From Parcubacteria group bacterium GW2011_GWC2_42_12 (GTDB lineage: Bacteria; Patescibacteriota; Patescibacteriia; Patescibacteriales; GWC2-42-12), in assembly GCA_000997945.1 (NCBI GenBank), contig LCCP01000003.1, positions 1 to 61,760 on the forward strand: 61,760 nt of DNA. Direction: 5' to 3'. The notes beneath the pieces are model-generated. The model was not told the DNA's origin and did not search any database. It worked only from the letters and a program-made list of their open reading frames with translations. Position 1 is the first letter of the stretch. Each line of letters begins with the position of its first letter. This document shows, piece by piece, positions 1 to 61,760 of this stretch. The position numbers were made by a program, and so were the translations under genes.

Positions 1-1
1 C

Positions 2-79
2 CGGCTCATCAATAATCGCCCGAGAAAAAGACTGGGTTATTTGACCCCTAACGAGGTGTTTTTTCGCCAAAATAATTAA
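2..79 (+). mobile_element. IS30-family transposase, C-terminal fragment running off the left edge
   Basis: Frame 2 reads RLINNRPRKRLGYLTPNEVFFRQNN*. The RPRKxLGxxTPxEVF tail is the conserved C-terminus of IS30-type transposases. Confidence 0.55.
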
Positions 80-250
80 GCTTTGGAATAGAATTTAACC
101 TCTATCATGTTTCTGTAACATAAACCCTCCTTCCTGGGTTGGTGCTGGCTTTTTTTAAAAGAGCCAAACGTTGTTGTTTCAATGCTTAGATTTAATCACG
201 CGGCCCCTATTATGTCAAATTTCTTTCCGGCTTAATTATTCGCCAAAATA

Positions 251-259
251 TGCTATAAT
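251..259 (+). promoter_or_regulatory. Extended -10 promoter TGcTATAAT, 6 nt before ATG 266 (probable leaderless mRNA)
   Basis: TGCTATAAT at 251-259. There is no Shine-Dalgarno sequence between it and the start codon. Confidence 0.4.
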
Positions 260-265
260 TACTGT

Positions 266-1384
266 ATGATAGAAGCTCAATTTTATAAAAAATTAAAACC
301 TCCCCTTACTCCCCTCCTTGGTAAGGAAAGGAACTCGCAAACCGTGGTCTGCGAACTCTGCTGCCATTATTGCCATATCAAAAATCAGGCGGTTGGAATC
401 TGTTCGGTTCGGAAGAATATCAACGGCCAGCTGTATTCTCTGGTTTATGGCCAGCCGGCGGCGATTAATATTGACCCGATTGAAAAAAAACCTTTATTTC
501 ATTTCCAGCCCGGGAGTTTTACTTTTTCTTTTGGCACCCTTGGTTGTAATTTTAAATGCGCTAACTGCCAAAACTGGGAGATAAGCCAAGCTGTTGTATC
601 GTTGTTCCCGCAAAAGCGGGAATCCAGAAAAAATGTCTCGCCAAAATTAAATAATTTCTGGATCCCCGCCTACGCGGGGATGACAAATCTGATTATTGAA
701 CCGCAAAAAATCGTTGAGCAAGCCATTGAATCCGCTTGCGCCTCTATCGCCTATACTTATAACGAGCCCACGGTTTTTACTGAATATGCCTTAGACATCA
801 TGAAAATAGCCAAGAAAAATAATTTAAAAAATGTTTGGGTGTCCAACGGCTATATGAGTGAGTTATGTCTAGAAGCAATCGTCCCCTACCTTAACGCCAT
901 TAATGTCGACGTAAAATCAATGGACGAAAAATTCTATCGCGAGACTTGCGGCGCCAAACTTAAACCAGTACTAAACAATTTAATCAATCTAAAAAAAGCT
1001 AATGTGCATCTGGAAATTACCACTTTAGTTGTTCCAAAACTATCCGATGATCCGGCCATGCTTAAAGAGCTGGCCAGCTTCATTGTCCAAGAGCTTGGCA
1101 GTGACACGCCTTGGCATATTTCAAAATTCTCGCCTGATATTTCCTGGAAATTGCGTGACGCTCCGGCCACATTGGAAAAAACTATTTTCCAGGCCCATGA
1201 AATCGGTAAAAAGGCTGGCTTAAAATATGTCTATGTCGGTAATGTCTATAATTCTGACAAAGAAAACACCTATTGCCCGAATTGCGGCCAATTAGCCATA
1301 AAACGGCTTGGCTATAACACAACCAGGTACGATAATAACGGTAACTGCCAGGAATGCGGCCAGAATCTGGACCTAGTTGCTTGA
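266..1384 (+). CDS. AmmeMemoRadiSam system radical SAM enzyme (PflA-like activase family)
   Basis: Carries the CNFKCANCQN CxxxCxxC cluster, the IDPIEKKPLFHF and AYTYNEPTVF motifs, and a C-terminal CPNCG...CQECG zinc ribbon. Confidence 0.85.
   Translation: MIEAQFYKKLKPPLTPLLGKERNSQTVVCELCCHYCHIKNQAVGICSVRKNINGQLYSLVYGQPAAINIDPIEKKPLFHFQPGSFTFSFGTLGCNFKCANCQNWEISQAVVSLFPQKRESRKNVSPKLNNFWIPAYAGMTNLIIEPQKIVEQAIESACASIAYTYNEPTVFTEYALDIMKIAKKNNLKNVWVSNGYMSELCLEAIVPYLNAINVDVKSMDEKFYRETCGAKLKPVLNNLINLKKANVHLEITTLVVPKLSDDPAMLKELASFIVQELGSDTPWHISKFSPDISWKLRDAPATLEKTIFQAHEIGKKAGLKYVYVGNVYNSDKENTYCPNCGQLAIKRLGYNTTRYDNNGNCQECGQNLDLVA
601..686. repeat. Palindromic GC-rich MITE inserted in frame in the radical SAM gene
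   Basis: The left end gttgttcccgcaaaagcgggaatccag and the right end ctggatccccgcctacgcggggatgacaa are inverted repeats. The element translates as ...SLFPQKRESR...WIPAYAGMT... Confidence 0.75.
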
Positions 1385-1409
1385 CAAATAAATACTGGTG
1401 AATTATATT
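1381..1409 (+). promoter_or_regulatory. Sigma-70 type promoter TTGACA-N17-TATATT for clpB
   Basis: TTGACA at 1381-1386 and TATATT at 1404-1409, directly followed by CIRCE. Confidence 0.65.
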
Positions 1410-1413
1410 AAAT

Positions 1414-1440
1414 TTAGCACTCTAATGCTAAGAGTGCTAA
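1414..1440. promoter_or_regulatory. CIRCE operator (HrcA binding site)
   Basis: TTAGCACTC-taatgctaa-GAGTGCTAA is a perfect match to the TTAGCACTC-N9-GAGTGCTAA consensus. Confidence 0.9.
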
Positions 1441-1448
1441 CTAATGAA

Positions 1449-1637
1449 TGTCATTGCGAGGAGCTCGTACTCGAGCGACGAAGCAATCTCTAGTTAGAAA
1501 TACTTTGCCAACCTAAAGGCGAAATCTCTTTAAAACAGGATTTAATTTGTCAATCAAGGCATTTACTGAGTATTTGTTTTTCTTTCTTGCCAGAGATTGC
1601 CGCGCCGCCTTGAGTACAAGGACGGCTCGCAATGACA
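1449..1637. repeat. MITE, tgtcattgcgag family (copy C1)
   Basis: Has terminal inverted repeats tgtcattgcgagg...gcaatctc / gagattgc...ctcgcaatgaca. Its internal sequence is similar to copies at 40815 and 50815. Confidence 0.8.
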
Positions 1638-1650
1638 AAAAATTTTGCAT

Positions 1651-1700
1651 TTTACATTGTCATTTTACATTTTGAGATTTTAACTTTACATTATAATCAT
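1651..1700 (+). repeat. AT-rich cattttacattttgagatttt element abutting the clpB start codon (copy E1)
   Basis: Near-identical to the right half of the element at 4410-4525. Confidence 0.65.
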
Positions 1701-4283
1701 ATGTTCGATAAATTTACTCATAAATCCCAGCAGCAAATAGAAAGCTTGCACATTTTGGCCGCCCTACTCTCGCAGAACGAAGGGTTGGTTAAACCAATTC
1801 TGGAACGGCTAGGCGTTAATTTTAAATTAATTGCCAAACGGATTTTTGAAACCATCGAGCGATTGCCGAAAACTTCCATCACCTCTAATGTCGGCACGGT
1901 TCAGGGCACGGCCGAAGCGGCTATGATACTGGAACGGTCTAAAAAAGAAGCGGACAAAATCGGCGACGAATATATTTCCACCGAGCATTTATTCTTGGCT
2001 CTAATCGGCATTAAATCACGGGCGCAAGACATTTTAATTAGCTCGGGCGTTAGTTACGACGAAGTTTTAAAAATACTGGCAAAACTGCGCGGCTCGCAAA
2101 CTATCACCGATCCGGAGCCGGAATCAAAATTCCGCGTTCTGGAAAAATACGCCATTAATTTAACCGAATTGGCGCGTGCGGAAAAATTAGATCCGGTTAT
2201 CGGCCGCGATGAAGAAATCAGGCGCATTATGCAAGTTCTTTCCCGCCGCACTAAAAATAACCCGGTCTTAATCGGCGAAGCCGGCACGGGGAAGACCGCG
2301 ATTGTTGAGGGCTTGGCGCAAAGGATAGTGAGCGGAGACGTGCCGGAAACCTTAAAAGGCAAAGAGTTAATCAGTTTGGATTTGGGCGCCCTGGTGGCCG
2401 GTTCAAAATTCCGCGGTGAGTTTGAGGACAGATTAAAAGCGGTCCTGAAAGAAATTAAAGCCCAGGACGGAAAAATTATCCTGTTTATTGATGAATTGCA
2501 CACCTTAGTCGGCGCCGGCGCCTCGGAAGGGTCAATGGACGCCTCTAACATGCTAAAACCGGCCTTAGCGCGCGGGGAATTACGAGCCGTAGGCGCCACC
2601 ACGGTTAAAGAATACCAAAAATATATTGAAAAAGACGCGGCTCTAGAACGGCGTTTTCAACCGATTTTAGTTGCTGAGCCGTCGATTGACGATACCATTA
2701 CCATGCTCCGCGGCATAAAGGAAAAATATGAAGTTCATCATGGCGTGCGCATTACCGACGACGCGCTTTGCGCCGCGGCTAAATTATCCTCTCGCTATAT
2801 TACCGACCGCTTCCTGCCGGATAAAGCCGTAGATCTGATTGACGAGGCCTCTTCGGCCTTGCGCATGGAAATAGATTCTTCGCCCGAGGAATTGGACGGT
2901 CTGAAACGAGCCAGCAAGAGATTGGAAATTGAAAAGGCCGGGCTGTTAAAGGAAAGCAAGCCAACCGCCCGGCTTAAAGACATCAATAAAAAATTAGCCC
3001 AGCTTAAAGAAAAATCCAACCAGCTGGAACTCCATTGGCATAATGAAAAAACCGCCATCGCTAAAATTAGAAGTTCAAAAAAACAGATTGACGAACTTAA
3101 GGTTCAAGCGGAAATTATTGAACGGCGCGGCGCTGATTTAACGCAGGTGGCGGAAATCCTCTATTCAAAAATCCCAGCTTTAAAACAAGAAATAACCAAT
3201 CAGGAAGCCGAGTTGGTTAAAATCCAAAGCGCGGGCCAAAGAATCTTAAAAGAAGAGGTTGACGAAGAAGATATCGCCAAAGTGGTTTCCCGTTGGACCG
3301 GCATCGCCGTTTCCAAAATGCTGGAATCGGAAATAAAAAAATTAGCCAACGCCGAAGATGTTCTGGCCAAACGGGTGGTCGGGCAAGACGCGGCCATTAA
3401 ATCCGTGGCCAACGCCATCAGGCGTTCCCGAGCCGGCATTAACGAAGAAAAAAAGCCCATCGGTTCCTTTATGTTTGTCGGACCGACCGGCGTAGGTAAA
3501 ACCGAATTAGCTAAGGCGCTGGCCGAATTTATGTTTAACGATGAGTCAGCGCTCATTAGATTGGACATGAGCGAATTCATGGAAAAGCATTCGGTCGCGA
3601 AAATTATCGGCTCGCCTCCGGGCTATGTCGGCTATGACGAGGGCGGTCAATTCACGGATAAAATCAGGCGCCGCCCCTATAGCGTGGTCTTGTTTGATGA
3701 AATTGAAAAAGCTCACCCGGAAATTTTTAATATCTTGCTGCAAATTTTAGACGACGGCAGATTAACCGACGCTAAAGGGCGGATTATCAATTTCAAAAAC
3801 ACTATCATAATCATGACCTCCAATTTAGGCAACGAGGTAATTAAAGAATATTCCATCGGCTTTACCGGTACGAGCAACGCCAAAGAAGCCGCCGATATGC
3901 GCCACGATGAAATGAAAGAAAAAATTGATCGCATCCTAAAAGATCATTTTAAGCTGGAATTTTTAAACCGCCTGGATGAAGTAGTAATCTTTAAAAACCT
4001 AGGCAAAGAAGTCCTCTCTAAGATTGTTGATCTGGAACTGGCCAAAGTGGAGAAAAGATTAAAAAACAAAGTCATCAACCTGAAAATCGCGCTTAAAGTT
4101 AAAAAAATGCTCCTGGAAAAGGGCTATGACATCACTTATGGCGCGCGCCCGCTAAAACGAATTATCCAGAATATGATTTTAGACGAACTGGCTATGGAAA
4201 TTATTGAAGGCAAAATCAAGGCCGGCGACAAGGTGGAAATTAATTTAAGCTTCAAAAATGAAATTTTATTGACGGTGAAATAA
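1701..4283 (+). CDS. clpB: ATP-dependent chaperone ClpB
   Basis: Has two AAA+ modules ([16 protein letters not shown] and [19 protein letters not shown]), a Clp N-domain and a long coiled-coil middle domain. The start is set at MFDKFT because the upstream codons lie in repeats. Confidence 0.93.
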
Positions 4284-4296
4284 AATACCATTAAAA

Positions 4297-4328
4297 AGAC
4301 GGCTGATTATATCGGCTGTCTTTTTATT
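4297..4328 (+). terminator. Intrinsic terminator after clpB
   Basis: Stem agacggc/gctgtct (one G-T pair) followed by ttttattt. Confidence 0.55.
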
Positions 4329-4364
4329 TATACTACTAATCTTAGCAAATTGCCAGGCGGTAAT

Positions 4365-4393
4365 TTGCTCCTTCGCCTTTGGTATACTATAAT
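4365..4393 (+). promoter_or_regulatory. Promoter TTGCTC-N17-TATAAT
   Basis: Hexamers at 4365-4370 and 4388-4393, upstream of the secreted-protein gene. Confidence 0.5.
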
Positions 4394-4409
4394 AGTAATA
4401 TAAATAGTT

Positions 4410-4525
4410 AAAAATTTAAAAATCAAAGTTAAAAATGACAATTCAAAATGTAAAATACCTAAGGTTAAATAATTTTAGATTTTCCATTGTTATTTTACAT
4501 TTTGAGATTTTCATTTTAAATTTTC
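4410..4525. repeat. AT-rich inverted-repeat element (copy E2) ending at the ATG
   Basis: The arms tcaaaatgtaaaata and tattttacattttga are complementary. The right end is shared with copy E1. Confidence 0.65.
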
Positions 4526-5995
4526 ATGAACAAAATTAAATATCTGGTATATTTTTTAATAGTGATTTTGGGCTTAACCTTTGTAGCCTCTACTAAGGCC
4601 GAAGGCTTTGACCCGAATAATATCATCGGTGACCTAGAGATCCTGGATTACAGCACCATGGACTTAAATGATATTCAAAATTTTTTGGCAACTAAAGGTA
4701 GCTACCTGGCTACTTACTCCTGCCCTGATGCCAACGGCATAACCAGGCGAGCCGCGGAAATAATTTATAACGCGGCGACCAAAAGCTATGATTGCGACGG
4801 CGCCATTTTAAGCGATAATCCAACCGACGAAGAAAGAAATTTAAAATGCCGCCAGGTTACCATCAACCCAAAATTCCTCCTGGTCCTTTTACAAAAAGAA
4901 CAAAGCTTAATTGAAGAATCTTCACCCAGCCAAAAAAATTTAGATTGGGCGACCGGTTATGGCTGTCCGGATTCAGGCGGCTGCAATCCCCGCTGGCAGG
5001 GCTTTGGCAAACAAGTTAACTCCGCGGCCCTACAGTTCAGAGACTATCTTGACAACCCTCAATTCTATACTTACCGAGCCGGCGGTACTTATATCTTTAC
5101 CAACCCTTATGGCACGATCAGCCAAGAGCCGGTTACGGTAACGCCGGCCAATCAGGCCACAGCCGCGCTTTATAATTACACGCCGCATGTTTATAACGGC
5201 AATTTTAATTTTTATAAAATCTGGCGGCGCTATTTCACCAAAATTTATCCGGACGGCTCGCTCCTCTCCGCTGACGGCGAAGCCGGAGTTTGGCTATTGC
5301 AAAATGGCCTCAAGCGGCCCTTTTTATCCAAAGCGGCCCTGGCCTCGCGCTTTGATGTTAATAAAATTATAAAAATAAATAAATCTGATTTAGATAAATA
5401 TGAAACCGGCGCGCCGATTAAATTCGCGCAATATTCTTTAATCAGATCGCCGCGCGGCACTATCTTCCTCTTGGTTGATGATAAAAAACGCGGCTTTACT
5501 TCCATGCCAGCTTTCCGAAAAATGGGCTTTAATCCGGCTGAAGTCGTTAACGCCAGCTGGGAAGATATAAATTATTACGCCGATGGCGCCAACCTGACCG
5601 CCACCTCGACTTATCCAACCGGCGCGCTCTTGCAAAATAAAAAAACCGGCGGCGTTTATTATGTCATGGAAGGAATTAAAGCTCCGCTGGTTGATAAAAT
5701 CTTCTTAACCACTAAATTTAAAAATAAAAAAATTATCAAAGTCACTCCGGACGAACTTGACCAGTATGCAACCGCTAAGCCATACTTATTCGGCGACGGA
5801 GAGTTGCTTAAAACCAAAGACTCGCCTTACGCTTATGTAATTTCCGGCGGCAAAAAATTGCTCATCTCCTCGGATAAAATATTTAACAGTCTGGGCTATA
5901 AAACGGAAAACATTATAATTGTGCCTGCCAGCGTCCTATATTTATACGACGTCGGCGCTCCCATCACCGAGGCGACGGTCAATAACGAACAATAA
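4526..5995 (+). CDS. Secreted repeat protein, function unknown
   Basis: Has a signal peptide (MNKIKYLVYFLIVILGLTFVASTKA) and four degenerate C-terminal repeats (GVWLLQNGLKRPF, TIFLLVDDKKRGF, GVYYVMEGIKAPL, YAYVISGGKKLLI). Confidence 0.7.
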   Translation: MNKIKYLVYFLIVILGLTFVASTKAEGFDPNNIIGDLEILDYSTMDLNDIQNFLATKGSYLATYSCPDANGITRRAAEIIYNAATKSYDCDGAILSDNPTDEERNLKCRQVTINPKFLLVLLQKEQSLIEESSPSQKNLDWATGYGCPDSGGCNPRWQGFGKQVNSAALQFRDYLDNPQFYTYRAGGTYIFTNPYGTISQEPVTVTPANQATAALYNYTPHVYNGNFNFYKIWRRYFTKIYPDGSLLSADGEAGVWLLQNGLKRPFLSKAALASRFDVNKIIKINKSDLDKYETGAPIKFAQYSLIRSPRGTIFLLVDDKKRGFTSMPAFRKMGFNPAEVVNASWEDINYYADGANLTATSTYPTGALLQNKKTGGVYYVMEGIKAPLVDKIFLTTKFKNKKIIKVTPDELDQYATAKPYLFGDGELLKTKDSPYAYVISGGKKLLISSDKIFNSLGYKTENIIIVPASVLYLYDVGAPITEATVNNEQ

Positions 5996-6000
5996 TAAAA

Positions 6001-6255
6001 AAAGTAAAATGTAAATATCAAAATGGAAAATGACAATGTAAAGTTTAAAATTATAATGTCTAAATCCTAAATTCTAAACAAATTCAAATGACCAAAATAT
6101 TAAATTCAAAACGAATACTAACTGCATTTTGTTTGGAGCATTTGGATTTATAATTTTAGATTTATTTAGAGTTTAGATATTGGAATTTAGAATTTCTAAT
6201 TTTGCATTTTTAACTGTCATTTTTCATTTTAATTTTTTAATTTTAAATTTAAATA
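6001..6255. repeat. Nested AT-rich palindromic element (copy E3) ending 1 nt before the ATG
   Basis: Outer arms are gaaaatgacaatgtaaag / ttaactgtcatttttc. Inner arms are ctaaattctaaa / tttagaatttag. Confidence 0.6.
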
Positions 6256-6256
6256 T

Positions 6257-7045
6257 ATGTCTATCATCTTCTCCGCGATTGTTCCTCATCCGCCCATACT
6301 TATCCCGGCCATAGGCAAAGAAAATTTAGAACAGCTAAAAGCCACGGCCGATTCTTATTCAGAATTAGAGCAAGATTTGTATGCAACGCAAGCGGAAACT
6401 ATTATTATTATTTCGCCTCACGGTCCTTTGCAGGAAAGCGCCTTCAGTCTAAATTTAAGCCAGGAATTTTATGGTGATTTTAAGGATTTTGGCGATCTGA
6501 CGACCAAATTCAATTTAAGGGGAGATATCGGCCTAGCCCATAAGATTAAAGAAAAAATGGAAGCCGTAGCGCCATTGCAGCTCGTCAGCGAAGCTCGGCT
6601 TGACCATGGCACCTCAATCCCGCTTTACTTATTAACCCAACATCTGCCTAAAATAAAAATCATCCCGCTTTATTATTCGGGACTAGACTTGACCGCTCAT
6701 TACAATATCGGGCAAATGATCAAGAATGAATTGTTAAGTTCAAGAGGTAGAGTCGCGGTTATAGCTTCCGGCGATTTATCGCATCGCTTAACAAAAAACG
6801 CGCCGGCCGGCTACAACCCGAAAGGAAAAAAATTCGATAAAAAATTAATTGACAATTTACTTAAAAAACAGATTAATGAAATAATTAAATTTAATCATGA
6901 TTTCGTAGCCGATGCCGGAGAATGCGGCTTAAAATCCATTGTTATTCTCTTGGGCATCCTTGATGGCATAAAATATGAGCCACGGCTCTTATCATACGAA
7001 GCGCCGTTTGGCGTTGGTTATTTAGTGATGAATTTTAAATTATAA
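6257..7045 (+). CDS. LigB/Memo-superfamily protein (class III extradiol dioxygenase subunit B-like)
   Basis: Carries the IVPHPPILIP, DHGTSIPL and GDLSHRL motifs. It is a possible partner of the AmmeMemoRadiSam enzyme. Confidence 0.65.
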   Translation: MSIIFSAIVPHPPILIPAIGKENLEQLKATADSYSELEQDLYATQAETIIIISPHGPLQESAFSLNLSQEFYGDFKDFGDLTTKFNLRGDIGLAHKIKEKMEAVAPLQLVSEARLDHGTSIPLYLLTQHLPKIKIIPLYYSGLDLTAHYNIGQMIKNELLSSRGRVAVIASGDLSHRLTKNAPAGYNPKGKKFDKKLIDNLLKKQINEIIKFNHDFVADAGECGLKSIVILLGILDGIKYEPRLLSYEAPFGVGYLVMNFKL

Positions 7046-7315
7046 CTTATCGCCCCGGCCGCCGCTGATCTTAAAAAAATATTTCCACTTCTGTCCCCCT
7101 TGGCACAATTCTTTAGTATCATTTAAACATTTTTCAATAAAAATTCTTGGTTTTTGCTTGCAAACTTTAAAAACCGCGCTTCTTTTAAAATCCGGAACAT
7201 TCAAATCTTTAATTACTTTTAAAGCTAAGTCCTGCCAAGCATAGGCCGGCATTTTTTTATTCTGTCTGCGGGCAAATAAATCCCCGATTTTTTCCGGACC
7301 CTTATCTATAGGCAT
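7040..7315 (-). CDS. Small hypothetical protein (91 aa)
   Basis: Intact ORF whose 3' end overlaps the convergent neighbour by 6 nt. No recognisable motif. Confidence 0.45.
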   Translation of the reverse strand: MPIDKGPEKIGDLFARRQNKKMPAYAWQDLALKVIKDLNVPDFKRSAVFKVCKQKPRIFIEKCLNDTKELCQGGQKWKYFFKISGGRGDKL

Positions 7316-7338
7316 ATATAAAATGAATTGTACAGGTT

Positions 7339-7494
7339 GATTGGACTAAGTTTAGTTTAATTTTCGTGCGAGGACTGTTTGAGCCAGTAAAACCTTTAAT
7401 ATTTTACTTAATTTAATCGTGAAATCAGCCATCTTCAACAAAACATAAGTGGGCGAGTTCCGCAGTAGAAAATTAAACTAAACTTAGTCCAATC
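7339..7494 (+). repeat. Hairpin element family A, copy A1
   Basis: Has perfect 27-bp arms gattggactaagtttagtttaattttc / gaaaattaaactaaacttagtccaatc. The core is GAGGACTGTTTGAGCC ... GGCGAGTTCCGCAG with a 66-nt insert. Confidence 0.85.
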
Positions 7495-7593
7495 TTAAAG
7501 CTGGTGCAATATATTAATTATAACAAACTATTGCTAAAAACTCATCTATCTGTTAACCTAAATCCTTATTGAATTTATCATAATCTATCTAAA

Positions 7594-8067
7594 ATGCCAA
7601 TACTTAAAATAATTACCATACCTAATCCCATCTTAAGGAAAAAGTCCAAAGAAATAAACTTTAAGGAAATTAACACTCGCGACTTTGCCAAATTGGTTTC
7701 AGCTATGGGAAAAACCATGATCAAGACCGACGGCGCTGGCCTGGCGGCTCCGCAAATAGGCAAAAGTATCCGCCTGGCCGTAATTAACTCCAAGGACGGG
7801 CCGATTTGCCTAATTAATCCAAAAATTACCAGGAAATCTTGGGCCAGAGAATTAGGCCAAGAGGGCTGCTTATCCATACCGGGGATTTTTGGCCAAGTAA
7901 AAAGGCACAAAAAAATCACGGTGGCTTATTATAATCAAGCGGGGAAAAAAATAAAGCAAGTGGCCCAAGGGTTAATGGCGCGAGTCATGCAACATGAAAT
8001 CGACCACTTGGATGGAATTTTGTTTATTGATAAGATGGCGGGGAAAAAAATAAAGCAACATGAATAA
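7594..8067 (+). CDS. def: Peptide deformylase
   Basis: Carries the GAGLAAPQIG, EGCLSIPG and HEIDHLDG motifs. Confidence 0.95.
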   Translation: MPILKIITIPNPILRKKSKEINFKEINTRDFAKLVSAMGKTMIKTDGAGLAAPQIGKSIRLAVINSKDGPICLINPKITRKSWARELGQEGCLSIPGIFGQVKRHKKITVAYYNQAGKKIKQVAQGLMARVMQHEIDHLDGILFIDKMAGKKIKQHE

Positions 8068-9007
8068 AGCAACCAATAAAACTAAAATAATCTTCATCGG
8101 CACAGCCGAATTCGGCCTACCGTCTTTTAGGGCTATAACCCTAAACCCAAGCCTGGAAATTATTTTAGCCGTCACGGGGCCGGACAAACCGGCCGGCCGT
8201 AACCACGCCGTTATCTCTTCGCCCATTAAAATTATCGCTGAAAAAAATAATATTACAATCTTACAGCCAGAACATATTATAGATATCAAGGAAAAAATCG
8301 CACTCTTAAAACCGGATCTAATTATTACTATTGCCTACGCGCAATTGATCCCGGAGGCGATTCTCAACATCCCGAAATACGGTTGCCTTAATCTGCACGC
8401 CTCGCTCTTGCCTAAATACCGCGGCTCGGCCATCATCCAAGCCGCGATTTTAAACGGCGATGAGCAGACCGGCATTACCATAATGAAAATGGACAAAGGG
8501 CTAGATACCGGCCCGCTACTGGCGCAATTGGCGGTAAAAATCAGCTCGGAAGACACGGCTGGCGCGCTCTATGATAGATTGTCCGAGATCAGCGCCGATT
8601 TTCTTATTGACACTATCAGACAATATTTAGCCGGAAAAATTATTCCTGTGCCGCAAGACGCGAGTCAAGCCAGCTACGCCAAAGAGTTAACCAAGAGCGA
8701 TGGCCTGATTGATTGGACAAAACCAGCCGAAAATCTGGTTAGATTTATCAGGGCCATGTCGCCCTGGCCAATGGCTTGGACTTGGTGGCGGGGCAAAAAA
8801 ATAAAAATCATTGCCACGCAACTGGAGCCGATTGAAATTAATTCATATAAACCCGGAAAAACTTTTAAATACAATAACGGTTTAGCGGTGCAAAGCGGCA
8901 GAAACGCTCTAATCATAAAAAAACTGCAACTGGAAGGCAAAACCGAATTGAAAAGTGAAGAATTTTTACGCGGACAAAAAGATTTCATTGGTAGTTTGCT
9001 GGGGTGA
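8060..9007 (+). CDS. fmt: Methionyl-tRNA formyltransferase
   Basis: Carries NLHASLLPKYRG and a formyltransferase N+C domain layout. It overlaps def by 8 nt. Confidence 0.93.
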   Translation: MNKATNKTKIIFIGTAEFGLPSFRAITLNPSLEIILAVTGPDKPAGRNHAVISSPIKIIAEKNNITILQPEHIIDIKEKIALLKPDLIITIAYAQLIPEAILNIPKYGCLNLHASLLPKYRGSAIIQAAILNGDEQTGITIMKMDKGLDTGPLLAQLAVKISSEDTAGALYDRLSEISADFLIDTIRQYLAGKIIPVPQDASQASYAKELTKSDGLIDWTKPAENLVRFIRAMSPWPMAWTWWRGKKIKIIATQLEPIEINSYKPGKTFKYNNGLAVQSGRNALIIKKLQLEGKTELKSEEFLRGQKDFIGSLLG

Positions 9008-9011
9008 TGGA

Positions 9012-9174
9012 GCCGAACAATAGTTTTAATTTTTCACTCAAGACGAAATTTGTGTATTTTTTCTTAAAATTATTCAATAGGTAAAGACCAAAATAGCCAA
9101 GAGTGAAATTGAATAATTTTAAGAAAAAATTACTACAATTTCGTATTCGTTCAAAACTAAAACTATTGTTCGGC
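9012..9174 (+). repeat. Hairpin element family B, copy B1
   Basis: Arms are gccgaacaatagttttaatttt / aaaactaaaactattgttcggc. The core aagacgaaattt...ctacaatttcgtat is shared with the copy at 11204. Confidence 0.8.
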
Positions 9175-9374
9175 AATACTAAACAATTTTAATTATTTTT
9201 TCCAAAACAAAGCGCCCGCGCATTCTTCATACGCGGGCACTTCAATCCCCATGCGCTGTCTAATTATTTTTTGGATAACAGTGACAGCCAGTCGTTATAT
9301 CACAGATCACTCCATATTATAACAACACTAATACTTTAAAGCCGCTAAGCCAAGATTGTCAAGAGGAAAAGCTA

Positions 9375-9404
9375 TTGATAAATGCCTTTATTTTTGTGTA
9401 TAAT
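9375..9404 (+). promoter_or_regulatory. Promoter TTGATA-N18-TATAAT for tRNA-Glu
   Basis: The -10 hexamer ends 20 nt before the tRNA 5' end. Confidence 0.6.
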
Positions 9405-9424
9405 ATGTTAATAATAGGTTAATT

Positions 9425-9496
9425 GGCCCTATCGTCTAACGGTTAGGACGGAAGCTTCTCAAGCTTCAAATCGGGGTCCGATTCCCCGTGGGGCTA
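9425..9496 (+). tRNA. tRNA-Glu (anticodon CTC)
   Basis: Acceptor GGCCCTA/TGGGGCT, anticodon stem GAAGC/GCTTC with loop TTCTCAA, T-arm CGGGG-TCCGATT-CCCCG. CCA is not encoded. Confidence 0.88.
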
Positions 9497-9548
9497 CTAA
9501 ATATGGGTTTAATTTGACTTTATGGTCATTTTAACCTAAGCTACCAGC

Positions 9549-9685
9549 ATGAATAACCAAACCGAGAAAACCATTGACAGCTATTTATCAATGATGATGA
9601 GCATGATGCGCCTGTACCAGGGTTGTTTTTAATTATTGGCCAGCACATTAATTAAACAGCCCTGAACACCGGGCTATTTTATTAT
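9549..9685 (+). promoter_or_regulatory. Candidate Met-rich leader peptide plus alternative-hairpin attenuator
   Basis: A 27-codon ORF encodes MNNQTEKTIDSYLSMMMSMMRLYQGCF. Its stop lies in the 5' arm of a 16-bp hairpin, whose 3' arm can instead pair in a short stem followed by attttattattt. Confidence 0.3.
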
Positions 9686-9714
9686 TTGATTTTTAATTGT
9701 TGTTAGTAATTTTT

Positions 9715-10217
9715 CGCGGCTGTGTAGGCAAGCGAACAAAAAAAATTGCGCGCAACACCAAAACATCAAAAATTGGAGAACGCATGAGCAAAGAAAAGTT
9801 AGTATTGTCTAAACTCGCCCGTCAGCACCCAGAATGTGCCACTCGGGCCAAAAACCGGGCCAACAAATTCTTATTGGAGAACGAGCAAGAGATTCGCTAT
9901 CTAGGCGGACGCAACGACTTGGGCGCTACCATCAGCGAGGCGGTGGCATTCGGATTTCCACCTAACCAGAGCAGTGAACTGGCAATAAGCGAGGGGGTGA
10001 AGCCAGAAATAACCGCCGGCACCACTTACTTCTTCTTCCTCTTTCGATTTGTGGGAAAAAGGGGACGAATCCAAGCGGAACTGTTGAAGTTGATGCAATC
10101 CAGGGGCCGAAAGATGGTCTTCCGACCATCCGGCCACGCGGCCATTTTCTAGGAGGTTCTACAAAGGGGGTGAAAACGCGAACCGCACAACTTGCATTTT
10201 CATCCCCTCTTTTTTTA
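9715..10217 (+). other. GC-rich orphan transcription unit R1 (122-codon ORF 9784-10152 or a structured RNA)
   Basis: Shows an abrupt GC rise and long ORFs on both strands. GGAGA lies 4 nt before ATG 9784. A strong terminator follows the stop codon. Confidence 0.4.
10165..10217 (+). terminator. Intrinsic terminator of unit R1
   Basis: A 12-bp stem agggggtgaaaa/ttttcatcccct followed by cttttttt. Confidence 0.7.
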
Positions 10218-10367
10218 TTAAAAGCCAAGAACCAAAAAAATACAATTTTATCAACCATTAGGGTACTAATTACCCGCAATGACAATACTTTTTCTGGCGG
10301 TCGCCCGCAATAATAAATATATTGTTAGCTAAATTTAAATCGTAAATCGTAAATCAAAAATCCAAAA

Positions 10368-11147
10368 TTATCTGGCCGTCCAGCCGCCGTCCACCACTAA
10401 AACTTCGCCGGTAACAAAATCCGCTTCAACCGAGGCCAAATAGACCGCGGCCATGGCGATATCTTCGCCCTCGCCCAATCGCGGATAAGGCGTGCTGGCG
10501 GCAAAACCTTGCGCCGTGGCCGGATCATTAAGCATGTCTTTAGTCATGGCAGTTTTTATTACTCCGGGCGCAATACAATTAACATTAATCTTTTTCGGTC
10601 CATATTCCACGGCCATTTCCCTGGTTAAAGCGATAATGCCGCCTTTGGAAGCGCAATATGGGCCGATTTTGTCAAAACCCACCAGCCCGGCGATTGACGC
10701 GGTATTAACAATTTTACCTCTTCCCTGCTTTAGCATTTGCGGGATCACGGCCTTAGAACATAAAAATACTCCTTTCAAATTTACATTTATCACCTGGTCC
10801 CAGTCCGCTTCGGTGGTTTCATGCAAAGCTCCCATTTTAACAATACCGGCATTGTTAAATAAAATATCCACTTGCCCATATTCAGCCAGACATTGCTTGA
10901 CCATTTGTTCCACTTCGCTAGATTTGCTAACATCTACTTTAACAAAAATCGCCTGGCCTTTTGGCTTGTCCTCCGTAGCTTTAGCGGAGGAGGGCTTCTT
11001 AACTAGCTTAATTGTTTCCGCGCCGCCGGCCTCGCTCCAGTCGGCCACCACGACCTTAGCGCCTTCGCGAGCGAAAGCTAAGGCCGTGACCCGACCGATG
11101 CCGGACCCGGCGCCGGTGATAATTGCTACTTGGTTTTTTAATCTCAT
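10368..11147 (-). CDS. SDR-family oxidoreductase (FabG-like)
   Basis: Has the TGAGSGIG cofactor motif, NNAG, and the catalytic YCASK. It carries an in-frame palindrome insert translating PSSAKATEDK. Confidence 0.88.
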   Translation of the reverse strand: MRLKNQVAIITGAGSGIGRVTALAFAREGAKVVVADWSEAGGAETIKLVKKPSSAKATEDKPKGQAIFVKVDVSKSSEVEQMVKQCLAEYGQVDILFNNAGIVKMGALHETTEADWDQVINVNLKGVFLCSKAVIPQMLKQGRGKIVNTASIAGLVGFDKIGPYCASKGGIIALTREMAVEYGPKKINVNCIAPGVIKTAMTKDMLNDPATAQGFAASTPYPRLGEGEDIAMAAVYLASVEADFVTGEVLVVDGGWTAR

Positions 11148-11203
11148 AGATTTGTTAATAAATTTATTAGTTTATTATATTTAATTTTAAATAATCACGG
11201 GCA

Positions 11204-11310
11204 GCGTCGGACAAAAATATTGTTTTTTCGCTTAAGACGAAATTTGGATATTTTCTCTTAAAATTACTACAATTTCGTATGCGCTCAAAACCAATATTTT
11301 TGTCCGACGC
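11204..11310 (+). repeat. Hairpin element family B, copy B2
   Basis: Arms are gcgtcggacaaaaatattg / caatatttttgtccgacgc. The core matches B1 but lacks the B1 internal insert. Confidence 0.8.
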
Positions 11311-11334
11311 TTTATCCAATTATTATCAAAATAT

Positions 11335-12636
11335 TCATTTTTTCCACTCTCTGCCCTGCCTAACCAGCAATTCTCCGGCGCGCAGCGGTTCGGCCATAAT
11401 CGCTTGAACGATTTTTTCCAGACGCGCGCCCTGCGAACCCTTAACTAAAATTATATCCCCAATTTTAATTCTTGCCTGAATAAATTTGCCCGCTTCGGCC
11501 GTAGTGGCAAAATGAAAAATATTATCATCTTTCATGCCGGCGTTTCTGGCGCCGCGAGCGATATCGCGGCTTCTCTCGCCAACCACGATTAATTTATCAA
11601 TTTTATTTTTCACCGCCGCTCGACCGACTGCCGCATGACCGGGCTCGCTCAAAACGCCTAGCTCTAACATATCGCCTAAAACCGCGTATTTATAAGCTCC
11701 GGGACGCGCGGCGATATTACCTAAAGTTTCCAGGGCTAAAACCGATGATGTCGGCGAAGCGTTATAAGTATCATCAATAATAAATGTATTTTTGATGCCA
11801 GATAAAAATTTCATCCGGCCCTTGGGCGAATCATATTTCCGCAAGCTCTGGCTGATTTCAACTAAATTTAAGCCCTTAATAACGCCGATGGCGGCACCGG
11901 CTAAAGCGGCGTAAACGCCGGCCTTACTTATTATGTTCGGTAAAAAAACCGGGGCGAATGATCCGTGGTTAGTTAATTTAAAACTTAAACCAAATTCCTC
12001 TCCGTCCGCGCCGGTTGAAGGAAATCTTATCCTTATTTCCTTGCCGGAAACATCAGCTTCCCCGTCGATGGCGTAAGTAAAGACCTTGGCTTTAGTTTCT
12101 TTAACTACCGACCTAACTCTATTATCGTCAACATTCAATACCGCCCAACCGTCTCTAGCTAATTTTCTAATCAAAGTTACTTTCTCTATTTTAATATTTT
12201 CTAGAGTTTCAAAATATTCAAGATGAGACTCGCCGATTGAGGTTATCACGCCGATATTACAGCCGGCGATATCAGTTAAATAATCTAAATCTCCCGGCCG
12301 ATCAACCGCCATTTCCAAAATTAAGATCTTAGGATAATCTTGGTCGTGCTTTAATAATAATTTGATCGTTACAAAAAATATTTTTAACCAACCCAGGAGC
12401 GATCTTGAAGATGATTCCACGCCAATCACAGTCAAAGGCAGGCCAATTTCATTATTATAATTCTTAAGACTCTGCCGCACTTTAAATTTAGCGGTTAGAA
12501 CCGAGTAGATGGCTTCTTTAGCGCCGGTTTTGCCAACACTGCCGGTAATGCCGATAATCTCTGGTTTATATTTTGCCAAAATAAGTTTAGCAAGGATTTT
12601 TAGAATTGTTTGTAATAGTGATCTCATAATTTTCAA
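11335..12636 (-). CDS. murF: UDP-N-acetylmuramoyl-tripeptide--D-alanyl-D-alanine ligase
   Basis: Has the Mur ligase P-loop GITGSVGKTGAKE, the IDDTYNASP motif, and a position in the dcw cluster. Confidence 0.88.
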   Translation of the reverse strand: MKIMRSLLQTILKILAKLILAKYKPEIIGITGSVGKTGAKEAIYSVLTAKFKVRQSLKNYNNEIGLPLTVIGVESSSRSLLGWLKIFFVTIKLLLKHDQDYPKILILEMAVDRPGDLDYLTDIAGCNIGVITSIGESHLEYFETLENIKIEKVTLIRKLARDGWAVLNVDDNRVRSVVKETKAKVFTYAIDGEADVSGKEIRIRFPSTGADGEEFGLSFKLTNHGSFAPVFLPNIISKAGVYAALAGAAIGVIKGLNLVEISQSLRKYDSPKGRMKFLSGIKNTFIIDDTYNASPTSSVLALETLGNIAARPGAYKYAVLGDMLELGVLSEPGHAAVGRAAVKNKIDKLIVVGERSRDIARGARNAGMKDDNIFHFATTAEAGKFIQARIKIGDIILVKGSQGARLEKIVQAIMAEPLRAGELLVRQGREWKK

Positions 12637-12657
12637 TTTTTAAACAATTTTCTCCGT

Positions 12658-14718
12658 CTATCTCTCCTTAGGTATCTGCCAATAATTTAGCATATATTCG
12701 GCTAATTGGCCAAACAGCGGCGCGGCCGAGCTTTCCGCCCACTCCACATTGCGCGGACGGTCAATTCTAACCAACATAACAAATTTTGGGTCATCTATCG
12801 GAGCAAAACCGCCGAATGAACCAATATTGATATTGTCCTCATACCCGCCCTTTTTCGCCACCTGCGCCGTCCCGGTTTTGCCGCCCACATAATAGCCCTT
12901 GACCGCGGCTTTTTTACCATGGCCGTTCTCAACAACATTGACCATCATGCCGCCTAATATAGTAGCGGCTTTTTCTGAAATAACTCTTCTAATCACTTTA
13001 GGGCTAGTTTCTATTTTAGCGCCATCCGGCTTGATTATTTCCTTAACCAGGTACGGTTTCATCAAAATCCCATTATTGGCGATAGCTGAAAAAACTGAAA
13101 CCATCTGTATCGGGGTCACGCTTAAGCCCTGGCCAAACGAAGCCGTGGCGGCGTAAAGCTCATGCACCGGCTTAGTCATTAAATTTTTGATGTCCCCCTT
13201 GCTCTCACCCGTTAATTCCAGACCAGTCTTTTCGCCAAAACCAAACTCTTTGACATAGTCGGCGAACAAATCCGGACCAATTTTCCTCATGACAAAAATC
13301 GCGCCGGTATTTAAGGACTTTTCCAGCACTTGAGTCATGGTTTGCGCGCCGTTGGCTTTATGGTCGGAATTTTCCATGGTGCGATCGGCGATTTTTACCT
13401 GGCCGGTATCATCATAAGTAGTTTGCGGCGTAATTTTCTCCTGATCTAAAGCCATGGCCATAGTCAGAACTTTAAAAATTGAACCCGGCTCATACTGAGA
13501 AAACACTGCCGGATTAGTGAAAACTTTAATATCTTTAACTTTTTGATATTCATTACCGTCATAATCCGGGTTAGAACACATAGCTAAGATAGCGCCGGTT
13601 TTCGGCTCCATGATAATGACGCTGCCGCCGTCGGCTCCATATTTGGCCACGGCTTCGTTTAATTTCTTGCAAGCCGTAAATTGGATAGAGCGATTGATGG
13701 TTAGAATTAAATCAGCGCCATTCTCCGGTTTTAAATACTCACGATCATTGATAATAATGGCTTGTCCTTTAGCATCGCGTTCGATTTTGATTGAACCAGG
13801 CCGGCCGTAGAGCTCTTGATCAAAATATTCTTCCAAGCCGTATCGGCCCTTTTCTTGATCGCCAACAAAGCCGACAAAACCCAATAGATTAGCGCCGATA
13901 TTCCCTTCCGGATAAAAACGATAGGATTTTTCAGAAAAACCCAGTCCCGCGATAGCTAATTTTCTTTTCGGGCCGTGATTTATAATAAACAAAGCATTAT
14001 TGGCAATCTCTAGGTCGTCTAATTTTATGTCTTCGTCTGCCGGGCTTATCGCCAAATAAAACTTTTTTAAAATCACTTCATCCACTTTTTGCTCTAATGG
14101 TTCATAAACATCCCCCGGCTTATCTATTTTTTTTAAATAGCCGTCAACGATACTAGTTTTTCGCAAATTAATCTCCGCTTCTCGCCTAATTTTTTTTATC
14201 TCTAAAAACTTCGCGTCGGCTAAAAGCCGCCGGTGATTGGCTACAATTTCCGCTTGTTTAACTTGATTTAGCTCATCATTTAAATCCCCGAGAGCGTCAA
14301 TTTGAGCTTTCAACCGATCCGCCTCTTCTTTCTTTAATAATTCATCAACTTCTTTCTCCGTCTGCTCTTGTTTAAAAGTAATGTATAGTTGCTCGGCTGT
14401 AAGCCGCGCTTCTTTCGCCTTAAAGTCCTTAGGCACGGCAAAAAGAATATAAAAATTCTTGTTAGTGGCGATGGGATAAAGCTGGTTGCCGGCTTTGTCA
14501 TTTTGGGTAAAAATTCTACCGCGCTCCGGCGCCAATAAATTATAAATCTGGTGCTGGTCTGAAGCCAAACTATAATATAACTCATAGTTTAAAACCTGCA
14601 GATCAAATAATTTAAAAATAATCAGGCCGGATAATAAAAAAATAATCGCGATTATCAAATTAATGCGACTATTATTTATCTTATTAAAATTCTTTTGACC
14701 CTTTTTCCAAAAAGACAT
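12658..14718 (-). CDS. ftsI: Penicillin-binding protein (FtsI-type transpeptidase)
   Basis: Has an N-terminal TM helix and the SIFK (SxxK), SLN (SxN) and KTGTA motifs. A coiled-coil insert sits in the pedestal region. Confidence 0.85.
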   Translation of the reverse strand: MSFWKKGQKNFNKINNSRINLIIAIIFLLSGLIIFKLFDLQVLNYELYYSLASDQHQIYNLLAPERGRIFTQNDKAGNQLYPIATNKNFYILFAVPKDFKAKEARLTAEQLYITFKQEQTEKEVDELLKKEEADRLKAQIDALGDLNDELNQVKQAEIVANHRRLLADAKFLEIKKIRREAEINLRKTSIVDGYLKKIDKPGDVYEPLEQKVDEVILKKFYLAISPADEDIKLDDLEIANNALFIINHGPKRKLAIAGLGFSEKSYRFYPEGNIGANLLGFVGFVGDQEKGRYGLEEYFDQELYGRPGSIKIERDAKGQAIIINDREYLKPENGADLILTINRSIQFTACKKLNEAVAKYGADGGSVIIMEPKTGAILAMCSNPDYDGNEYQKVKDIKVFTNPAVFSQYEPGSIFKVLTMAMALDQEKITPQTTYDDTGQVKIADRTMENSDHKANGAQTMTQVLEKSLNTGAIFVMRKIGPDLFADYVKEFGFGEKTGLELTGESKGDIKNLMTKPVHELYAATASFGQGLSVTPIQMVSVFSAIANNGILMKPYLVKEIIKPDGAKIETSPKVIRRVISEKAATILGGMMVNVVENGHGKKAAVKGYYVGGKTGTAQVAKKGGYEDNINIGSFGGFAPIDDPKFVMLVRIDRPRNVEWAESSAAPLFGQLAEYMLNYWQIPKER

Positions 14719-14733
14719 AGTAAATATTTAGCT

Positions 14734-15087
14734 CTATTTCTTCGCCACTATCCCACTGCCGGCGCTAATATAATCTATCTCGCCGACGGCAACCATCTTT
14801 AAACTATCCACCTTGCTGCTAATAATATTATAAGAGCTCAAGGCCATGGCTTTAAGTTCTAACTTTTTATTTTCAGCGGCCAATCTATTCCGCTGTTCTT
14901 TCAAATCGCTCAAGGCAAAGCCCTGAATGGCCAAATCATTGGTTCCGGCGAGATAAAGTATGCCTAAAACAATCATGCCGGCAAACAAAATCTTATTAAA
15001 AATTTTCAAATTTAAAACATGGTTTTTAAAAAATAAAGAAAAATTACTTAGAGCCGGCCCTTTTTCATTATTCTTCATGGTTTTCAT
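14734..15087 (-). CDS. FtsL-like cell division membrane protein
   Basis: A single TM helix followed by a coiled coil, positioned between rsmH and ftsI. Confidence 0.45.
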   Translation of the reverse strand: MKTMKNNEKGPALSNFSLFFKNHVLNLKIFNKILFAGMIVLGILYLAGTNDLAIQGFALSDLKEQRNRLAAENKKLELKAMALSSYNIISSKVDSLKMVAVGEIDYISAGSGIVAKK

Positions 15088-15138
15088 AATTTTTATTTTT
15101 GGTTTTTTATATTAAATATAGAACTTACGAAATCTATC

Positions 15139-15245
15139 AGCAGTTGGCTGGAATTAGTAATTTTTAAAGCGAGGACTAACCGTTCGGCCGACCTTTTCTC
15201 CGTTTACATCCGTAGCGAGAAAATTACTAATTCCAGCCAACTGCT
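15139..15245 (+). repeat. Hairpin element family A, copy A2 (degenerate core)
   Basis: Has 26-bp arms agcagttggctggaattagtaatttt / aaaattactaattccagccaactgct. It retains GCGAGGACT and GCGAG but has lost GTTCCGCA. Confidence 0.8.
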
Positions 15246-15263
15246 TTTATAAATATTTTTTTA

Positions 15264-16214
15264 CTATATCTTCTCCACTACTCGTAATTTAGCGCTCCTG
15301 GATCTTGGATTTTTTAAGACCTCCTCCGCAGTCGGCCTTAAAACCTTGCGAGTCAATATTTTAAGCTCCGCCTTGTGGCCGCACTGGCAAATTGGCATAA
15401 TCGGCGGACAAAGGCAATCCCTGGCTGCTTGTCTGAAATATTGCTTAACAATCCTATCTTCCAAACTATGATAGGAAATAACCGCCAATTTTCCGCCCGG
15501 TTTCAATAAACTTACTGCTTGAGGCAAAGCGCCGCGCAGATTGTCTAATTCTTGATTTACGGCTAAACGCAAACTCTGAAAAATCTTGGTGGCCGGATGC
15601 GTCTTTTTGTCTTGAAACCGCTTTGGTATGGCGCCAGCAATAATCTTAACTAATTGATCCGTGGTAATAATTCGCTTAATTCGGCGCTCGGCGGCTATGG
15701 CTAAGGCAATTTTATAGGCGAATTTCTCTTCGCCGTAATCTCTAAATATTTTAGCTAACTCTTTAATATCCCAGCTATTAATAATATTCTCGGCCGTCTC
15801 GGTAATCCCGCCGCCAAAATTCATATTTAACTGCGCGCCAGTTAAATTAAATGAAAATCCCCTAGCCCGATCTTCTAGTTGAGCTGATGATAGCCCGAGA
15901 TCAAGGACGATACCGTCAAATCTGGCATCCGCCGTAAAATATTTCTTAACAATGACTGATAAATTTTTAAAATTGGCATGGGCTAAATATAATTGATGAT
16001 TAGCAATCGATAACTTTAAAGTTAAGGCCGCGTTGGCGATGGCTAGATTATCAAGATCAATGGCTAAAACTTTTCCTTCATTGCCAAGCCGGCCCAAAAT
16101 CGCTTTACTGTAACCGCCGCCGCCCAAAGTACAATCTATATAATTATTTCCCGGCTCGGGATTTAAATATTCCATTACCTCCTTCAACATAACTGGCAGA
16201 TGTTTATATTCCAT
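15264..16214 (-). CDS. rsmH: 16S rRNA (cytosine1402-N4)-methyltransferase
   Basis: Carries HLPVML, DCTLGGGGYS, DLGLSS and SYHSLEDR motifs. Confidence 0.95.
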   Translation of the reverse strand: MEYKHLPVMLKEVMEYLNPEPGNNYIDCTLGGGGYSKAILGRLGNEGKVLAIDLDNLAIANAALTLKLSIANHQLYLAHANFKNLSVIVKKYFTADARFDGIVLDLGLSSAQLEDRARGFSFNLTGAQLNMNFGGGITETAENIINSWDIKELAKIFRDYGEEKFAYKIALAIAAERRIKRIITTDQLVKIIAGAIPKRFQDKKTHPATKIFQSLRLAVNQELDNLRGALPQAVSLLKPGGKLAVISYHSLEDRIVKQYFRQAARDCLCPPIMPICQCGHKAELKILTRKVLRPTAEEVLKNPRSRSAKLRVVEKI

Positions 16215-16402
16215 ATGATGCTTCTATAACACCAACGCTCTCTGCCTCTGGGCCAAAACCTCTCTTAAAATATTACTATCAACCAATGGCGCTTTAATCA
16301 CTCTAACCCGGAGATTAAAAAAATGTTTTTTTGATTTCTGGCTTGGTTTTAATTTGGTCATATTTTTTGTTTTTGTTTATTTTTATATATGAAAATTATT
16401 GT

Positions 16403-16834
16403 TTAGACGCCCAGCTCGCCCAAGGCCTCGGCTATATCAGCGCTCTTCTCCTCCGTGCCTTGCTTATATTTCTGCCAGGCCTTTTCATCCCAAATCTCCA
16501 AACGGTTATACAGGCCGGCGATGACTAATTTCTTTTTTAGGCCGGCGAATTTCCTTAAATATTCAGGCAGCATAATCCGCCCCTGGTTATCAAAATCAAC
16601 ATCCATGGCGCCAGCCAGCATCAAGCGCGAAAAAGCGCGGGTGTTGGCCGGACCGATCGGCAGCTTAGCCAACTTAACGGCCAGTTCCTGCCATTCTTTT
16701 TTTGTATACAAAAAAAGGCAGCTATCCAATCCCTTGGTAACTACGGCTCCTTCTCTTAAAAGAAGGCGAAACTTTACCGGTACCGCTACCCTGCCCTTAT
16801 CATCCAAATTATGATTGTATTCGCCGATGAACAT
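16403..16834 (-). CDS. mraZ: Transcriptional regulator MraZ
   Basis: Has the MFIGEYNHNLDDKGR N-terminus and a duplicated SpoVT/AbrB-like module. The start is set at ATG 16834 rather than GTG 16852. Confidence 0.9.
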   Translation of the reverse strand: MFIGEYNHNLDDKGRVAVPVKFRLLLREGAVVTKGLDSCLFLYTKKEWQELAVKLAKLPIGPANTRAFSRLMLAGAMDVDFDNQGRIMLPEYLRKFAGLKKKLVIAGLYNRLEIWDEKAWQKYKQGTEEKSADIAEALGELGV

Positions 16835-16904
16835 CTTAAAATATTTAAACACAGCGTAAAGGCACTGCTTTATTATTTTTAGATTTTTGTTTTTATTTTT
16901 GTTT

Positions 16905-17135
16905 TGAGGTTAGGGCTCCTAAGGAGGCTGACCGGCCCCGCCTTTGCGGAGCGATCAAACCCCTTCTTTGCCTTAACCAATCTATCTAAGGCCTCGTTTC
17001 GGCCGTAGCTCAGACGAGGCCAACAGACTGGTTTAAAATCGTTCGTTCAGCCGGCGAACCGGCCTAATCGCGCCAGCGTTATTGTCTTGGCTGGCTGGTC
17101 TCGCCTTATAAAGGCGGACAGATTTTTATTTTTAT
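16905..17135. other. GC-rich structured segment within the long mraZ leader
   Basis: Contains several stable hairpins (ggcctcgt/acgaggcc, gccgg/ccggc, ccagc/gctgg). It lies between the MraZ-box promoter and mraZ. Confidence 0.4.
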
Positions 17136-17174
17136 TTTTATTTTAAAAAGCTAGAAAATAGTAATTCATCTCAT

Positions 17175-17200
17175 TCACCACTATCCACCACCTATCACCA
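17175..17200 (-). promoter_or_regulatory. Three direct TGGTG(A/G) boxes at exact 10-bp spacing (candidate MraZ operator)
   Basis: The minus strand reads TGGTGAtagg TGGTGGatag TGGTGAatga, immediately downstream of the -10 hexamer. Confidence 0.6.
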
Positions 17201-17210
17201 ATATACTATA

Positions 17211-17239
17211 ATTATATACCACCGGGTGCCATTTGTCAA
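17211..17239 (-). promoter_or_regulatory. Consensus promoter TTGACA-N17-TATAAT (Pmra)
   Basis: The minus strand reads cattgacaaatggcacccggtggtatataat. Confidence 0.7.
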
Positions 17240-17283
17240 TGATAAGCAACCACTAAAATTATCTTTAACCTTAGGTCAAAAAA

Positions 17284-17322
17284 TAAAAAAATACCCGCCC
17301 GATTTAACGGTGGGTATTTTTT
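17284..17322. terminator. Bidirectional hairpin terminator after tsaB
   Basis: Stem atacccgcc/ggtgggtat flanked by an A-run and a T-run. Confidence 0.6.
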
Positions 17323-17347
17323 ATGAAATTATTTTATCTTTTAAACT

Positions 17348-17761
17348 TTAATTCTTAACATCTTTTCCACAACTTCGGGAGTTAATCTTTCTTTTAACGG
17401 TTATTGTCGGCTCACCGCCGTATTCCGGTTTAACCAGATCAAAACTGAATTTTCCGCTCTTAGTCTTTCTCGCCCCGCCCTCTTCCCCTCTGGCCGGGAT
17501 AGAGAGCGCATAAGCCAACCCGTTAGCCGTAACTACGCCAATCCGTAAAGAAGTAAAACTGCCGCCATGATTAGCTACTTCTACGCCTTTAAGATCGCTT
17601 AATTTAATCTTATTGTCTTTTAAAAGTTTGGCGATGCTGGGCAATAACCTTTCCGCCTGCGTCCGGCGCGAACTAAACTTCTTTTTAAAAATAAACTTAT
17701 TTTTATTTTTAATGCCAATCTCAACCAAGCTGTTGGCTGTTGTATTAATGTATAGAATCAT
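17348..17761 (-). CDS. tsaB: TsaB-like protein (short form, N-terminal domain only)
   Basis: Has MILYINTT and the GGSFTSLRIGV motif resembling GPGSFTGLRIG. At 137 aa it is much shorter than usual. Confidence 0.6.
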   Translation of the reverse strand: MILYINTTANSLVEIGIKNKNKFIFKKKFSSRRTQAERLLPSIAKLLKDNKIKLSDLKGVEVANHGGSFTSLRIGVVTANGLAYALSIPARGEEGGARKTKSGKFSFDLVKPEYGGEPTITVKRKINSRSCGKDVKN

Positions 17762-17782
17762 AATTAAGATGGCTTAGATTTA

Positions 17783-18742
17783 TTAAATCAGCGGATAACT
17801 TTCTAGGGCCCTGCCGTCAACATTAATAATTTCTCTGCCTCTATAATTAATCAATTCCTGTAAATTTTTAATGAGCTTTCTTTTGCCATCAATAATTAAA
17901 TAAACCTTTTTATCCGAGCCGCGGAGCAAATTGCCGGTGGCATAAACTTTTACGCCCAAAACTTCCGGGTATTGGACTAAAACTTCGTAACTTACGTCAT
18001 TAATCTCTCTGCCTTGATAATTAGCTAATTCTTTTAAGTTCTTGATGCGTAATTTTCTGCCATAAACAATCAAATAAACTTTTTTATCTAACCCGCGAAG
18101 CAAACTGCCGTCGGCATAATCTTTTACGCCTAGAATTTGCGGGTATTGGGCTAAAACCTCAAAGCTCACATTATTAATCTTCTGTCCTTCATATTTTTTA
18201 TACAATTCTCCCCAATTTTTAACAAACTGTTTCCGGCCATCAATAATTACGTAAATTTTCCAATCCGGTCCGCGGAGCAAGCTACCGTCGGCATAATCTT
18301 TTACGCCTAGAATTTGCGGATTAACAACCGGCGGATATTTTCTAGATCTGGCTTCTTGCTGTGAAGCGGTGAAATTGCAACCAGCCGGAATTTGATTAAT
18401 AATATCCCGATATTGATAACCATTAATCGGCGCACTCCATTCTTCATAAACAACGTTAGAGCAGGGAGTTGTTAAATACAATATAATAGATCCGCCGCCG
18501 CTAGGTTGCGGATTGTCAGCCGGCGGCATAACCGGCGGATTTACTATCCCACCAGTATTGTTATTATCGCCTGAAGGAGGGGTTGGGGATGTGCCGCCGG
18601 TATTGTTATTATCTCCGGAAGGAGGGGTTATTATAACATTAGCGCTATCACCGCTGGGTGGTGTTTGAGCAAAAACAACGCTAAACATTAAAACGCCGAC
18701 AATAATTAATAATGTCGATAATAATTTATTAGGTTGGTTCAT
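17783..18742 (-). CDS. Secreted tandem-repeat protein
   Basis: Has a signal peptide, (T)PPSGDNNNTGG repeats, and three ~60-aa repeats (PQILGVKDYADGSLLRG...). A 35-nt exact DNA repeat occurs at 18108 and 18285. Confidence 0.7.
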   Translation of the reverse strand: MNQPNKLLSTLLIIVGVLMFSVVFAQTPPSGDSANVIITPPSGDNNNTGGTSPTPPSGDNNNTGGIVNPPVMPPADNPQPSGGGSIILYLTTPCSNVVYEEWSAPINGYQYRDIINQIPAGCNFTASQQEARSRKYPPVVNPQILGVKDYADGSLLRGPDWKIYVIIDGRKQFVKNWGELYKKYEGQKINNVSFEVLAQYPQILGVKDYADGSLLRGLDKKVYLIVYGRKLRIKNLKELANYQGREINDVSYEVLVQYPEVLGVKVYATGNLLRGSDKKVYLIIDGKRKLIKNLQELINYRGREIINVDGRALESYPLI

Positions 18743-18828
18743 AAGATTTTAATTAAACATTTATTAAATATGATAAAAAGACATATTCGAATATCATACT
18801 GCTATTCGAAAGATTGTCAAGTAAATTG

Positions 18829-18862
18829 AAAAAGGTGGCCGCTTCAGTTGCCCGAAGCGGCC
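18829..18862 (-). terminator. Intrinsic terminator of the GC-rich gene
   Basis: A 9-bp stem ggccgcttc/gaagcggcc followed on the minus strand by accttttt. Confidence 0.7.
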
Positions 18863-18886
18863 GATCATAAGTCCAGCGGCCCCCCC

Positions 18887-19816
18887 CTAAGGCCTTTGGA
18901 CGGCGCGGAAGAATTGCTGATCACAGCTTGTTGTGATAGTCACCGGCGATCCGGACAAAACCGGCAGTCCGTAGTCCCGCCAAGCTGACATTAGCGAAGA
19001 GGTTTGCAGGCGGTAGTACTGATTGGCCCGCCCTGTAACCGTAAGACTTGCCGTGTCCGCGGCCCCACGGACGATTAGCAATCGCGGAGCGGTTGTCGCT
19101 TTGAATGGCAAATCAACTTGCCGCCTGGCAACCACCACTCCTCCTCGCCGGAGTTCCACTTTTGCAGACATCCCTGAAACGGCGGTGAGGACATAATCCC
19201 TGATTAAGTCCAATCCGGCTTGGTCGTGAACGGTATAAGCCTTCCGCCGGCCAACAAAATTAAACCACTTAATTTGCTGGCTGGTCGGGCCGCTGTCAAC
19301 AATAGCGCCGTCAGCCGTTTTACCGCGTGCTTCCGGATAATACCTGTCAAATATCGAAATGTTCGTAGACCCGGCCACATTCCAAAACCAAGTGGTGATG
19401 GTAAGGTCGTCAAGGGTAAACGTGGTGTTGGTGCTGATGACGCGGCATGGTGGCGAAATCCCATTGCCCCGTTGCGGGCTATTGGGTATAAACTCTGCCA
19501 GCCATATACCAGTGTTATTCGCCAGAGCCGTGGCATCGGCTACGCACAGATATGGCCAAATACCGAAGGTAATCTGGTGAAACTGGTTCGGCGTGATTGA
19601 TGAGGCCGGCACCTGCTTGTCGTCCAGAACTCCCATAACTGACTGGACCCACGGGGCCCAAACGCCAGGACCGGCATCAATGTTTGGACAAACGCCAAAG
19701 TAGATGTCAATCCGCACCATCGGATCGATCGTATCTTGCGATAGCGCGTTCTGCGGTTGGTAACCGCTAGCCGCCATGAGCGCTAGCGCCATTAGAATTT
19801 TGAATGTTCTTTTCAT
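18887..19816 (-). CDS. GC-rich secreted protein, probably horizontally acquired
   Basis: Has a signal peptide (MKRTFKILMALALMAASG) and AGGAGA 7 nt before the ATG. The C-terminal YYRLQTS...W...FFRAV beta-sandwich-type tail is unlike its neighbours. Confidence 0.7.
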   Translation of the reverse strand: MKRTFKILMALALMAASGYQPQNALSQDTIDPMVRIDIYFGVCPNIDAGPGVWAPWVQSVMGVLDDKQVPASSITPNQFHQITFGIWPYLCVADATALANNTGIWLAEFIPNSPQRGNGISPPCRVISTNTTFTLDDLTITTWFWNVAGSTNISIFDRYYPEARGKTADGAIVDSGPTSQQIKWFNFVGRRKAYTVHDQAGLDLIRDYVLTAVSGMSAKVELRRGGVVVARRQVDLPFKATTAPRLLIVRGAADTASLTVTGRANQYYRLQTSSLMSAWRDYGLPVLSGSPVTITTSCDQQFFRAVQRP

Positions 19817-20042
19817 TGTTTCTTCTCCTGTTGTCCTGTTGTTTGGTGTTTATTTCTCCGCTCAAATCAGATAACCAGATGGCTTAGCCACAAGGCTCTT
19901 TTTAAAGCTAGCCAAACCTTAGCATAAACCAAGCCGCCGGTCAAATTATGACCGACGGCTTGCTTATTACCCACTCAACATACTAGAGCCACCCGTCCCG
20001 CATAGAGTGGGGGGCGGTCTACGGTTTAATGATCCAACCTAC

Positions 20043-20118
20043 TGGAGCCAGCGAAGGGATTCGAACCCCCGACCTTTGCTTTACAAAAGCATTGCTCTAC
20101 CAGCTGAGCTACGCTGGC
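20043..20118 (-). tRNA. tRNA-Thr (anticodon TGT)
   Basis: Acceptor GCCAGCG/CGCTGGC, TAGCTCAGCTGGTAGAGC D-arm, anticodon loop TTTGTAA, GGTTCGAATCC T-loop. The 3' CCA is encoded. Confidence 0.9.
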
Positions 20119-20282
20119 TCATAAATTACCAGAAAATTCCTTAATCCAACCGTTGATGATTTCTAATAATCTTTTATTTGAATATCTTAAAGATATTGTC
20201 CCATATTGGGAGTTCTTTTTATAAGTCCCGCCCTTTTTCTTATGGACAAAAGTTTTACTAAATTGACTAAAGCGAATAGCAG

Positions 20283-20355
20283 TGCGCCGTGCTGGATTCG
20301 AACCAGCGACCATCAGCTTAAAAGGCTGTTGCTCTGCCAGCTGAGCTAACGGCGC
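20283..20355 (-). tRNA. tRNA-Lys (anticodon TTT)
   Basis: Acceptor GCGCCGT/ACGGCGC, anticodon loop CTTTTAA, T-arm GCTGG-TTCGAAT-CCAGC. CCA is not encoded. Confidence 0.9.
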
Positions 20356-20481
20356 AAAATTAAAAAGTCCGGGTTAAGGGACAAATCAATTATTATTAAA
20401 ATAACATATCTCTTCTAAAAAGGCAAGCCGGCTGGTGGAAAGCCGGTGCATAAAAAGTTAAGAAATTGGCATATTTCACTC

Positions 20482-20510
20482 TTGCTTAAACCGGCTCGCC
20501 AAGGTATTAT
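20482..20510 (+). promoter_or_regulatory. Promoter TTGCTT-N17-TATTAT placing the TSS at the dnaB ATG (leaderless)
   Basis: The -10 hexamer ends 6 nt before ATG 20517. No SD is present. Confidence 0.45.
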
Positions 20511-20516
20511 AAAAAT

Positions 20517-21911
20517 ATGCCAGATAATAAAAATTCCATCGCAAAACTTCCGCCGCAGAATCTTGAAGCCGAAAGCTCAATCTTGGGCTGTCTGATGATT
20601 GATAAAGACGCCATCTTTAAAATTGCCGATACTTTGCAGCCGGAAGATTTTTATAAAAACAGCCACGGCCTGATTTATGCCGCTATGCGAGATCTGTATA
20701 TTCATCATGAACCGATTGATATTTTAACTTTGACCTCAAAACTTGAGGAGAGAAACCAGCTGGAGCCGGTCGGCGGCCGCGCCTACCTGGCCGAATTAGG
20801 CAATACCGTCGCCACTTCGGCTCATGTGGTATTTTATTCCAATATCATCCAGCGCAAAGCCACTCTAAGGCGCTTGCTCTCCGCTTCGGTGGAGATTACC
20901 GAACTGGGCTATCAAGAAGATGAAGAAATCGAAAAAATCTTGGATGAGGCCGAACAAAAATTATTCGGCGTCTCGCGAAAATACTTAAAAAATATTTTCT
21001 TGCCGATTGATAACCTATTAACCGAAGCTTTTAATAGAATTGACGAATTGCATAAGCAGAGCGGAAAACTGCGCGGCCTGCCGACCGGCTTTCCTGACTT
21101 AGATAATATCCTGGCCGGTCTGCAAAAATCCGATTTAATAATCTTGGCGGCTCGGCCGAGCGTGGGCAAAACTTCTCTGGCCTTGGATATCGCCCGGCTC
21201 TCGGCCATTAAGAGTAAGACTCCGGTCGGCGTCTTCTCTTTGGAAATGAGTAAGGAGCAATTGGTTGACCGCCTGCTCTGCGCTCAAGCCAATGTCAGTC
21301 TCTGGCGCATGCGCACGGGTAAATTATCAGATAAGGAAGAAGATAATGATTTCTCCCGCATCGGCGAAGCCATGGGCCAATTATCCGAAGCACCGATTTA
21401 TATTGATGATTCAGCCAGTTCCAATATCATGGAAATTCGGGCTAAAGCGCGCCGTCTGCAAATAGAAAAAGGCCTGGGGCTCTTGATTATTGATTATCTT
21501 CAGCTAATGGAAGGCCGTGGCAAGTACGGCGATAACCGCGTGCAAGAAGTGGCGGAAATCACCCGCGGCATGAAAGCTATCGCCCGCGAACTGAATATCC
21601 CCGTCCTGGCCTTATCGCAGTTGTCGCGCGCCGTGGAAATGACTAAGCCGGCCATACCGAGGTTAGCTCATTTAAGAGAGTCGGGTTCAATTGAACAGGA
21701 CGCCGATGTGGTCATGTTTATTTACCGCAAAGCCGCCGATCGCGGTTATAATTATGATGATTTGTCGGAAACCGATAAGCATAATGCCGAAATCCATATT
21801 GCTAAGCACAGAAACGGGCCGACCGGCAAAATTAATTTATTCTTTGATGAAAATACGGTCAGCTTTAAAAGCGTGGCCAAATCTGGTCAGACCGACCAGC
21901 CGGAATATTAA
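20517..21911 (+). CDS. dnaB: Replicative DNA helicase DnaB
   Basis: PPQNLEAESSILG at the N-terminus, Walker A ARPSVGKTS, IIDYLQLM, and the RecA-like C-terminal domain. Confidence 0.95.
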   Translation: MPDNKNSIAKLPPQNLEAESSILGCLMIDKDAIFKIADTLQPEDFYKNSHGLIYAAMRDLYIHHEPIDILTLTSKLEERNQLEPVGGRAYLAELGNTVATSAHVVFYSNIIQRKATLRRLLSASVEITELGYQEDEEIEKILDEAEQKLFGVSRKYLKNIFLPIDNLLTEAFNRIDELHKQSGKLRGLPTGFPDLDNILAGLQKSDLIILAARPSVGKTSLALDIARLSAIKSKTPVGVFSLEMSKEQLVDRLLCAQANVSLWRMRTGKLSDKEEDNDFSRIGEAMGQLSEAPIYIDDSASSNIMEIRAKARRLQIEKGLGLLIIDYLQLMEGRGKYGDNRVQEVAEITRGMKAIARELNIPVLALSQLSRAVEMTKPAIPRLAHLRESGSIEQDADVVMFIYRKAADRGYNYDDLSETDKHNAEIHIAKHRNGPTGKINLFFDENTVSFKSVAKSGQTDQPEY

Positions 21912-21940
21912 TAACTAAACTGTCATTGACAGCACGCAAT

Positions 21941-22216
21941 ATGTTTAATAAACTAAAGCAATTTAAAGATTTAAGAAACAAAGCCAAGACTTTGCAGAAC
22001 GCCTTAGCGCTGGAAGCGGTGGAATATGAAAAGCATGGCGTTAAAGCGGCCATGAATGGCAATATGGAAATCACGCAATTATCTATCAGCCCGGAAGTTA
22101 ATCAAGACAAATTGCAGAATATTTTAACCGAAGTCATCAACGAAACCATCAAGCGGGCGCAAAAAATCATGGCTAAAAAGGTGCAAGAGATGGGCGGACT
22201 GGAAGGATTCAATTAA
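21941..22216 (+). CDS. ybaB: YbaB/EbfC nucleoid-associated protein
   Basis: MFNKLKQFKDLRNKAKTLQ plus the typical ~90-aa YbaB layout, followed by recR as in most bacteria. Confidence 0.88.
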   Translation: MFNKLKQFKDLRNKAKTLQNALALEAVEYEKHGVKAAMNGNMEITQLSISPEVNQDKLQNILTEVINETIKRAQKIMAKKVQEMGGLEGFN

Positions 22217-22224
22217 AACTGTTC

Positions 22225-22369
22225 TGTCATTGCGAGCCGCCCCTGTAGTCAGGGCGGCGTGGCAATCTCACGAACGGCAAAGAATAATCATAATGTTATG
22301 ATGGCGAGATTCAATGAGACATAGACATTCGTGAGATTGCTTCGCTCCTTACAGTCGCTCGCAATGACA
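22225..22369. repeat. MITE, tgtcattgcgag family (copy C2)
   Basis: tgtcattgcgagccg...ggcaatctcac / gtgagattgc...ctcgcaatgaca. Confidence 0.8.
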
Positions 22370-22378
22370 GCTACAACA

Positions 22379-22975
22379 ATGAAATACCCTGCTTCCATCC
22401 AAAACCTAATCGATCATTTTAGTAAACTCCCCACGGTCGGGCCGAAAACCGCCGAGAGATATGTTTTTTATTTACTTAAAGCCCATCCCGAATGGCTGCA
22501 GGCCTTTGCCCAAGCCATGGCCGAACTAAAAGAAAAAACCACGGTTTGTCAAACCTGTTTTACTATTGCCGAAACCAACCCTTGCTCAATCTGCTCTGAC
22601 TCGAAAAGAAACCGTTCCATAATTTGCCTGGTAGCGGACACGCGCGACCTCTTAGCCATTGAAGCCACTAAGCAGTATCATGGCCTCTACCATGTTATAG
22701 GCGGAGTCATCAACACGATTGAGAACATCAAACCGGAGAGCTTAAATATCAAGCCACTGCTGAATCGGCTAAAACAACCCCAGATTAAAGAAGTCATCTT
22801 GGCTTTTAATCCGGATTTTGAAGGCGAAACCACTTCTCTCTATATTGTTAAATTGCTCAAACCCTACAAAATAAAAATCACTCGCTTAGCCAAGGGTCTG
22901 CCCATGGGCGCGGATTTAGAATACGCGGACGAAATAACTTTAGGCAATGCCTTGAAGTACAGGAATGAGATGTAA
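22379..22975 (+). CDS. recR: Recombination protein RecR
   Basis: Has the LPTVGPKTAERY helix-hairpin-helix, the CQTC...CSIC zinc finger and a Toprim domain. An alternative in-frame ATG at 22365 lies inside the MITE end. Confidence 0.92.
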   Translation: MKYPASIQNLIDHFSKLPTVGPKTAERYVFYLLKAHPEWLQAFAQAMAELKEKTTVCQTCFTIAETNPCSICSDSKRNRSIICLVADTRDLLAIEATKQYHGLYHVIGGVINTIENIKPESLNIKPLLNRLKQPQIKEVILAFNPDFEGETTSLYIVKLLKPYKIKITRLAKGLPMGADLEYADEITLGNALKYRNEM

Positions 22976-22980
22976 AAAAA

Positions 22981-23004
22981 GTGGCGAGTTGCTTCTCCCG
23001 CCAC
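22981..23004 (-). terminator. Terminator of the small minus-strand unit
   Basis: Stem gtggcg/cgccac followed on the minus strand by ttttttt. Confidence 0.5.
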
Positions 23005-23017
23005 CTAACTTTCCCTC

Positions 23018-23134
23018 CTATTTGGCCATTGCTGTTTTGATTGCTTCCACTACCCGGTAAACAATGGCGATGACAGTCGTAGCAATCAGCACTAGCAAGG
23101 TAGGGATTTTTGTTCGCAGCGATTGTTTAAGCAT
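23018..23134 (-). CDS. Candidate 38-aa hydrophobic peptide
   Basis: Encodes MLKQSLRTKIPTLLVLIATTVIAIVYRVVEAIKTAMAK. It has its own promoter and terminator. It is not in the supplied ORF track because it is shorter than 60 aa. Confidence 0.35.
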   Translation of the reverse strand: MLKQSLRTKIPTLLVLIATTVIAIVYRVVEAIKTAMAK

Positions 23135-23162
23135 AGTTTCGCCTTTCCAAAGAACCTCCTAT

Positions 23163-23190
23163 ATTATATCAAATACTCGCAAAAAATCAA
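23163..23190 (-). promoter_or_regulatory. Promoter TTGATT-N16-TATAAT for the small peptide unit
   Basis: The minus strand reads ttgattttttgcgagtatttgatataat. Confidence 0.55.
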
Positions 23191-23207
23191 CTCAAAATCT
23201 TCACAAC

Positions 23208-23241
23208 AAAAAACACGAGTCGTAAATGTCTCGTGTTTTTT
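23208..23241. terminator. Bidirectional terminator after rplU
   Basis: aaaaaacacgag-tcgtaaatgt-ctcgtgtttttt. Confidence 0.7.
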
Positions 23242-23252
23242 AAAATTCAATG

Positions 23253-23558
23253 TTATATCTTAGTAATCTTCACTTTGGTAAACGGCTGCCTGTGGCCGAC
23301 ATTTCTCTTATATCTGGTCTTGTTCTTAAATTTTATGACGCTTACTTTATCCTTTCTGCCCTGCTCAACGATCTGGCCTTCAACCAATTCTCCCAGAACC
23401 GGTTTACCCAATTCCATTTTGGCTTCATCCGCCACCAGTAAAGTTTGAAACTTTAAGCTGGCGCCTGGCTCGGCGTTTATTTTTTCAATCTTTAAAACTT
23501 GATCCTGGCTAACTTTATATTGTTTGCCGCCAGTCTTGATAATCGCGATTTTTGCCAT
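23253..23558 (-). CDS. rplU: 50S ribosomal protein L21
   Basis: MAKIAIIKTGGKQYKV N-terminus and a typical ~100-aa length. Confidence 0.95.
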   Translation of the reverse strand: MAKIAIIKTGGKQYKVSQDQVLKIEKINAEPGASLKFQTLLVADEAKMELGKPVLGELVEGQIVEQGRKDKVSVIKFKNKTRYKRNVGHRQPFTKVKITKI

Positions 23559-23618
23559 ATCTGTTTTTATAAATTTATTAAATAAAAATCAACTTTAAAT
23601 AGATTTAATTATTTCATT

Positions 23619-24647
23619 TTAAACTCTTTTGCTCTTTCTGTCAAGATAAGCAAAAAATATAACTACTAAAAGCATAATACCGGCCAAAGTAATTAGGGCG
23701 AACGCCTTGCCGATACTTTGTAAAAATAAAGCGTTTAGGCCAAAGATTATGGAAATCACGTAAAACAATAAGACCGCCTGCCTAACGGTTAAACCGGTTT
23801 CCAACAAGCGAAAATGCAAATGTCGCCTATCCGCGAACTTGAACGGATTCTTACCGGCCGCCAAGCGCCTAAGAATCGTCCAGGCCACATCTAAAATCGG
23901 TATGCCCATAACGAGCAAAGCGATAGCTATTTTACCGCCGGAAATTATGGCTAGAACTCCTAGGGCGTAACCCAAGAATAAAGAACCGCCCTCGCCTAAA
24001 AAAACTCGCGCCGGCTGCCAGTTAAAAAATAAAAAACCGAGCGAGGCCGCGGCCAGGACCAAAGCGGCCAAAGCTATATCCGGTTGATAATATTTCGTAG
24101 TTAAAGTGAAAAGAAATATTGTGAGCGAACCGATCGCGGTCAAACCAGAAACCAAACCATCTAAACCGTCTAACAGCTTAGTCGTGTACATCACGCCTAA
24201 GAGCCAAAAGGCAATTAAGATGGCGGAAAGCCAGCCCAAATAAAGATAACCGCCGAGCGGATTGGTAATTTTTTCAATCTCTACGCCGCCGGCGATGACG
24301 CTAATTATAGCTAAACAGGGAAAAATAAATTGCTGAATCGGTTTTAGATTATATTTATCATCAAAAAATCCGCCGATCATAAGAAAGCAAGCGCCGATGA
24401 AAAAGCCGAGCCAGTGGCCAGGCAAAAGGTCGCCGGCCAGTATTTTATCACGAAAAAAAAATAGAACAATAAAAAAAGTCAAAAAAATAGCCAAGCCGCC
24501 GAGCAAAGGAATATTGCCTTGATGAAATTTTCTTTCCGCGTCCGGCCGATCGGTAATCTTTAGTTTTTTCGCCAGCTTCATTACTAAAAAAGTCAGCCCG
24601 GCTGACAGCAATATGGTAAAAATAAAAATTTGCAGATATAACAGCAT
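23619..24647 (-). CDS. MraY/WecA-family (GT4) polyprenyl-phosphate sugar-1-phosphate transferase
   Basis: About 10 TM helices with DDKYNL, LDGLDGL and NPFKFADRRHLHFRL motifs. Confidence 0.82.
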   Translation of the reverse strand: MLLYLQIFIFTILLSAGLTFLVMKLAKKLKITDRPDAERKFHQGNIPLLGGLAIFLTFFIVLFFFRDKILAGDLLPGHWLGFFIGACFLMIGGFFDDKYNLKPIQQFIFPCLAIISVIAGGVEIEKITNPLGGYLYLGWLSAILIAFWLLGVMYTTKLLDGLDGLVSGLTAIGSLTIFLFTLTTKYYQPDIALAALVLAAASLGFLFFNWQPARVFLGEGGSLFLGYALGVLAIISGGKIAIALLVMGIPILDVAWTILRRLAAGKNPFKFADRRHLHFRLLETGLTVRQAVLLFYVISIIFGLNALFLQSIGKAFALITLAGIMLLVVIFFAYLDRKSKRV

Positions 24648-24661
24648 TTTATTAGCTATTA

Positions 24662-25312
24662 CTAGTTTAGCCGAACCATATTATGTTTTTTCCTATGAAG
24701 AACTAAGTCGATAGCTGTTTTGATAATAATAAAAATAGCTGATAAATAAATAGTAACTTTTGTTAAAGCTAAAATAATTCCTCCAAGTACTACCGTGAAT
24801 TGAATAAGAAAAATCCTTATAATAAAATTTCCCATAATCATTTCTCCAATTTTTGGGCTGTTAGCATCCTCATGTCCCGTTTTTACCAATTCTATAATTA
24901 ACGCCTTCTCATTTCTACCAATAAAATTATAAAAAAATGAATAGCCGTGGCTTATCATTAAAGCAATAAACATGGTTAATAATTGCAATAATGATTGACT
25001 GAATAAATTTAATCCAGTCCAGCCATCTCCACCGGGTAACACAGAAAATAAGGCCATTATTCCTATAAAATGACCAAACATAAAACCTGAACATGTAATT
25101 AAAATACCGAATCCATTAACCGCAAAAACGCCTATTGATGTCGCTTTAAACAAGTATATTGATTTTATGAAGATAAAAATTCCCATAACACCGGTTTCCA
25201 ACCAATAACTTGTTAGTAAAGAAAATAAAGTCCAATCAAAAAACAAGACACCTATTAATGGTACGCAGTTAGCAAAAATTAAAACAATATCCGAAGAGTC
25301 GATTTTTTTCAT
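24662..25312 (-). CDS. Polytopic membrane protein, unknown function
   Basis: About six predicted TM helices and no catalytic motif. Confidence 0.55.
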   Translation of the reverse strand: MKKIDSSDIVLIFANCVPLIGVLFFDWTLFSLLTSYWLETGVMGIFIFIKSIYLFKATSIGVFAVNGFGILITCSGFMFGHFIGIMALFSVLPGGDGWTGLNLFSQSLLQLLTMFIALMISHGYSFFYNFIGRNEKALIIELVKTGHEDANSPKIGEMIMGNFIIRIFLIQFTVVLGGIILALTKVTIYLSAIFIIIKTAIDLVLHRKKHNMVRLN

Positions 25313-25341
25313 TGTTTGCTACTATAAAATTAATAAAATAT

Positions 25342-26880
25342 TTATTTCATATTTGCTTCTATGCCATCCCACCACCAATTTCCATTAGTATCTCTTTTAT
25401 TGGGGTCGGTCTTAATACACTTGGAGTCATATTGATGAGCGCCGCCGCATACTTCTTCCATGTTTGTAAGACCATCTTTATCTGAATCAAGCATCATGTC
25501 TTGTAATTCTTTTTCTATTTGAACAGCGGTAAGATTTGTATTGGTTTTTGTATGGTTCCAACCTCGTTCTGGACTATCCAAAAGTATTTTCCATGAGCCG
25601 TCATTTTTTATAAACATAACGCTCCCTTGTTTATATCCATAAAAGCTAGCATCATCTCTTTTCATTGAATTTGTGGAATATATAGCTTGTTTATCATCCT
25701 GCCACTTATTTACATAACTATCCTTGTTGATATTCGCGCTTTGCTCATATAAGAAAGGTGCCAAGGAGGTAAATTGGGATTCTTCGGCTGAAGTAACCTG
25801 TACATATGAAACGGCATTAAAATCTACAACATTTTTATCCTTCAAGGCAAGGGTCATTTTGTCATATATTAACCACAAATTATCACCAGTACTTTGTCCA
25901 CCAGCATATAAGATACTATATAACGAACCGGTACAAACTACTGCTCCAGTAGTAACACCGCTAAAAACTTTTGTTGAAGCATCCTGAAAACTTATTTTAT
26001 TATCAAACCCACAAGTCATTTCTTTATTAATCCAAGAAGGGTCGGGGTATTTAGTATATTTAAATGTTATATTACAATCTGCCGTGCCTTTTCCGATAAT
26101 TTTATATTCAACCGCGCCAAAAAGACTATCAGTATCTCCCTGCATAGTCGACGGTTCACAGGAAATAAATTTCTTTTCAAAACAGCCCTCGTAACCACAG
26201 TCAACAATATATTTAACTTCGTCCTTTGTATATTTGAAAGTGCCTGATGTTATTTCTGCCTGTGTAATTTTATCTAAATCATTATTGGTAATCCCTAACC
26301 CTAATTTGCGCATTAAGTTAAAAGCATCGCCAGGTCTACCTAAGAAATATCTTTGATGATTGCCAGGGTTGATATACCAGGCTTCGCCGTGTTTCTCAAC
26401 CTGTAATAAAATTTTGCCGGATTGGCTTTTGGCAAAGTTATTATCCAAAATTAATTTTCCGCTACCGCTTGGGTTATAGTCGCCCATGATCTCGTCTTTG
26501 TCATTATAGCCATCACCATCACTATCTTTGTTGTTTTTATCTGTGCCGATTGAATCTTCGGCCATATCAGATAAACCATCATTATCGCTGTCTTGGCCGA
26601 TTAGATTTTCATTGGCTATTTTAATCTTTTTTAAATTATCATTACTTATACCAACGCCTAGCTGGCGCATTAAATTAAAAGCATCATTTGGCCTGCCCAT
26701 GCTATATCTTTTGCCATCGGTAGGCGAAACATACCAGGCTTCGCCCTTTGATTCCACTTGCAAAAGTATTTTGCCTTTTAATTTACTGGACAAACTTTCA
26801 GCAAAAACAGGACTAGCCGCCAATAAAATACCTGCGCCAAAGATTAGTAGAAAAATAAATAAAAATGATACCTTTTTCAT
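25342..26880 (-). CDS. Secreted protein with duplicated GEAWY domain and Ca-binding D-x-D-x-D-G repeats
   Basis: Has a signal peptide and two copies of KILLQVExxGEAWYxxP...RYxxGRPxDAFNLMRxLGxGI. It also has DSDNDGLSD, DSDGDGYND and DSDKDGLTN motifs. Confidence 0.7.
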   Translation of the reverse strand: MKKVSFLFIFLLIFGAGILLAASPVFAESLSSKLKGKILLQVESKGEAWYVSPTDGKRYSMGRPNDAFNLMRQLGVGISNDNLKKIKIANENLIGQDSDNDGLSDMAEDSIGTDKNNKDSDGDGYNDKDEIMGDYNPSGSGKLILDNNFAKSQSGKILLQVEKHGEAWYINPGNHQRYFLGRPGDAFNLMRKLGLGITNNDLDKITQAEITSGTFKYTKDEVKYIVDCGYEGCFEKKFISCEPSTMQGDTDSLFGAVEYKIIGKGTADCNITFKYTKYPDPSWINKEMTCGFDNKISFQDASTKVFSGVTTGAVVCTGSLYSILYAGGQSTGDNLWLIYDKMTLALKDKNVVDFNAVSYVQVTSAEESQFTSLAPFLYEQSANINKDSYVNKWQDDKQAIYSTNSMKRDDASFYGYKQGSVMFIKNDGSWKILLDSPERGWNHTKTNTNLTAVQIEKELQDMMLDSDKDGLTNMEEVCGGAHQYDSKCIKTDPNKRDTNGNWWWDGIEANMK

Positions 26881-26966
26881 AGATTTAAATTTAATTATTA
26901 AAAATTAATTGCAAGTTTAATATTTAAAAGCGTTTTTTGATAACTTATAATTTGTACGGTTTACCC

Positions 26967-27030
26967 CTGGATTCCGGCTTCGCCTGCCAGTAGGCATGCT
27001 CTCCACCTGCTGGCGGAGGCCGGAATGACA
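26967..27030. repeat. GC-rich palindromic element (ctggattccggc...gccggaatgaca type)
   Basis: Has the same end motif as the element at 601-686. It carries an inner ctccacctgctggcggag palindrome related to 30770-30790. Confidence 0.6.
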
Positions 27031-27034
27031 ATTC

Positions 27035-29806
27035 TTAAAGCTCCTTTCTCTTCTTTATACTAATCCTGGCTTCGCCATCTATAACCACCGTATCCCTTCT
27101 CTTAATCCCATCGCGTAAAACTATATTAGCGATTTCATTTTCAATTTTTTCCTGAATCAGGCGCCTTAACGGCCGAGCGCCGAACTTCGGGTCAAAGCCG
27201 AGCGCGGCCAATTTTTTAATCCCCTGCTCGTCGCATTCCAAGCCAATGCCCTTAGCTTCTAAAAGTCGTTTTACTTTATTAAGCATAAGCTTAGTAATAC
27301 TTTCAACCTCTTCTAAGCCCAACGGCTTAAAAACTACCACGCCGTCAAAACGGTTAATCAATTCCGGCTTTAAAACTTTATTTAATTGATCATTAACTAA
27401 GGATTCTTTAATCGCATTAAGCGGCGTGCCGGCTTGAATTTGCTCCTGAATATAGACCGCGCCGATATTGGAGGTGGCGATAATAATGCAATTAGTAAAA
27501 TCAATGGCCCGGCCCTGGCCGTCGGTCAGCCGGCCGTCATCCATCACCTGCAAAAATAAATTTAAGATGTCCGGATGAGCTTTTTCAAACTCATCCAGTA
27601 AGATCAAACAAAACGGCGCCTTGCGCGCGGCTTCGGTCAGATAGCCGAGAACCCCATCAGGCGAACCGATCATCTTTTCCACCGCCGACTGATTTTGATA
27701 TTCGCTCATGTCTAGCCGCACCATGTAATCATCGTCGCCAAAATAAACTTCAGCCACGGTTTTAGCTAATTCGGTTTTGCCCACGCCGGTCGGCCCGAGA
27801 AAGAGAAAGCTAGCGATCGGCCTTTTCGCTTCCCTCAACTCGGTTCTGGCGCGCCTTAGACTGGCCGCCACCATAGCCACGGCTTCGGTTTGATCAACCA
27901 GGCGATGATGGATTTTGGCTTCCAAATTTAAAAGGGCCTGGCTCTCTTTTTCCGTAATCTTCGTCAAGGGGATTTTAACCTTCTGACTAATAACCCGGGC
28001 CACATCTTCAACCTCGACCACGCTATTTATGCCTTTTGCCTTAGATACCTTAACCGCGATAGATTCTAAAATATCCACGGCTTTAGCCGGTAAAAATTTA
28101 TCATGAATATATCTAGCGGTTAACTCCACGGCTTTAGCGATGCTGTCATAAGTAAAATAAACCTTGAATTTTGCTTCATAAAAACCGATCTTACTCTCAA
28201 TCATCTGAATAGCCAGATTATTATCCGGCTCGTTAATTTCTACCTTAACCATTGTCTGCCCCAATGGCCTATTCTCAAGATATTTCGCGTAATTATCTTC
28301 GCTGACGCTCCCGAGGCAAATTAAATCGCGGCGGCTAATGGCAGTAGACAGAACTTCCGATAGTTCCAAACTTTCTTCCGCGCCCGAAGTAACGCCCATT
28401 AAATTTTCCAGATTATCAATATACAAAATAATATTTCCGGCTCTAGCGACTTCATCAATTATCACCAAGAGCCGTTCCTGGGCCGCTGCCGGCGCGACGC
28501 CGCTCAACAGCCGAGCCAGATCCAACTCCAATAATCTCTTATCTTTTAACATTTTCGGCACATCCTCCTCGACCATTTGGCGCGCCACCTGTCCGATAAT
28601 TATCTTCTTGCCGACGCCATTCGCGCCAACCAGCAAAATTCCGTTTTTCCCGCTTTCTAAATTTTGCCAAATCGCTTTAATTTCATCTTCCCGGCCAACG
28701 CACAATTCCAATCTCCCCCATTTGGCTGCTAAAGTCAGATCGTATGAAAAATGATTTAAAATCGGCGTGGCCACGGCCGTGTAAGCCCGATCCATGGCGC
28801 TCGATGGTTTAAAACGGGAAGTGCGGCGGTAAAGACGGTAATTTTCCATCAAGCGCTGGCTAATGGCAAACCAATGAATAACATTATTAATTTTATCTTG
28901 GTTAACTTCCAGATCATAAAGTATCTCGCTTAAATTCTTATCATATTGGCAGCTCGGTAAAATAAAATGGATGGGCTCAACCTTTTTTTGCTTTAAATCC
29001 GCGGCAGTGATATAAGCTGCCAAAAAAATCCTCTTAAGTTCCAGCGATATTACTGTTGGCTGGGCGCTAATGTCCACGGCTAGCAATTGATTCTTCAACT
29101 TATTAATCAATTTGACTGAATCAACATTCAGCCGTGAAAATATCGCGGCCGCCGAACTATCTTTTAAAAGGCAAAAAAACAAATGGACTGGTTTGACTTC
29201 GCTGTGTTTAGCGCGGCTGGCCAAAAGAAAAGCTTGTTCCACGGTTCGGTAAGCGGCCAAACTAAAGCCCCGAGATACTTCAATTTTATATTTTCCCCGG
29301 CTCTTTTTAAATTCGGTCCAATTATCAGGCGCTGGGCCGGCAATTATTTCGCCGTATTTAACTTTTTTAATTTTTTGCTTAGCCGCCTCCTCTTCGCTTA
29401 AGCGATAGATGACAAACATATCCGCGATTAAGCTAATCCAGAAAATTAAAATATAAACGCTTTTGACGCGCCAAAAAGCAAAAGCGCCAAGATCTGCCGT
29501 GCTGAAGCTAGCTCGATAGATCCAATAGACTAAAACCGTCAGCCCGACCAGTCCGATGATATAAGCCAATAAATTAAGCGCCAAATGAAAACTATTCTTT
29601 AACTGCCTTAACTTTATTATCGGCCGGCTTAATTCTTGATTCCAATAATAAAACCGGCTCTGATAATAAGCCATTAAGCCGTTGCCGGAACAATTTTTGC
29701 AAACCAAACCATTGCTCGTCTGACCGGTTCCTCCGCAGACATCGCAAGTTATAAATTGAATTGAATTTGTTTGAGATTCTTGATTAGACATTGATGCCAT
29801 TAACAA
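27035..29806 (-). CDS. Membrane-anchored Clp/Hsp100-like AAA+ ATPase with N-terminal zinc ribbon
   Basis: Has CDVCGGTG...CKNCSGNG, two TM helices and Clp-N repeats. D1 is degenerate (GANGVGKK, IDNLEN) and D2 is intact ([23 protein letters not shown]). There is no M-domain and no IGF/LGF loop. Confidence 0.85.
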   Translation of the reverse strand: MLMASMSNQESQTNSIQFITCDVCGGTGQTSNGLVCKNCSGNGLMAYYQSRFYYWNQELSRPIIKLRQLKNSFHLALNLLAYIIGLVGLTVLVYWIYRASFSTADLGAFAFWRVKSVYILIFWISLIADMFVIYRLSEEEAAKQKIKKVKYGEIIAGPAPDNWTEFKKSRGKYKIEVSRGFSLAAYRTVEQAFLLASRAKHSEVKPVHLFFCLLKDSSAAAIFSRLNVDSVKLINKLKNQLLAVDISAQPTVISLELKRIFLAAYITAADLKQKKVEPIHFILPSCQYDKNLSEILYDLEVNQDKINNVIHWFAISQRLMENYRLYRRTSRFKPSSAMDRAYTAVATPILNHFSYDLTLAAKWGRLELCVGREDEIKAIWQNLESGKNGILLVGANGVGKKIIIGQVARQMVEEDVPKMLKDKRLLELDLARLLSGVAPAAAQERLLVIIDEVARAGNIILYIDNLENLMGVTSGAEESLELSEVLSTAISRRDLICLGSVSEDNYAKYLENRPLGQTMVKVEINEPDNNLAIQMIESKIGFYEAKFKVYFTYDSIAKAVELTARYIHDKFLPAKAVDILESIAVKVSKAKGINSVVEVEDVARVISQKVKIPLTKITEKESQALLNLEAKIHHRLVDQTEAVAMVAASLRRARTELREAKRPIASFLFLGPTGVGKTELAKTVAEVYFGDDDYMVRLDMSEYQNQSAVEKMIGSPDGVLGYLTEAARKAPFCLILLDEFEKAHPDILNLFLQVMDDGRLTDGQGRAIDFTNCIIIATSNIGAVYIQEQIQAGTPLNAIKESLVNDQLNKVLKPELINRFDGVVVFKPLGLEEVESITKLMLNKVKRLLEAKGIGLECDEQGIKKLAALGFDPKFGARPLRRLIQEKIENEIANIVLRDGIKRRDTVVIDGEARISIKKRKEL

Positions 29807-29807
29807 A

Positions 29808-30173
29808 TTATATAAACTGAAAAGTTATTTCATAAATCACTAAAATCGGCAGCAGCAGCCAAAAAATAATTACCGCCACGGCCAAAATCGTCCAAAATAA
29901 CATAAAGATACTGCGAAAAATAATCTGCGCCAGGCGGACGAAAAAACTGATTAACATGCCCTGCCAATCATATTGCGCGTACATGGGTTTAAAAATATTT
30001 TTTACCCAAACCAAAAGCGCCAAGGCCCTTTGCTTGTCTACTAAAAAATTTTTAACGCCGAAAATCAAATTAACCAAGCCGCGCGAATACCACCACAGAG
30101 GGAAATATAATACATCTCGGATAAGTTCAACTATAATTTTTAGGCCGTAAAATATAAAGCTGTTGATAACCAT
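29808..30173 (-). CDS. Small polytopic membrane protein, coupled to the Clp-like ATPase
   Basis: Its stop codon lies 1 nt from the downstream ATG. The start is set at MVINSF because upstream codons are palindromic repeats. Confidence 0.6.
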   Translation of the reverse strand: MVINSFIFYGLKIIVELIRDVLYFPLWWYSRGLVNLIFGVKNFLVDKQRALALLVWVKNIFKPMYAQYDWQGMLISFFVRLAQIIFRSIFMLFWTILAVAVIIFWLLLPILVIYEITFQFI

Positions 30174-30203
30174 AGATAATAATTTTAAATTAGCGTAGCT
30201 TAT

Positions 30204-30312
30204 TCCCCATCCCCTTGGGGTGGGGTTTCCTTGCAAGGGAAAGGTGTCGGAAAACCGCTAAGGTTTTCTGACATAATAAGATAAGTGGAAACCCCGTCCG
30301 CTTGCGGCGGGG
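30204..30312. repeat. Cluster of four GC-rich hairpins
   Basis: ccccatcccc/ggggtgggg, tttccttgcaagggaaa, gtcggaaaacc/ggttttctgac, ccccgtccgc/gcggcgggg. Confidence 0.65.
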
Positions 30313-30319
30313 TAATTCA

Positions 30320-30412
30320 TTTTTGAATTTTGAATTTTTAATGAATGATTAATTTTGAATTTAAAAATTAAGTCATTCAAAATTCAATCAAAATTAAAAA
30401 TTATAAATTATC
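30320..30412 (+). repeat. AT-rich element family F, copy F1
   Basis: The stretch ttttgaattttgaattttt aatgaatgattaattttgaat...aaaattcaatcaaaattaaaaatt closely matches the reverse complement of 55601-55712. Confidence 0.7.
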
Positions 30413-30451
30413 AATTATATTATACCACATTTTCCTATTCGCACCAAGCGC

Positions 30452-30480
30452 TTGACAGCAATTTAGTTATTGTGTAGTAT
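30452..30480 (+). promoter_or_regulatory. Promoter TTGACA-N17-TAGTAT upstream of secE
   Basis: Hexamers at 30452-30457 and 30475-30480. Confidence 0.55.
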
Positions 30481-30534
30481 ATAAATACCAGTTAATAACG
30501 CCCGCCAGGGCTGTTTTTTAATAAAATTTATATT

Positions 30535-30750
30535 ATGGATAAAGAAAAAAAATCTAACGGGGTAAACAAAATTATTGAATATTTAAAGGCCTCAATTGAA
30601 GAAATGAAAAAGGTTGCTTGGCCGACCAAAAAAGAAACTTACAATTACACTTTATTGGTAATTTTTATCAGTCTGGGCGTGGCTTTATTTTTAGGCCTGT
30701 TAGATATTATCTTTAGCAAAGGCCTGGAATATTTAATCATCAACGGATAA
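30535..30750 (+). CDS. secE: Preprotein translocase subunit SecE
   Basis: A 71-aa protein with EMKKVAWPTKKE followed by a single TM helix. It is followed by nusG. Confidence 0.85.
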   Translation: MDKEKKSNGVNKIIEYLKASIEEMKKVAWPTKKETYNYTLLVIFISLGVALFLGLLDIIFSKGLEYLIING

Positions 30751-30805
30751 TTTCGCTGCTATCCGTTTCTCCGCCAGCTGGCGGGTAGCGGAAGCGCTTT
30801 CGCAT

Positions 30806-31351
30806 ATGGCAAAACAAATATTAAATCAAGGCCGGCGCTGGTATGTGCTCCACACTTATTCCGGCTATGAAGAGAATGTCTCGCAAAATTTAAAGCAAAG
30901 AATTGAGTCCATGGACATGGAGGACAAAATTTTTAATATCTTAATCCCTACGGAAAAGAAAATTAAAATTAAAAACGGCAAACGGAAAATTGTTGAAGAA
31001 AAAATCTTTCCCGGCTATGTCTTAGTAGAGATGATTGTCAACGATGACTCCTGGTATGTAGTTAGAAATACGCCGAATGTCACCGGCTTTATCGGCACCG
31101 GCACTATCCCCACGCCGATCACCGAAGCGGAAATCAAAGATTTACAAAAACGCATGGGCGTTTTAGAGCCAAAATTTAAAATTGACGTTTCGGTCGGTTC
31201 GCCGGTACGGATTATTGACGGACCATTTAAAAATTTGGATGGCAAAGTCGTGGGTATTGACGAGGCCAGAGGAAAAATTAAAGTTTCAGTCTCTATGTTC
31301 GGCCGCGAAACGCCGATTGAACTAGACTTTTTACAGATTAAAAAAATATAG
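30806..31351 (+). CDS. nusG: Transcription termination/antitermination factor NusG
   Basis: RWYVLHTYSGYE NGN domain plus a KOW motif (GPFKNLDGKV). Confidence 0.95.
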   Translation: MAKQILNQGRRWYVLHTYSGYEENVSQNLKQRIESMDMEDKIFNILIPTEKKIKIKNGKRKIVEEKIFPGYVLVEMIVNDDSWYVVRNTPNVTGFIGTGTIPTPITEAEIKDLQKRMGVLEPKFKIDVSVGSPVRIIDGPFKNLDGKVVGIDEARGKIKVSVSMFGRETPIELDFLQIKKI

Positions 31352-31473
31352 CCCACAAATCAACAAATCAGCTACAAATAATACAAATAAATGCTTCTTA
31401 ATATTCGTAATATTCGTAGCAAATTCGTAGATTTGTGGGTGCGGAAAACTATAAAATAACAAATCAAATCAGT

Positions 31474-31896
31474 ATGGCTAAAAAAATATTAACTAAAATC
31501 AAACTGCAGATCCCGGCCGGCCAAGCTAACCCCGCGCCGCCAATCGGTCCGGCCTTAGGCCAGCACGGCTTGAATATTTCGCAATTCTGCAAAGACTTTA
31601 ACGAAAAAACCAAGAATAAAATGGGCGACATTACGCCGGTAGAAATAACGGTTTTTGAAGACCGTTCCTATACCTTCATCTTAAAAACCCCTCCGGCCGC
31701 GGAATTAATTAAAAAATTCGCGAAAATTCCCAAAGGTTCGGGCAAACCCTTAACCGAGAAGGTCGGCTCTATCACTCGCGCCCAACTTAAAGAAATCGCC
31801 GAGATTAAAATGCCCGACCTTAACGCCCATGATATAGAAGCGGCTATGAAAATCATCGCCGGCACGGCCAGGCAGATGGGGGTGGAAATAAAATAA
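31474..31896 (+). CDS. rplK: 50S ribosomal protein L11
   Basis: [32 protein letters not shown]. The start is set at ATG 31474. Confidence 0.95.
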
Positions 31897-31910
31897 TAAG
31901 AAATTACAGT

Positions 31911-32012
31911 GGTTCGGGCTAAATTTATTAAATTTACTCCTGCGGAACTCGCCAGCTTGAAGGCTGGCTCAAACAGTCCTCGTTCGTAAATTTAATAAAT
32001 TTAGCCCGAACC
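31911..32012 (-). repeat. Hairpin element family A, copy A3
   Basis: Has perfect 27-bp arms ggttcgggctaaatttattaaatttac / gtaaatttaataaatttagcccgaacc. The minus-strand core is GAGGACTGTTTGAGCCagccttcaagctGGCGAGTTCCGCAG. Confidence 0.88.
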
Positions 32013-32094
32013 TTTCAATCGTAACCAATATAATTTATATCAATTATTAATTTGTGGGAGTCGGCCTTGGGCTGACGCTCGCACCACGAAAATT

Positions 32095-32784
32095 ATGACA
32101 GATAAAAAACCAAAAAAAACCGCCGACAAAAAAGCGACCGAATACGACAAAACCAAACCCTATCCGATCGCCGAGGCGATTGAGTTAACTAAAAAGCTGG
32201 CTAAGACCAAGTTTGACGCTTCAATAGAAGTTCATTTTAAGCTGGGCATTGATATTAAAAAAGGCGAACAACAAGTCAGAGTAGCCGTTCCCCTGCCTCA
32301 TGGCACGGGCAAGACCATAAAAATCGCGGCTTTTGTTACTCCGGCCAAAGAAAAAGAAGCGCGCGAGGCCGGGGCCGATTTAATTGGCGGCGAAGACTTG
32401 ATCGCCGAGATCAAAAAAACCGAAAAAACCGATTTTCAGGTAGCAGTAGCCGAACCGATTATGATGAAAAATTTAGGGCAAATCGCTAAAATTTTAGGCA
32501 CGCGCGGTTTAATGCCCTCGCCCAAAAACGATACGGTTACGCCTGATCCGGCCAAAGCCGTCCGAGAACTAAAGAAGGGCAAGGTAAGCTTAAAAAACGA
32601 CGATACCGGCAATGTCCATGTCGCCATCGGCAAGGTTTCTTTTGAGTCCCAGAAATTAGTCCAAAATTTTGATGTTTTATTAGAAGCCATTAGAAAAGCC
32701 AAACCGCCAACTTCCAAAGGCGTTTACTTAAAGAATGTCACGATCTGCTCAACCATGGGGCCGGGTATAAGAGTAGCGATCTAA
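32095..32784 (+). CDS. rplA: 50S ribosomal protein L1
   Basis: Typical L1 sequence (FDASIEVHFKLGID, LPHGTGK, GPGIRV). Confidence 0.95.
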   Translation: MTDKKPKKTADKKATEYDKTKPYPIAEAIELTKKLAKTKFDASIEVHFKLGIDIKKGEQQVRVAVPLPHGTGKTIKIAAFVTPAKEKEAREAGADLIGGEDLIAEIKKTEKTDFQVAVAEPIMMKNLGQIAKILGTRGLMPSPKNDTVTPDPAKAVRELKKGKVSLKNDDTGNVHVAIGKVSFESQKLVQNFDVLLEAIRKAKPPTSKGVYLKNVTICSTMGPGIRVAI

Positions 32785-32806
32785 AACTCATAGCTCAATA
32801 AAAAAC

Positions 32807-32836
32807 ACCAGATTCACAAATCTGGTATTTTTTATT
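32807..32836 (+). terminator. Intrinsic terminator after rplA
   Basis: An 8-bp stem accagatt/aatctggt followed by atttttttatt. Confidence 0.7.
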
Positions 32837-32850
32837 ATTTAAAATTACTA

Positions 32851-33208
32851 TTGACTACTCTAAATCAAAAAGATAATATAATATTATCCGACGAAAAAAG
32901 TCGAAAAAACCAAAAAAACAGGAAAAAACCATGAGCAAAAGTTGTAACTTCAAACCCTTGCCACTGCATAGCGACCCACCTTGGTGGCAACGCAGGAAAC
33001 CCCGGACAAACATATTCGGGTCGTCCGAAAGAACCATCCTTCATTTTGCTCCCAGAAGGTTGGGGAGACCGCAACGAAGCGCAAAGACGCTTTCCCCCGC
33101 CGCCGCGCCTCAATAAAGCGCGCGAAACAATCAAGCTAACGGCCAAGGCAGCAACGCCTGCCTAGCCCCACCCCGCGTTCCAAACCCAAGGCGCGCGGGG
33201 ATTTTTTT
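32851..33208 (+). other. GC-rich orphan transcription unit R2 (promoter, ~320 nt, terminator)
   Basis: Promoter TTGACT-N17-TAATAT. The body is GC-rich with ORFs on both strands, including a Pro/Arg-rich 61-codon ORF. The terminator is ccccgcg/cgcgggg followed by a ttttttt run. Confidence 0.4.
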
Positions 33209-33282
33209 ACATAATACTTTTTTCACAAAAAAACTTAAAACAAAAAACCGTGAACCCAGAGCCCACGGTTTTTTGTTTAGGT

Positions 33283-33747
33283 CTATCTCACCGGCGGAGT
33301 CGAGGTCGCGTTTATCAATATATTCGGGCGCAATTGAATAGACTGCGCGGTAACACTGCCATCAGAGTTGGCGCTACCCGTTATCATGACATTCTTACCT
33401 AATTCCAAATCAGTTATAGAACCGTCAACCGATTTGGTAATTTGGGTACCGGCGGCCAAAAAAATAATTTTTGACCCGCCGTCAACCGACTTAACCGTTA
33501 TGCTCTTATCGTCTTGAGCGATAATCTCACCGTTAATAAAACTGCCGGCCGCCCGATTGCCGCCATTTCTAAGCTGGCCAGTACTGTCTCTCAATATTCC
33601 GCCGCCGGCAACACCAAATCCCTGGCGCTGACCGAAGACCAAATTCCGCGCTCCGCTCTTGCTCTTGGCATAGCTCATGCCGCCGTAAAAAAATCCGGCG
33701 CCGACCACCACCACGATAATCGCAAAAATTATTATTGTGTTTTTCAT
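33283..33747 (-). CDS. Membrane-anchored beta-rich protein (DUF5666-like)
   Basis: Has an N-terminal TM helix and a C-terminal VMITGSANSDGSVTAQSIQLRP motif. Confidence 0.55.
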   Translation of the reverse strand: MKNTIIIFAIIVVVVGAGFFYGGMSYAKSKSGARNLVFGQRQGFGVAGGGILRDSTGQLRNGGNRAAGSFINGEIIAQDDKSITVKSVDGGSKIIFLAAGTQITKSVDGSITDLELGKNVMITGSANSDGSVTAQSIQLRPNILINATSTPPVR

Positions 33748-33780
33748 AAAATTTTAAAAACTATTAATTTTATTATTTAA

Positions 33781-35007
33781 TTATTCAAATCTTAAGGCCT
33801 CAATCGGATTCAGTTTCGACGCCCGCCGCGCCGGATAATAACCAAAAATTAAACCAATGGCCGCGGACACGCCGCAGGCTAACAGTATGGCAGATACGGA
33901 GACGCTGGTAGCCAGGCCGGAAAATCTAGTTATAATCAAAGACACCGTCCAGCCTAAGAGAATACCAAAAATACCGCCCAGAAGAGTAAGTATCACCGCT
34001 TCGGTTAAAAATTGACCGCTGATATCCGATCCAGTGGCGCCGATGGCTTTGCGCAAGCCGATTTCCCGCGTCCGTTCGGTCACGGTCGTGAGCATCATGT
34101 TCATGATGCCAATGCCGCCGACAATCAGCGATATGCCGGCGATAGAGGCTAACAATATGGTAAAAGTGTTGGTAACGCTGGAGGCCGTAGCCACGATATC
34201 CGATTGATTTAAAATGCTAAAATCAGCTTGAGCGGGGTCGAAAATTTTATGCCGCGCCATCAGCAGGCCGCTAATCTGCTCCTGAACGGCCGTCATAACC
34301 TCGGCGCTCTCGGCCTCAATGCTAACGGCGGAAAGATATTCGGCGCCAACTAAAAATTTTTGCATGATAGTTAAAGGAATATAAATTATGTCATCCTGGT
34401 TGGAAAAACCGCTGCCGCCCTTGGACTCGGTGATGCCGATAACTTTAAATTCAATTTTATTGATTCTGATGGACTGGCCGATAATGCTGGCTGCTTCCGC
34501 GCCGAACAGATCGTCGCGCGTGGTCGGCCCCAGGACGGCAACCTTTGATAAATTAGAATTATGCCGCTCGGCGATAAATGAACCTTCGGCGATAGAGACA
34601 TTTCTCACTCCCGCATAGGCGTCGGTCACGCCGTTAACCGAAGTGTTGGTATTAGCGCCCTTAGCCGTTACCTGATATCTTGATGATAAATTAGAAGCCA
34701 CGGCCCTAACCGAGGTAATTTCATTTTGAATGGCATCGGCGTCGGCTTGGGTCAGGGACTGGGAACTTCCGCGCGCGAAACTAGCGCCGCCGCCGAACCC
34801 GCGCTGCATGCCGGGCATAACCATAATCAGGTTGGAACCGATGGACTGGATGCTGGACTCAATTGACCCTTGAGCGCCCTGACCAATGGAAACCATGGCG
34901 ATAACCGAAGCGATGCCGATAACTATGCCTAAAATAGTTAAGCTAGACCTAACTTTATTGCCGGACAAGGCCAAAAAACTTTCTTGAAATAAATCCGCTA
35001 TTAACAT
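33781..35007 (-). CDS. ABC transporter permease, MacB/FtsX family
   Basis: Has the TM1, large periplasmic domain, TM2-4 layout. The ERTREIGLRKAIGA motif is present. Confidence 0.9.
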   Translation of the reverse strand: MLIADLFQESFLALSGNKVRSSLTILGIVIGIASVIAMVSIGQGAQGSIESSIQSIGSNLIMVMPGMQRGFGGGASFARGSSQSLTQADADAIQNEITSVRAVASNLSSRYQVTAKGANTNTSVNGVTDAYAGVRNVSIAEGSFIAERHNSNLSKVAVLGPTTRDDLFGAEAASIIGQSIRINKIEFKVIGITESKGGSGFSNQDDIIYIPLTIMQKFLVGAEYLSAVSIEAESAEVMTAVQEQISGLLMARHKIFDPAQADFSILNQSDIVATASSVTNTFTILLASIAGISLIVGGIGIMNMMLTTVTERTREIGLRKAIGATGSDISGQFLTEAVILTLLGGIFGILLGWTVSLIITRFSGLATSVSVSAILLACGVSAAIGLIFGYYPARRASKLNPIEALRFE

Positions 35008-35024
35008 AGGTTTATTTTATGCCG

Positions 35025-35717
35025 CTAATTCTCGTATGATCGTTTTTTTTTATCGCTAACTATCTTCCCATCCTTAATCATGATAATTCTATCCGCGTGC
35101 TCGGCGACATATTGTTCATGAGTTATTAAAATAATCGTCCGGCCATGAACATTTAAATCCCGAAAGGTCGCTAAGACAATATCTCCGGTTTTAGAATCCA
35201 GGTTGCCGGTTGGTTCATCGGCCAAAATAATGGAAGGATTATTAACTAAGGCCCGGGCGATGGCCACTCTTTGCATTTGTCCGCCCGACAGCTGATTGGA
35301 TAAATGATAATAATGCGCCTCATCAAGACCGGCCTGTTTTAGGGCTTGTTTAGCTTTCTCTTCCCTGTTTTCTTTCGCCGTTTTTGAATAGACTAGTGGT
35401 AGAACCACATTTCTGATGACTGTAGCGCGCGATAAAAGATTAAACGATTGAAAAACAAAGCCGATTTTTTCCCGCCTGGTTTTTGCCAGTTCATCAGCCG
35501 CCAGACTGGAAACATTCTGGCCGTCGAGAAAGTATTGGCCGCTGGTCGGCGAATCCAGCGCTCCTAAAATATGCATCAGCGTGGATTTGCCGGAACCAGA
35601 CGGCCCGACGATAGCGACGAACTCGCCATTATTAATAATAAAAGAAATATCTTTTAATACTTCCGTAGCCACGCCGCCGGTATCGTATGATTTATAAATA
35701 TGTCCGCATTCAATCAT
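35025..35717 (-). CDS. ABC transporter ATP-binding protein (MacB/LolD type)
   Basis: Walker [10 protein letters not shown], signature LSGGQMQR, Walker [12 protein letters not shown]. The start is set at MIECGH. Confidence 0.92.
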
Positions 35718-35733
35718 GAAGTTAAAATATAAT

Positions 35734-37611
35734 TTATCGCCCGCCTGCGCCGGGAATTCTGATGGCATTAAAACCGCCAATATTACCAGTTCTCTGGGTG
35801 GCGGTCGTATTACTGGAACTTACAGTTTGGGTTACAATTATTTCGCCTTCGCTTAAACCGCTGGTAATTTCCATACTTGTGTCATTGGCCAAACCGATTT
35901 GCACGGTCCGCGCTTGCGGTTGGCCGGCGGCATCTAGCGTCTGAACATAATAACCGCCGTTAGCATCCGTTTTCACGGCTGAATTGGCGATTGATAAAAC
36001 ATCGGTTTTGGAATCGGTGATAATCGTGGCGTTAACGCTCATACCCGACTTAACCCGGCTGTCCTGAGTATCAAAAACAATTTTAAAATTATAGGTCACT
36101 ACGCCCTGGCTTACCGTGCCGATAGTATCTAAATCGGCGACTCGGCCGGTTATTTCCAGCCCGTCAATGGCGTCAAAAGTCATGATGGCTTTTTGGCCCA
36201 GCTTAATTTTAGCCGCGTCAACTTCATTTAAAGAAAGTTCGGCGATTTGCTGCTTGGTGACAATAGTGGCGATCGCCGAGCCGCCGACCGCGTCGCCAAT
36301 TTTAACATTTACCGCCGCAATCACCCCGTCGAAGGGCGCTTTAATGGTGTAATCGGCCAAAGCGGATTGCGCATCATAAAGCGCGTTGCGCTTTTGCTGT
36401 AGCGATAATTCTTGAGATCTAATATCCAAGGGGTCAGCGCCGGCCTTTAGCTTAATTAACGAAACCTGTTTCTCTTTAACCGAAGCCTCGGCCGCCGCTA
36501 AGTCAAACGGATTATTTTGTTCTATCTCTTTCAGACTACTCTTAGCGCTTATTAAGGCGTTATTATCATTTTGAATCGCGCTCTGGGTTGATAATAGATT
36601 AGATAAATGGCCGTTGGTCTGGCCGATATAAGTCGCTAAGTTAGTTTGATATTCTTTAACTTTGGAAAAAATTGTCAGGTCAAATTTGGACATCAAATCG
36701 ACCCAGACATCAAGATAATTGCTCTCGCTCTTAGCGCTTTGGGCGATTAATTTTGTAGTTTCTAAAGTTTCTGCCAGCAAAGATTCTATAATTAGCCGAT
36801 CAGAATAGCGACTAGCATTTCTATAATTCAAAAAACTAACGGCATATTTTTCTTGAGCGATTTTATAATCACTCTCCGCATTTAATTGAGAAGATTTTAA
36901 ATAGATTTTCTCTTCGCTAAACGTTTCAATTATACTATTCTCTAAAAGACTGATATTACCATAACTCTGGCCGATAGTTGGATCGCTCTCACTTATATCA
37001 TCGCTATATAAAATATTATTCATTCCAGTCATTATAGTCGGTAGATCCAAATAAACATTAGAAATGGTATTTAAAGCGTCTTCATAAGTTTTATTTAGAT
37101 TGTCTTCGGCCTTCTTCTGATTATCAATCGCTGTTTGATAATCGACCAGTTGCGATAATTTTAATTTTTCCAAACTTGTCTTGGCGTTCGTTAAAGCGTT
37201 TTCCGCCTGCATCAGCGAATAGCTGTCAACAGGTTGTTTCAATTTATCCAATGACAGCTGGGCGGTTTCCATGCTGGTCTGCGCGTCTCTAACCGTTTTA
37301 TAGACATCAGTAGCGTCAATTTGCGCTATTAAATCTCCGGCCTTTACTTCTTGACCGCTGGCGACCGCAATTTTCGTAATATCGCCGGAAACTTTTGGCG
37401 TAATATCAACTTGGTTGGAGGCGGCAATCTGACCGCTTGAAGAAACCGAAACGATTAATGTTCCTTTTTCTACCGCCGCGGCGACATAGCTTGTTTTGAT
37501 ATTACTGCCTTTAAATTTACCATAGCCGTAATAGCCGCCGAAAATTATTACCGCCAGCAAAATAATAGAGATAATTTTATGCTTTTTAAACTTGGCAATC
37601 AGTTTACTCAT
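35734..37611 (-). CDS. HlyD/MacA-family periplasmic adaptor with extended coiled coil
   Basis: Has an N-terminal TM helix, a lipoyl-like VKAGDLIAQID motif, a very long alpha-hairpin and a beta-barrel C-terminus. Confidence 0.8.
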   Translation of the reverse strand: MSKLIAKFKKHKIISIILLAVIIFGGYYGYGKFKGSNIKTSYVAAAVEKGTLIVSVSSSGQIAASNQVDITPKVSGDITKIAVASGQEVKAGDLIAQIDATDVYKTVRDAQTSMETAQLSLDKLKQPVDSYSLMQAENALTNAKTSLEKLKLSQLVDYQTAIDNQKKAEDNLNKTYEDALNTISNVYLDLPTIMTGMNNILYSDDISESDPTIGQSYGNISLLENSIIETFSEEKIYLKSSQLNAESDYKIAQEKYAVSFLNYRNASRYSDRLIIESLLAETLETTKLIAQSAKSESNYLDVWVDLMSKFDLTIFSKVKEYQTNLATYIGQTNGHLSNLLSTQSAIQNDNNALISAKSSLKEIEQNNPFDLAAAEASVKEKQVSLIKLKAGADPLDIRSQELSLQQKRNALYDAQSALADYTIKAPFDGVIAAVNVKIGDAVGGSAIATIVTKQQIAELSLNEVDAAKIKLGQKAIMTFDAIDGLEITGRVADLDTIGTVSQGVVTYNFKIVFDTQDSRVKSGMSVNATIITDSKTDVLSIANSAVKTDANGGYYVQTLDAAGQPQARTVQIGLANDTSMEITSGLSEGEIIVTQTVSSSNTTATQRTGNIGGFNAIRIPGAGGR

Positions 37612-37616
37612 ATTTT

Positions 37617-38123
37617 TTATTTTAAGTCGGCGTTAGTGTCGGTGGCGTTTTCATTATTAGCGTTATTAAACATTGGCGCCGGCATAACCCGAATAAGTCT
37701 TGCTTCCACTTGCCCCTGATTATTCGGTCGGCCGATTACCACAATATAATCGTCAACTCTTAAATCAGCTATTTTCAAACTTTGGTTAAATTTTTGAATG
37801 GCGGTCTGATCATTAATGACAATTGTTTTTTCAACATTATCCGGCCCTTTAACGACGAGACTATTGCCTTCAATTTTAATGATTTGGCCAAAGCCGCTAT
37901 GAGCGTTAAATTCCGGCCGGCCAAAATCCATCATACCGCGCCCGCGCCCGCCCGGTCCGATAATATTACGGTAATAATTCTCCCCCCAATTTCTGGAAAA
38001 CCTGCCTTTTTCGTGGCCGACTAAGACGCCGGCAGAAAACACAAAGACCAAGACGACCATGGTTGCTAAAATGATTAATAGCTTATTGAGGTGCGTCGGT
38101 TTAAACATTTCTTTTAAACTCAT
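37617..38123 (-). CDS. Membrane-anchored beta-rich protein (DUF5666-like)
   Basis: Has a TM helix and the VVIGRPNNQGQVEARLIRV motif, similar in type to the protein at 33283. Confidence 0.55.
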   Translation of the reverse strand: MSLKEMFKPTHLNKLLIILATMVVLVFVFSAGVLVGHEKGRFSRNWGENYYRNIIGPGGRGRGMMDFGRPEFNAHSGFGQIIKIEGNSLVVKGPDNVEKTIVINDQTAIQKFNQSLKIADLRVDDYIVVIGRPNNQGQVEARLIRVMPAPMFNNANNENATDTNADLK

Positions 38124-38145
38124 AAATTTAAATATTACTTAATTA

Positions 38146-38236
38146 AGCAGTCGGCTGGATTAATAATTTTTTGAAGTGAGGATTGTCTGAGCGAAGCGAG
38201 TTCCGCAACGAAAAAAATTATTAATCCAGCCGACTG
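38146..38236 (+). repeat. Hairpin element family A, copy A4 (minimal form)
   Basis: Has 26-bp arms gcagtcggctggattaataatttttt / aaaaaattattaatccagccgactgc. The core is GAGGATTGTCTGAGC-gaa-GCGAGTTCCGCAA. Confidence 0.88.
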
Positions 38237-38238
38237 CG

Positions 38239-38646
38239 TCAAATTTCTATCTTTTTGTAATCGCTATAAGCATCCTCCAGCTTGGCAATATAGAAAATAA
38301 CTGCCAACATGGCGGACAACGCCAGCGGCAAACTAACAATTGGGGCTGATTCTAAAAGAGTTAAAGTGTAATCGCCAACATTGGCCATGACTATATTTAA
38401 ATCAGTAGATAACAATGATAAAAATTGCATCAAACCTGATTGAACAATATCGGCATATAGTTTAAAAGTAAGGGGGATGAAAACAAAAGAAGATAATAAT
38501 AAACCAGCCGACCGTAAGATTAGCCGTCTTTTTAATATCATTAATTTCTGCTCACGACTTATTCGATTGATTATCCGATCATACAGATCGGCGCTGGGTT
38601 CTATTAGCATATTGTTAATACGATAAGGTGAACCGTTTTGGTTCAC
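38239..38646 (-). CDS. Putative anti-sigma factor (membrane protein)
   Basis: Overlaps the upstream ECF sigma gene by 4 nt. It has TM helices after a short cytoplasmic N-terminus. Confidence 0.45.
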   Translation of the reverse strand: MNQNGSPYRINNMLIEPSADLYDRIINRISREQKLMILKRRLILRSAGLLLSSFVFIPLTFKLYADIVQSGLMQFLSLLSTDLNIVMANVGDYTLTLLESAPIVSLPLALSAMLAVIFYIAKLEDAYSDYKKIEI

Positions 38647-39203
38647 TTTTTAATTAGCTTCTTCAATTTTTGCAGCGCCCGCCGATTTCGACTCTTTATG
38701 GTTTCAATTGATTCCTGCAAAATTTCGGCAATCTCCCTAAATTTATAGCCGCTCTGATAATATAATTTAACAGTCTCTCGATATTTTTTAGGTAATTTAT
38801 CAACCGCGGCATTCACCCTATCGGTGTTCTGCGCTGTTTCCAGTTCGGCTTGAGGCGACAGACCGGCTTCTTTAATAAAATTTTCAAATAACAAATTATC
38901 GTCGGTCAGATTAAGCTCGGAAAAACTTATGGCCTTATTCTTTTTCAAATAATCCAGACTGGTATTTTTAGCGATGGTATAGAGCCAATTTTTAAATCTA
39001 TACCGGCTGTCAAACTTCTTTATCTTCCGCCAAACCTTAACGAAAACTTCCTGGGTCAGATCATCGGCCACGGCCGTATCTTTAACCAAGCTTAAGGCAT
39101 AATTAAAAATCGGCGTTAAATAGCGCTTAATTAAAATATTAAGTGCTTCTCTATCGCCTTTTAAATACGCCTCTACTAGTTGTTCGTCAATTAGCTTCTC
39201 CAT
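38643..39203 (-). CDS. ECF-type RNA polymerase sigma-70 factor
   Basis: Region 2 (DLTQEVFVKVW, FKNWLYTIA) and region 4 (YQSGYKFREIAEIL) are recognisable. Confidence 0.9.
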   Translation of the reverse strand: MEKLIDEQLVEAYLKGDREALNILIKRYLTPIFNYALSLVKDTAVADDLTQEVFVKVWRKIKKFDSRYRFKNWLYTIAKNTSLDYLKKNKAISFSELNLTDDNLLFENFIKEAGLSPQAELETAQNTDRVNAAVDKLPKKYRETVKLYYQSGYKFREIAEILQESIETIKSRNRRALQKLKKLIKK

Positions 39204-39235
39204 AATTAGCTAAGTTTTAATTTTAGATGAAAAAT

Positions 39236-39264
39236 TGGCTAAAAGCAAACCGTACTTTATAATA
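39236..39264 (+). promoter_or_regulatory. Promoter TTGGCT-N17-TATAAT
   Basis: Lies upstream of the SPFH gene. Confidence 0.5.
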
Positions 39265-39325
39265 TTGCTTTCCTGTTTAGCTTCTGCTAACATTAAACTA
39301 TTAATAACTCTTAACTTAAAACTCT

Positions 39326-40093
39326 ATGTTGTGGCTTAATGTTTTAATCTTCGTACTCGTTTTCGCGGTCTTGCCCGGTTTTAGAATCGTGCAGCAATAT
39401 GAGAAAGGCGTGGTTTTTTTCTTAGGTAAAATTGTCGCCGTTAGAGAGCCGGGCCTGAATTGGATCATCCCCTATTTTCAATGGATGCGCAAGGTTGATT
39501 TTAGAACTCTAACCATGCCGATTCCGCCGCAAAGAATTATTACCAAAGACAATGTTTCCCTGGACATCTCGGCCGTGGCTTATTTTAAAATCGTGGACGC
39601 CATAAAAAGCATTGTGGCCATTGAAAATGTGCGCCAAGCCATTGATCAAATCGCCCAGACTACGGTGAGGAATATTGTCGGCCGCTTTCAATTAGACGAA
39701 GTTCTGTCCGAACGGAACGCCATCAATAAAGAAATCGGCACGGTCTTAGACGCTCATACCGAACCCTGGGGCGTAGTCGTCTCGCTCGTGGAAATAAAAG
39801 ACATTGAACTGCCGGAGAATATGCAGCGCGCCATGGCCAAGCAAGCCGAAGCCGAGCGAGAAAAGCGCTCTAAAATCATCGCGGCCGAAGGCGAACTTCT
39901 GGCTTCAGAGAAATTAGGCCAGGCCGCGGACGTTATGGCCGCGCACCCCATCGCTTTACAATTAAGAAATCTCCAGACCCTGGCTGAAATCAGCGTGGAA
40001 AAAAATTCCACGATCATTTTCCCGGCCCAAATGATGAGCACGGTAGACGACATAAAAAAATTCATCGCCAAAGAGCAAGCGACAAAAAGTTAA
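39326..40093 (+). CDS. SPFH/Band 7 (stomatin-like) protein
   Basis: Has an N-terminal TM helix and a [18 protein letters not shown]...[16 protein letters not shown] stomatin signature region. Confidence 0.9.
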
Positions 40094-40207
40094 ATTAAGT
40101 TTCCATTATTATAAAAATAAATACGCCAGAGATCTCGTACGAGAATTCTGGCGTATTTACCAAAAAAAACTGCGAGTTATGGGCTACGAGATATGAGTCA
40201 AAAAAAT

Positions 40208-40236
40208 TTGCCCTATTTCATATGATTTGTTAAAAT
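40208..40236 (+). promoter_or_regulatory. Promoter TTGCCC-N17-(TGt)TAAAAT
   Basis: Extended -10 promoter upstream of the dCMP deaminase gene. Confidence 0.5.
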
Positions 40237-40276
40237 GAAATAACTCATAACTACTAACTATTTAACAAAAATTTAT

Positions 40277-40789
40277 ATGGTTGAAGTTAAGCACGCCTCA
40301 CGGCTAAGCTGGGATGAAACCTTTATGAATTTAGCGTTCTTAATCGCGCAAAGAACCGCCTGCAAATATCATGTAGTTGGCGCGGTTTTCGTTGACGAAA
40401 GAAAAAGGATTGTTTCGGTCGGCTATAACGGACCATCCGAGGGCGATTACCACGGCACCGAAGTCGGTTGCGCGAAGATCGACGGCAACCCCAAGACCAA
40501 AAAACTGGAGCGCTGCCGCGGCGTGCACGCGGAAATCAACGGCATAATCAATTCACAAAATACCGAACGCTTGCGCGGCGCCACGCTTTATACCACCTTT
40601 TTCCCCTGCTATGATTGCCTGAAAGCTTTAAATAACGCCGGTATTAAAGAAATCGTCTATAATGATATCTACCGACGCATCCAAACCGGTGGTGAAAAGA
40701 TTGAAGAAGAAAATGAGGCCTGGGATTTAGCTAAACGCCGCGGCATAAAAATCAGGAAATACGAAGGGAAAACTTATTTAAATATCTAA
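40277..40789 (+). CDS. comEB: dCMP deaminase (ComEB family)
   Basis: Carries the HAEINGI and PCYDC zinc-binding motifs. Confidence 0.9.
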   Translation: MVEVKHASRLSWDETFMNLAFLIAQRTACKYHVVGAVFVDERKRIVSVGYNGPSEGDYHGTEVGCAKIDGNPKTKKLERCRGVHAEINGIINSQNTERLRGATLYTTFFPCYDCLKALNNAGIKEIVYNDIYRRIQTGGEKIEEENEAWDLAKRRGIKIRKYEGKTYLNI

Positions 40790-40814
40790 TATCATCGCGG
40801 GCGACTTCCTAACT

Positions 40815-40991
40815 TGTCATTGCGAGGAGGAGCGACAGCGACGACGCGGCAATCTCTGGTAAGAAGCGCCAAGCGATTAAACTGAAGATCTCTCTTAAAA
40901 AAATTAAACTTCTTGATTAGGCACTTTATTTATTATTGTTTTTCTTCCTAACCAGAGATTACTTCGGTCGCTCACGCTCCCCGCAATGACA
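40815..40991. repeat. MITE, tgtcattgcgag family (copy C3)
   Basis: tgtcattgcgaggagg...ggcaatctctgg / ccagagatt...ccccgcaatgaca. The interior is similar to C1. Confidence 0.8.
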
Positions 40992-41000
40992 AATAAACAT

Positions 41001-41570
41001 ATGATCCTGGGCATAAAAAAACTACACGAACTAGTTAAAGAAATAAAATTAGTGGAAAATCTCTGCGAGCGGGAAATGAATAGCCCCGAAGGCGCGGGTT
41101 TTGATTTGCGCTTGGGTGAAATTTACGAGCTGGATGGCCCTTCGACTGGCTCAGAACAGGCGGGCTTTTTAGGCGTTGAGGAGAGGGATACGCCGAAAAT
41201 TAAATTAGTCGGCGCCCATGATTCGGCAAAACCGGAAACGGAAAATTTCTTTATCTTTAAGCCGGGTAAATACTATTTAATTAAAACCATGGAAAAAGTT
41301 AATCTGCCCACTATTCTCTCCGGCATAATTTTTCCCCGAACTACTATGTTCCGTTCCGGCTTAGGGCTATTTAACGGCATCGTCCAGCCCGGCTACTGCG
41401 GTGAACTAACGTTTGGTATCTGCAATTTAGGCCAGAGCGACATTAAAATTTCCTTTGGCGCGCGCGTCGTGCATATTACTTTTCATGAAGTCTTAGGCGC
41501 GGGTAACGAATATCGCGGCCAATGGCAAGGCGGTAGAGTCGCCACCGAGGGTAAAGAAACGCAAGTTTAA
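41001..41570 (+). CDS. dcd: dCTP deaminase / dUTPase-superfamily protein
   Basis: Has GAGFDLRLG and PGYCGELTF motifs. An alternative ATG at 40986 lies in the MITE end. It carries an in-frame PSTGSEQ palindrome insert. Confidence 0.8.
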   Translation: MILGIKKLHELVKEIKLVENLCEREMNSPEGAGFDLRLGEIYELDGPSTGSEQAGFLGVEERDTPKIKLVGAHDSAKPETENFFIFKPGKYYLIKTMEKVNLPTILSGIIFPRTTMFRSGLGLFNGIVQPGYCGELTFGICNLGQSDIKISFGARVVHITFHEVLGAGNEYRGQWQGGRVATEGKETQV

Positions 41571-41583
41571 GCATATTAATTAT

Positions 41584-42573
41584 ATGAGTCAAATCCACCC
41601 CGAATATCAATATTTAAATCTACTTAAGGACATTTTAGATAATGGCGTTAAGCAGGAAGACAAGGGCACCGGCGCTATTACTTATAGCGTTTTCGGCCGG
41701 CAAATCCGCTTTGACTTAAGCAAAGGTTTTCCCCTCTTAACAACAAAAAAAGTCTTCTGGAAAGGCGTGCTTTACGAACTTTACTGGTTCTTATCCGGCC
41801 AATCCAATATAAAATTTCTAGTGGATAATAATGTCCATATTTGGGACGACTATCCATACAAAATTTATAGAGAGCTAATGGCCAGGGGAGTGGAGCCGGA
41901 ACTAACGCAGGAGGAATTCATTAAAAAAATCGCCGCTGATAATGGTTTCGCTAAAAAATACGGCGAGCTTAAAAATATTTATGGCCAAATGTGGCGGCGC
42001 TGGCCGGCCAAAGACGGCCGCGCCATTGATCAGGTGCAATGGCTGGTTCAAGAACTGAAAAAAGATCCTGACGCCCATAACGCATTGGTAAATTCCTGGA
42101 ATCCGGAATACCTATACCAGATGGCCAAGCCGGAAGAGGCCTGCCGCTTCCCGATCTGCCATAATATGTATCAGTGCAATGTAAAAAACGGCCGATTATC
42201 TTTGCAGCTATACCAAAGAACAGCCGATATGTTCCTAGGCGTGCCGTTCAACATCGCCAGCTACGCTTTACTTGCTCTGATTCTAGCTCAAGTTACCGGC
42301 AATAAACCGGGAGAGTTTATCCATTCGTTTGGCGACGCGCATATCTATAGCAACCATATTAAACAGGTGAAAGAGCAATTAACCAGAGAACCAAAGCCGT
42401 TCCCGACTTTAACGATTGACGAACGCGTTAAAACCATTGATGATTTCCAGCCCGAACATGCCAAGCTGGAAAACTATGAAGCGCATCCGCCGATTAAAGC
42501 CGAACTGACGCCGACCGGCGGCCTGGCCACCGGCAACTGGAAAGACTTTGTTAAAAATAAATTGAAAAAATAA
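41584..42573 (+). CDS. thyA: Thymidylate synthase (ThyA, long form)
   Basis: Has WNP, catalytic ICH, LGVPFNIASYALL and GDAHIYSNH motifs. A ~50-aa insert resembles long-form TS enzymes. Confidence 0.92.
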   Translation: MSQIHPEYQYLNLLKDILDNGVKQEDKGTGAITYSVFGRQIRFDLSKGFPLLTTKKVFWKGVLYELYWFLSGQSNIKFLVDNNVHIWDDYPYKIYRELMARGVEPELTQEEFIKKIAADNGFAKKYGELKNIYGQMWRRWPAKDGRAIDQVQWLVQELKKDPDAHNALVNSWNPEYLYQMAKPEEACRFPICHNMYQCNVKNGRLSLQLYQRTADMFLGVPFNIASYALLALILAQVTGNKPGEFIHSFGDAHIYSNHIKQVKEQLTREPKPFPTLTIDERVKTIDDFQPEHAKLENYEAHPPIKAELTPTGGLATGNWKDFVKNKLKK

Positions 42574-42583
42574 TAAATTTTTA

Positions 42584-42685
42584 TGTCATTGCGAGGAGCG
42601 CAACGAAGTGGAGCGACGAAGCAATCTCCGACGCCAATATATGTTTGTGAGATTGCTTCGCTCCTTGCAGTCGCTCGCAATGACA
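42584..42685. repeat. MITE, tgtcattgcgag family (copy C4, short)
   Basis: tgtcattgcgaggagcg...gcaatctcc / gtgagattgc...ctcgcaatgaca. Confidence 0.8.
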
Positions 42686-42695
42686 ATCGTATATT

Positions 42696-43175
42696 ATGAT
42701 TTCTATTATCTGCATTATCGCCAAAAACCGCGCCATCGGCTTTAAAAACAAGCTGCTTTATGATATTCCGGAAGACATGAAGCATTTTAAGAAAATTACC
42801 TCGGGCCAGGTGGTAATCATGGGCGAAAGGACTTTCCATTCCATGAATGACCGACCTCTGCCTAACCGGGTTAACATTATTGTGACGCTGGATAAAAACT
42901 TTAAAGCGGAGAATTGCTTAGTCGCCTACTCTATGAAAGAATCAATTGAATTGGGTAAAGCGCAAAAAGGCAAGGAAATATTCTTTATCGGCGGCGGACA
43001 AATTTATAAGCAAGCTCTGCCCCTGGCCGATAAACTCTATCTCACGGTCGTGGACGACGAACCCAAGGAAGCCGACACTTTTTTCCCGGATTACAGCGAA
43101 TTCAAAACCGTGGCTTCGGAAAAAAAATTAACGGCCAGCGGCTATAACATTGCTTTTTTGGAATTAACTAAATAA
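42696..43175 (+). CDS. folA: Dihydrofolate reductase
   Basis: Has MISIICIIAKNRAIG, VIMGERTF and IGGGQIY motifs. Confidence 0.9.
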   Translation: MISIICIIAKNRAIGFKNKLLYDIPEDMKHFKKITSGQVVIMGERTFHSMNDRPLPNRVNIIVTLDKNFKAENCLVAYSMKESIELGKAQKGKEIFFIGGGQIYKQALPLADKLYLTVVDDEPKEADTFFPDYSEFKTVASEKKLTASGYNIAFLELTK

Positions 43176-43177
43176 GT

Positions 43178-43780
43178 ATGAAAACAAATAAAAAAGTTAT
43201 CGCTATTGTCGGCCTGCCGGGTTCGGGGAAAACTGAAGTGGGAAAATTCTTTATTGATTTGGGCTTTCAACCTATCCGCTTAGGCCAGCTTACGCTTGAT
43301 GAAGTGAGAAAAAAAGGGTTAGCGCCGGGCGAAGCCAGCGAACGCCCGGTCAGGGAGGCGATTAGGAAAAAATACGGTATGGCGGCCTATGCCTCGCTTA
43401 ATTTTCCTAGAATAGATCTTCTACTGAAAAAAAATCTAGTCGTGGTTGACGGTCTGTATAGCTGGGAAGAATATGTGGAGTTTAAAAAAAAGTATGGAAA
43501 AAAAATAACCGTCATCGCGGTCTACGCTTCTCCAAAAACCAGATACACTAGACTCGCCGCCAGAAAATGGGATAAGAAAAATGACCTTAAGATGGTCAAT
43601 CGACCATATACCGAAGAGCAGGCCAAAAAAAGAGATTACGCGGAAATCAGCGGCCTGCATACCGGCGGCCCGATTGCCATGGCTGATTTTACTATTATCA
43701 ACCAAGGTTCAAAAGCTAAATTGCATAAAGATCTAAAAACGGTTTGTCCTTTGATTAACAAAGGTTCGAAAACGGAATAA
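43178..43780 (+). CDS. P-loop nucleotide kinase (dephospho-CoA kinase / UPF0200-like)
   Basis: Has the Walker A GLPGSGKT and a small kinase-like size. It sits in the thymidylate cluster. Confidence 0.55.
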   Translation: MKTNKKVIAIVGLPGSGKTEVGKFFIDLGFQPIRLGQLTLDEVRKKGLAPGEASERPVREAIRKKYGMAAYASLNFPRIDLLLKKNLVVVDGLYSWEEYVEFKKKYGKKITVIAVYASPKTRYTRLAARKWDKKNDLKMVNRPYTEEQAKKRDYAEISGLHTGGPIAMADFTIINQGSKAKLHKDLKTVCPLINKGSKTE

Positions 43781-43836
43781 CTTTATAAAAATAAAATCTA
43801 AACAAGGAGGGCGCCAAGAGCGCCCTTTTATCGTCT

Positions 43837-44439
43837 ATGGATAATAATTATCCGGGAAAATTCATCGTTCTATATGGCATCAATAATCTAGGTAAAACCA
43901 CCCAGACCAGAATATTGGTTGATAAACTTAAGCTACACGGCTTAAAGGCCGAGTATTTAAAATATCCGGTCTACGACCTAGCGCCCTCGGGTCCGATTTT
44001 AAACAACTACCTAAGGCAGAATAATCTATACAATCTCTCGGCCAGGGAGGTGCAAATTCTTTACGCTTTTAACCGCCTGCAATTTGAAAAAACCTTAGTG
44101 GAAAAATTAGCGCAAGGCATAAATATTGTGGCCGAAGATTATACCGGCACCGGCCTTGCCTGGGGTTTGGCCGCCGGCGTCAATGAAAACTTTTTAAAAT
44201 ATATAAATTCCGGCTTAATTAAAGAAGATCTGGCCTTTCTCTTTGACGGCGAGCGTTTTCTTGAATCAATCGAATATAACCATCAGCATGAAACCGATAA
44301 TCGGTTTATTACCAAAGCCAGAATCGCGCATCTGCGGCTTGGCTATGAATACGGCTGGGTCATAATCAACGCCAATCAATCGATTAAGCAAATTCATGAT
44401 AAAATTTGGAATCAAGTTCTTAAACTGCTAATGAGCTAA
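43837..44439 (+). CDS. tmk: Thymidylate kinase-like protein
   Basis: FIVLYGINNLGKTTQ P-loop and about 200 aa, as in dTMP kinases. Confidence 0.72.
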   Translation: MDNNYPGKFIVLYGINNLGKTTQTRILVDKLKLHGLKAEYLKYPVYDLAPSGPILNNYLRQNNLYNLSAREVQILYAFNRLQFEKTLVEKLAQGINIVAEDYTGTGLAWGLAAGVNENFLKYINSGLIKEDLAFLFDGERFLESIEYNHQHETDNRFITKARIAHLRLGYEYGWVIINANQSIKQIHDKIWNQVLKLLMS

Positions 44440-44479
44440 ACCAATTTACATTTAGCTAGCTTTGAGTTAAAATATAGAC

Positions 44480-46006
44480 ATGGAATACGATGTTATTATC
44501 GGCCTGGAAATCCATGCCGAGCTAAAAACCAAATCAAAAATGTTCTGCGGATGCAGCAACGACGCGCAAGGCCAAGAACCCAACACCACGGTCTGCCCCA
44601 TCTGCCTGGCGCATCCGGGAACTTTGCCGGTGCCTAATAAACAAGCCGTGGAATGGACCATCCTTCTGGGCCTGGCTTTAAATTGTAAAATCAACGAACT
44701 TTCTAAATTTGACCGCAAAAATTATTTTTATCCTGACCTGCCTAAGGGTTATCAAATTTCTCAATACGACTTGCCGATCGCTTATGACGGCTTTCTGGAA
44801 GTTGACGGCCAGCCAATTTTAATAACCCGCATCCACCTGGAAGAGGATACGGGAAAATTGATCCACCCGGCCGAAAAAAAATATTCTTTGGTAGATTATA
44901 ACCGCGCCGGCACGCCGCTCGTAGAATTGGTCACCGAACCAGTAATTAAGACGGCCGCCACGGCTAAAAAATTCGCGCGGGACTACCAGCAAATTCTCCG
45001 TTTCTTGGATATCTCTAATGCTGACATGGAAAAAGGCGAAATGAGATGCGAGGCCAATATCAGCGTTCAGGAACGGGGCAAATGGCAATATGCCAATGGC
45101 CAAATTAAGCCAAAAGGCGACTATAAATTAAACCCCAAAGTTGAATTGAAAAATATCAACTCTTTTAAGTATATGGAAAAGGCGGTTGATTATGAAATCA
45201 AACGGCAAATTAAGGCCGTAGCCAACGGCGATCCTTCGACTGGCTCAGGATTAATTCAGGAAACCCGCGGCTGGAATAATGCCAAGAGCGTAACTTTTAG
45301 CCAGAGAATTAAAGAAACTTCGGCCGATTACCGTTATTTTCCTGAACCGGATATCCCGCCGCTAAAGATTAGCCAGGCCTGGATAGATAAAATTAGGGCC
45401 GGAATGAATGAGCTGCCGGCGCAAAAAATTAAGCGCTTTAAAGAAGAATATTTATTCTCCGATTACGAAAGCCTGATTCTGGCCGGCGACCAAAACTTGG
45501 CTAAATACACCGAACAGGTAGTTTCCGAGTTGAGAGCCTGGATAGAAGCCCACGGCGATAATTGGGAAAGGCAAAAACATAAATTAGCGAAAACAACCGC
45601 CAACTGGCTGATCAACGAATTATTTAAACATCTTAAGACTGACGGTTCCGGCCTCCGTAATAATAAAATTACGCCAGAAAATTTCGCCGAATTTATCTGC
45701 TTGATTTATCAAAATAAAATTAATTCTTCAGCGGCCCAAATGATTCTCGCTCAAATGTATAAGCAGGGCGGCGATCCGACGCAAATTATGGCTGATCTTG
45801 GGCTTGAACAGCTTGATGATAAAGCGGCTTTAGAAAAAATCATCGCGGAAATTATTTTAAAAAACCAAGCGCAGGTTGAGCAATATAAAAAAGGCAAAAC
45901 CAATGTCCTGCAATTCTTCGTCGGCCAGGCTATGGCCGCGACTAAAGGTAAGGCCAACCCGAAGATCGTTAGGGAAATTTTATTAAATGATTTATTGAAA
46001 AAATAG
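44480..46006 (+). CDS. gatB: Asp-tRNA(Asn)/Glu-tRNA(Gln) amidotransferase subunit B
   Basis: Has YDVIIGLEIHAEL, HLEEDTGK and a C-terminal YqeY-like tail. It carries an in-frame DPSTGSG palindrome insert. Confidence 0.95.
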   Translation: MEYDVIIGLEIHAELKTKSKMFCGCSNDAQGQEPNTTVCPICLAHPGTLPVPNKQAVEWTILLGLALNCKINELSKFDRKNYFYPDLPKGYQISQYDLPIAYDGFLEVDGQPILITRIHLEEDTGKLIHPAEKKYSLVDYNRAGTPLVELVTEPVIKTAATAKKFARDYQQILRFLDISNADMEKGEMRCEANISVQERGKWQYANGQIKPKGDYKLNPKVELKNINSFKYMEKAVDYEIKRQIKAVANGDPSTGSGLIQETRGWNNAKSVTFSQRIKETSADYRYFPEPDIPPLKISQAWIDKIRAGMNELPAQKIKRFKEEYLFSDYESLILAGDQNLAKYTEQVVSELRAWIEAHGDNWERQKHKLAKTTANWLINELFKHLKTDGSGLRNNKITPENFAEFICLIYQNKINSSAAQMILAQMYKQGGDPTQIMADLGLEQLDDKAALEKIIAEIILKNQAQVEQYKKGKTNVLQFFVGQAMAATKGKANPKIVREILLNDLLKK

Positions 46007-46023
46007 CCTTAAAATTAGCCAAT

Positions 46024-46170
46024 TTGACAAATTTTTAGGATATGGTAAAATCATAATAATGAATAAATTTCAACACCGCAAAAAGAAATCACCTGTTCGC
46101 TTGGGCAATTGCCCGAGAGGAAAATTTATTTTTTAAAAAATTCCCCGTTCGCAAGAACGGGGAATTTTTT
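46024..46170 (+). promoter_or_regulatory. Candidate pyrB leader: promoter, leaderless 25-codon ORF, U-tract and terminator
   Basis: Promoter TTGACA-N16-(TGg)TAAAAT. ATG 46059 opens MNKFQHRKKKSPVRLGNCPRGKFIF*. The stop abuts the 16-bp hairpin aaaaaattccccgttc/gaacggggaatttttt. Confidence 0.4.
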
Positions 46171-46274
46171 AAGGCGTAAAAAAACCAACCCTAAAACAAC
46201 AAAACCAATGAACCTTCAAATTTAATGACGGTTAACCATCAAACAAACAACGCCCAACTACAGGAGAATAGATC

Positions 46275-47243
46275 ATGAAAAACACAAACGGAACTAACGG
46301 CAACGGTTATCTGCGGAGGCATGGCTTGATCAAGGTCCAACAATTGACCAGACCGACGATTGACGCCATTTTCGCCGCCGCCGACCAGGTGAAGCAAGGT
46401 CATTTTGATTCGCAAGCCCTCAGGGGCAAGCTAATGGTGGTCCTTTTCTACGAGCCCAGCACCCGTACCAAATTCAGCCATGAAATTGCCATGGCTAAAC
46501 TCGGCGGCACCGTAATCAGCACGGATAGCGCCCGAGTCTTTTCTTCCGCCGCCAAGGGTGAAACCATCGGAGATACTTTCGAAGTCATCGGCGGTTACGA
46601 GCCCGATATCATCGTCGTCCGTTATGACAGGAAGGGCGAACTGGAGGAAGCGCAAAGGCGAGCTGGAATACCCATCATCAACGCCGGCGACGGCACCGGA
46701 CAGCACCCTACCCAAGCTCTGCTTGATCTCTTCACCATCAGGGAGAAATTCGGGGAAATCCAGGGTTTGCATATCGCCATGGTAGGCGACCTGAAACACG
46801 GTCGAACCGTCAGATCGTTATGCTACCTGATAGCCAAACACTTCCCCGGCAATATCATCCATCTGGTCTCGCCCGGCCCGGTCAGAATGAGGGAGGATGT
46901 CAAGAAATACATGAGAAAACATAACATCGAGTTTCACGAAACCGAAAGTTTGGACGAAGTTCTACCGGCAACCGATGTCCTTTACGAAACCCGTGTTCAA
47001 GATGAGCGGTACAAGAAAAACCCCGCCCTCCTGGCCAAAGTTCGCCAGGCAAGCAAGCGCCTGATCATCGGGCCCGCCACCTTAACCAGGATGAAGTCGG
47101 AAGCAATCATCATGCATCCTCTCCCCCGCATCGATGAAATTGAGAGAAGTGTTGACGCCGACCCCAGGGCTTGGTATTTCCGTCAGGCCAAAAACGGCCT
47201 CTTCGTCAGGATGGCTCTCCTGAAGATGATCATCATTGGCTGA
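46275..47243 (+). CDS. pyrB: Aspartate carbamoyltransferase catalytic subunit
   Basis: Has STRTK, HPTQALLD and HPLPR motifs, with AGGAGA 7 nt before the ATG. It is visibly more GC-rich than its neighbours. Confidence 0.85.
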   Translation: MKNTNGTNGNGYLRRHGLIKVQQLTRPTIDAIFAAADQVKQGHFDSQALRGKLMVVLFYEPSTRTKFSHEIAMAKLGGTVISTDSARVFSSAAKGETIGDTFEVIGGYEPDIIVVRYDRKGELEEAQRRAGIPIINAGDGTGQHPTQALLDLFTIREKFGEIQGLHIAMVGDLKHGRTVRSLCYLIAKHFPGNIIHLVSPGPVRMREDVKKYMRKHNIEFHETESLDEVLPATDVLYETRVQDERYKKNPALLAKVRQASKRLIIGPATLTRMKSEAIIMHPLPRIDEIERSVDADPRAWYFRQAKNGLFVRMALLKMIIIG

Positions 47244-47265
47244 TGAAACAGTCAAGAGCTACGCG

Positions 47266-47296
47266 GGGCCGATGTTCGCACATCGGCCCTTTCTTT
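47266..47296 (+). terminator. Intrinsic terminator after pyrB
   Basis: A 9-bp stem gggccgatg/catcggccc followed by tttcttta. Confidence 0.7.
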
Positions 47297-48203
47297 ATTT
47301 AATAAATTTTTTTACCATTTTGACTGCGCCACCTTTATTCTTCAGCCACGCTATCTTAGCCCCCTGTTTCTCCCAGCGCTTAAACCAGGTTAATTGCCGC
47401 TTGGAAAACTGACAGATAGCGATATCCAGCTTCTCCACCATCTCGTCATAGCTTAATTTTTTCCGTAAATATAGAGAAATAAATTTATATTCCAGGCCAA
47501 AATCTTCTAATCTCTTCCAGCCCAAACCACCTGCTCTTAATTTCCTAACCTCTTCTATCATCTTCTGCTGCTCCAGCCGTTCTACCAGCCTGGCGGTGAT
47601 TTTTTTCTTTAAAACTTCGCGCGGACAATCAATGCCGATTATTAATGCCTCATACTTTCCCCTGCCGGTTTGGCTTTTAAAGTCTTTGTCCTGCCCTAGG
47701 ATTTCCAAATAGCGAACCAGCCGGCGCGGATTATTTCTATCGCTGTTATTTAACCTAGCTGCCATCTTTGGCGCTAGTTTATCCAACTTACTGAATAATT
47801 CTTTGGCGTTTAATTCTTCGGCCTTTTTTCTCAAAGCCAAATCTCTTTTAGCGTCGGCTAGTTGAAAATTATCCACCACGGCCTGCAAATATAAGCCGCT
47901 GCCGCCAACCAGAATCGGTAGTTTGCCGCGCCGTAAAATATCATCAATGGCCGCGAAAGCTAATTTTTGATATTTAACCAAATTAAATTGCCGTCTGGGA
48001 TCGGCCACGTCTATTAAATAATATGGCACATTATAGTCGCCCAGATCTTTACCCGTGCCGATGTCCAGGCCTTTATATACCTGCCGGGAATCAGCGCTAA
48101 CAATCTCGCCGTTAAATTTATTGGCTAATTCAATTGCCAATTTAGTTTTCCCGCAAGCGGTCGGACCGAGAACCACGATAATTTTTGGCTTATCATGAGA
48201 CAT
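47295..48203 (-). CDS. miaA: tRNA dimethylallyltransferase
   Basis: GPTACGKT P-loop and SADSRQVYKGLDIGT motif. The start is set at MSHDKPK. Confidence 0.92.
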   Translation of the reverse strand: MSHDKPKIIVVLGPTACGKTKLAIELANKFNGEIVSADSRQVYKGLDIGTGKDLGDYNVPYYLIDVADPRRQFNLVKYQKLAFAAIDDILRRGKLPILVGGSGLYLQAVVDNFQLADAKRDLALRKKAEELNAKELFSKLDKLAPKMAARLNNSDRNNPRRLVRYLEILGQDKDFKSQTGRGKYEALIIGIDCPREVLKKKITARLVERLEQQKMIEEVRKLRAGGLGWKRLEDFGLEYKFISLYLRKKLSYDEMVEKLDIAICQFSKRQLTWFKRWEKQGAKIAWLKNKGGAVKMVKKFIK

Positions 48204-48208
48204 AATAA

Positions 48209-49549
48209 TTAAACCTTTCCGGCTAAACAAAATTCTTTAGCGCCGGTTACTTTTACTTTTACAAAATTACCGGCTCGACAGATTGATGATTTGGCCGAGA
48301 ACCTAATGTCCTTGCCGGTCGCGGTCTTACCAAACCACTTTCCGACCTTAGTCTGATTTTCCATTAAAACCCTAACGGTTTTACCGATATATTTTTTATT
48401 ATTAGCCAGAGCCGTCTGGCGTAAAATTTTATCTAGCTGATTCTTCCGTCTGGTCTTTTCCGCAGGCGATACATTGTCCACTAATTTAAACGCGGCCGTG
48501 CCCGGTCGAGGACTATATTCGGAAATATAAGCCATGTCAAATCCGACTTGTCTAAATAATTTTACCGAGTTATTAAATTGTTTTCTTGTTTCGCTCGGAA
48601 AACCCACGATAATATCCGTGGTAATTGATACCGGAGGTTTCCATATTACCCCCTTGATAAAGGGGGATGAAGGGAGATTTAATTGTTTTCTTATCTTCTT
48701 AACCAGTTTTATATAATCTGCTCTGGTATACTGCCTGTTCATCCTTTTTAGCACTAAATTGTCTCCGGCCTGAACCGGCAAATAAATCTGCGGGCAGGCT
48801 TTTTCGCAGCTAGCCACGGCCTTTATCAATTTGTCCGACATGTCTTTAGGATGGCTGGATAAAAATCTTATCCAAAAATCTCCCGGAATATCATTTATCG
48901 TTTTAAGCAAGTCGGCAAAATCTCCCCCCCTTGATAAAGGGGGGCTAGGGGGGATTGGCGACTTATAGCTATTAACGTTTTGAGCAATCAAAACGACTTC
49001 TTTATATCCCCTCTTCACTAACCCCCTGACTTCAGCCAATATTTCCTGGGCCGAACGATAAACTTCTCGGCCGCGCGCGTAAGGCACGACGCAATAAACG
49101 CAAAAATTATCACAGCCGTTGCCGATCGGCACATAAGCGCTGAAATTAGAGTCATGTTTTGGCTGTATGGATAAATAATCTTGGTTTCCAAAATTATCAT
49201 TTCCGCGTCGTTGATAATTTAAAATTTTAAATTTAAAATTTAAAATTTCTTTAACCGGCAACCACGCATCCACATACTTTTTCAATCTTCTCCGAACATC
49301 TTTTCTTTCGCTTAAGCAACCGGTTAAAATTATTTTGGCTTTCCGGTTTTCTTTTTTTATTCCGGGAATTAAACCGTAAATCCGGTTTTCCGCCGACTGG
49401 CGAACGCCGCAAGTATTTATGATAACCAAATCAGCCCCATATTTATTATCGGTTTTTTTAAAGCCGGCTTGCTCTAACCGGCTGGCCAATCTTTCGCTGT
49501 CAGATATATTCATCTGGCAGCCGATAGTAATTATATGGTAAGTTGGCAT
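48209..49549 (-). CDS. miaB: tRNA-2-methylthio-N6-dimethylallyladenosine synthase
   Basis: Has an MTTase N-domain, the radical SAM CDNFCVYC cluster and a TRAM C-terminus. It contains repeat-derived in-frame inserts. Confidence 0.9.
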   Translation of the reverse strand: MPTYHIITIGCQMNISDSERLASRLEQAGFKKTDNKYGADLVIINTCGVRQSAENRIYGLIPGIKKENRKAKIILTGCLSERKDVRRRLKKYVDAWLPVKEILNFKFKILNYQRRGNDNFGNQDYLSIQPKHDSNFSAYVPIGNGCDNFCVYCVVPYARGREVYRSAQEILAEVRGLVKRGYKEVVLIAQNVNSYKSPIPPSPPLSRGGDFADLLKTINDIPGDFWIRFLSSHPKDMSDKLIKAVASCEKACPQIYLPVQAGDNLVLKRMNRQYTRADYIKLVKKIRKQLNLPSSPFIKGVIWKPPVSITTDIIVGFPSETRKQFNNSVKLFRQVGFDMAYISEYSPRPGTAAFKLVDNVSPAEKTRRKNQLDKILRQTALANNKKYIGKTVRVLMENQTKVGKWFGKTATGKDIRFSAKSSICRAGNFVKVKVTGAKEFCLAGKV

Positions 49550-49558
49550 AATAATTAA

Positions 49559-49650
49559 GCCCCCTTTAACAAAGGGGGTTAGGGGGATTTATAATTTTTG
49601 CCATAGCATAAATCCCCCGCCCTGTCGGGCGGCCCCTTTATTAAAGGGGC
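49559..49650. repeat. GC-rich compound palindrome family D, complete copy D3
   Basis: Contains ccccctttaacaaaggggg, the long-range stem gggggattta/taaatccccc, gccctgtcgggc, and cccctttattaaagggg. Confidence 0.8.
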
Positions 49651-49654
49651 TAAA

Positions 49655-50758
49655 TTAAATCCCCAGCTCTCTTAATTGCTCTTTCTGCTTGCGCGATAAA
49701 CCGGTCGGAGTTTTAACTATTACTTCCACCAAATGATCGCCCCGGCCGCCGCCGCGCACATGGGGCACGCCCCGGCCCTTAAGCCGGATTACCCGGCCTG
49801 ATTGCGTACCTTCGGAAATTTTTAATTCCACCGGTCCATCGACGGTTTCCACGTCAATTTTTCCGCCCAAAGAGGCGAGAGCTATGCCGATTTCGGCTCT
49901 TGATAAAATGTTAAAATTTTCTCTGGTAAATCTTTTGTCCGGATTGACCCTGACTTTTATGTATAAATCTCCGGCTTGCCTGTCCTGAGTTCTGTCGAAG
50001 GAGCCGCCTCTGGCGGAGGCCTCGCCCTGCCCCGCGTATCTCATGGTTTCGCCGTTATCAATGCCGGCCGGAATCTTAATTTTTAAACTAGCTATTTCGT
50101 TGGCTATGCCGGCGCCTTTGCAATGCCGGCATTTTTCTTTAATAATAACGCCTTCGCCCTGGCAGGCCGAGCAAACAGCCTGAACTTGCATATTGCCTAA
50201 AATCGTCCTCTGCGTTTTAATTACTTTGCCCGTGCCGCGGCAGGTCGAGCAGGTCTCGGATCCGCTCCCCGGTTCGGCGCCCGAACCTTTGCATTTTGAA
50301 CAACTGACGGTTTTTCTTAGGCTGATTTCCCGCTCCACGCCGAAACAAGCTTCTTTAAAATCAATATTTAAAATTACTTCTATGTCTCTGCCTCGTTCTT
50401 GCCGCCGCCCCTGTCCGCCTCGGGCGGAAAAGCCGAAAATATCGCCCAAGCCGCCAAAAATATCGCCCAAATCATCCATGTTGATGTTAAAACCCTGGCC
50501 GCCGCCGAAACCTTCAAAGCCGGAAGGTCCGCCCTGATTTCTGGCCTGCTCAAAGGTTTGGCCGTATTGGTCGTATTGTGATCGCTTTTTTTCGTCGCTT
50601 AAAACCTGGTAAGCTTCATTAAGCTCCTTGAACTTGGCTTCATTGCCGCAGGGCTTGTCCGGGTGGCACTCGTGCGCTTTTTTCCGGAAAGCTTTTTTTA
50701 TTTCATCCTGATTGGCGCCCTTGTTCACGCCTAATATATTGTAGTAGTCTTTGCTCAT
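49655..50758 (-). CDS. dnaJ: Molecular chaperone DnaJ
   Basis: Has the J-domain HPD motif, a G/F region and four CxxCxGxG repeats. It carries an in-frame SFDRTQDRQ palindrome insert. Confidence 0.95.
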
Positions 50759-50814
50759 TTTTTTAGTTTTGTCATTCCGGCCTCCGGAGCCGGAATCAAA
50801 AATTATTTATTAAT

Positions 50815-50935
50815 TGTCATTGCGAGGAACCCAGCTCCAGTTTAAGAAACTGGGGCTGGGCGACGAAGCAATCTCTGGTTCGAAGCGATAGCTACTCTTA
50901 TTAAAAACTGCCTTAATATTTTTGTTTTTTGGCTT
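50815..50935. repeat. MITE, tgtcattgcgag family (copy C5, left end only)
   Basis: The left TIR and interior resemble C1/C3, but no right TIR is present. It is preceded by the gtcattccggc...gccggaat hairpin at 50770-50796. Confidence 0.6.
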
Positions 50936-50965
50936 TTTTAAAACTTTTTTATTTACCCAACCGCC

Positions 50966-50994
50966 TTGACAAAAAAATAATGAAATGCCAATAT
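50966..50994 (+). promoter_or_regulatory. Promoter TTGACA-N17-(TGc)CAATAT
   Basis: Lies upstream of the 142-aa plus-strand ORF. Confidence 0.45.
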
Positions 50995-51090
50995 ATTGAT
51001 AACCGAACCTAGCTAACCAGCTTTTTAGTACTGGTATCGTAAATAGATATCAGGAGGTTAAGCAAAAACTTTTCAATACGGAGGAACAAG

Positions 51091-51519
51091 ATGGATCTTT
51101 CAACTCTAATAGTGTGCCTAATAATTGGCATCCTGGTAGTGGCTGTAATCGCTTTGAGCTATTCGCTCAAAAAGCAAAAGCAAATGAGGCGGGATTTGCG
51201 TGTATCATTGGTCGTACAGCTTACCGACGGTGGCATTGTAACTGTTCTGATAACCTCTAATGACGGCCCTATGCTTCGGGGGCACGGTTTTCTCGAAATC
51301 CTTCCCATCAGAATCCGAACCGAGACCGAGGACAATTTTAGTGCGGTCAACCAAGTTTGGGAAGCATTAAAGGCCAAATTTGCCAATGAAGCACTTACTG
51401 GCACACAAGTAGGGCCTGGTTACCATTTAGCTGTTTTCCCAAAAGGAGGTACCACGCTCGTTGGTATTGTGGATGCACTCAAACAGAGCGGTTTCAATGT
51501 GCATTCGTGCGTGTGTTGA
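51091..51519 (+). CDS. Hypothetical membrane-anchored protein (142 aa)
   Basis: Has GGAGGA 5 nt before the ATG, an N-terminal TM helix, and its own promoter and terminator. It is antisense to the dnaK-dnaJ unit. Confidence 0.6.
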   Translation: MDLSTLIVCLIIGILVVAVIALSYSLKKQKQMRRDLRVSLVVQLTDGGIVTVLITSNDGPMLRGHGFLEILPIRIRTETEDNFSAVNQVWEALKAKFANEALTGTQVGPGYHLAVFPKGGTTLVGIVDALKQSGFNVHSCVC

Positions 51520-51542
51520 CTTTCGCTCCTTTAGCTTTCGCT

Positions 51543-51575
51543 CCGCGCTACAAGTTAGTAGCGCGGTTTTTTTTA
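51543..51575 (+). terminator. Intrinsic terminator
   Basis: A 9-bp stem ccgcgctac/gtagcgcgg followed by tttttttt. Confidence 0.75.
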
Positions 51576-51584
51576 TTCGCTTTT

Positions 51585-53534
51585 TTATTTTTTCTCCGTG
51601 AACTCGCCTTCAATTGGCCCTTCTTCTTTCTTCGGTTCGCCGGTTCCGGCTTCGCCGCCATTCGCCTGCCCCGCGCCAGCTTCAGATTGCTTGTCCGCCG
51701 AAGCTTTAGCGGAGGCGGAGTACATAGCCGCGCCGATTTTCTGCGCGACCGCGTTCAATTCGTCCATGGCTTTCTTTATTTCAGCAAGTACCTGCCCTGA
51801 GCCTGTCGAAGGGTCGCCGTCTTTTACCTTTTTTAGGGCTTCAATCTTTTCTTCAAGCTCTTTCTTATCTTCGGCCTTTATCTTATCACCCGATTCTTTA
51901 ATTAATTTTTCGCTCTGAAAAACCACGGCTTCGGCCTGATTTTTAATTTCCACCTGTTCTTTTTTCTTTTTATCCTCATCGGCATGAAGCTCGGCCTCTT
52001 TTTTCATCTTTTCCACTTCTTCCTTAGATAGCCCGGATGAAGCCGTGATGGTAATTTTTTGCTCTCGGCTGGTGGCCTTATCCTTGGCTTTAACGTTTAG
52101 TATGCCGTTGGCGTCAATGTCAAAAGACACTTCAACCTGCGGTACGCCGCGCGGCGCCGTCGGGATGCCGTCCAAAATGAACCGGCCTAAAGTCTTGTTG
52201 TCGCCGGCCATGGGGCGTTCGCCCTGTAAGACATGGATCTCCACGCTGGTCTGGCCGTCGGCCGCGGTGGAAAAAACCTGGGACTTTGAAGTCGGAATCG
52301 TGGTATTTCTTTCAATCAAGGGCGTGGCCACTCCGCCAAGAGTTTCAATGCCTAAAGTCAGAGGCGTAACATCCAAGAGCAGGACATCTTTAACATCGCC
52401 TTGTAGAACGCCGGCCTGAACGGCCGCGCCCACGGCAACAACCTCGTCTGGATTAACGGTTAAATTCGGCTCTTTCTTAAAAAATTCTTTAACGGTTTTT
52501 AAGACTAAGGGCATACGGGTCATGCCGCCGACCATGAGCACTTCTTCAATATCTTTAATATCCACCCCCGCGTCTTTAAGCGCCGCCCTTACCGGAGCGA
52601 TGGTCGCGGCCACTAAATCGCCGGTCAACTCTTCCAGCTTGGCTCTGGCCATCTTCATAACCAAGTGCAGGGGTCGGCCAGAGGGATCAACCGTAATAAA
52701 CGGCTGGTTGATTTCGGTTTCCGGCATGGTAGAAAGTTCAATTTTGGCTTTCTCGGCCGCTTCCTTTATTCTTTGCAAAGACAAGGGATCTTTAGATAGG
52801 TCAGCGCCATCGCTCTTTTTAAATTCCGCGATTATCCAGGCAATTATCCTTTGGTCAAAATCATCGCCACCTAAATGCGTATCGCCGTTAGTGGATTTAA
52901 CTTCTACCGTGTCCGAGCTTACATCCAAAATGGATATGTCAAAAGTGCCGCCGCCTAAATCATAAACCGCGATTTGCTGACCCTTTTTCTTTTCAAAGCC
53001 ATAGGCCAGGGCCGCGGCGGTTGGTTCGTTAATTATCCGTTTAACATCTAAACCGGCGATTTTGCCCGCGTCTTTAGTAGCTTGCCTTTGCGCGTCGCTA
53101 AAATAGGCCGGCACGGTTATAATGGCCTCAGTAATTTTCTCGCCGATTTTCGCTTCAGCGTCGGCTTTGAGTTTAGCCAAAATCATGGCCGAAACTTCCT
53201 GTGGCGTGTATTCTTTGCCGCCGATTTTCACTTTAACGCCGCCATTAGCTTTAATAATCTTATATGGCATGGCTTTTAAATCGCGCTGGACTTCCTCGTC
53301 CTCAAAACTCCGGCCGATTAACCGTTTAATTGAGAATATCGTGTTGGCCGGATTGGTCACGCCCTGCCGTTTGGCCGACATCCCCACTAATCGTTCGCCA
53401 TTCTTCGTAATCGCGACGATAGACGGCGTGGTTCTCGCGCCTTCAACATTTTCAATGATTTTCGGCTGTCCGCCTTCAATTATGGCCATAGCTGAATTAG
53501 TTGTGCCCAAATCAATTCCTAAAATTTTTGACAT
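51585..53534 (-). CDS. dnaK: Molecular chaperone DnaK
   Basis: Has [17 protein letters not shown] and the full Hsp70 layout. Repeat-derived inserts translate DPSTGSGQ and SAKASADK in the C-terminal lid/tail. Confidence 0.97.
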
Positions 53535-53547
53535 AATATTTTTTCAT

Positions 53548-53678
53548 TGTCATTCGCGAAGAGTTATGTCCCCCTTCAAAGGGGACTTTTGCCCCCTTTA
53601 ACAAAGGGGGTTAGGGGGATTTAATCCTTCCCTCCCCCTCCTTTACAAGGAGGGCATGATCGTTTCTCGTAAATGACA
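53548..53678. repeat. Composite repeat: tgtcattcgcg...ctcgtaaatgaca MITE (C6) carrying family D palindromes
   Basis: The interior contains tcccccttcaaagggga, ccccctttaacaaaggggg ttagggggattta, and ccctccccctcctttacaaggaggg. Confidence 0.7.
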
Positions 53679-53710
53679 AATTTAATTATTTATTAATTTT
53701 AATTAAAATG

Positions 53711-54922
53711 CTATGTAATAATCCTATTCATACCACCCGCTAATAGATCTTGATTTATATCCTCAATTAATTTTTTATATTTTTCTGAAGTACCTATATT
53801 CCAATTTATATCTTTTAATATACCTAAAATAACAGGATATTTTTTATATAATTTAAAAAAATAATTAACCTCATCAACCGCAGCTTCCTTTGAAGTTGTT
53901 TGATCCTTTAGATTGCTCCCCTTAAGACCATTAAAAAATGAATATTTTGCAATTAGTGCCTGGACTGAAGTTATGGCCAGACTTGTTTCATGCGGCGTTC
54001 TCTCGCTCGGCCGGACTAGTGCATCTTCACGCGCTTCTTTTATATATGAGGCTAATTCTTGCAAAACCATGTAAAAATCATCTCCTTCTTCGCTATCTGG
54101 TGAAATATTGAGATGGCCACCCGAGGCTTCAGCGCCATCTAAAAAACCTTCTACATTTTTCAAATTTTTTTCATCAATTTGATTTAACTCGGTTTTTCCA
54201 AGTTTTTTAAAAGCCTTATCTCTCATTGGGCTACTCTCGCCATACATAACCGGGCTCTTTCTCTTTTTAAATAGTAAAACATTAATTCTTTTGGGCCGAG
54301 GTTGTTCATACTCTTCTAAAATAAGCTGCTCTAACCTAGGGATCGTGCCGCGAAAACCAAAATCAACGAAATAAAGATTTTTACCGGCAAGCTCTTTGAG
54401 CTTATAAAAATCAACTACTCTATCCTGTTCTTTCTCCGTCTGTCCTGTCTGGGTTTCATCGATATAATGAGATATCACAGCCGCCCTGCTCGTGGGGGCA
54501 AATAAACATTTAGTCCCATTGCCTTCATATCGGCGTTTATAGGCAATAAGAAAACCAAGACTGTCCCTGCCTTCAAAAATAATGACTGCATTTTCTTTTG
54601 CTCCTATTTTTTCGTGAATCCAGTCAGCAAACGCGGTATAAAGCGGAACCATCTTTTCTCCTAAACGAAAATATACTTCAGAAATACCCTTAATTTCTTT
54701 TCTTAATTCAGGACTTAAAACAAAACTACCAGGCAAAGCTTTCCTTATAAGCTCTGGCAAATTGTTAGCCATTTTTTCATAAACTTCTTTATTGTCAGAT
54801 TCCCCAAGTTCAGATATAGCATCGTGTATCTCTAATTTTTTGCCCGCTTCAAAACCTTTAGTGAGTTTTTCTCTCGCTGAAGCCAATATCCCTTCTCTTT
54901 GGAAATCTAAATTATTTTTCAT
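53711..54922 (-). CDS. Hypothetical protein (403 aa) inside the heat-shock operon
   Basis: A long intact AT-rich ORF with no motif I can assign. It has two beta-strand-Asp segments (VIIFEGRDSLGF, LYFVDFGFRGT). Confidence 0.65.
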   Translation of the reverse strand: MKNNLDFQREGILASAREKLTKGFEAGKKLEIHDAISELGESDNKEVYEKMANNLPELIRKALPGSFVLSPELRKEIKGISEVYFRLGEKMVPLYTAFADWIHEKIGAKENAVIIFEGRDSLGFLIAYKRRYEGNGTKCLFAPTSRAAVISHYIDETQTGQTEKEQDRVVDFYKLKELAGKNLYFVDFGFRGTIPRLEQLILEEYEQPRPKRINVLLFKKRKSPVMYGESSPMRDKAFKKLGKTELNQIDEKNLKNVEGFLDGAEASGGHLNISPDSEEGDDFYMVLQELASYIKEAREDALVRPSERTPHETSLAITSVQALIAKYSFFNGLKGSNLKDQTTSKEAAVDEVNYFFKLYKKYPVILGILKDINWNIGTSEKYKKLIEDINQDLLAGGMNRIIT

Positions 54923-55029
54923 AATGCTATGAATTATTTTCCATTTTGATATTTACACTTTACATTTTTTATAATCCACATCCTCGGAGTAAAAACATTC
55001 CTACTGCCCATCCATGGATGCCGGATCAA

Positions 55030-55088
55030 GTCCGCAATGACAACCTTAAATCCCCCGCCCCGAAGGGCGGCCCCTTTGTTAAAGGGGC
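55030..55088. repeat. Solo MITE end (gtccgcaatgaca) plus right half of a family D palindrome (D5)
   Basis: ttaaatcccccgccccgaagggcggcccctttgttaaaggggc matches the right half of D3. Confidence 0.7.
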
Positions 55089-55096
55089 TAAACTTC

Positions 55097-55525
55097 TTAC
55101 TTCTTCCCCGTCTTTATCTTAATCGTCTTCGGCTTACCCTCCGGCGCTTTAGGCACGGTAATTTTCAAAATGCCGTTGACCGCTTCGGCCGAGGCCTTTT
55201 CGCCGATGACATGCGACGGTAAAGGCACGCTCCGATAAAAACTGCCACGTCTGATTTCTTTGCGGTAATAATTTTTATCTTCCACTTCGCTGGTCTTTTC
55301 ATTTTCGCCCTTGATGATCAAGACATCATTTTCAATGGAAATATCAACTTTCTCCGGATCAATTCCCGCCAGTTGCGTTTCCACATAGACCTTATCCTTA
55401 TCCTGATAAACATCCACGGCCGGCACCAGGCCGGTAAAACCGCCGCGCGCTGGCATGTAATCTTCAAACATTTTGTCCATGTCCTCGAACGGCTCAAGGA
55501 ATGGCGTCCATTTTATGATTGGCAT
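55097..55525 (-). CDS. Hsp20/alpha-crystallin family small heat-shock protein
   Basis: Has an alpha-crystallin domain (AVDVYQDKDKVYVETQLAGIDPEKVDISIENDVLIIKGE ... NGILKITVPK). The start is set at ATG 55525, preceded by AAGGA. Confidence 0.9.
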   Translation of the reverse strand: MPIIKWTPFLEPFEDMDKMFEDYMPARGGFTGLVPAVDVYQDKDKVYVETQLAGIDPEKVDISIENDVLIIKGENEKTSEVEDKNYYRKEIRRGSFYRSVPLPSHVIGEKASAEAVNGILKITVPKAPEGKPKTIKIKTGKK

Positions 55526-55600
55526 ATAGTTTTCCTTTCCCACATTAATTCATTTATCAAAATTTAATGTGAAAATAAATTTGTTATTTTTTAACTTTGG

Positions 55601-55712
55601 TTCAATTTTTAATTTCTAATTTTTAATTTTGATTGAATTTTTAATGATAAATTTCTAATTTTAAAATTCAAAATTAATCATTCATTCAAAATTCTAAATT
55701 CAAAACTCAAAA
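55601..55712 (-). repeat. AT-rich element family F, copy F2
   Basis: Its reverse complement aligns with 30320-30412. Confidence 0.7.
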
Positions 55713-56288
55713 TTACTTTACTTTATATACTACCACCTTGGCCGCGGCTATGACTTTGCCGTTCAGCTTATAGCCGGCTTTTACCAGTTTAGCCACCTTG
55801 CCGTCTAAACTTTTATCCTCTATTTCTTCATTGCTGATCGCTTCCATAATGTTATGGTCGTATTCTTTATCTTTCACTTTTATTTCTTCTACGCCGATTT
55901 TTTCTAAAACATCCTTAAATTGTTTAACCACATGCTTCACGCCGGTTATCCATTCATCCGTTGATTCGCCCGAGTGATGTTCTACGGCCATTTTTAAATG
56001 GTCATAAACCGGCAAAATTTCTTTGAGCATCAGTTCGTTGGCGAACAAGGCAAATTCCATTTTTTCCTTGGCTGTTTGCTTCAATAAATTTTGATAATCG
56101 GCTAGGGCGCGCTTATATTTTTCTTCTAAGGTCTTCTCATCTGATTTATTATCTGCCGCGGTGCCAGCACCGCTAGACTTGTCTGACAAGGCCTTGGCTT
56201 CGTCAGGAACATTGACGGCATTATTTTCAGAATTGCCGCTTTGCTCGTTTAGATCTTTCTTTTCTTCTGCCATATTATTTTTTTTCAA
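55713..56288 (-). CDS. grpE: Nucleotide exchange factor GrpE
   Basis: Has KYKRALADYQN, a coiled coil and a beta-domain C-terminus. It lies between hrcA and the hsp20/dnaK genes. Confidence 0.92.
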   Translation of the reverse strand: MKKNNMAEEKKDLNEQSGNSENNAVNVPDEAKALSDKSSGAGTAADNKSDEKTLEEKYKRALADYQNLLKQTAKEKMEFALFANELMLKEILPVYDHLKMAVEHHSGESTDEWITGVKHVVKQFKDVLEKIGVEEIKVKDKEYDHNIMEAISNEEIEDKSLDGKVAKLVKAGYKLNGKVIAAAKVVVYKVK

Positions 56289-56964
56289 TTAAAATATCAT
56301 TTATAAATTTCACTAATGCCAGATTCTTTTCATAATTCATCCGCATTGGCCCTAAAACGCCGATTAAACCAATGTCATCGCCTAAGCGGTATTTACAAAT
56401 CACCGCGCCGCAATGCGCGCTGAACGGATTTTTTGAGCCCAGCATTATCTGCGGCCCGAATTTCAAATCATTAAAAATCTGGCCGATAATTTCATCCAGT
56501 CGATCAATCAATCCGGAAATATCGTAAACCATATCCGGCTGGGAAAACTCCGGCTGATGAAGTAAATTGGAAACACCGGTGTAATAAAGATTATGCTTAT
56601 GAAAGGCCCAAAAAACCGCGTTGCCGGAAAGTTTAGCCATAATTTTAGCCGCTTGCTTAAAATCTGTTTCTTCTTTTTTTATGAGCGCTTCTTTAAAAAT
56701 CTTGATTTCACTATCGCTTAATTTCTTCTCGCTTAAATTTTCCAAATAAAAATTATAGGCCTTCTCGGTCGGGATGCGGCCGGCCGAAGTATGCGGCTGG
56801 GCAATATAACCGGCTTCTTCCAAATCCGCCATTTCATTCCTGACCGTGGCCGAAGAAATGTCCAAATTATATTTCTCAACCAAGCCTTCGGACCCGATGG
56901 GTAAAGCGGTCTTTATGTATTCTTTTATAATAGTTTTTAGAATTAATTCCTGACGTTTATTCAT
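56275..56964 (-). CDS. hrcA: Heat-inducible transcription repressor HrcA (short, 229 aa)
   Basis: Has an N-terminal wHTH (LPIGSEGLVEKYNLDISSATVRNEMADLEEAGYI). It overlaps grpE by 14 nt and CIRCE lies upstream. Confidence 0.85.
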   Translation of the reverse strand: MNKRQELILKTIIKEYIKTALPIGSEGLVEKYNLDISSATVRNEMADLEEAGYIAQPHTSAGRIPTEKAYNFYLENLSEKKLSDSEIKIFKEALIKKEETDFKQAAKIMAKLSGNAVFWAFHKHNLYYTGVSNLLHQPEFSQPDMVYDISGLIDRLDEIIGQIFNDLKFGPQIMLGSKNPFSAHCGAVICKYRLGDDIGLIGVLGPMRMNYEKNLALVKFINDILIEKK

Positions 56965-56983
56965 AAATTTTCACTATATTGCC

Positions 56984-57012
56984 ATTATATAAAACATTAG
57001 CACTCTTGTCAA
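56984..57012 (-). promoter_or_regulatory. Promoter TTGACA-N17-TATAAT of the hrcA operon, with its -35 inside CIRCE
   Basis: The minus strand reads ctcttgacaagagtgctaatgttttatataat. Confidence 0.7.
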
Positions 57013-57023
57013 GAGAGTGCTAA
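56997..57023. promoter_or_regulatory. CIRCE operator (perfect)
   Basis: TTAGCACTC-ttgtcaaga-GAGTGCTAA. Confidence 0.92.
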
Positions 57024-57037
57024 TTTACAGTATAAAA

Positions 57038-57100
57038 AAACACTCTTGCCTGCCCCGCTTACGAGCGTTAGCGAGTTAGGCGGGGTCAAGAGAGTGCTAA
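57038..57100. promoter_or_regulatory. Second CIRCE-like copy split by a 37-nt GC-rich palindrome
   Basis: aaacactc-ttg [cctgccccgc...ggcgggg] tcaaga-GAGTGCTAA. The flanking spacer halves reconstitute the ttgtcaaga spacer of the intact copy. Confidence 0.55.
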
Positions 57101-57133
57101 TTTATATACAAAATATTAAGCATTTTCCCATTT

Positions 57134-59089
57134 TTATTTCCGGCTAAAATACCAATCTAAAACTTCCTGGGCGATGGGCACGGCCACGGCGCTACCTTCC
57201 CCGCCCTGCTCAATTAAAATAGTGATAACAATTTGCGGCTTATCATAAGGCGCGAAACCGGTAAACCAGGCGTGCGGTGGCTTAACGGTTGACCATTGCG
57301 CCGTGCCGGTCTTGCCGGCTACTGACACAACCACATCTTGCAGACTCTGCGCGCTGCCTTGAGTTATAGTCTGGCGCAGGCCTTGCCTGACGATTTCAAT
57401 ATTTTTGGCGCTTACCATATTACTCCTGATGGGTTTATTTTCTACCTCGCCGATTAGTTGATCCTGATGATTTAAAACCTGCTTAATTAAGTGTGGCCGA
57501 TATAGAGAACCGCCGTTGGCGAAGACGGCCGTATAATCCGCGACCTGCAGAGGCGTAACCAGAAGATCGCCCTGGCCGATAGCCAAATGATAAGTATCGC
57601 CGATATACCATCTTTCACCCTTGGTGGTTTCTTTCCATTCCTTGGACGGCAAAAAACCGTTGGCTTCACCCAAGAGATCCACGCCGGTTTGCGCGTCCAG
57701 ACCGAATAATTTTTCATAGCGAACCATGCGATCAAGCCCCAGACCGGTGAAATCCTGATAGCCGCCGCCGATATAATAGAAAAAAGTATTAACCGAATTA
57801 GCGATTGCCGACCGAACATTAGTATAACCATGCCCGCCGGCTTTCCAGTCCGGAAAAAACCATTGGTCTATTTTAATTCCGCCGGCGCTATTGAAACTGG
57901 TATTTTCATTGATAATTCCTTCTTCTAAAGCCGCGGCCGCCACTACCGGCTTAATAACCGAACCGGACGGATATTCGCCGGCAATACAGCGATTAAATAA
58001 TGGCTGATCCGGGTGCTCGGCAATACTGGCATACTCCGCCTGCGTCAGGCCGCGAGCAAAATCATTATTATTATAACTAGGCAAGCTGACCATGGCTAAA
58101 ATTTCTCCATTATTCGGGTCTAAGGCAATGGCGCAGGCCTTATTAAGCCGCAATTTTTGTAAAGCGCTAATAACCGCTTCTGCCAATTTTTTCTGCAATT
58201 CAATGTCAATTGATAAAACTAAATTATGGCCGTCTTGGCCAGCCGCTTGATTAATAATCTTTTTCTCCTTGCCTAAGGCGTCCACTTCAATTTGCTTTTT
58301 CCCATTCAGACCCTTCATTTCATTCTCCCAAAAATTTTCCATGCCGGTTTTGCCGATATAATCAATCGGTAAATATTCTTGGCCGAATTTAGTTAATTCC
58401 GCTTCATTAATCTTCCCGGTATAGCCCAAAATATGAGATAAAGATAAACTAAATAAATTATATTCGCGCCTGGTCTTATTGGTTAAAATTACGCCCGGCA
58501 TAATATCGGCCGCCAAATAAAGCGCCAAAGCTTTCTCATAATCAATATTATCGGCGATAAAGAGCGGCTGATAAGATTCTAAGGAGCCGGATTTAATCTT
58601 AACCAAAGAATCCACAATCTCATCCGGCTTAATATTGCCTAAATATTCGCTTACTCTCTGGATAATTTTTTTTTGTTCAATTTTATCCTTAGGTAAGTCG
58701 GCTGGCACAAAATATAGTAAAAAATTGGCCGAGTTTCTAACCAACGGCCGGCCGAAGCGATCGTAAATTACGCCTCTTTTCGCTTCTATTCTTTCCACTC
58801 TAATGCGGTTGCCCTCGGCCAGTTCGTGATAATAGCCCCCGCGGGCGATAGAGAGCCAGCCGGCGCGGCCGAGAATAAAGCCAAAGAACAGTAATAATGC
58901 CAAATTTATTTTAAAAATTTTATTGACGTCAAAGCTTCGGCCAATAGTTTCTTTTTTGCCGGAAAACGAAGACGACGGCTGTTCCAACTCCCAAGCGCCC
59001 AAATCTCTTTTTAATTTACGCGATTTTATACTGCCTTCCTGAATGACAAAAGGATCGCTTCTCCTAAATTGTTTTTTTATAAAAATCAT
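57134..59089 (-). CDS. mrdA: Penicillin-binding protein 2 (elongation transpeptidase)
   Basis: Has SVIKP (SxxK), SVN and KTGTA motifs, and lies downstream of the mreD-like gene. The start is set at ATG 59089. Confidence 0.85.
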   Translation of the reverse strand: MIFIKKQFRRSDPFVIQEGSIKSRKLKRDLGAWELEQPSSSFSGKKETIGRSFDVNKIFKINLALLLFFGFILGRAGWLSIARGGYYHELAEGNRIRVERIEAKRGVIYDRFGRPLVRNSANFLLYFVPADLPKDKIEQKKIIQRVSEYLGNIKPDEIVDSLVKIKSGSLESYQPLFIADNIDYEKALALYLAADIMPGVILTNKTRREYNLFSLSLSHILGYTGKINEAELTKFGQEYLPIDYIGKTGMENFWENEMKGLNGKKQIEVDALGKEKKIINQAAGQDGHNLVLSIDIELQKKLAEAVISALQKLRLNKACAIALDPNNGEILAMVSLPSYNNNDFARGLTQAEYASIAEHPDQPLFNRCIAGEYPSGSVIKPVVAAAALEEGIINENTSFNSAGGIKIDQWFFPDWKAGGHGYTNVRSAIANSVNTFFYYIGGGYQDFTGLGLDRMVRYEKLFGLDAQTGVDLLGEANGFLPSKEWKETTKGERWYIGDTYHLAIGQGDLLVTPLQVADYTAVFANGGSLYRPHLIKQVLNHQDQLIGEVENKPIRSNMVSAKNIEIVRQGLRQTITQGSAQSLQDVVVSVAGKTGTAQWSTVKPPHAWFTGFAPYDKPQIVITILIEQGGEGSAVAVPIAQEVLDWYFSRK

Positions 59090-59142
59090 AAGGATACAAA
59101 TCAACAAATCTTACTACAAATATACAAATAAATATTCGTCAA

Positions 59143-59264
59143 GGCAGTCGGCTGGAATTAGTAATTTTTGAAGTGAGGACTGTTTGACCCCGCATTTGCG
59201 GGGGAGTTCCCTGCCTGCCGGCAGGCAGGCGCAACGAAAAAATTACTAATTCCAGCCGACTGCC
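59143..59264 (+). repeat. Hairpin element family A, copy A5
   Basis: Has 27-bp arms ggcagtcggctggaattagtaattttt / aaaaattactaattccagccgactgcc. The core is GAGGACTGTTTGAC-ccccgcatttgcgggg-GAGTTCC-[cctgcctgccggcaggcagg]-CGCAA. Confidence 0.88.
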
Positions 59265-59296
59265 AGTTAACCGCATAAATTCTATTATAACCTGAC

Positions 59297-59827
59297 TTAT
59301 TTTTTAATTTTCATTAAAAAAACCGGCCTTAAATTTCTGCCAAAAAAATGAACCAGATAATAAATAAAAAAAGTCAGTAATAAATTTAACCCGATTTGCT
59401 CTAAGAGTGAAAGCCAAAAGGCGGGCTCGACCGGAAAAAAATATCTATTTGCTTCAATAAAAATATAAGCCATGAAATTAATTATCAGCTCGGAGGCGGC
59501 GGTAGCCAAAGCGACTAAGGCCAAAAACGAATAAAGCGAACGGTTGGTAAAAAAATAGTCCAGCAAAAAATTAGCGATAATAATCGTGAGGATTAAACTT
59601 ATTAGATAAGCGCCGAACGGCAGAAAGAAAAAAATTTCTAATATAAAACCGACGCCAAACGACCACCAGACGGCCAGATTAAAGCTCGCGAAACCTAAAA
59701 TAAAAATTAAAATTACCAAGACCAAATTCAAGTCGCTATATGGCGCGGACCAACCGCTAATAAAAGATATTTGCGCTATGCCCAACGTAATAATGAGTAA
59801 AATATTAACAATTATTTTGGCTGCCAT
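59297..59827 (-). CDS. MreD-like rod-shape membrane protein
   Basis: A 176-aa polytopic membrane protein immediately upstream of mrdA. Confidence 0.45.
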   Translation of the reverse strand: MAAKIIVNILLIITLGIAQISFISGWSAPYSDLNLVLVILIFILGFASFNLAVWWSFGVGFILEIFFFLPFGAYLISLILTIIIANFLLDYFFTNRSLYSFLALVALATAASELIINFMAYIFIEANRYFFPVEPAFWLSLLEQIGLNLLLTFFIYYLVHFFGRNLRPVFLMKIKK

Positions 59828-59951
59828 ATTTAATATATCTTAACAAAAAACCGACAAAAAAGCCACTTGGCCGAAGTTGGCCAAGCGGCTTAATCTTTGT
59901 TGTCTCTCTTGGTTATAAATATAATAAATCAGCTAGTTAGCGCCGGTCCCA

Positions 59952-61745
59952 TCATTCAACATCTCCCAGGCGCTGCAATTTTAACAGCTCGCTGTATAGC
60001 CCGCCATCAAGATTCGCTAATTCAAAATGGCTGCCTTGTTCGGCCACCTGGCCGTCTTCTAAAACAATAATTTTATCGGCCATTTTAATCGTGCTTAACC
60101 GATGGGCGATAATAATGACCGTCCGGTCTTTCCTGATTTTCTCCAAAGCTTCCTGAATTAATTTTTCGCTCTTAGAATCAAGGTTGGAAGTGGCCTCGTC
60201 AAAAATCAAAATCCGCGGGTTGGCTAAGACGGCGCGAGCGATGCCGAGCCGCTGCCTTTGGCCGCCTGATAATTTAATGCCGCGCTCTCCCACTAAAGTC
60301 TCGTAACCGCTCTTTAATTTATCAATAAATTCCTCGGCATTGGCCATTCTGGCGGCCGCGGCTATCGCTTGCGCGCCCACGGCCGGATTGGCGTAAGAAA
60401 TATTGTCTGTGACGCTAGCGTTAAAAATTTCCACCTCTTGCGGCACGATCGCTAGAAACTTGCGGAAACTGGATAAGTCGTAACTTTTTAAATCTTTATT
60501 ATCCAGTAAAATATGACCGCTCGCCGGATCATAATGGCGGTAAATCAAGCGCGCGACCGTCGTCTTGCCGCCGCCTGATGGACCGACTAGAGCCGTAATA
60601 CAACCGGAATTTATTTTAAAATTCACTTTATTTAGAACTTTGAGGTTACTGCCTTTATAAGCGAAGATCACATCCTTAAATTCAATTTTACCGGCGATGG
60701 CGTTTACTTTTAGGCCTTGGGCCGGATTGGCAATATCCGGTTGCTGATTGGCCAATATATACAACCGGTTAATCGCTTCGCTGGAATCCATAATCCGGTC
60801 ATAAAGCCGGGAAATTCTAAACAGAGAGATCAGGGCTTTTTCCGATATGGTAATAATGAAAACTAAGCTGCCGATAGTAAGGCCGCCGCTCCAAACTAAA
60901 TAAACTCCGAATAGTATGATGGAAACTCGGCCGGCGGTTATGACCGCCGTTCTTCCGTAGTTAAATTTCAACAGTTTAAAAAATTCTAAGAGCGCGATTC
61001 GCCTGGTGTCCTGTTTAATTTTTTTAAACTCTCTAACCTCCCGCTCTTCCTGAACAAACGATTTGACGGTATTGATATTGATGATGGTCTCGGCCATTTT
61101 GCCGGCGGCCTTTTCATACATATCATGGCGCGACATCCTTAAGGGAGCAATTTTTTTATTTAACTTGGCGGTTAGGTAGACAAAAATCGGAGCGAACAGA
61201 GTAAAAATCAAGCCAAAGCGCCAGTCAAAAAAATATAATATGATAGCCGTTAAAACCGTCTGAATAATCGTCGGCCCCACTTCCCAGAAAAAATTTTCCA
61301 GCAAGCTGACGATTTTGTCTATGCCTCTTTGGATTTTAAAAATTTTATTGCCGGTGTTCTCTTTCTCGTGATAGCTCAAGCCCAAACTAACCATCTTTCT
61401 CTGGGCGTTAATTGACAAATATTTTTCCGCTTCCACGGTAATGACAAAAATCTTTTTGTCGCTGAAATAATCTATCAGGTTAGCGACCAGATCGGTCAGA
61501 AGTATGAGAATAATTAAAATTATTACCTTGCTAATATCTTCAACCTTAAAAACTGCCAATAAATCAATGATTCTTTTAAATAAATAAGGGCCGACGAATT
61601 GAAAACCTTCGGCAATCAATATTAAAACAAACAAATTTATAATTTGCTGATGCGAAGGCGCGATTAAACGCCATAGCCGTAACCAAAATTGGCGCATATT
61701 AATCGGCTGCTTGTCTAATTTTAGATTCAATTTCTCCTGACTCAT
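59952..61745 (-). CDS. ABC exporter, fused permease/ATPase (MsbA-like)
   Basis: Six TM helices followed by Walker A GPSGGGKTT, signature LSGGQRQR and Walker B ILIFDEATS. Confidence 0.9.
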   Translation of the reverse strand: MSQEKLNLKLDKQPINMRQFWLRLWRLIAPSHQQIINLFVLILIAEGFQFVGPYLFKRIIDLLAVFKVEDISKVIILIILILLTDLVANLIDYFSDKKIFVITVEAEKYLSINAQRKMVSLGLSYHEKENTGNKIFKIQRGIDKIVSLLENFFWEVGPTIIQTVLTAIILYFFDWRFGLIFTLFAPIFVYLTAKLNKKIAPLRMSRHDMYEKAAGKMAETIININTVKSFVQEEREVREFKKIKQDTRRIALLEFFKLLKFNYGRTAVITAGRVSIILFGVYLVWSGGLTIGSLVFIITISEKALISLFRISRLYDRIMDSSEAINRLYILANQQPDIANPAQGLKVNAIAGKIEFKDVIFAYKGSNLKVLNKVNFKINSGCITALVGPSGGGKTTVARLIYRHYDPASGHILLDNKDLKSYDLSSFRKFLAIVPQEVEIFNASVTDNISYANPAVGAQAIAAAARMANAEEFIDKLKSGYETLVGERGIKLSGGQRQRLGIARAVLANPRILIFDEATSNLDSKSEKLIQEALEKIRKDRTVIIIAHRLSTIKMADKIIVLEDGQVAEQGSHFELANLDGGLYSELLKLQRLGDVE

Positions 61746-61760
61746 AAATAAAACAATAAA

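Follow-up and report, generated by a model that had tools for sequence, protein, structure and literature searches.

REP and REPIN sequences are short, gene-less, hairpin-forming repeats that occur in high copy just downstream of genes, leave no target duplication and are thought to act as folded single-stranded DNA that is recognized in trans. They carry a GTAG-type foot on a short, conserved, lineage-specific palindrome, and they flank a RAYT gene. IS200/IS605 elements and their MITE derivatives, the PATEs, are also recognized as hairpins in single strands and insert with a strand bias and without target duplication; their target is a fixed tetranucleotide, and their left and right subterminal hairpins differ. 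Correia (NEMIS) and ERIC elements are intergenic, transcribed hairpin repeats within operons, with conserved terminal inverted repeats, narrow hosts and, in the case of Correia, a TA duplication. Correia RNA hairpins are cut by RNase III. Two further systems are built on hairpins. The attC sites are read as a folded single strand by their shape and a few unpaired bases, which leaves the paired sequence free and the terminal structure variable (3 to >100 nt), and they need the base boxes RYYYAAC/GTTRRRY, cassette borders and an adjacent integrase. At parvovirus terminal hairpins, a nuclease that binds a hairpin motif makes its nick a fixed distance away, and one arm serves as the template for the other.

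We analysed a 61,760-nt stretch of DNA (the window) from a candidate-phyla-radiation (CPR) bacterium and found that five hairpins in it are copies of a gene-less small repeat that has recently spread in this organism. The closest known kinds are REP/REPIN–RAYT and IS200/IS605-derived elements. Like REPs and REPINs, the repeat is short and hairpin-forming, lies just downstream of genes in high copy and lacks a target duplication, and it may likewise be recognized in trans as a folded single strand. Unlike REPs, it has a variable foot and a tip that is conserved across phyla, and GTAG is not found in the window copies. It shares with IS200/IS605 elements and PATEs the absence of a target duplication, a strand bias and, possibly, single-strand hairpin recognition, but it is a single symmetric hairpin. 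Although it resembles Correia and ERIC elements in its intergenic position within operons, it has no sequence similarity to them. The attC sites and parvoviral hairpins are not relatives and resemble it only in their logic. None of the attC boxes, cassette borders or integrases was found at the five copies. Parvoviral hairpins, in which copying would keep the arms perfectly complementary, offer a mechanistic analogy only, as they form a viral genome end rather than a dispersed chromosomal repeat, and we saw no Rep-like gene.

A sequence-only reading of the window had reported the five hairpins. All are present, and one, copy 4, needed a shift of a single base. They are listed here with their neighbouring genes, which Pfam assigned in agreement with the contexts given by that reading (rsmH/ftsL-like, rplK/rplA, anti-sigma/DUF5666-HlyD and 176-aa ORF/PBP2):

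7339-7494, plus strand: copy 1, with arms at 7339-7365 and 7468-7494, 5′ core at 7370-7383 and 3′ core GAGTTCCGCA at 7455-7464; neighbours LigB (6257-7045, plus) and def (7594-8067, plus).
15139-15245, plus strand: copy 2, with arms at 15139-15164 and 15220-15245 and a degenerate tip; neighbours rsmH (15264-16214, minus) and an ftsL-like ORF (14734-15087, minus).
31911-32012, minus strand: copy 3, with arms at 31911-31937 and 31986-32012; neighbours rplK (31435-31896, plus) and rplA (32095-32784, plus).
31941-31981, minus strand: core of copy 3, which reads GAGGACTGTTTGAGCC-loop-GGCGAGTTCCGCA on the minus strand, the motif ('top') strand here being the minus strand of the window.
38146-38237, plus strand: copy 4, the minimal form, with arms at 38147-38172 and 38212-38237 and a GAAGT closing region; neighbours an anti-sigma-like ORF (38239-38646, minus; ECF sigma-anti-sigma) and a DUF5666 ORF (37617-38123, minus; DUF5666-HlyD).
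38178-38207, plus strand: core of copy 4, GAGGATTGTCTGA-GCGAAGC-GAGTTCCGCA.
59143-59264, plus strand: copy 5, with arms at 59143-59169 and 59238-59264 and core at 59175-59236; neighbours a 176-aa ORF (59297-59827, minus) and PBP2 (57134-59107, minus).

An inverted-repeat search showed that the arms are 26-27 bp long and 100% complementary in all five copies, as had been claimed, and that they are the sole inverted repeats of 26-27 nt with full complementarity in the whole window. The arms begin with GATTGG, AGCAGT, GGTTCG, GCAGTC and GGCAGT. The five copies had folding z-scores between -6.8 and -11.1, and all of the 200 shuffles folded less well. Copies 2, 4 and 5 belong to one arm family, within which the mutual differences are paired changes; the arms of copy 2, for example, carry a compensatory T-A for the C-G of copies 4 and 5. 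Arms near-identical to those of copy 1 were found at two other loci (L139 and L204).

The 5′ core GAGGAYTGTYTGAS occurs exactly four times in the window, solely in copies 1, 3, 4 and 5; with two mismatches allowed, 0.9 chance matches would be expected in the window. The 3′ core GAGTTCCGCA is intact in copies 1, 3 and 4. In copy 5 it is split inside GAGTTCC^CGCA by a 19-nt palindrome, CTGCCTGCCGGCAGGCAGG (59211-59229), and this insert variant recurs at locus L187. Copy 1 carries an insert of ~66 nt in its inner hairpin. Copy 2 retains GCGAGGA (15169-15175) and TCCGTAGCGAG (15209-15219), with 33 unrelated nt in place of the loop motif and inner hairpin. The shared core proposed earlier is exact on its 5′ side in four copies, but the tip of copy 2 has been replaced and the invariant part is smaller than had been stated.

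We then searched with a covariance model, R1, built from copies on other contigs plus window copy 4. The model recovered all five copies on the correct strand, with scores of 105.1 bits for copy 4, 71.7 bits for copy 3 and 68.7 bits for copy 2 and, in a multi-locus search, 70.7 bits for copy 5 and 64.1 bits for copy 1. Run on the window alone with filters off, R1 gave partial matches to copies 5 and 1 (55.6 and 23.4 bits) and revealed no sixth true copy. In 816 kb of CPR loci, 98 matches were found at E ≤ 1e-10. No isolated arm sequences occur elsewhere in the window, and we thus found no support for insertion of the core into pre-existing palindromes.

The larger set of copies allowed the arms to be examined column by column. 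Compensatory change, which had been suspected from the window alone, was evident in 23 of the 26 arm pairs, which showed double changes among 81 distinct rows. In this alignment, which was fitted to the model so that its figures lean towards structure, 96.8% of arm cells were paired, compared with 73.4% after shuffling and 32-51% when slid; cells with changes on both sides numbered 611 versus 153 in shuffles, and the arm covariation score was 0.598 versus 0.168 in shuffled alignments, with 0/500 shuffles reaching the observed value. RNAalifold applied to 12 seed sequences found compensatory changes in 21 of the 26 arm pairs. Given the effect size and the raw listing, there is little doubt that the arms covary, despite the fitted alignment.

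The arms do not, as had been suggested, differ completely. In 90 related copies they share the consensus GCAGTTGGCTrAAwTTAGTAATTTTT, with 50-70% agreement per position. Conservation peaks at the centre and decays outward, from ~100% at the T-run and GAAGY adjoining the core to 50-70% at the ends, which agrees with the earlier description of the repeat as the reverse of a MITE with terminal inverted repeats. The outer border is nevertheless sharp: pairing stops 29-31 nt from the core in about two-thirds of 66 independent copies, and this fixed border holds also for copies with unrelated arm sequence. In CPR copies the stem ends, at the mode, 30-31 nt from the tip core and spans 26-27 bp, whatever its sequence. 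The CPR border consensus is A outside and GCAG inside. The left flank shows no fixed target of 4-5 nt such as IS200/IS605 elements use, and its only signal is the A at -1 (56%) before the G-start.

These properties bear on whether the repeat is an ordinary MITE, in which the arms would be terminal inverted repeats for a DDE transposase encoded elsewhere and the core a passenger. A recognizable arm consensus with a sharp outer boundary in CPR copies, the existence of arm subfamilies and the presence of DDE transposases in some host genomes would all be compatible with such an origin. MITEs, however, are defined by most-conserved ends that match an autonomous IS, whereas here the centre is the most conserved part and the ends the least, and it is the centre that is common to many phyla. 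No target-site duplication was found at the five copies or at 66 CPR borders, and 1.7 Mb of loci yielded no autonomous element bearing such ends. An IS4-like gene that sits between two units at locus L052 has its own unrelated inverted repeats and was set aside as an unrelated insertion. We consider a MITE origin very unlikely.

The conserved module is the hairpin tip, which consists of a helix, an asymmetric internal loop (5′-CTGTYTGA / 5′-GAGT(T)) with a tandem G·A beside the cap, and a capping hairpin. The cap, which is often a GCGNAGC-type mini-hairpin, may be of any length; we observed caps from 7 nt to ~130 nt with recurrent nested inserts, in line with the tolerance of inserts noted earlier for the central hairpin. 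A scan of 185,579 species' genomes found the exact gapped core GAGGAYTGTYTGA-N3-33-GAGTTCCGCA at at least 120 loci, against a chance expectation of ~2 by our own arithmetic (596 Gb, two strands, 31 gap lengths). Among the matches listed, the hosts include Beta-, Gamma-, Delta- and Epsilonproteobacteria, many Patescibacteria classes, Nitrospirales, Spirochaetota and Leptospirales, as well as Actinomycetota, Coriobacteriia, Firmicutes (Lachnospiraceae), Bacteroidales, Cryomorphaceae, Myxococcota, Gastranaerophilales and a Phycisphaeraceae bin. Many of the host genomes hold several copies. Complete genomes with the element include OZ242189.1, NZ_CP182357.1, OX638327.1 and Dechloromonas hankyongensis XY25, and Ralstonia GMI1000 has the variant. 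At the genome loci examined, the core always caps a longer imperfect hairpin with a lineage-specific stem, and in Proteobacteria and some others two inverted units build larger composites. An extended CPR form, TTTTTGAAGYGAGGAYTGTYTGA, is present in at least 114 metagenome contigs.

Comparison of these loci delimited the invariant part. CTGTYTGA-hairpin-GAGTT is kept while the flanking helix is wholly different at L034 (AGCCTCGT / ACGAGGCT), L071 (GGGATGTGG / TCACATCCC), L001 and L098 (AGCGAAT / ATTCGCT and similar) and the Ralstonia locus L121 (GGGGAGG / CCTCCCC). In the canonical form, G34:C56 is replaced by C:G at L056, L099 and L101, which come from different taxa, and this compensatory change fixes the register of that helix. 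The pair just outside the core also covaries (C:G in 36, U:A in 39). The loop scarcely varies across phyla, which suggests that its partner is very conserved or else that it spread horizontally, widely and in recent times.

This hairpin repeat has no match in Rfam 15 or in the searchable literature. In Rfam searches the window gave only tRNAs at the gathering score, three loci from other genomes (L001, L003 and L021) gave only rRNA at E ≤ 1, and a permissive search with copy 4 returned generic miRNA-hairpin matches far below threshold. Searches of the literature with literal 10-mers and 14-mers gave primers at most, and the papers located on CPR repeats, MITEs and mini-hairpins did not describe this element. 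Plasmid and phage BLAST with the proteobacterial unit and the minimal core returned only an unannotated Ralstonia megaplasmid variant and chance hits. We also compared the element with known structured nucleic acids. A hammerhead was rejected because just two helices are present, and a classical K-turn because it would have a 5-nt bulge and because the compensatory pair fixes another register; the hairpin ribozyme, attC boxes, Xer/dif sites, a tRNA-like T-arm and SRP RNA were dropped on reading the sequence.

To define which strand folds, we considered the caps and the mismatches. The unique short caps included 32 triloops, of which 18 were G-N-A on the top strand and 0 were T-N-C, and nine tetraloops, of which none was GNRA and none UUCG. 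The C-GNA-G sequence (GCGNAGC, as in GCGAAGC) forms a DNA mini-hairpin of extraordinary stability (PMC13037366). Arm mismatches across phyla were G·T in 26 clusters versus A·C in 6. In the CPR model alignment, which was fitted to the motif strand, G·T outnumbered A·C by 94 to 38, with 24 T·G at one column, 9 G·T at another and no A·C at either; a gapless, CPR-only count was weaker (41 versus 30). Together, these observations suggest that the pairing constraint acts on the GAGGAC ('top') strand, and by themselves they fit RNA and DNA alike.

The motif strand could be expressed as a small or antisense RNA, with the internal loop (a tandem G·A by the helix and a U-rich bulge) serving the cell as a protein-binding or tertiary RNA motif. 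An invariant asymmetric loop between arbitrary helices, with covariation on both sides, is what such a motif might look like; the wobble pairs favour the same strand, and the wide phyletic spread suggests a conserved partner. Against this, we found no promoter or terminator associated with the element, the copies are multiple and polymorphic, the loops are of the DNA type (GNA) and not the RNA type, the motif strand in CPR is antisense to essential operons, and Rfam holds nothing comparable. A small RNA therefore seems highly improbable.

We next examined the position and orientation of the copies relative to genes. In copies 2-5 the motif strand is antisense to the flanking genes; copy 1 is the only one in which it may be the mRNA strand, unless an unsupported 91-aa ORF (7040-7315, minus) is real. 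After de-duplication, CPR copies flanked by co-directional ORFs carried the top strand antisense to the genes in 28 cases and sense in 5 (p = 7e-5), and a looser count gave 42 versus 7. GC skew agrees with the coding strand (85% of genes); the single copy that is discordant with its region, window copy 3, sides with its local genes. Across phyla the corresponding orientation was 22 versus 13, with 15 convergent and 4 divergent contexts. The single orientation inferred from the window thus holds for the CPR family but is weak outside it. In CPR the median distance is 8 nt from the upstream stop codon to the element and 32 nt from the element to the next start. With respect to genes, the element is oriented contrary to the IS608 rule. 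Should most CPR genes be co-oriented with replication, the motif strand would lie on the leading-strand template, the opposite of the arrangement in IS200/IS605.

None of the copies has a U-tract, as had been observed, and a terminator scan of 31000-39000 left copies 3 and 4 unflagged while reporting terminator-like sites elsewhere (for example, 33278-33238). Lacking the U-tract that follows the GC-rich hairpin of an intrinsic terminator, the repeats are not terminators of this kind. They could instead be a structured RNA internal to operons that uncouples neighbouring cistrons or protects them, whether as a site of RNase III processing, as a stability element or by binding a protein. In the window, four of the five copies have co-directional genes of essential operons on both sides; copies of the CPR family follow closely on the stop codon, and RNase III could plausibly cleave a perfect 26-27-bp duplex. 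The 28:5 bias could equally reflect a constraint or function at the RNA level, and copy 3 agrees with its local genes. In the usual CPR orientation, however, the mRNA carries the complement of the strand with the pairing and loop signatures, so that recurrent G·T positions turn into C·A mismatches and UNC loops take the place of GNA. The bias is also weaker across phyla, where many copies lie between convergent genes, and neither GNRA or UUCG loops nor an Rfam family was found.

The best matches to the L1 protein of the window are 88-92% identical and come from Patescibacteria and Falkowbacteria-like MAGs. In three syntenic contigs from relatives with ~90% L1 identity (35 kb), the element was absent at two orthologous sites. 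The rplK-rplA spacer is 59 nt without the element in L125 and holds a different AT-rich palindrome in L122, and the anti-sigma/DUF5666 junction is ~20 nt without the element in both. No core was found in these 35 kb, in contrast to five copies in 62 kb of the window. These empty sites and the contrast in copy number indicate that the element was gained or lost within ~10% protein divergence, the flanks of the relatives being too diverged to define exact insertion borders. We saw no transposition event, donor or enzyme, and our grounds for mobility are presence or absence and copy number. Of the two roles put forward in the sequence-only reading, a DNA-hairpin mobile element fits better, because relatives lack the element at the same sites and the motif strand is usually not the mRNA. 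Together with the strand evidence, the same empty junctions and the sharp variation in copy number among close relatives make an operon-internal RNA, the main rival reading, unlikely.

We searched for a partner gene by clustering the ORFs in 1.7 Mb of loci and found no protein family enriched within 4-10 kb of copies; the clusters comprised only ABC ATPases, glycosyltransferases, UvrA, ClpB, DnaB and similar housekeeping proteins. A tblastn search with an IS608 TnpA query identified IS200-type Y1 transposase genes in four CPR contigs, which suggests that single-strand DNA enzymology is available in the group. These related contigs carry IS200-type tnpA with C-GAA-G-looped end hairpins. At L224 the Y1 gene lies 1.4 kb from a copy, with end hairpins (CCACCGAC-GAA/ATT-GTCGG) unrelated to the motif, and we found no sequence common to the element and these IS200 ends. 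A RAYT query, which makes for a weak test, had no tblastn match in 1.7 Mb of loci.

Taken together, our data favour a non-autonomous, selfish hairpin repeat that is read at its tip as a folded single strand, probably of DNA, and we put the probability of this whole explanation at about one-half. Its parts differ in strength. The element is very probably a selfish, non-autonomous repeat of ~90-160 bp that recently multiplied in a Falkowbacteria-like Patescibacteria genome, given that its copy number contrasts with that in relatives, that it forms subfamilies, that some copies have decayed and that no linked gene was found. More tentatively, we propose that the element is handled in the form of folded single-stranded DNA, with reading at the tip and measurement along the stem; we base this on the type of loop, the asymmetry of the wobble pairs, the constant length of the stem and the absence of a duplication.

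In this model of a selfish repeat, the tip would be recognized while the element is folded as a single strand, most likely of DNA, with GAGGAC as the likeliest strand. An enzyme encoded elsewhere would act in trans, cutting or copying at a measured distance down the stem, and insertion would take place without target duplication, mostly just past stop codons. As the tip would be read by its sequence and the stem by its shape only, arm sequences could drift, and their complementarity may be kept either by selection for a foldable stem or by repair or copying of one arm from the other. Operons may tolerate the element mainly when the complement of the motif lands in the mRNA. The weak G·T excess within CPR, the contrast with IS200/IS605 in the predicted strand placement and the strong orientation bias relative to genes count against this explanation. 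So do the near-identity of the motif across phyla, which is hard to square with a fast-evolving, element-specific transposase, and the perfect arms that copy 2 has despite its dead tip.

A bolder version would make the repeat a member of an undescribed, pan-bacterial class of hairpin mobile elements. Its ~13-nt tip loop (CTGTYTGA/GAGTT) would be the sole sequence-specific part, read on folded single-stranded DNA by a highly conserved and possibly host-encoded enzyme. Its site of action would be set by distance along the stem, so that any stem sequence could be carried, and each arm would be rebuilt from the other in the manner of rolling-hairpin replication. We regard this version as doubtful.

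The repeat has consequences for how these genomes are analysed. It breaks metagenome assemblies, and covariation tests would mis-score it as a structured RNA; model R1 and the loop pattern offer a ready means of taking a census of the element in other genomes. In streamlined genomes it lies inside essential operons, including rplKA, the mraZ-dcw cluster and the mrdA region. If the RNA reading is right, it would represent a widespread operon-internal processing signal that is absent from Rfam. If instead the tip is a handle for movement, one short loop would be read alike from Patescibacteria to Proteobacteria, Firmicutes and Actinomycetota, which would reveal an unrecognized and very conserved enzyme–nucleic acid interaction and a route of transposition free of target duplication.

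The capping hairpin of the element carries two nested inserts that recur across loci from other genomes or metagenomes. They were found in two groups of loci, L131, L152, L183, L207, L211, L214, L220 and L237, and L164, L182, L184 and L235. The first insert, of ~100 nt, has the borders CCCACCAyTTTTT...AAAAArTGGTGTGGG. The lower strand of this insert reads AAGGAGAAAAAATG, which looks like a ribosome-binding site followed by a start codon. The second insert spans ~75 nt between the borders GCCGCCATCTAGTT...GCTAACAGTTCTGC. Copy 5 (59143-59264) contains a shorter palindrome, the 19-nt CTGCCTGCCGGCAGGCAGG, at 59211-59229, where the insertion point is GAGTTCC^CGCA. A copy of the element in another locus, L187, holds this palindrome with one base changed at the identical insertion point, within flanks that differ from those of copy 5. 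Either a variant of the element is propagating or a mini-palindrome inserts site-specifically.

A second hairpin family shares the architecture of the element, with a conserved centre (AAGACGAAATTTG...ACTACAATTTCGTAT) and complementary arms that differ from copy to copy. The window holds two copies, and a decayed relative lies in the syntenic contig L122:

9012-9174, second hairpin family, with a 23-bp perfect palindrome nested at 9056-9130
11203-11311, second hairpin family
L122:15123-15330, decayed relative of this family

A third kind of repeat consists of long, AT-rich imperfect palindromes made of AAAATGTAAAAT-like words:

4411-4524 and 55610-55715, AT-rich palindromes in the window
L122:1463-1571, 9837-9940 and 14301-14415, AT-rich palindromes in the relative

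The rplK–rplA spacer is occupied by an AT-rich palindrome in L122, whereas in the window it contains the hairpin element. Directly upstream of rplA, at ~32050-32094, a block of the form TTAATTTGTGGGAG-N-CGCTCGCACCACGAAAA is kept in the window and in contigs L122, L125 and L126, and the remainder of the spacer is variable. This block is a candidate L1-binding autoregulatory leader; it had no Rfam match at the gathering score.

Beside copy 1 (7339-7494) lies one further reading frame:

7040-7315, minus strand, 91-aa ORF overlapping the end of LigB

This ORF had no Pfam match. Copy 1 lies between either co-directional or divergent genes, depending on whether the ORF is genuine.

In L133, L229 and L236, the right arm of one copy ends at ...TTACTAAC and unrelated sequence follows; L133 contains two half-copies, inverted relative to each other and 1.7 kb apart. 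Such copies may have arisen when the DNA rearranged at the element, or they may be chimeras created by assembly across a repeat.

An IS200-type transposase gene lies 1.4 kb from a copy of the element in locus L224:

L224:4950-5560, IS200-type Y1 transposase gene, also in L226, L148 and L169
L224:5550-5790, palindromic repeat after this gene

The end hairpins of the gene are CCACCGAC-GAA-GTCGG and ACCACCGAC-ATT-GTCGGTGGT. The palindromic repeat contains many GAGCGAAGCGGAG and GAGCGAGCGA words, which are similar to the cap region of the element.

Ralstonia carries the unannotated variant GGGGAGGCTGTCTGAGCGAAGCGAGTTTGCCTCCCC. Of 130 matching Ralstonia records, the 30 listed show it 2–5 times on each megaplasmid:

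L121, Ralstonia pseudosolanacearum GMI1000 megaplasmid, 302989-303015, GGGGAGGCTGTCTGAGCGAAGCGAGTTTGCCTCCCC with an inverted partner ~200 bp upstream

Ralstonia provides a genetically tractable, cultivable host in which the motif could be tested.
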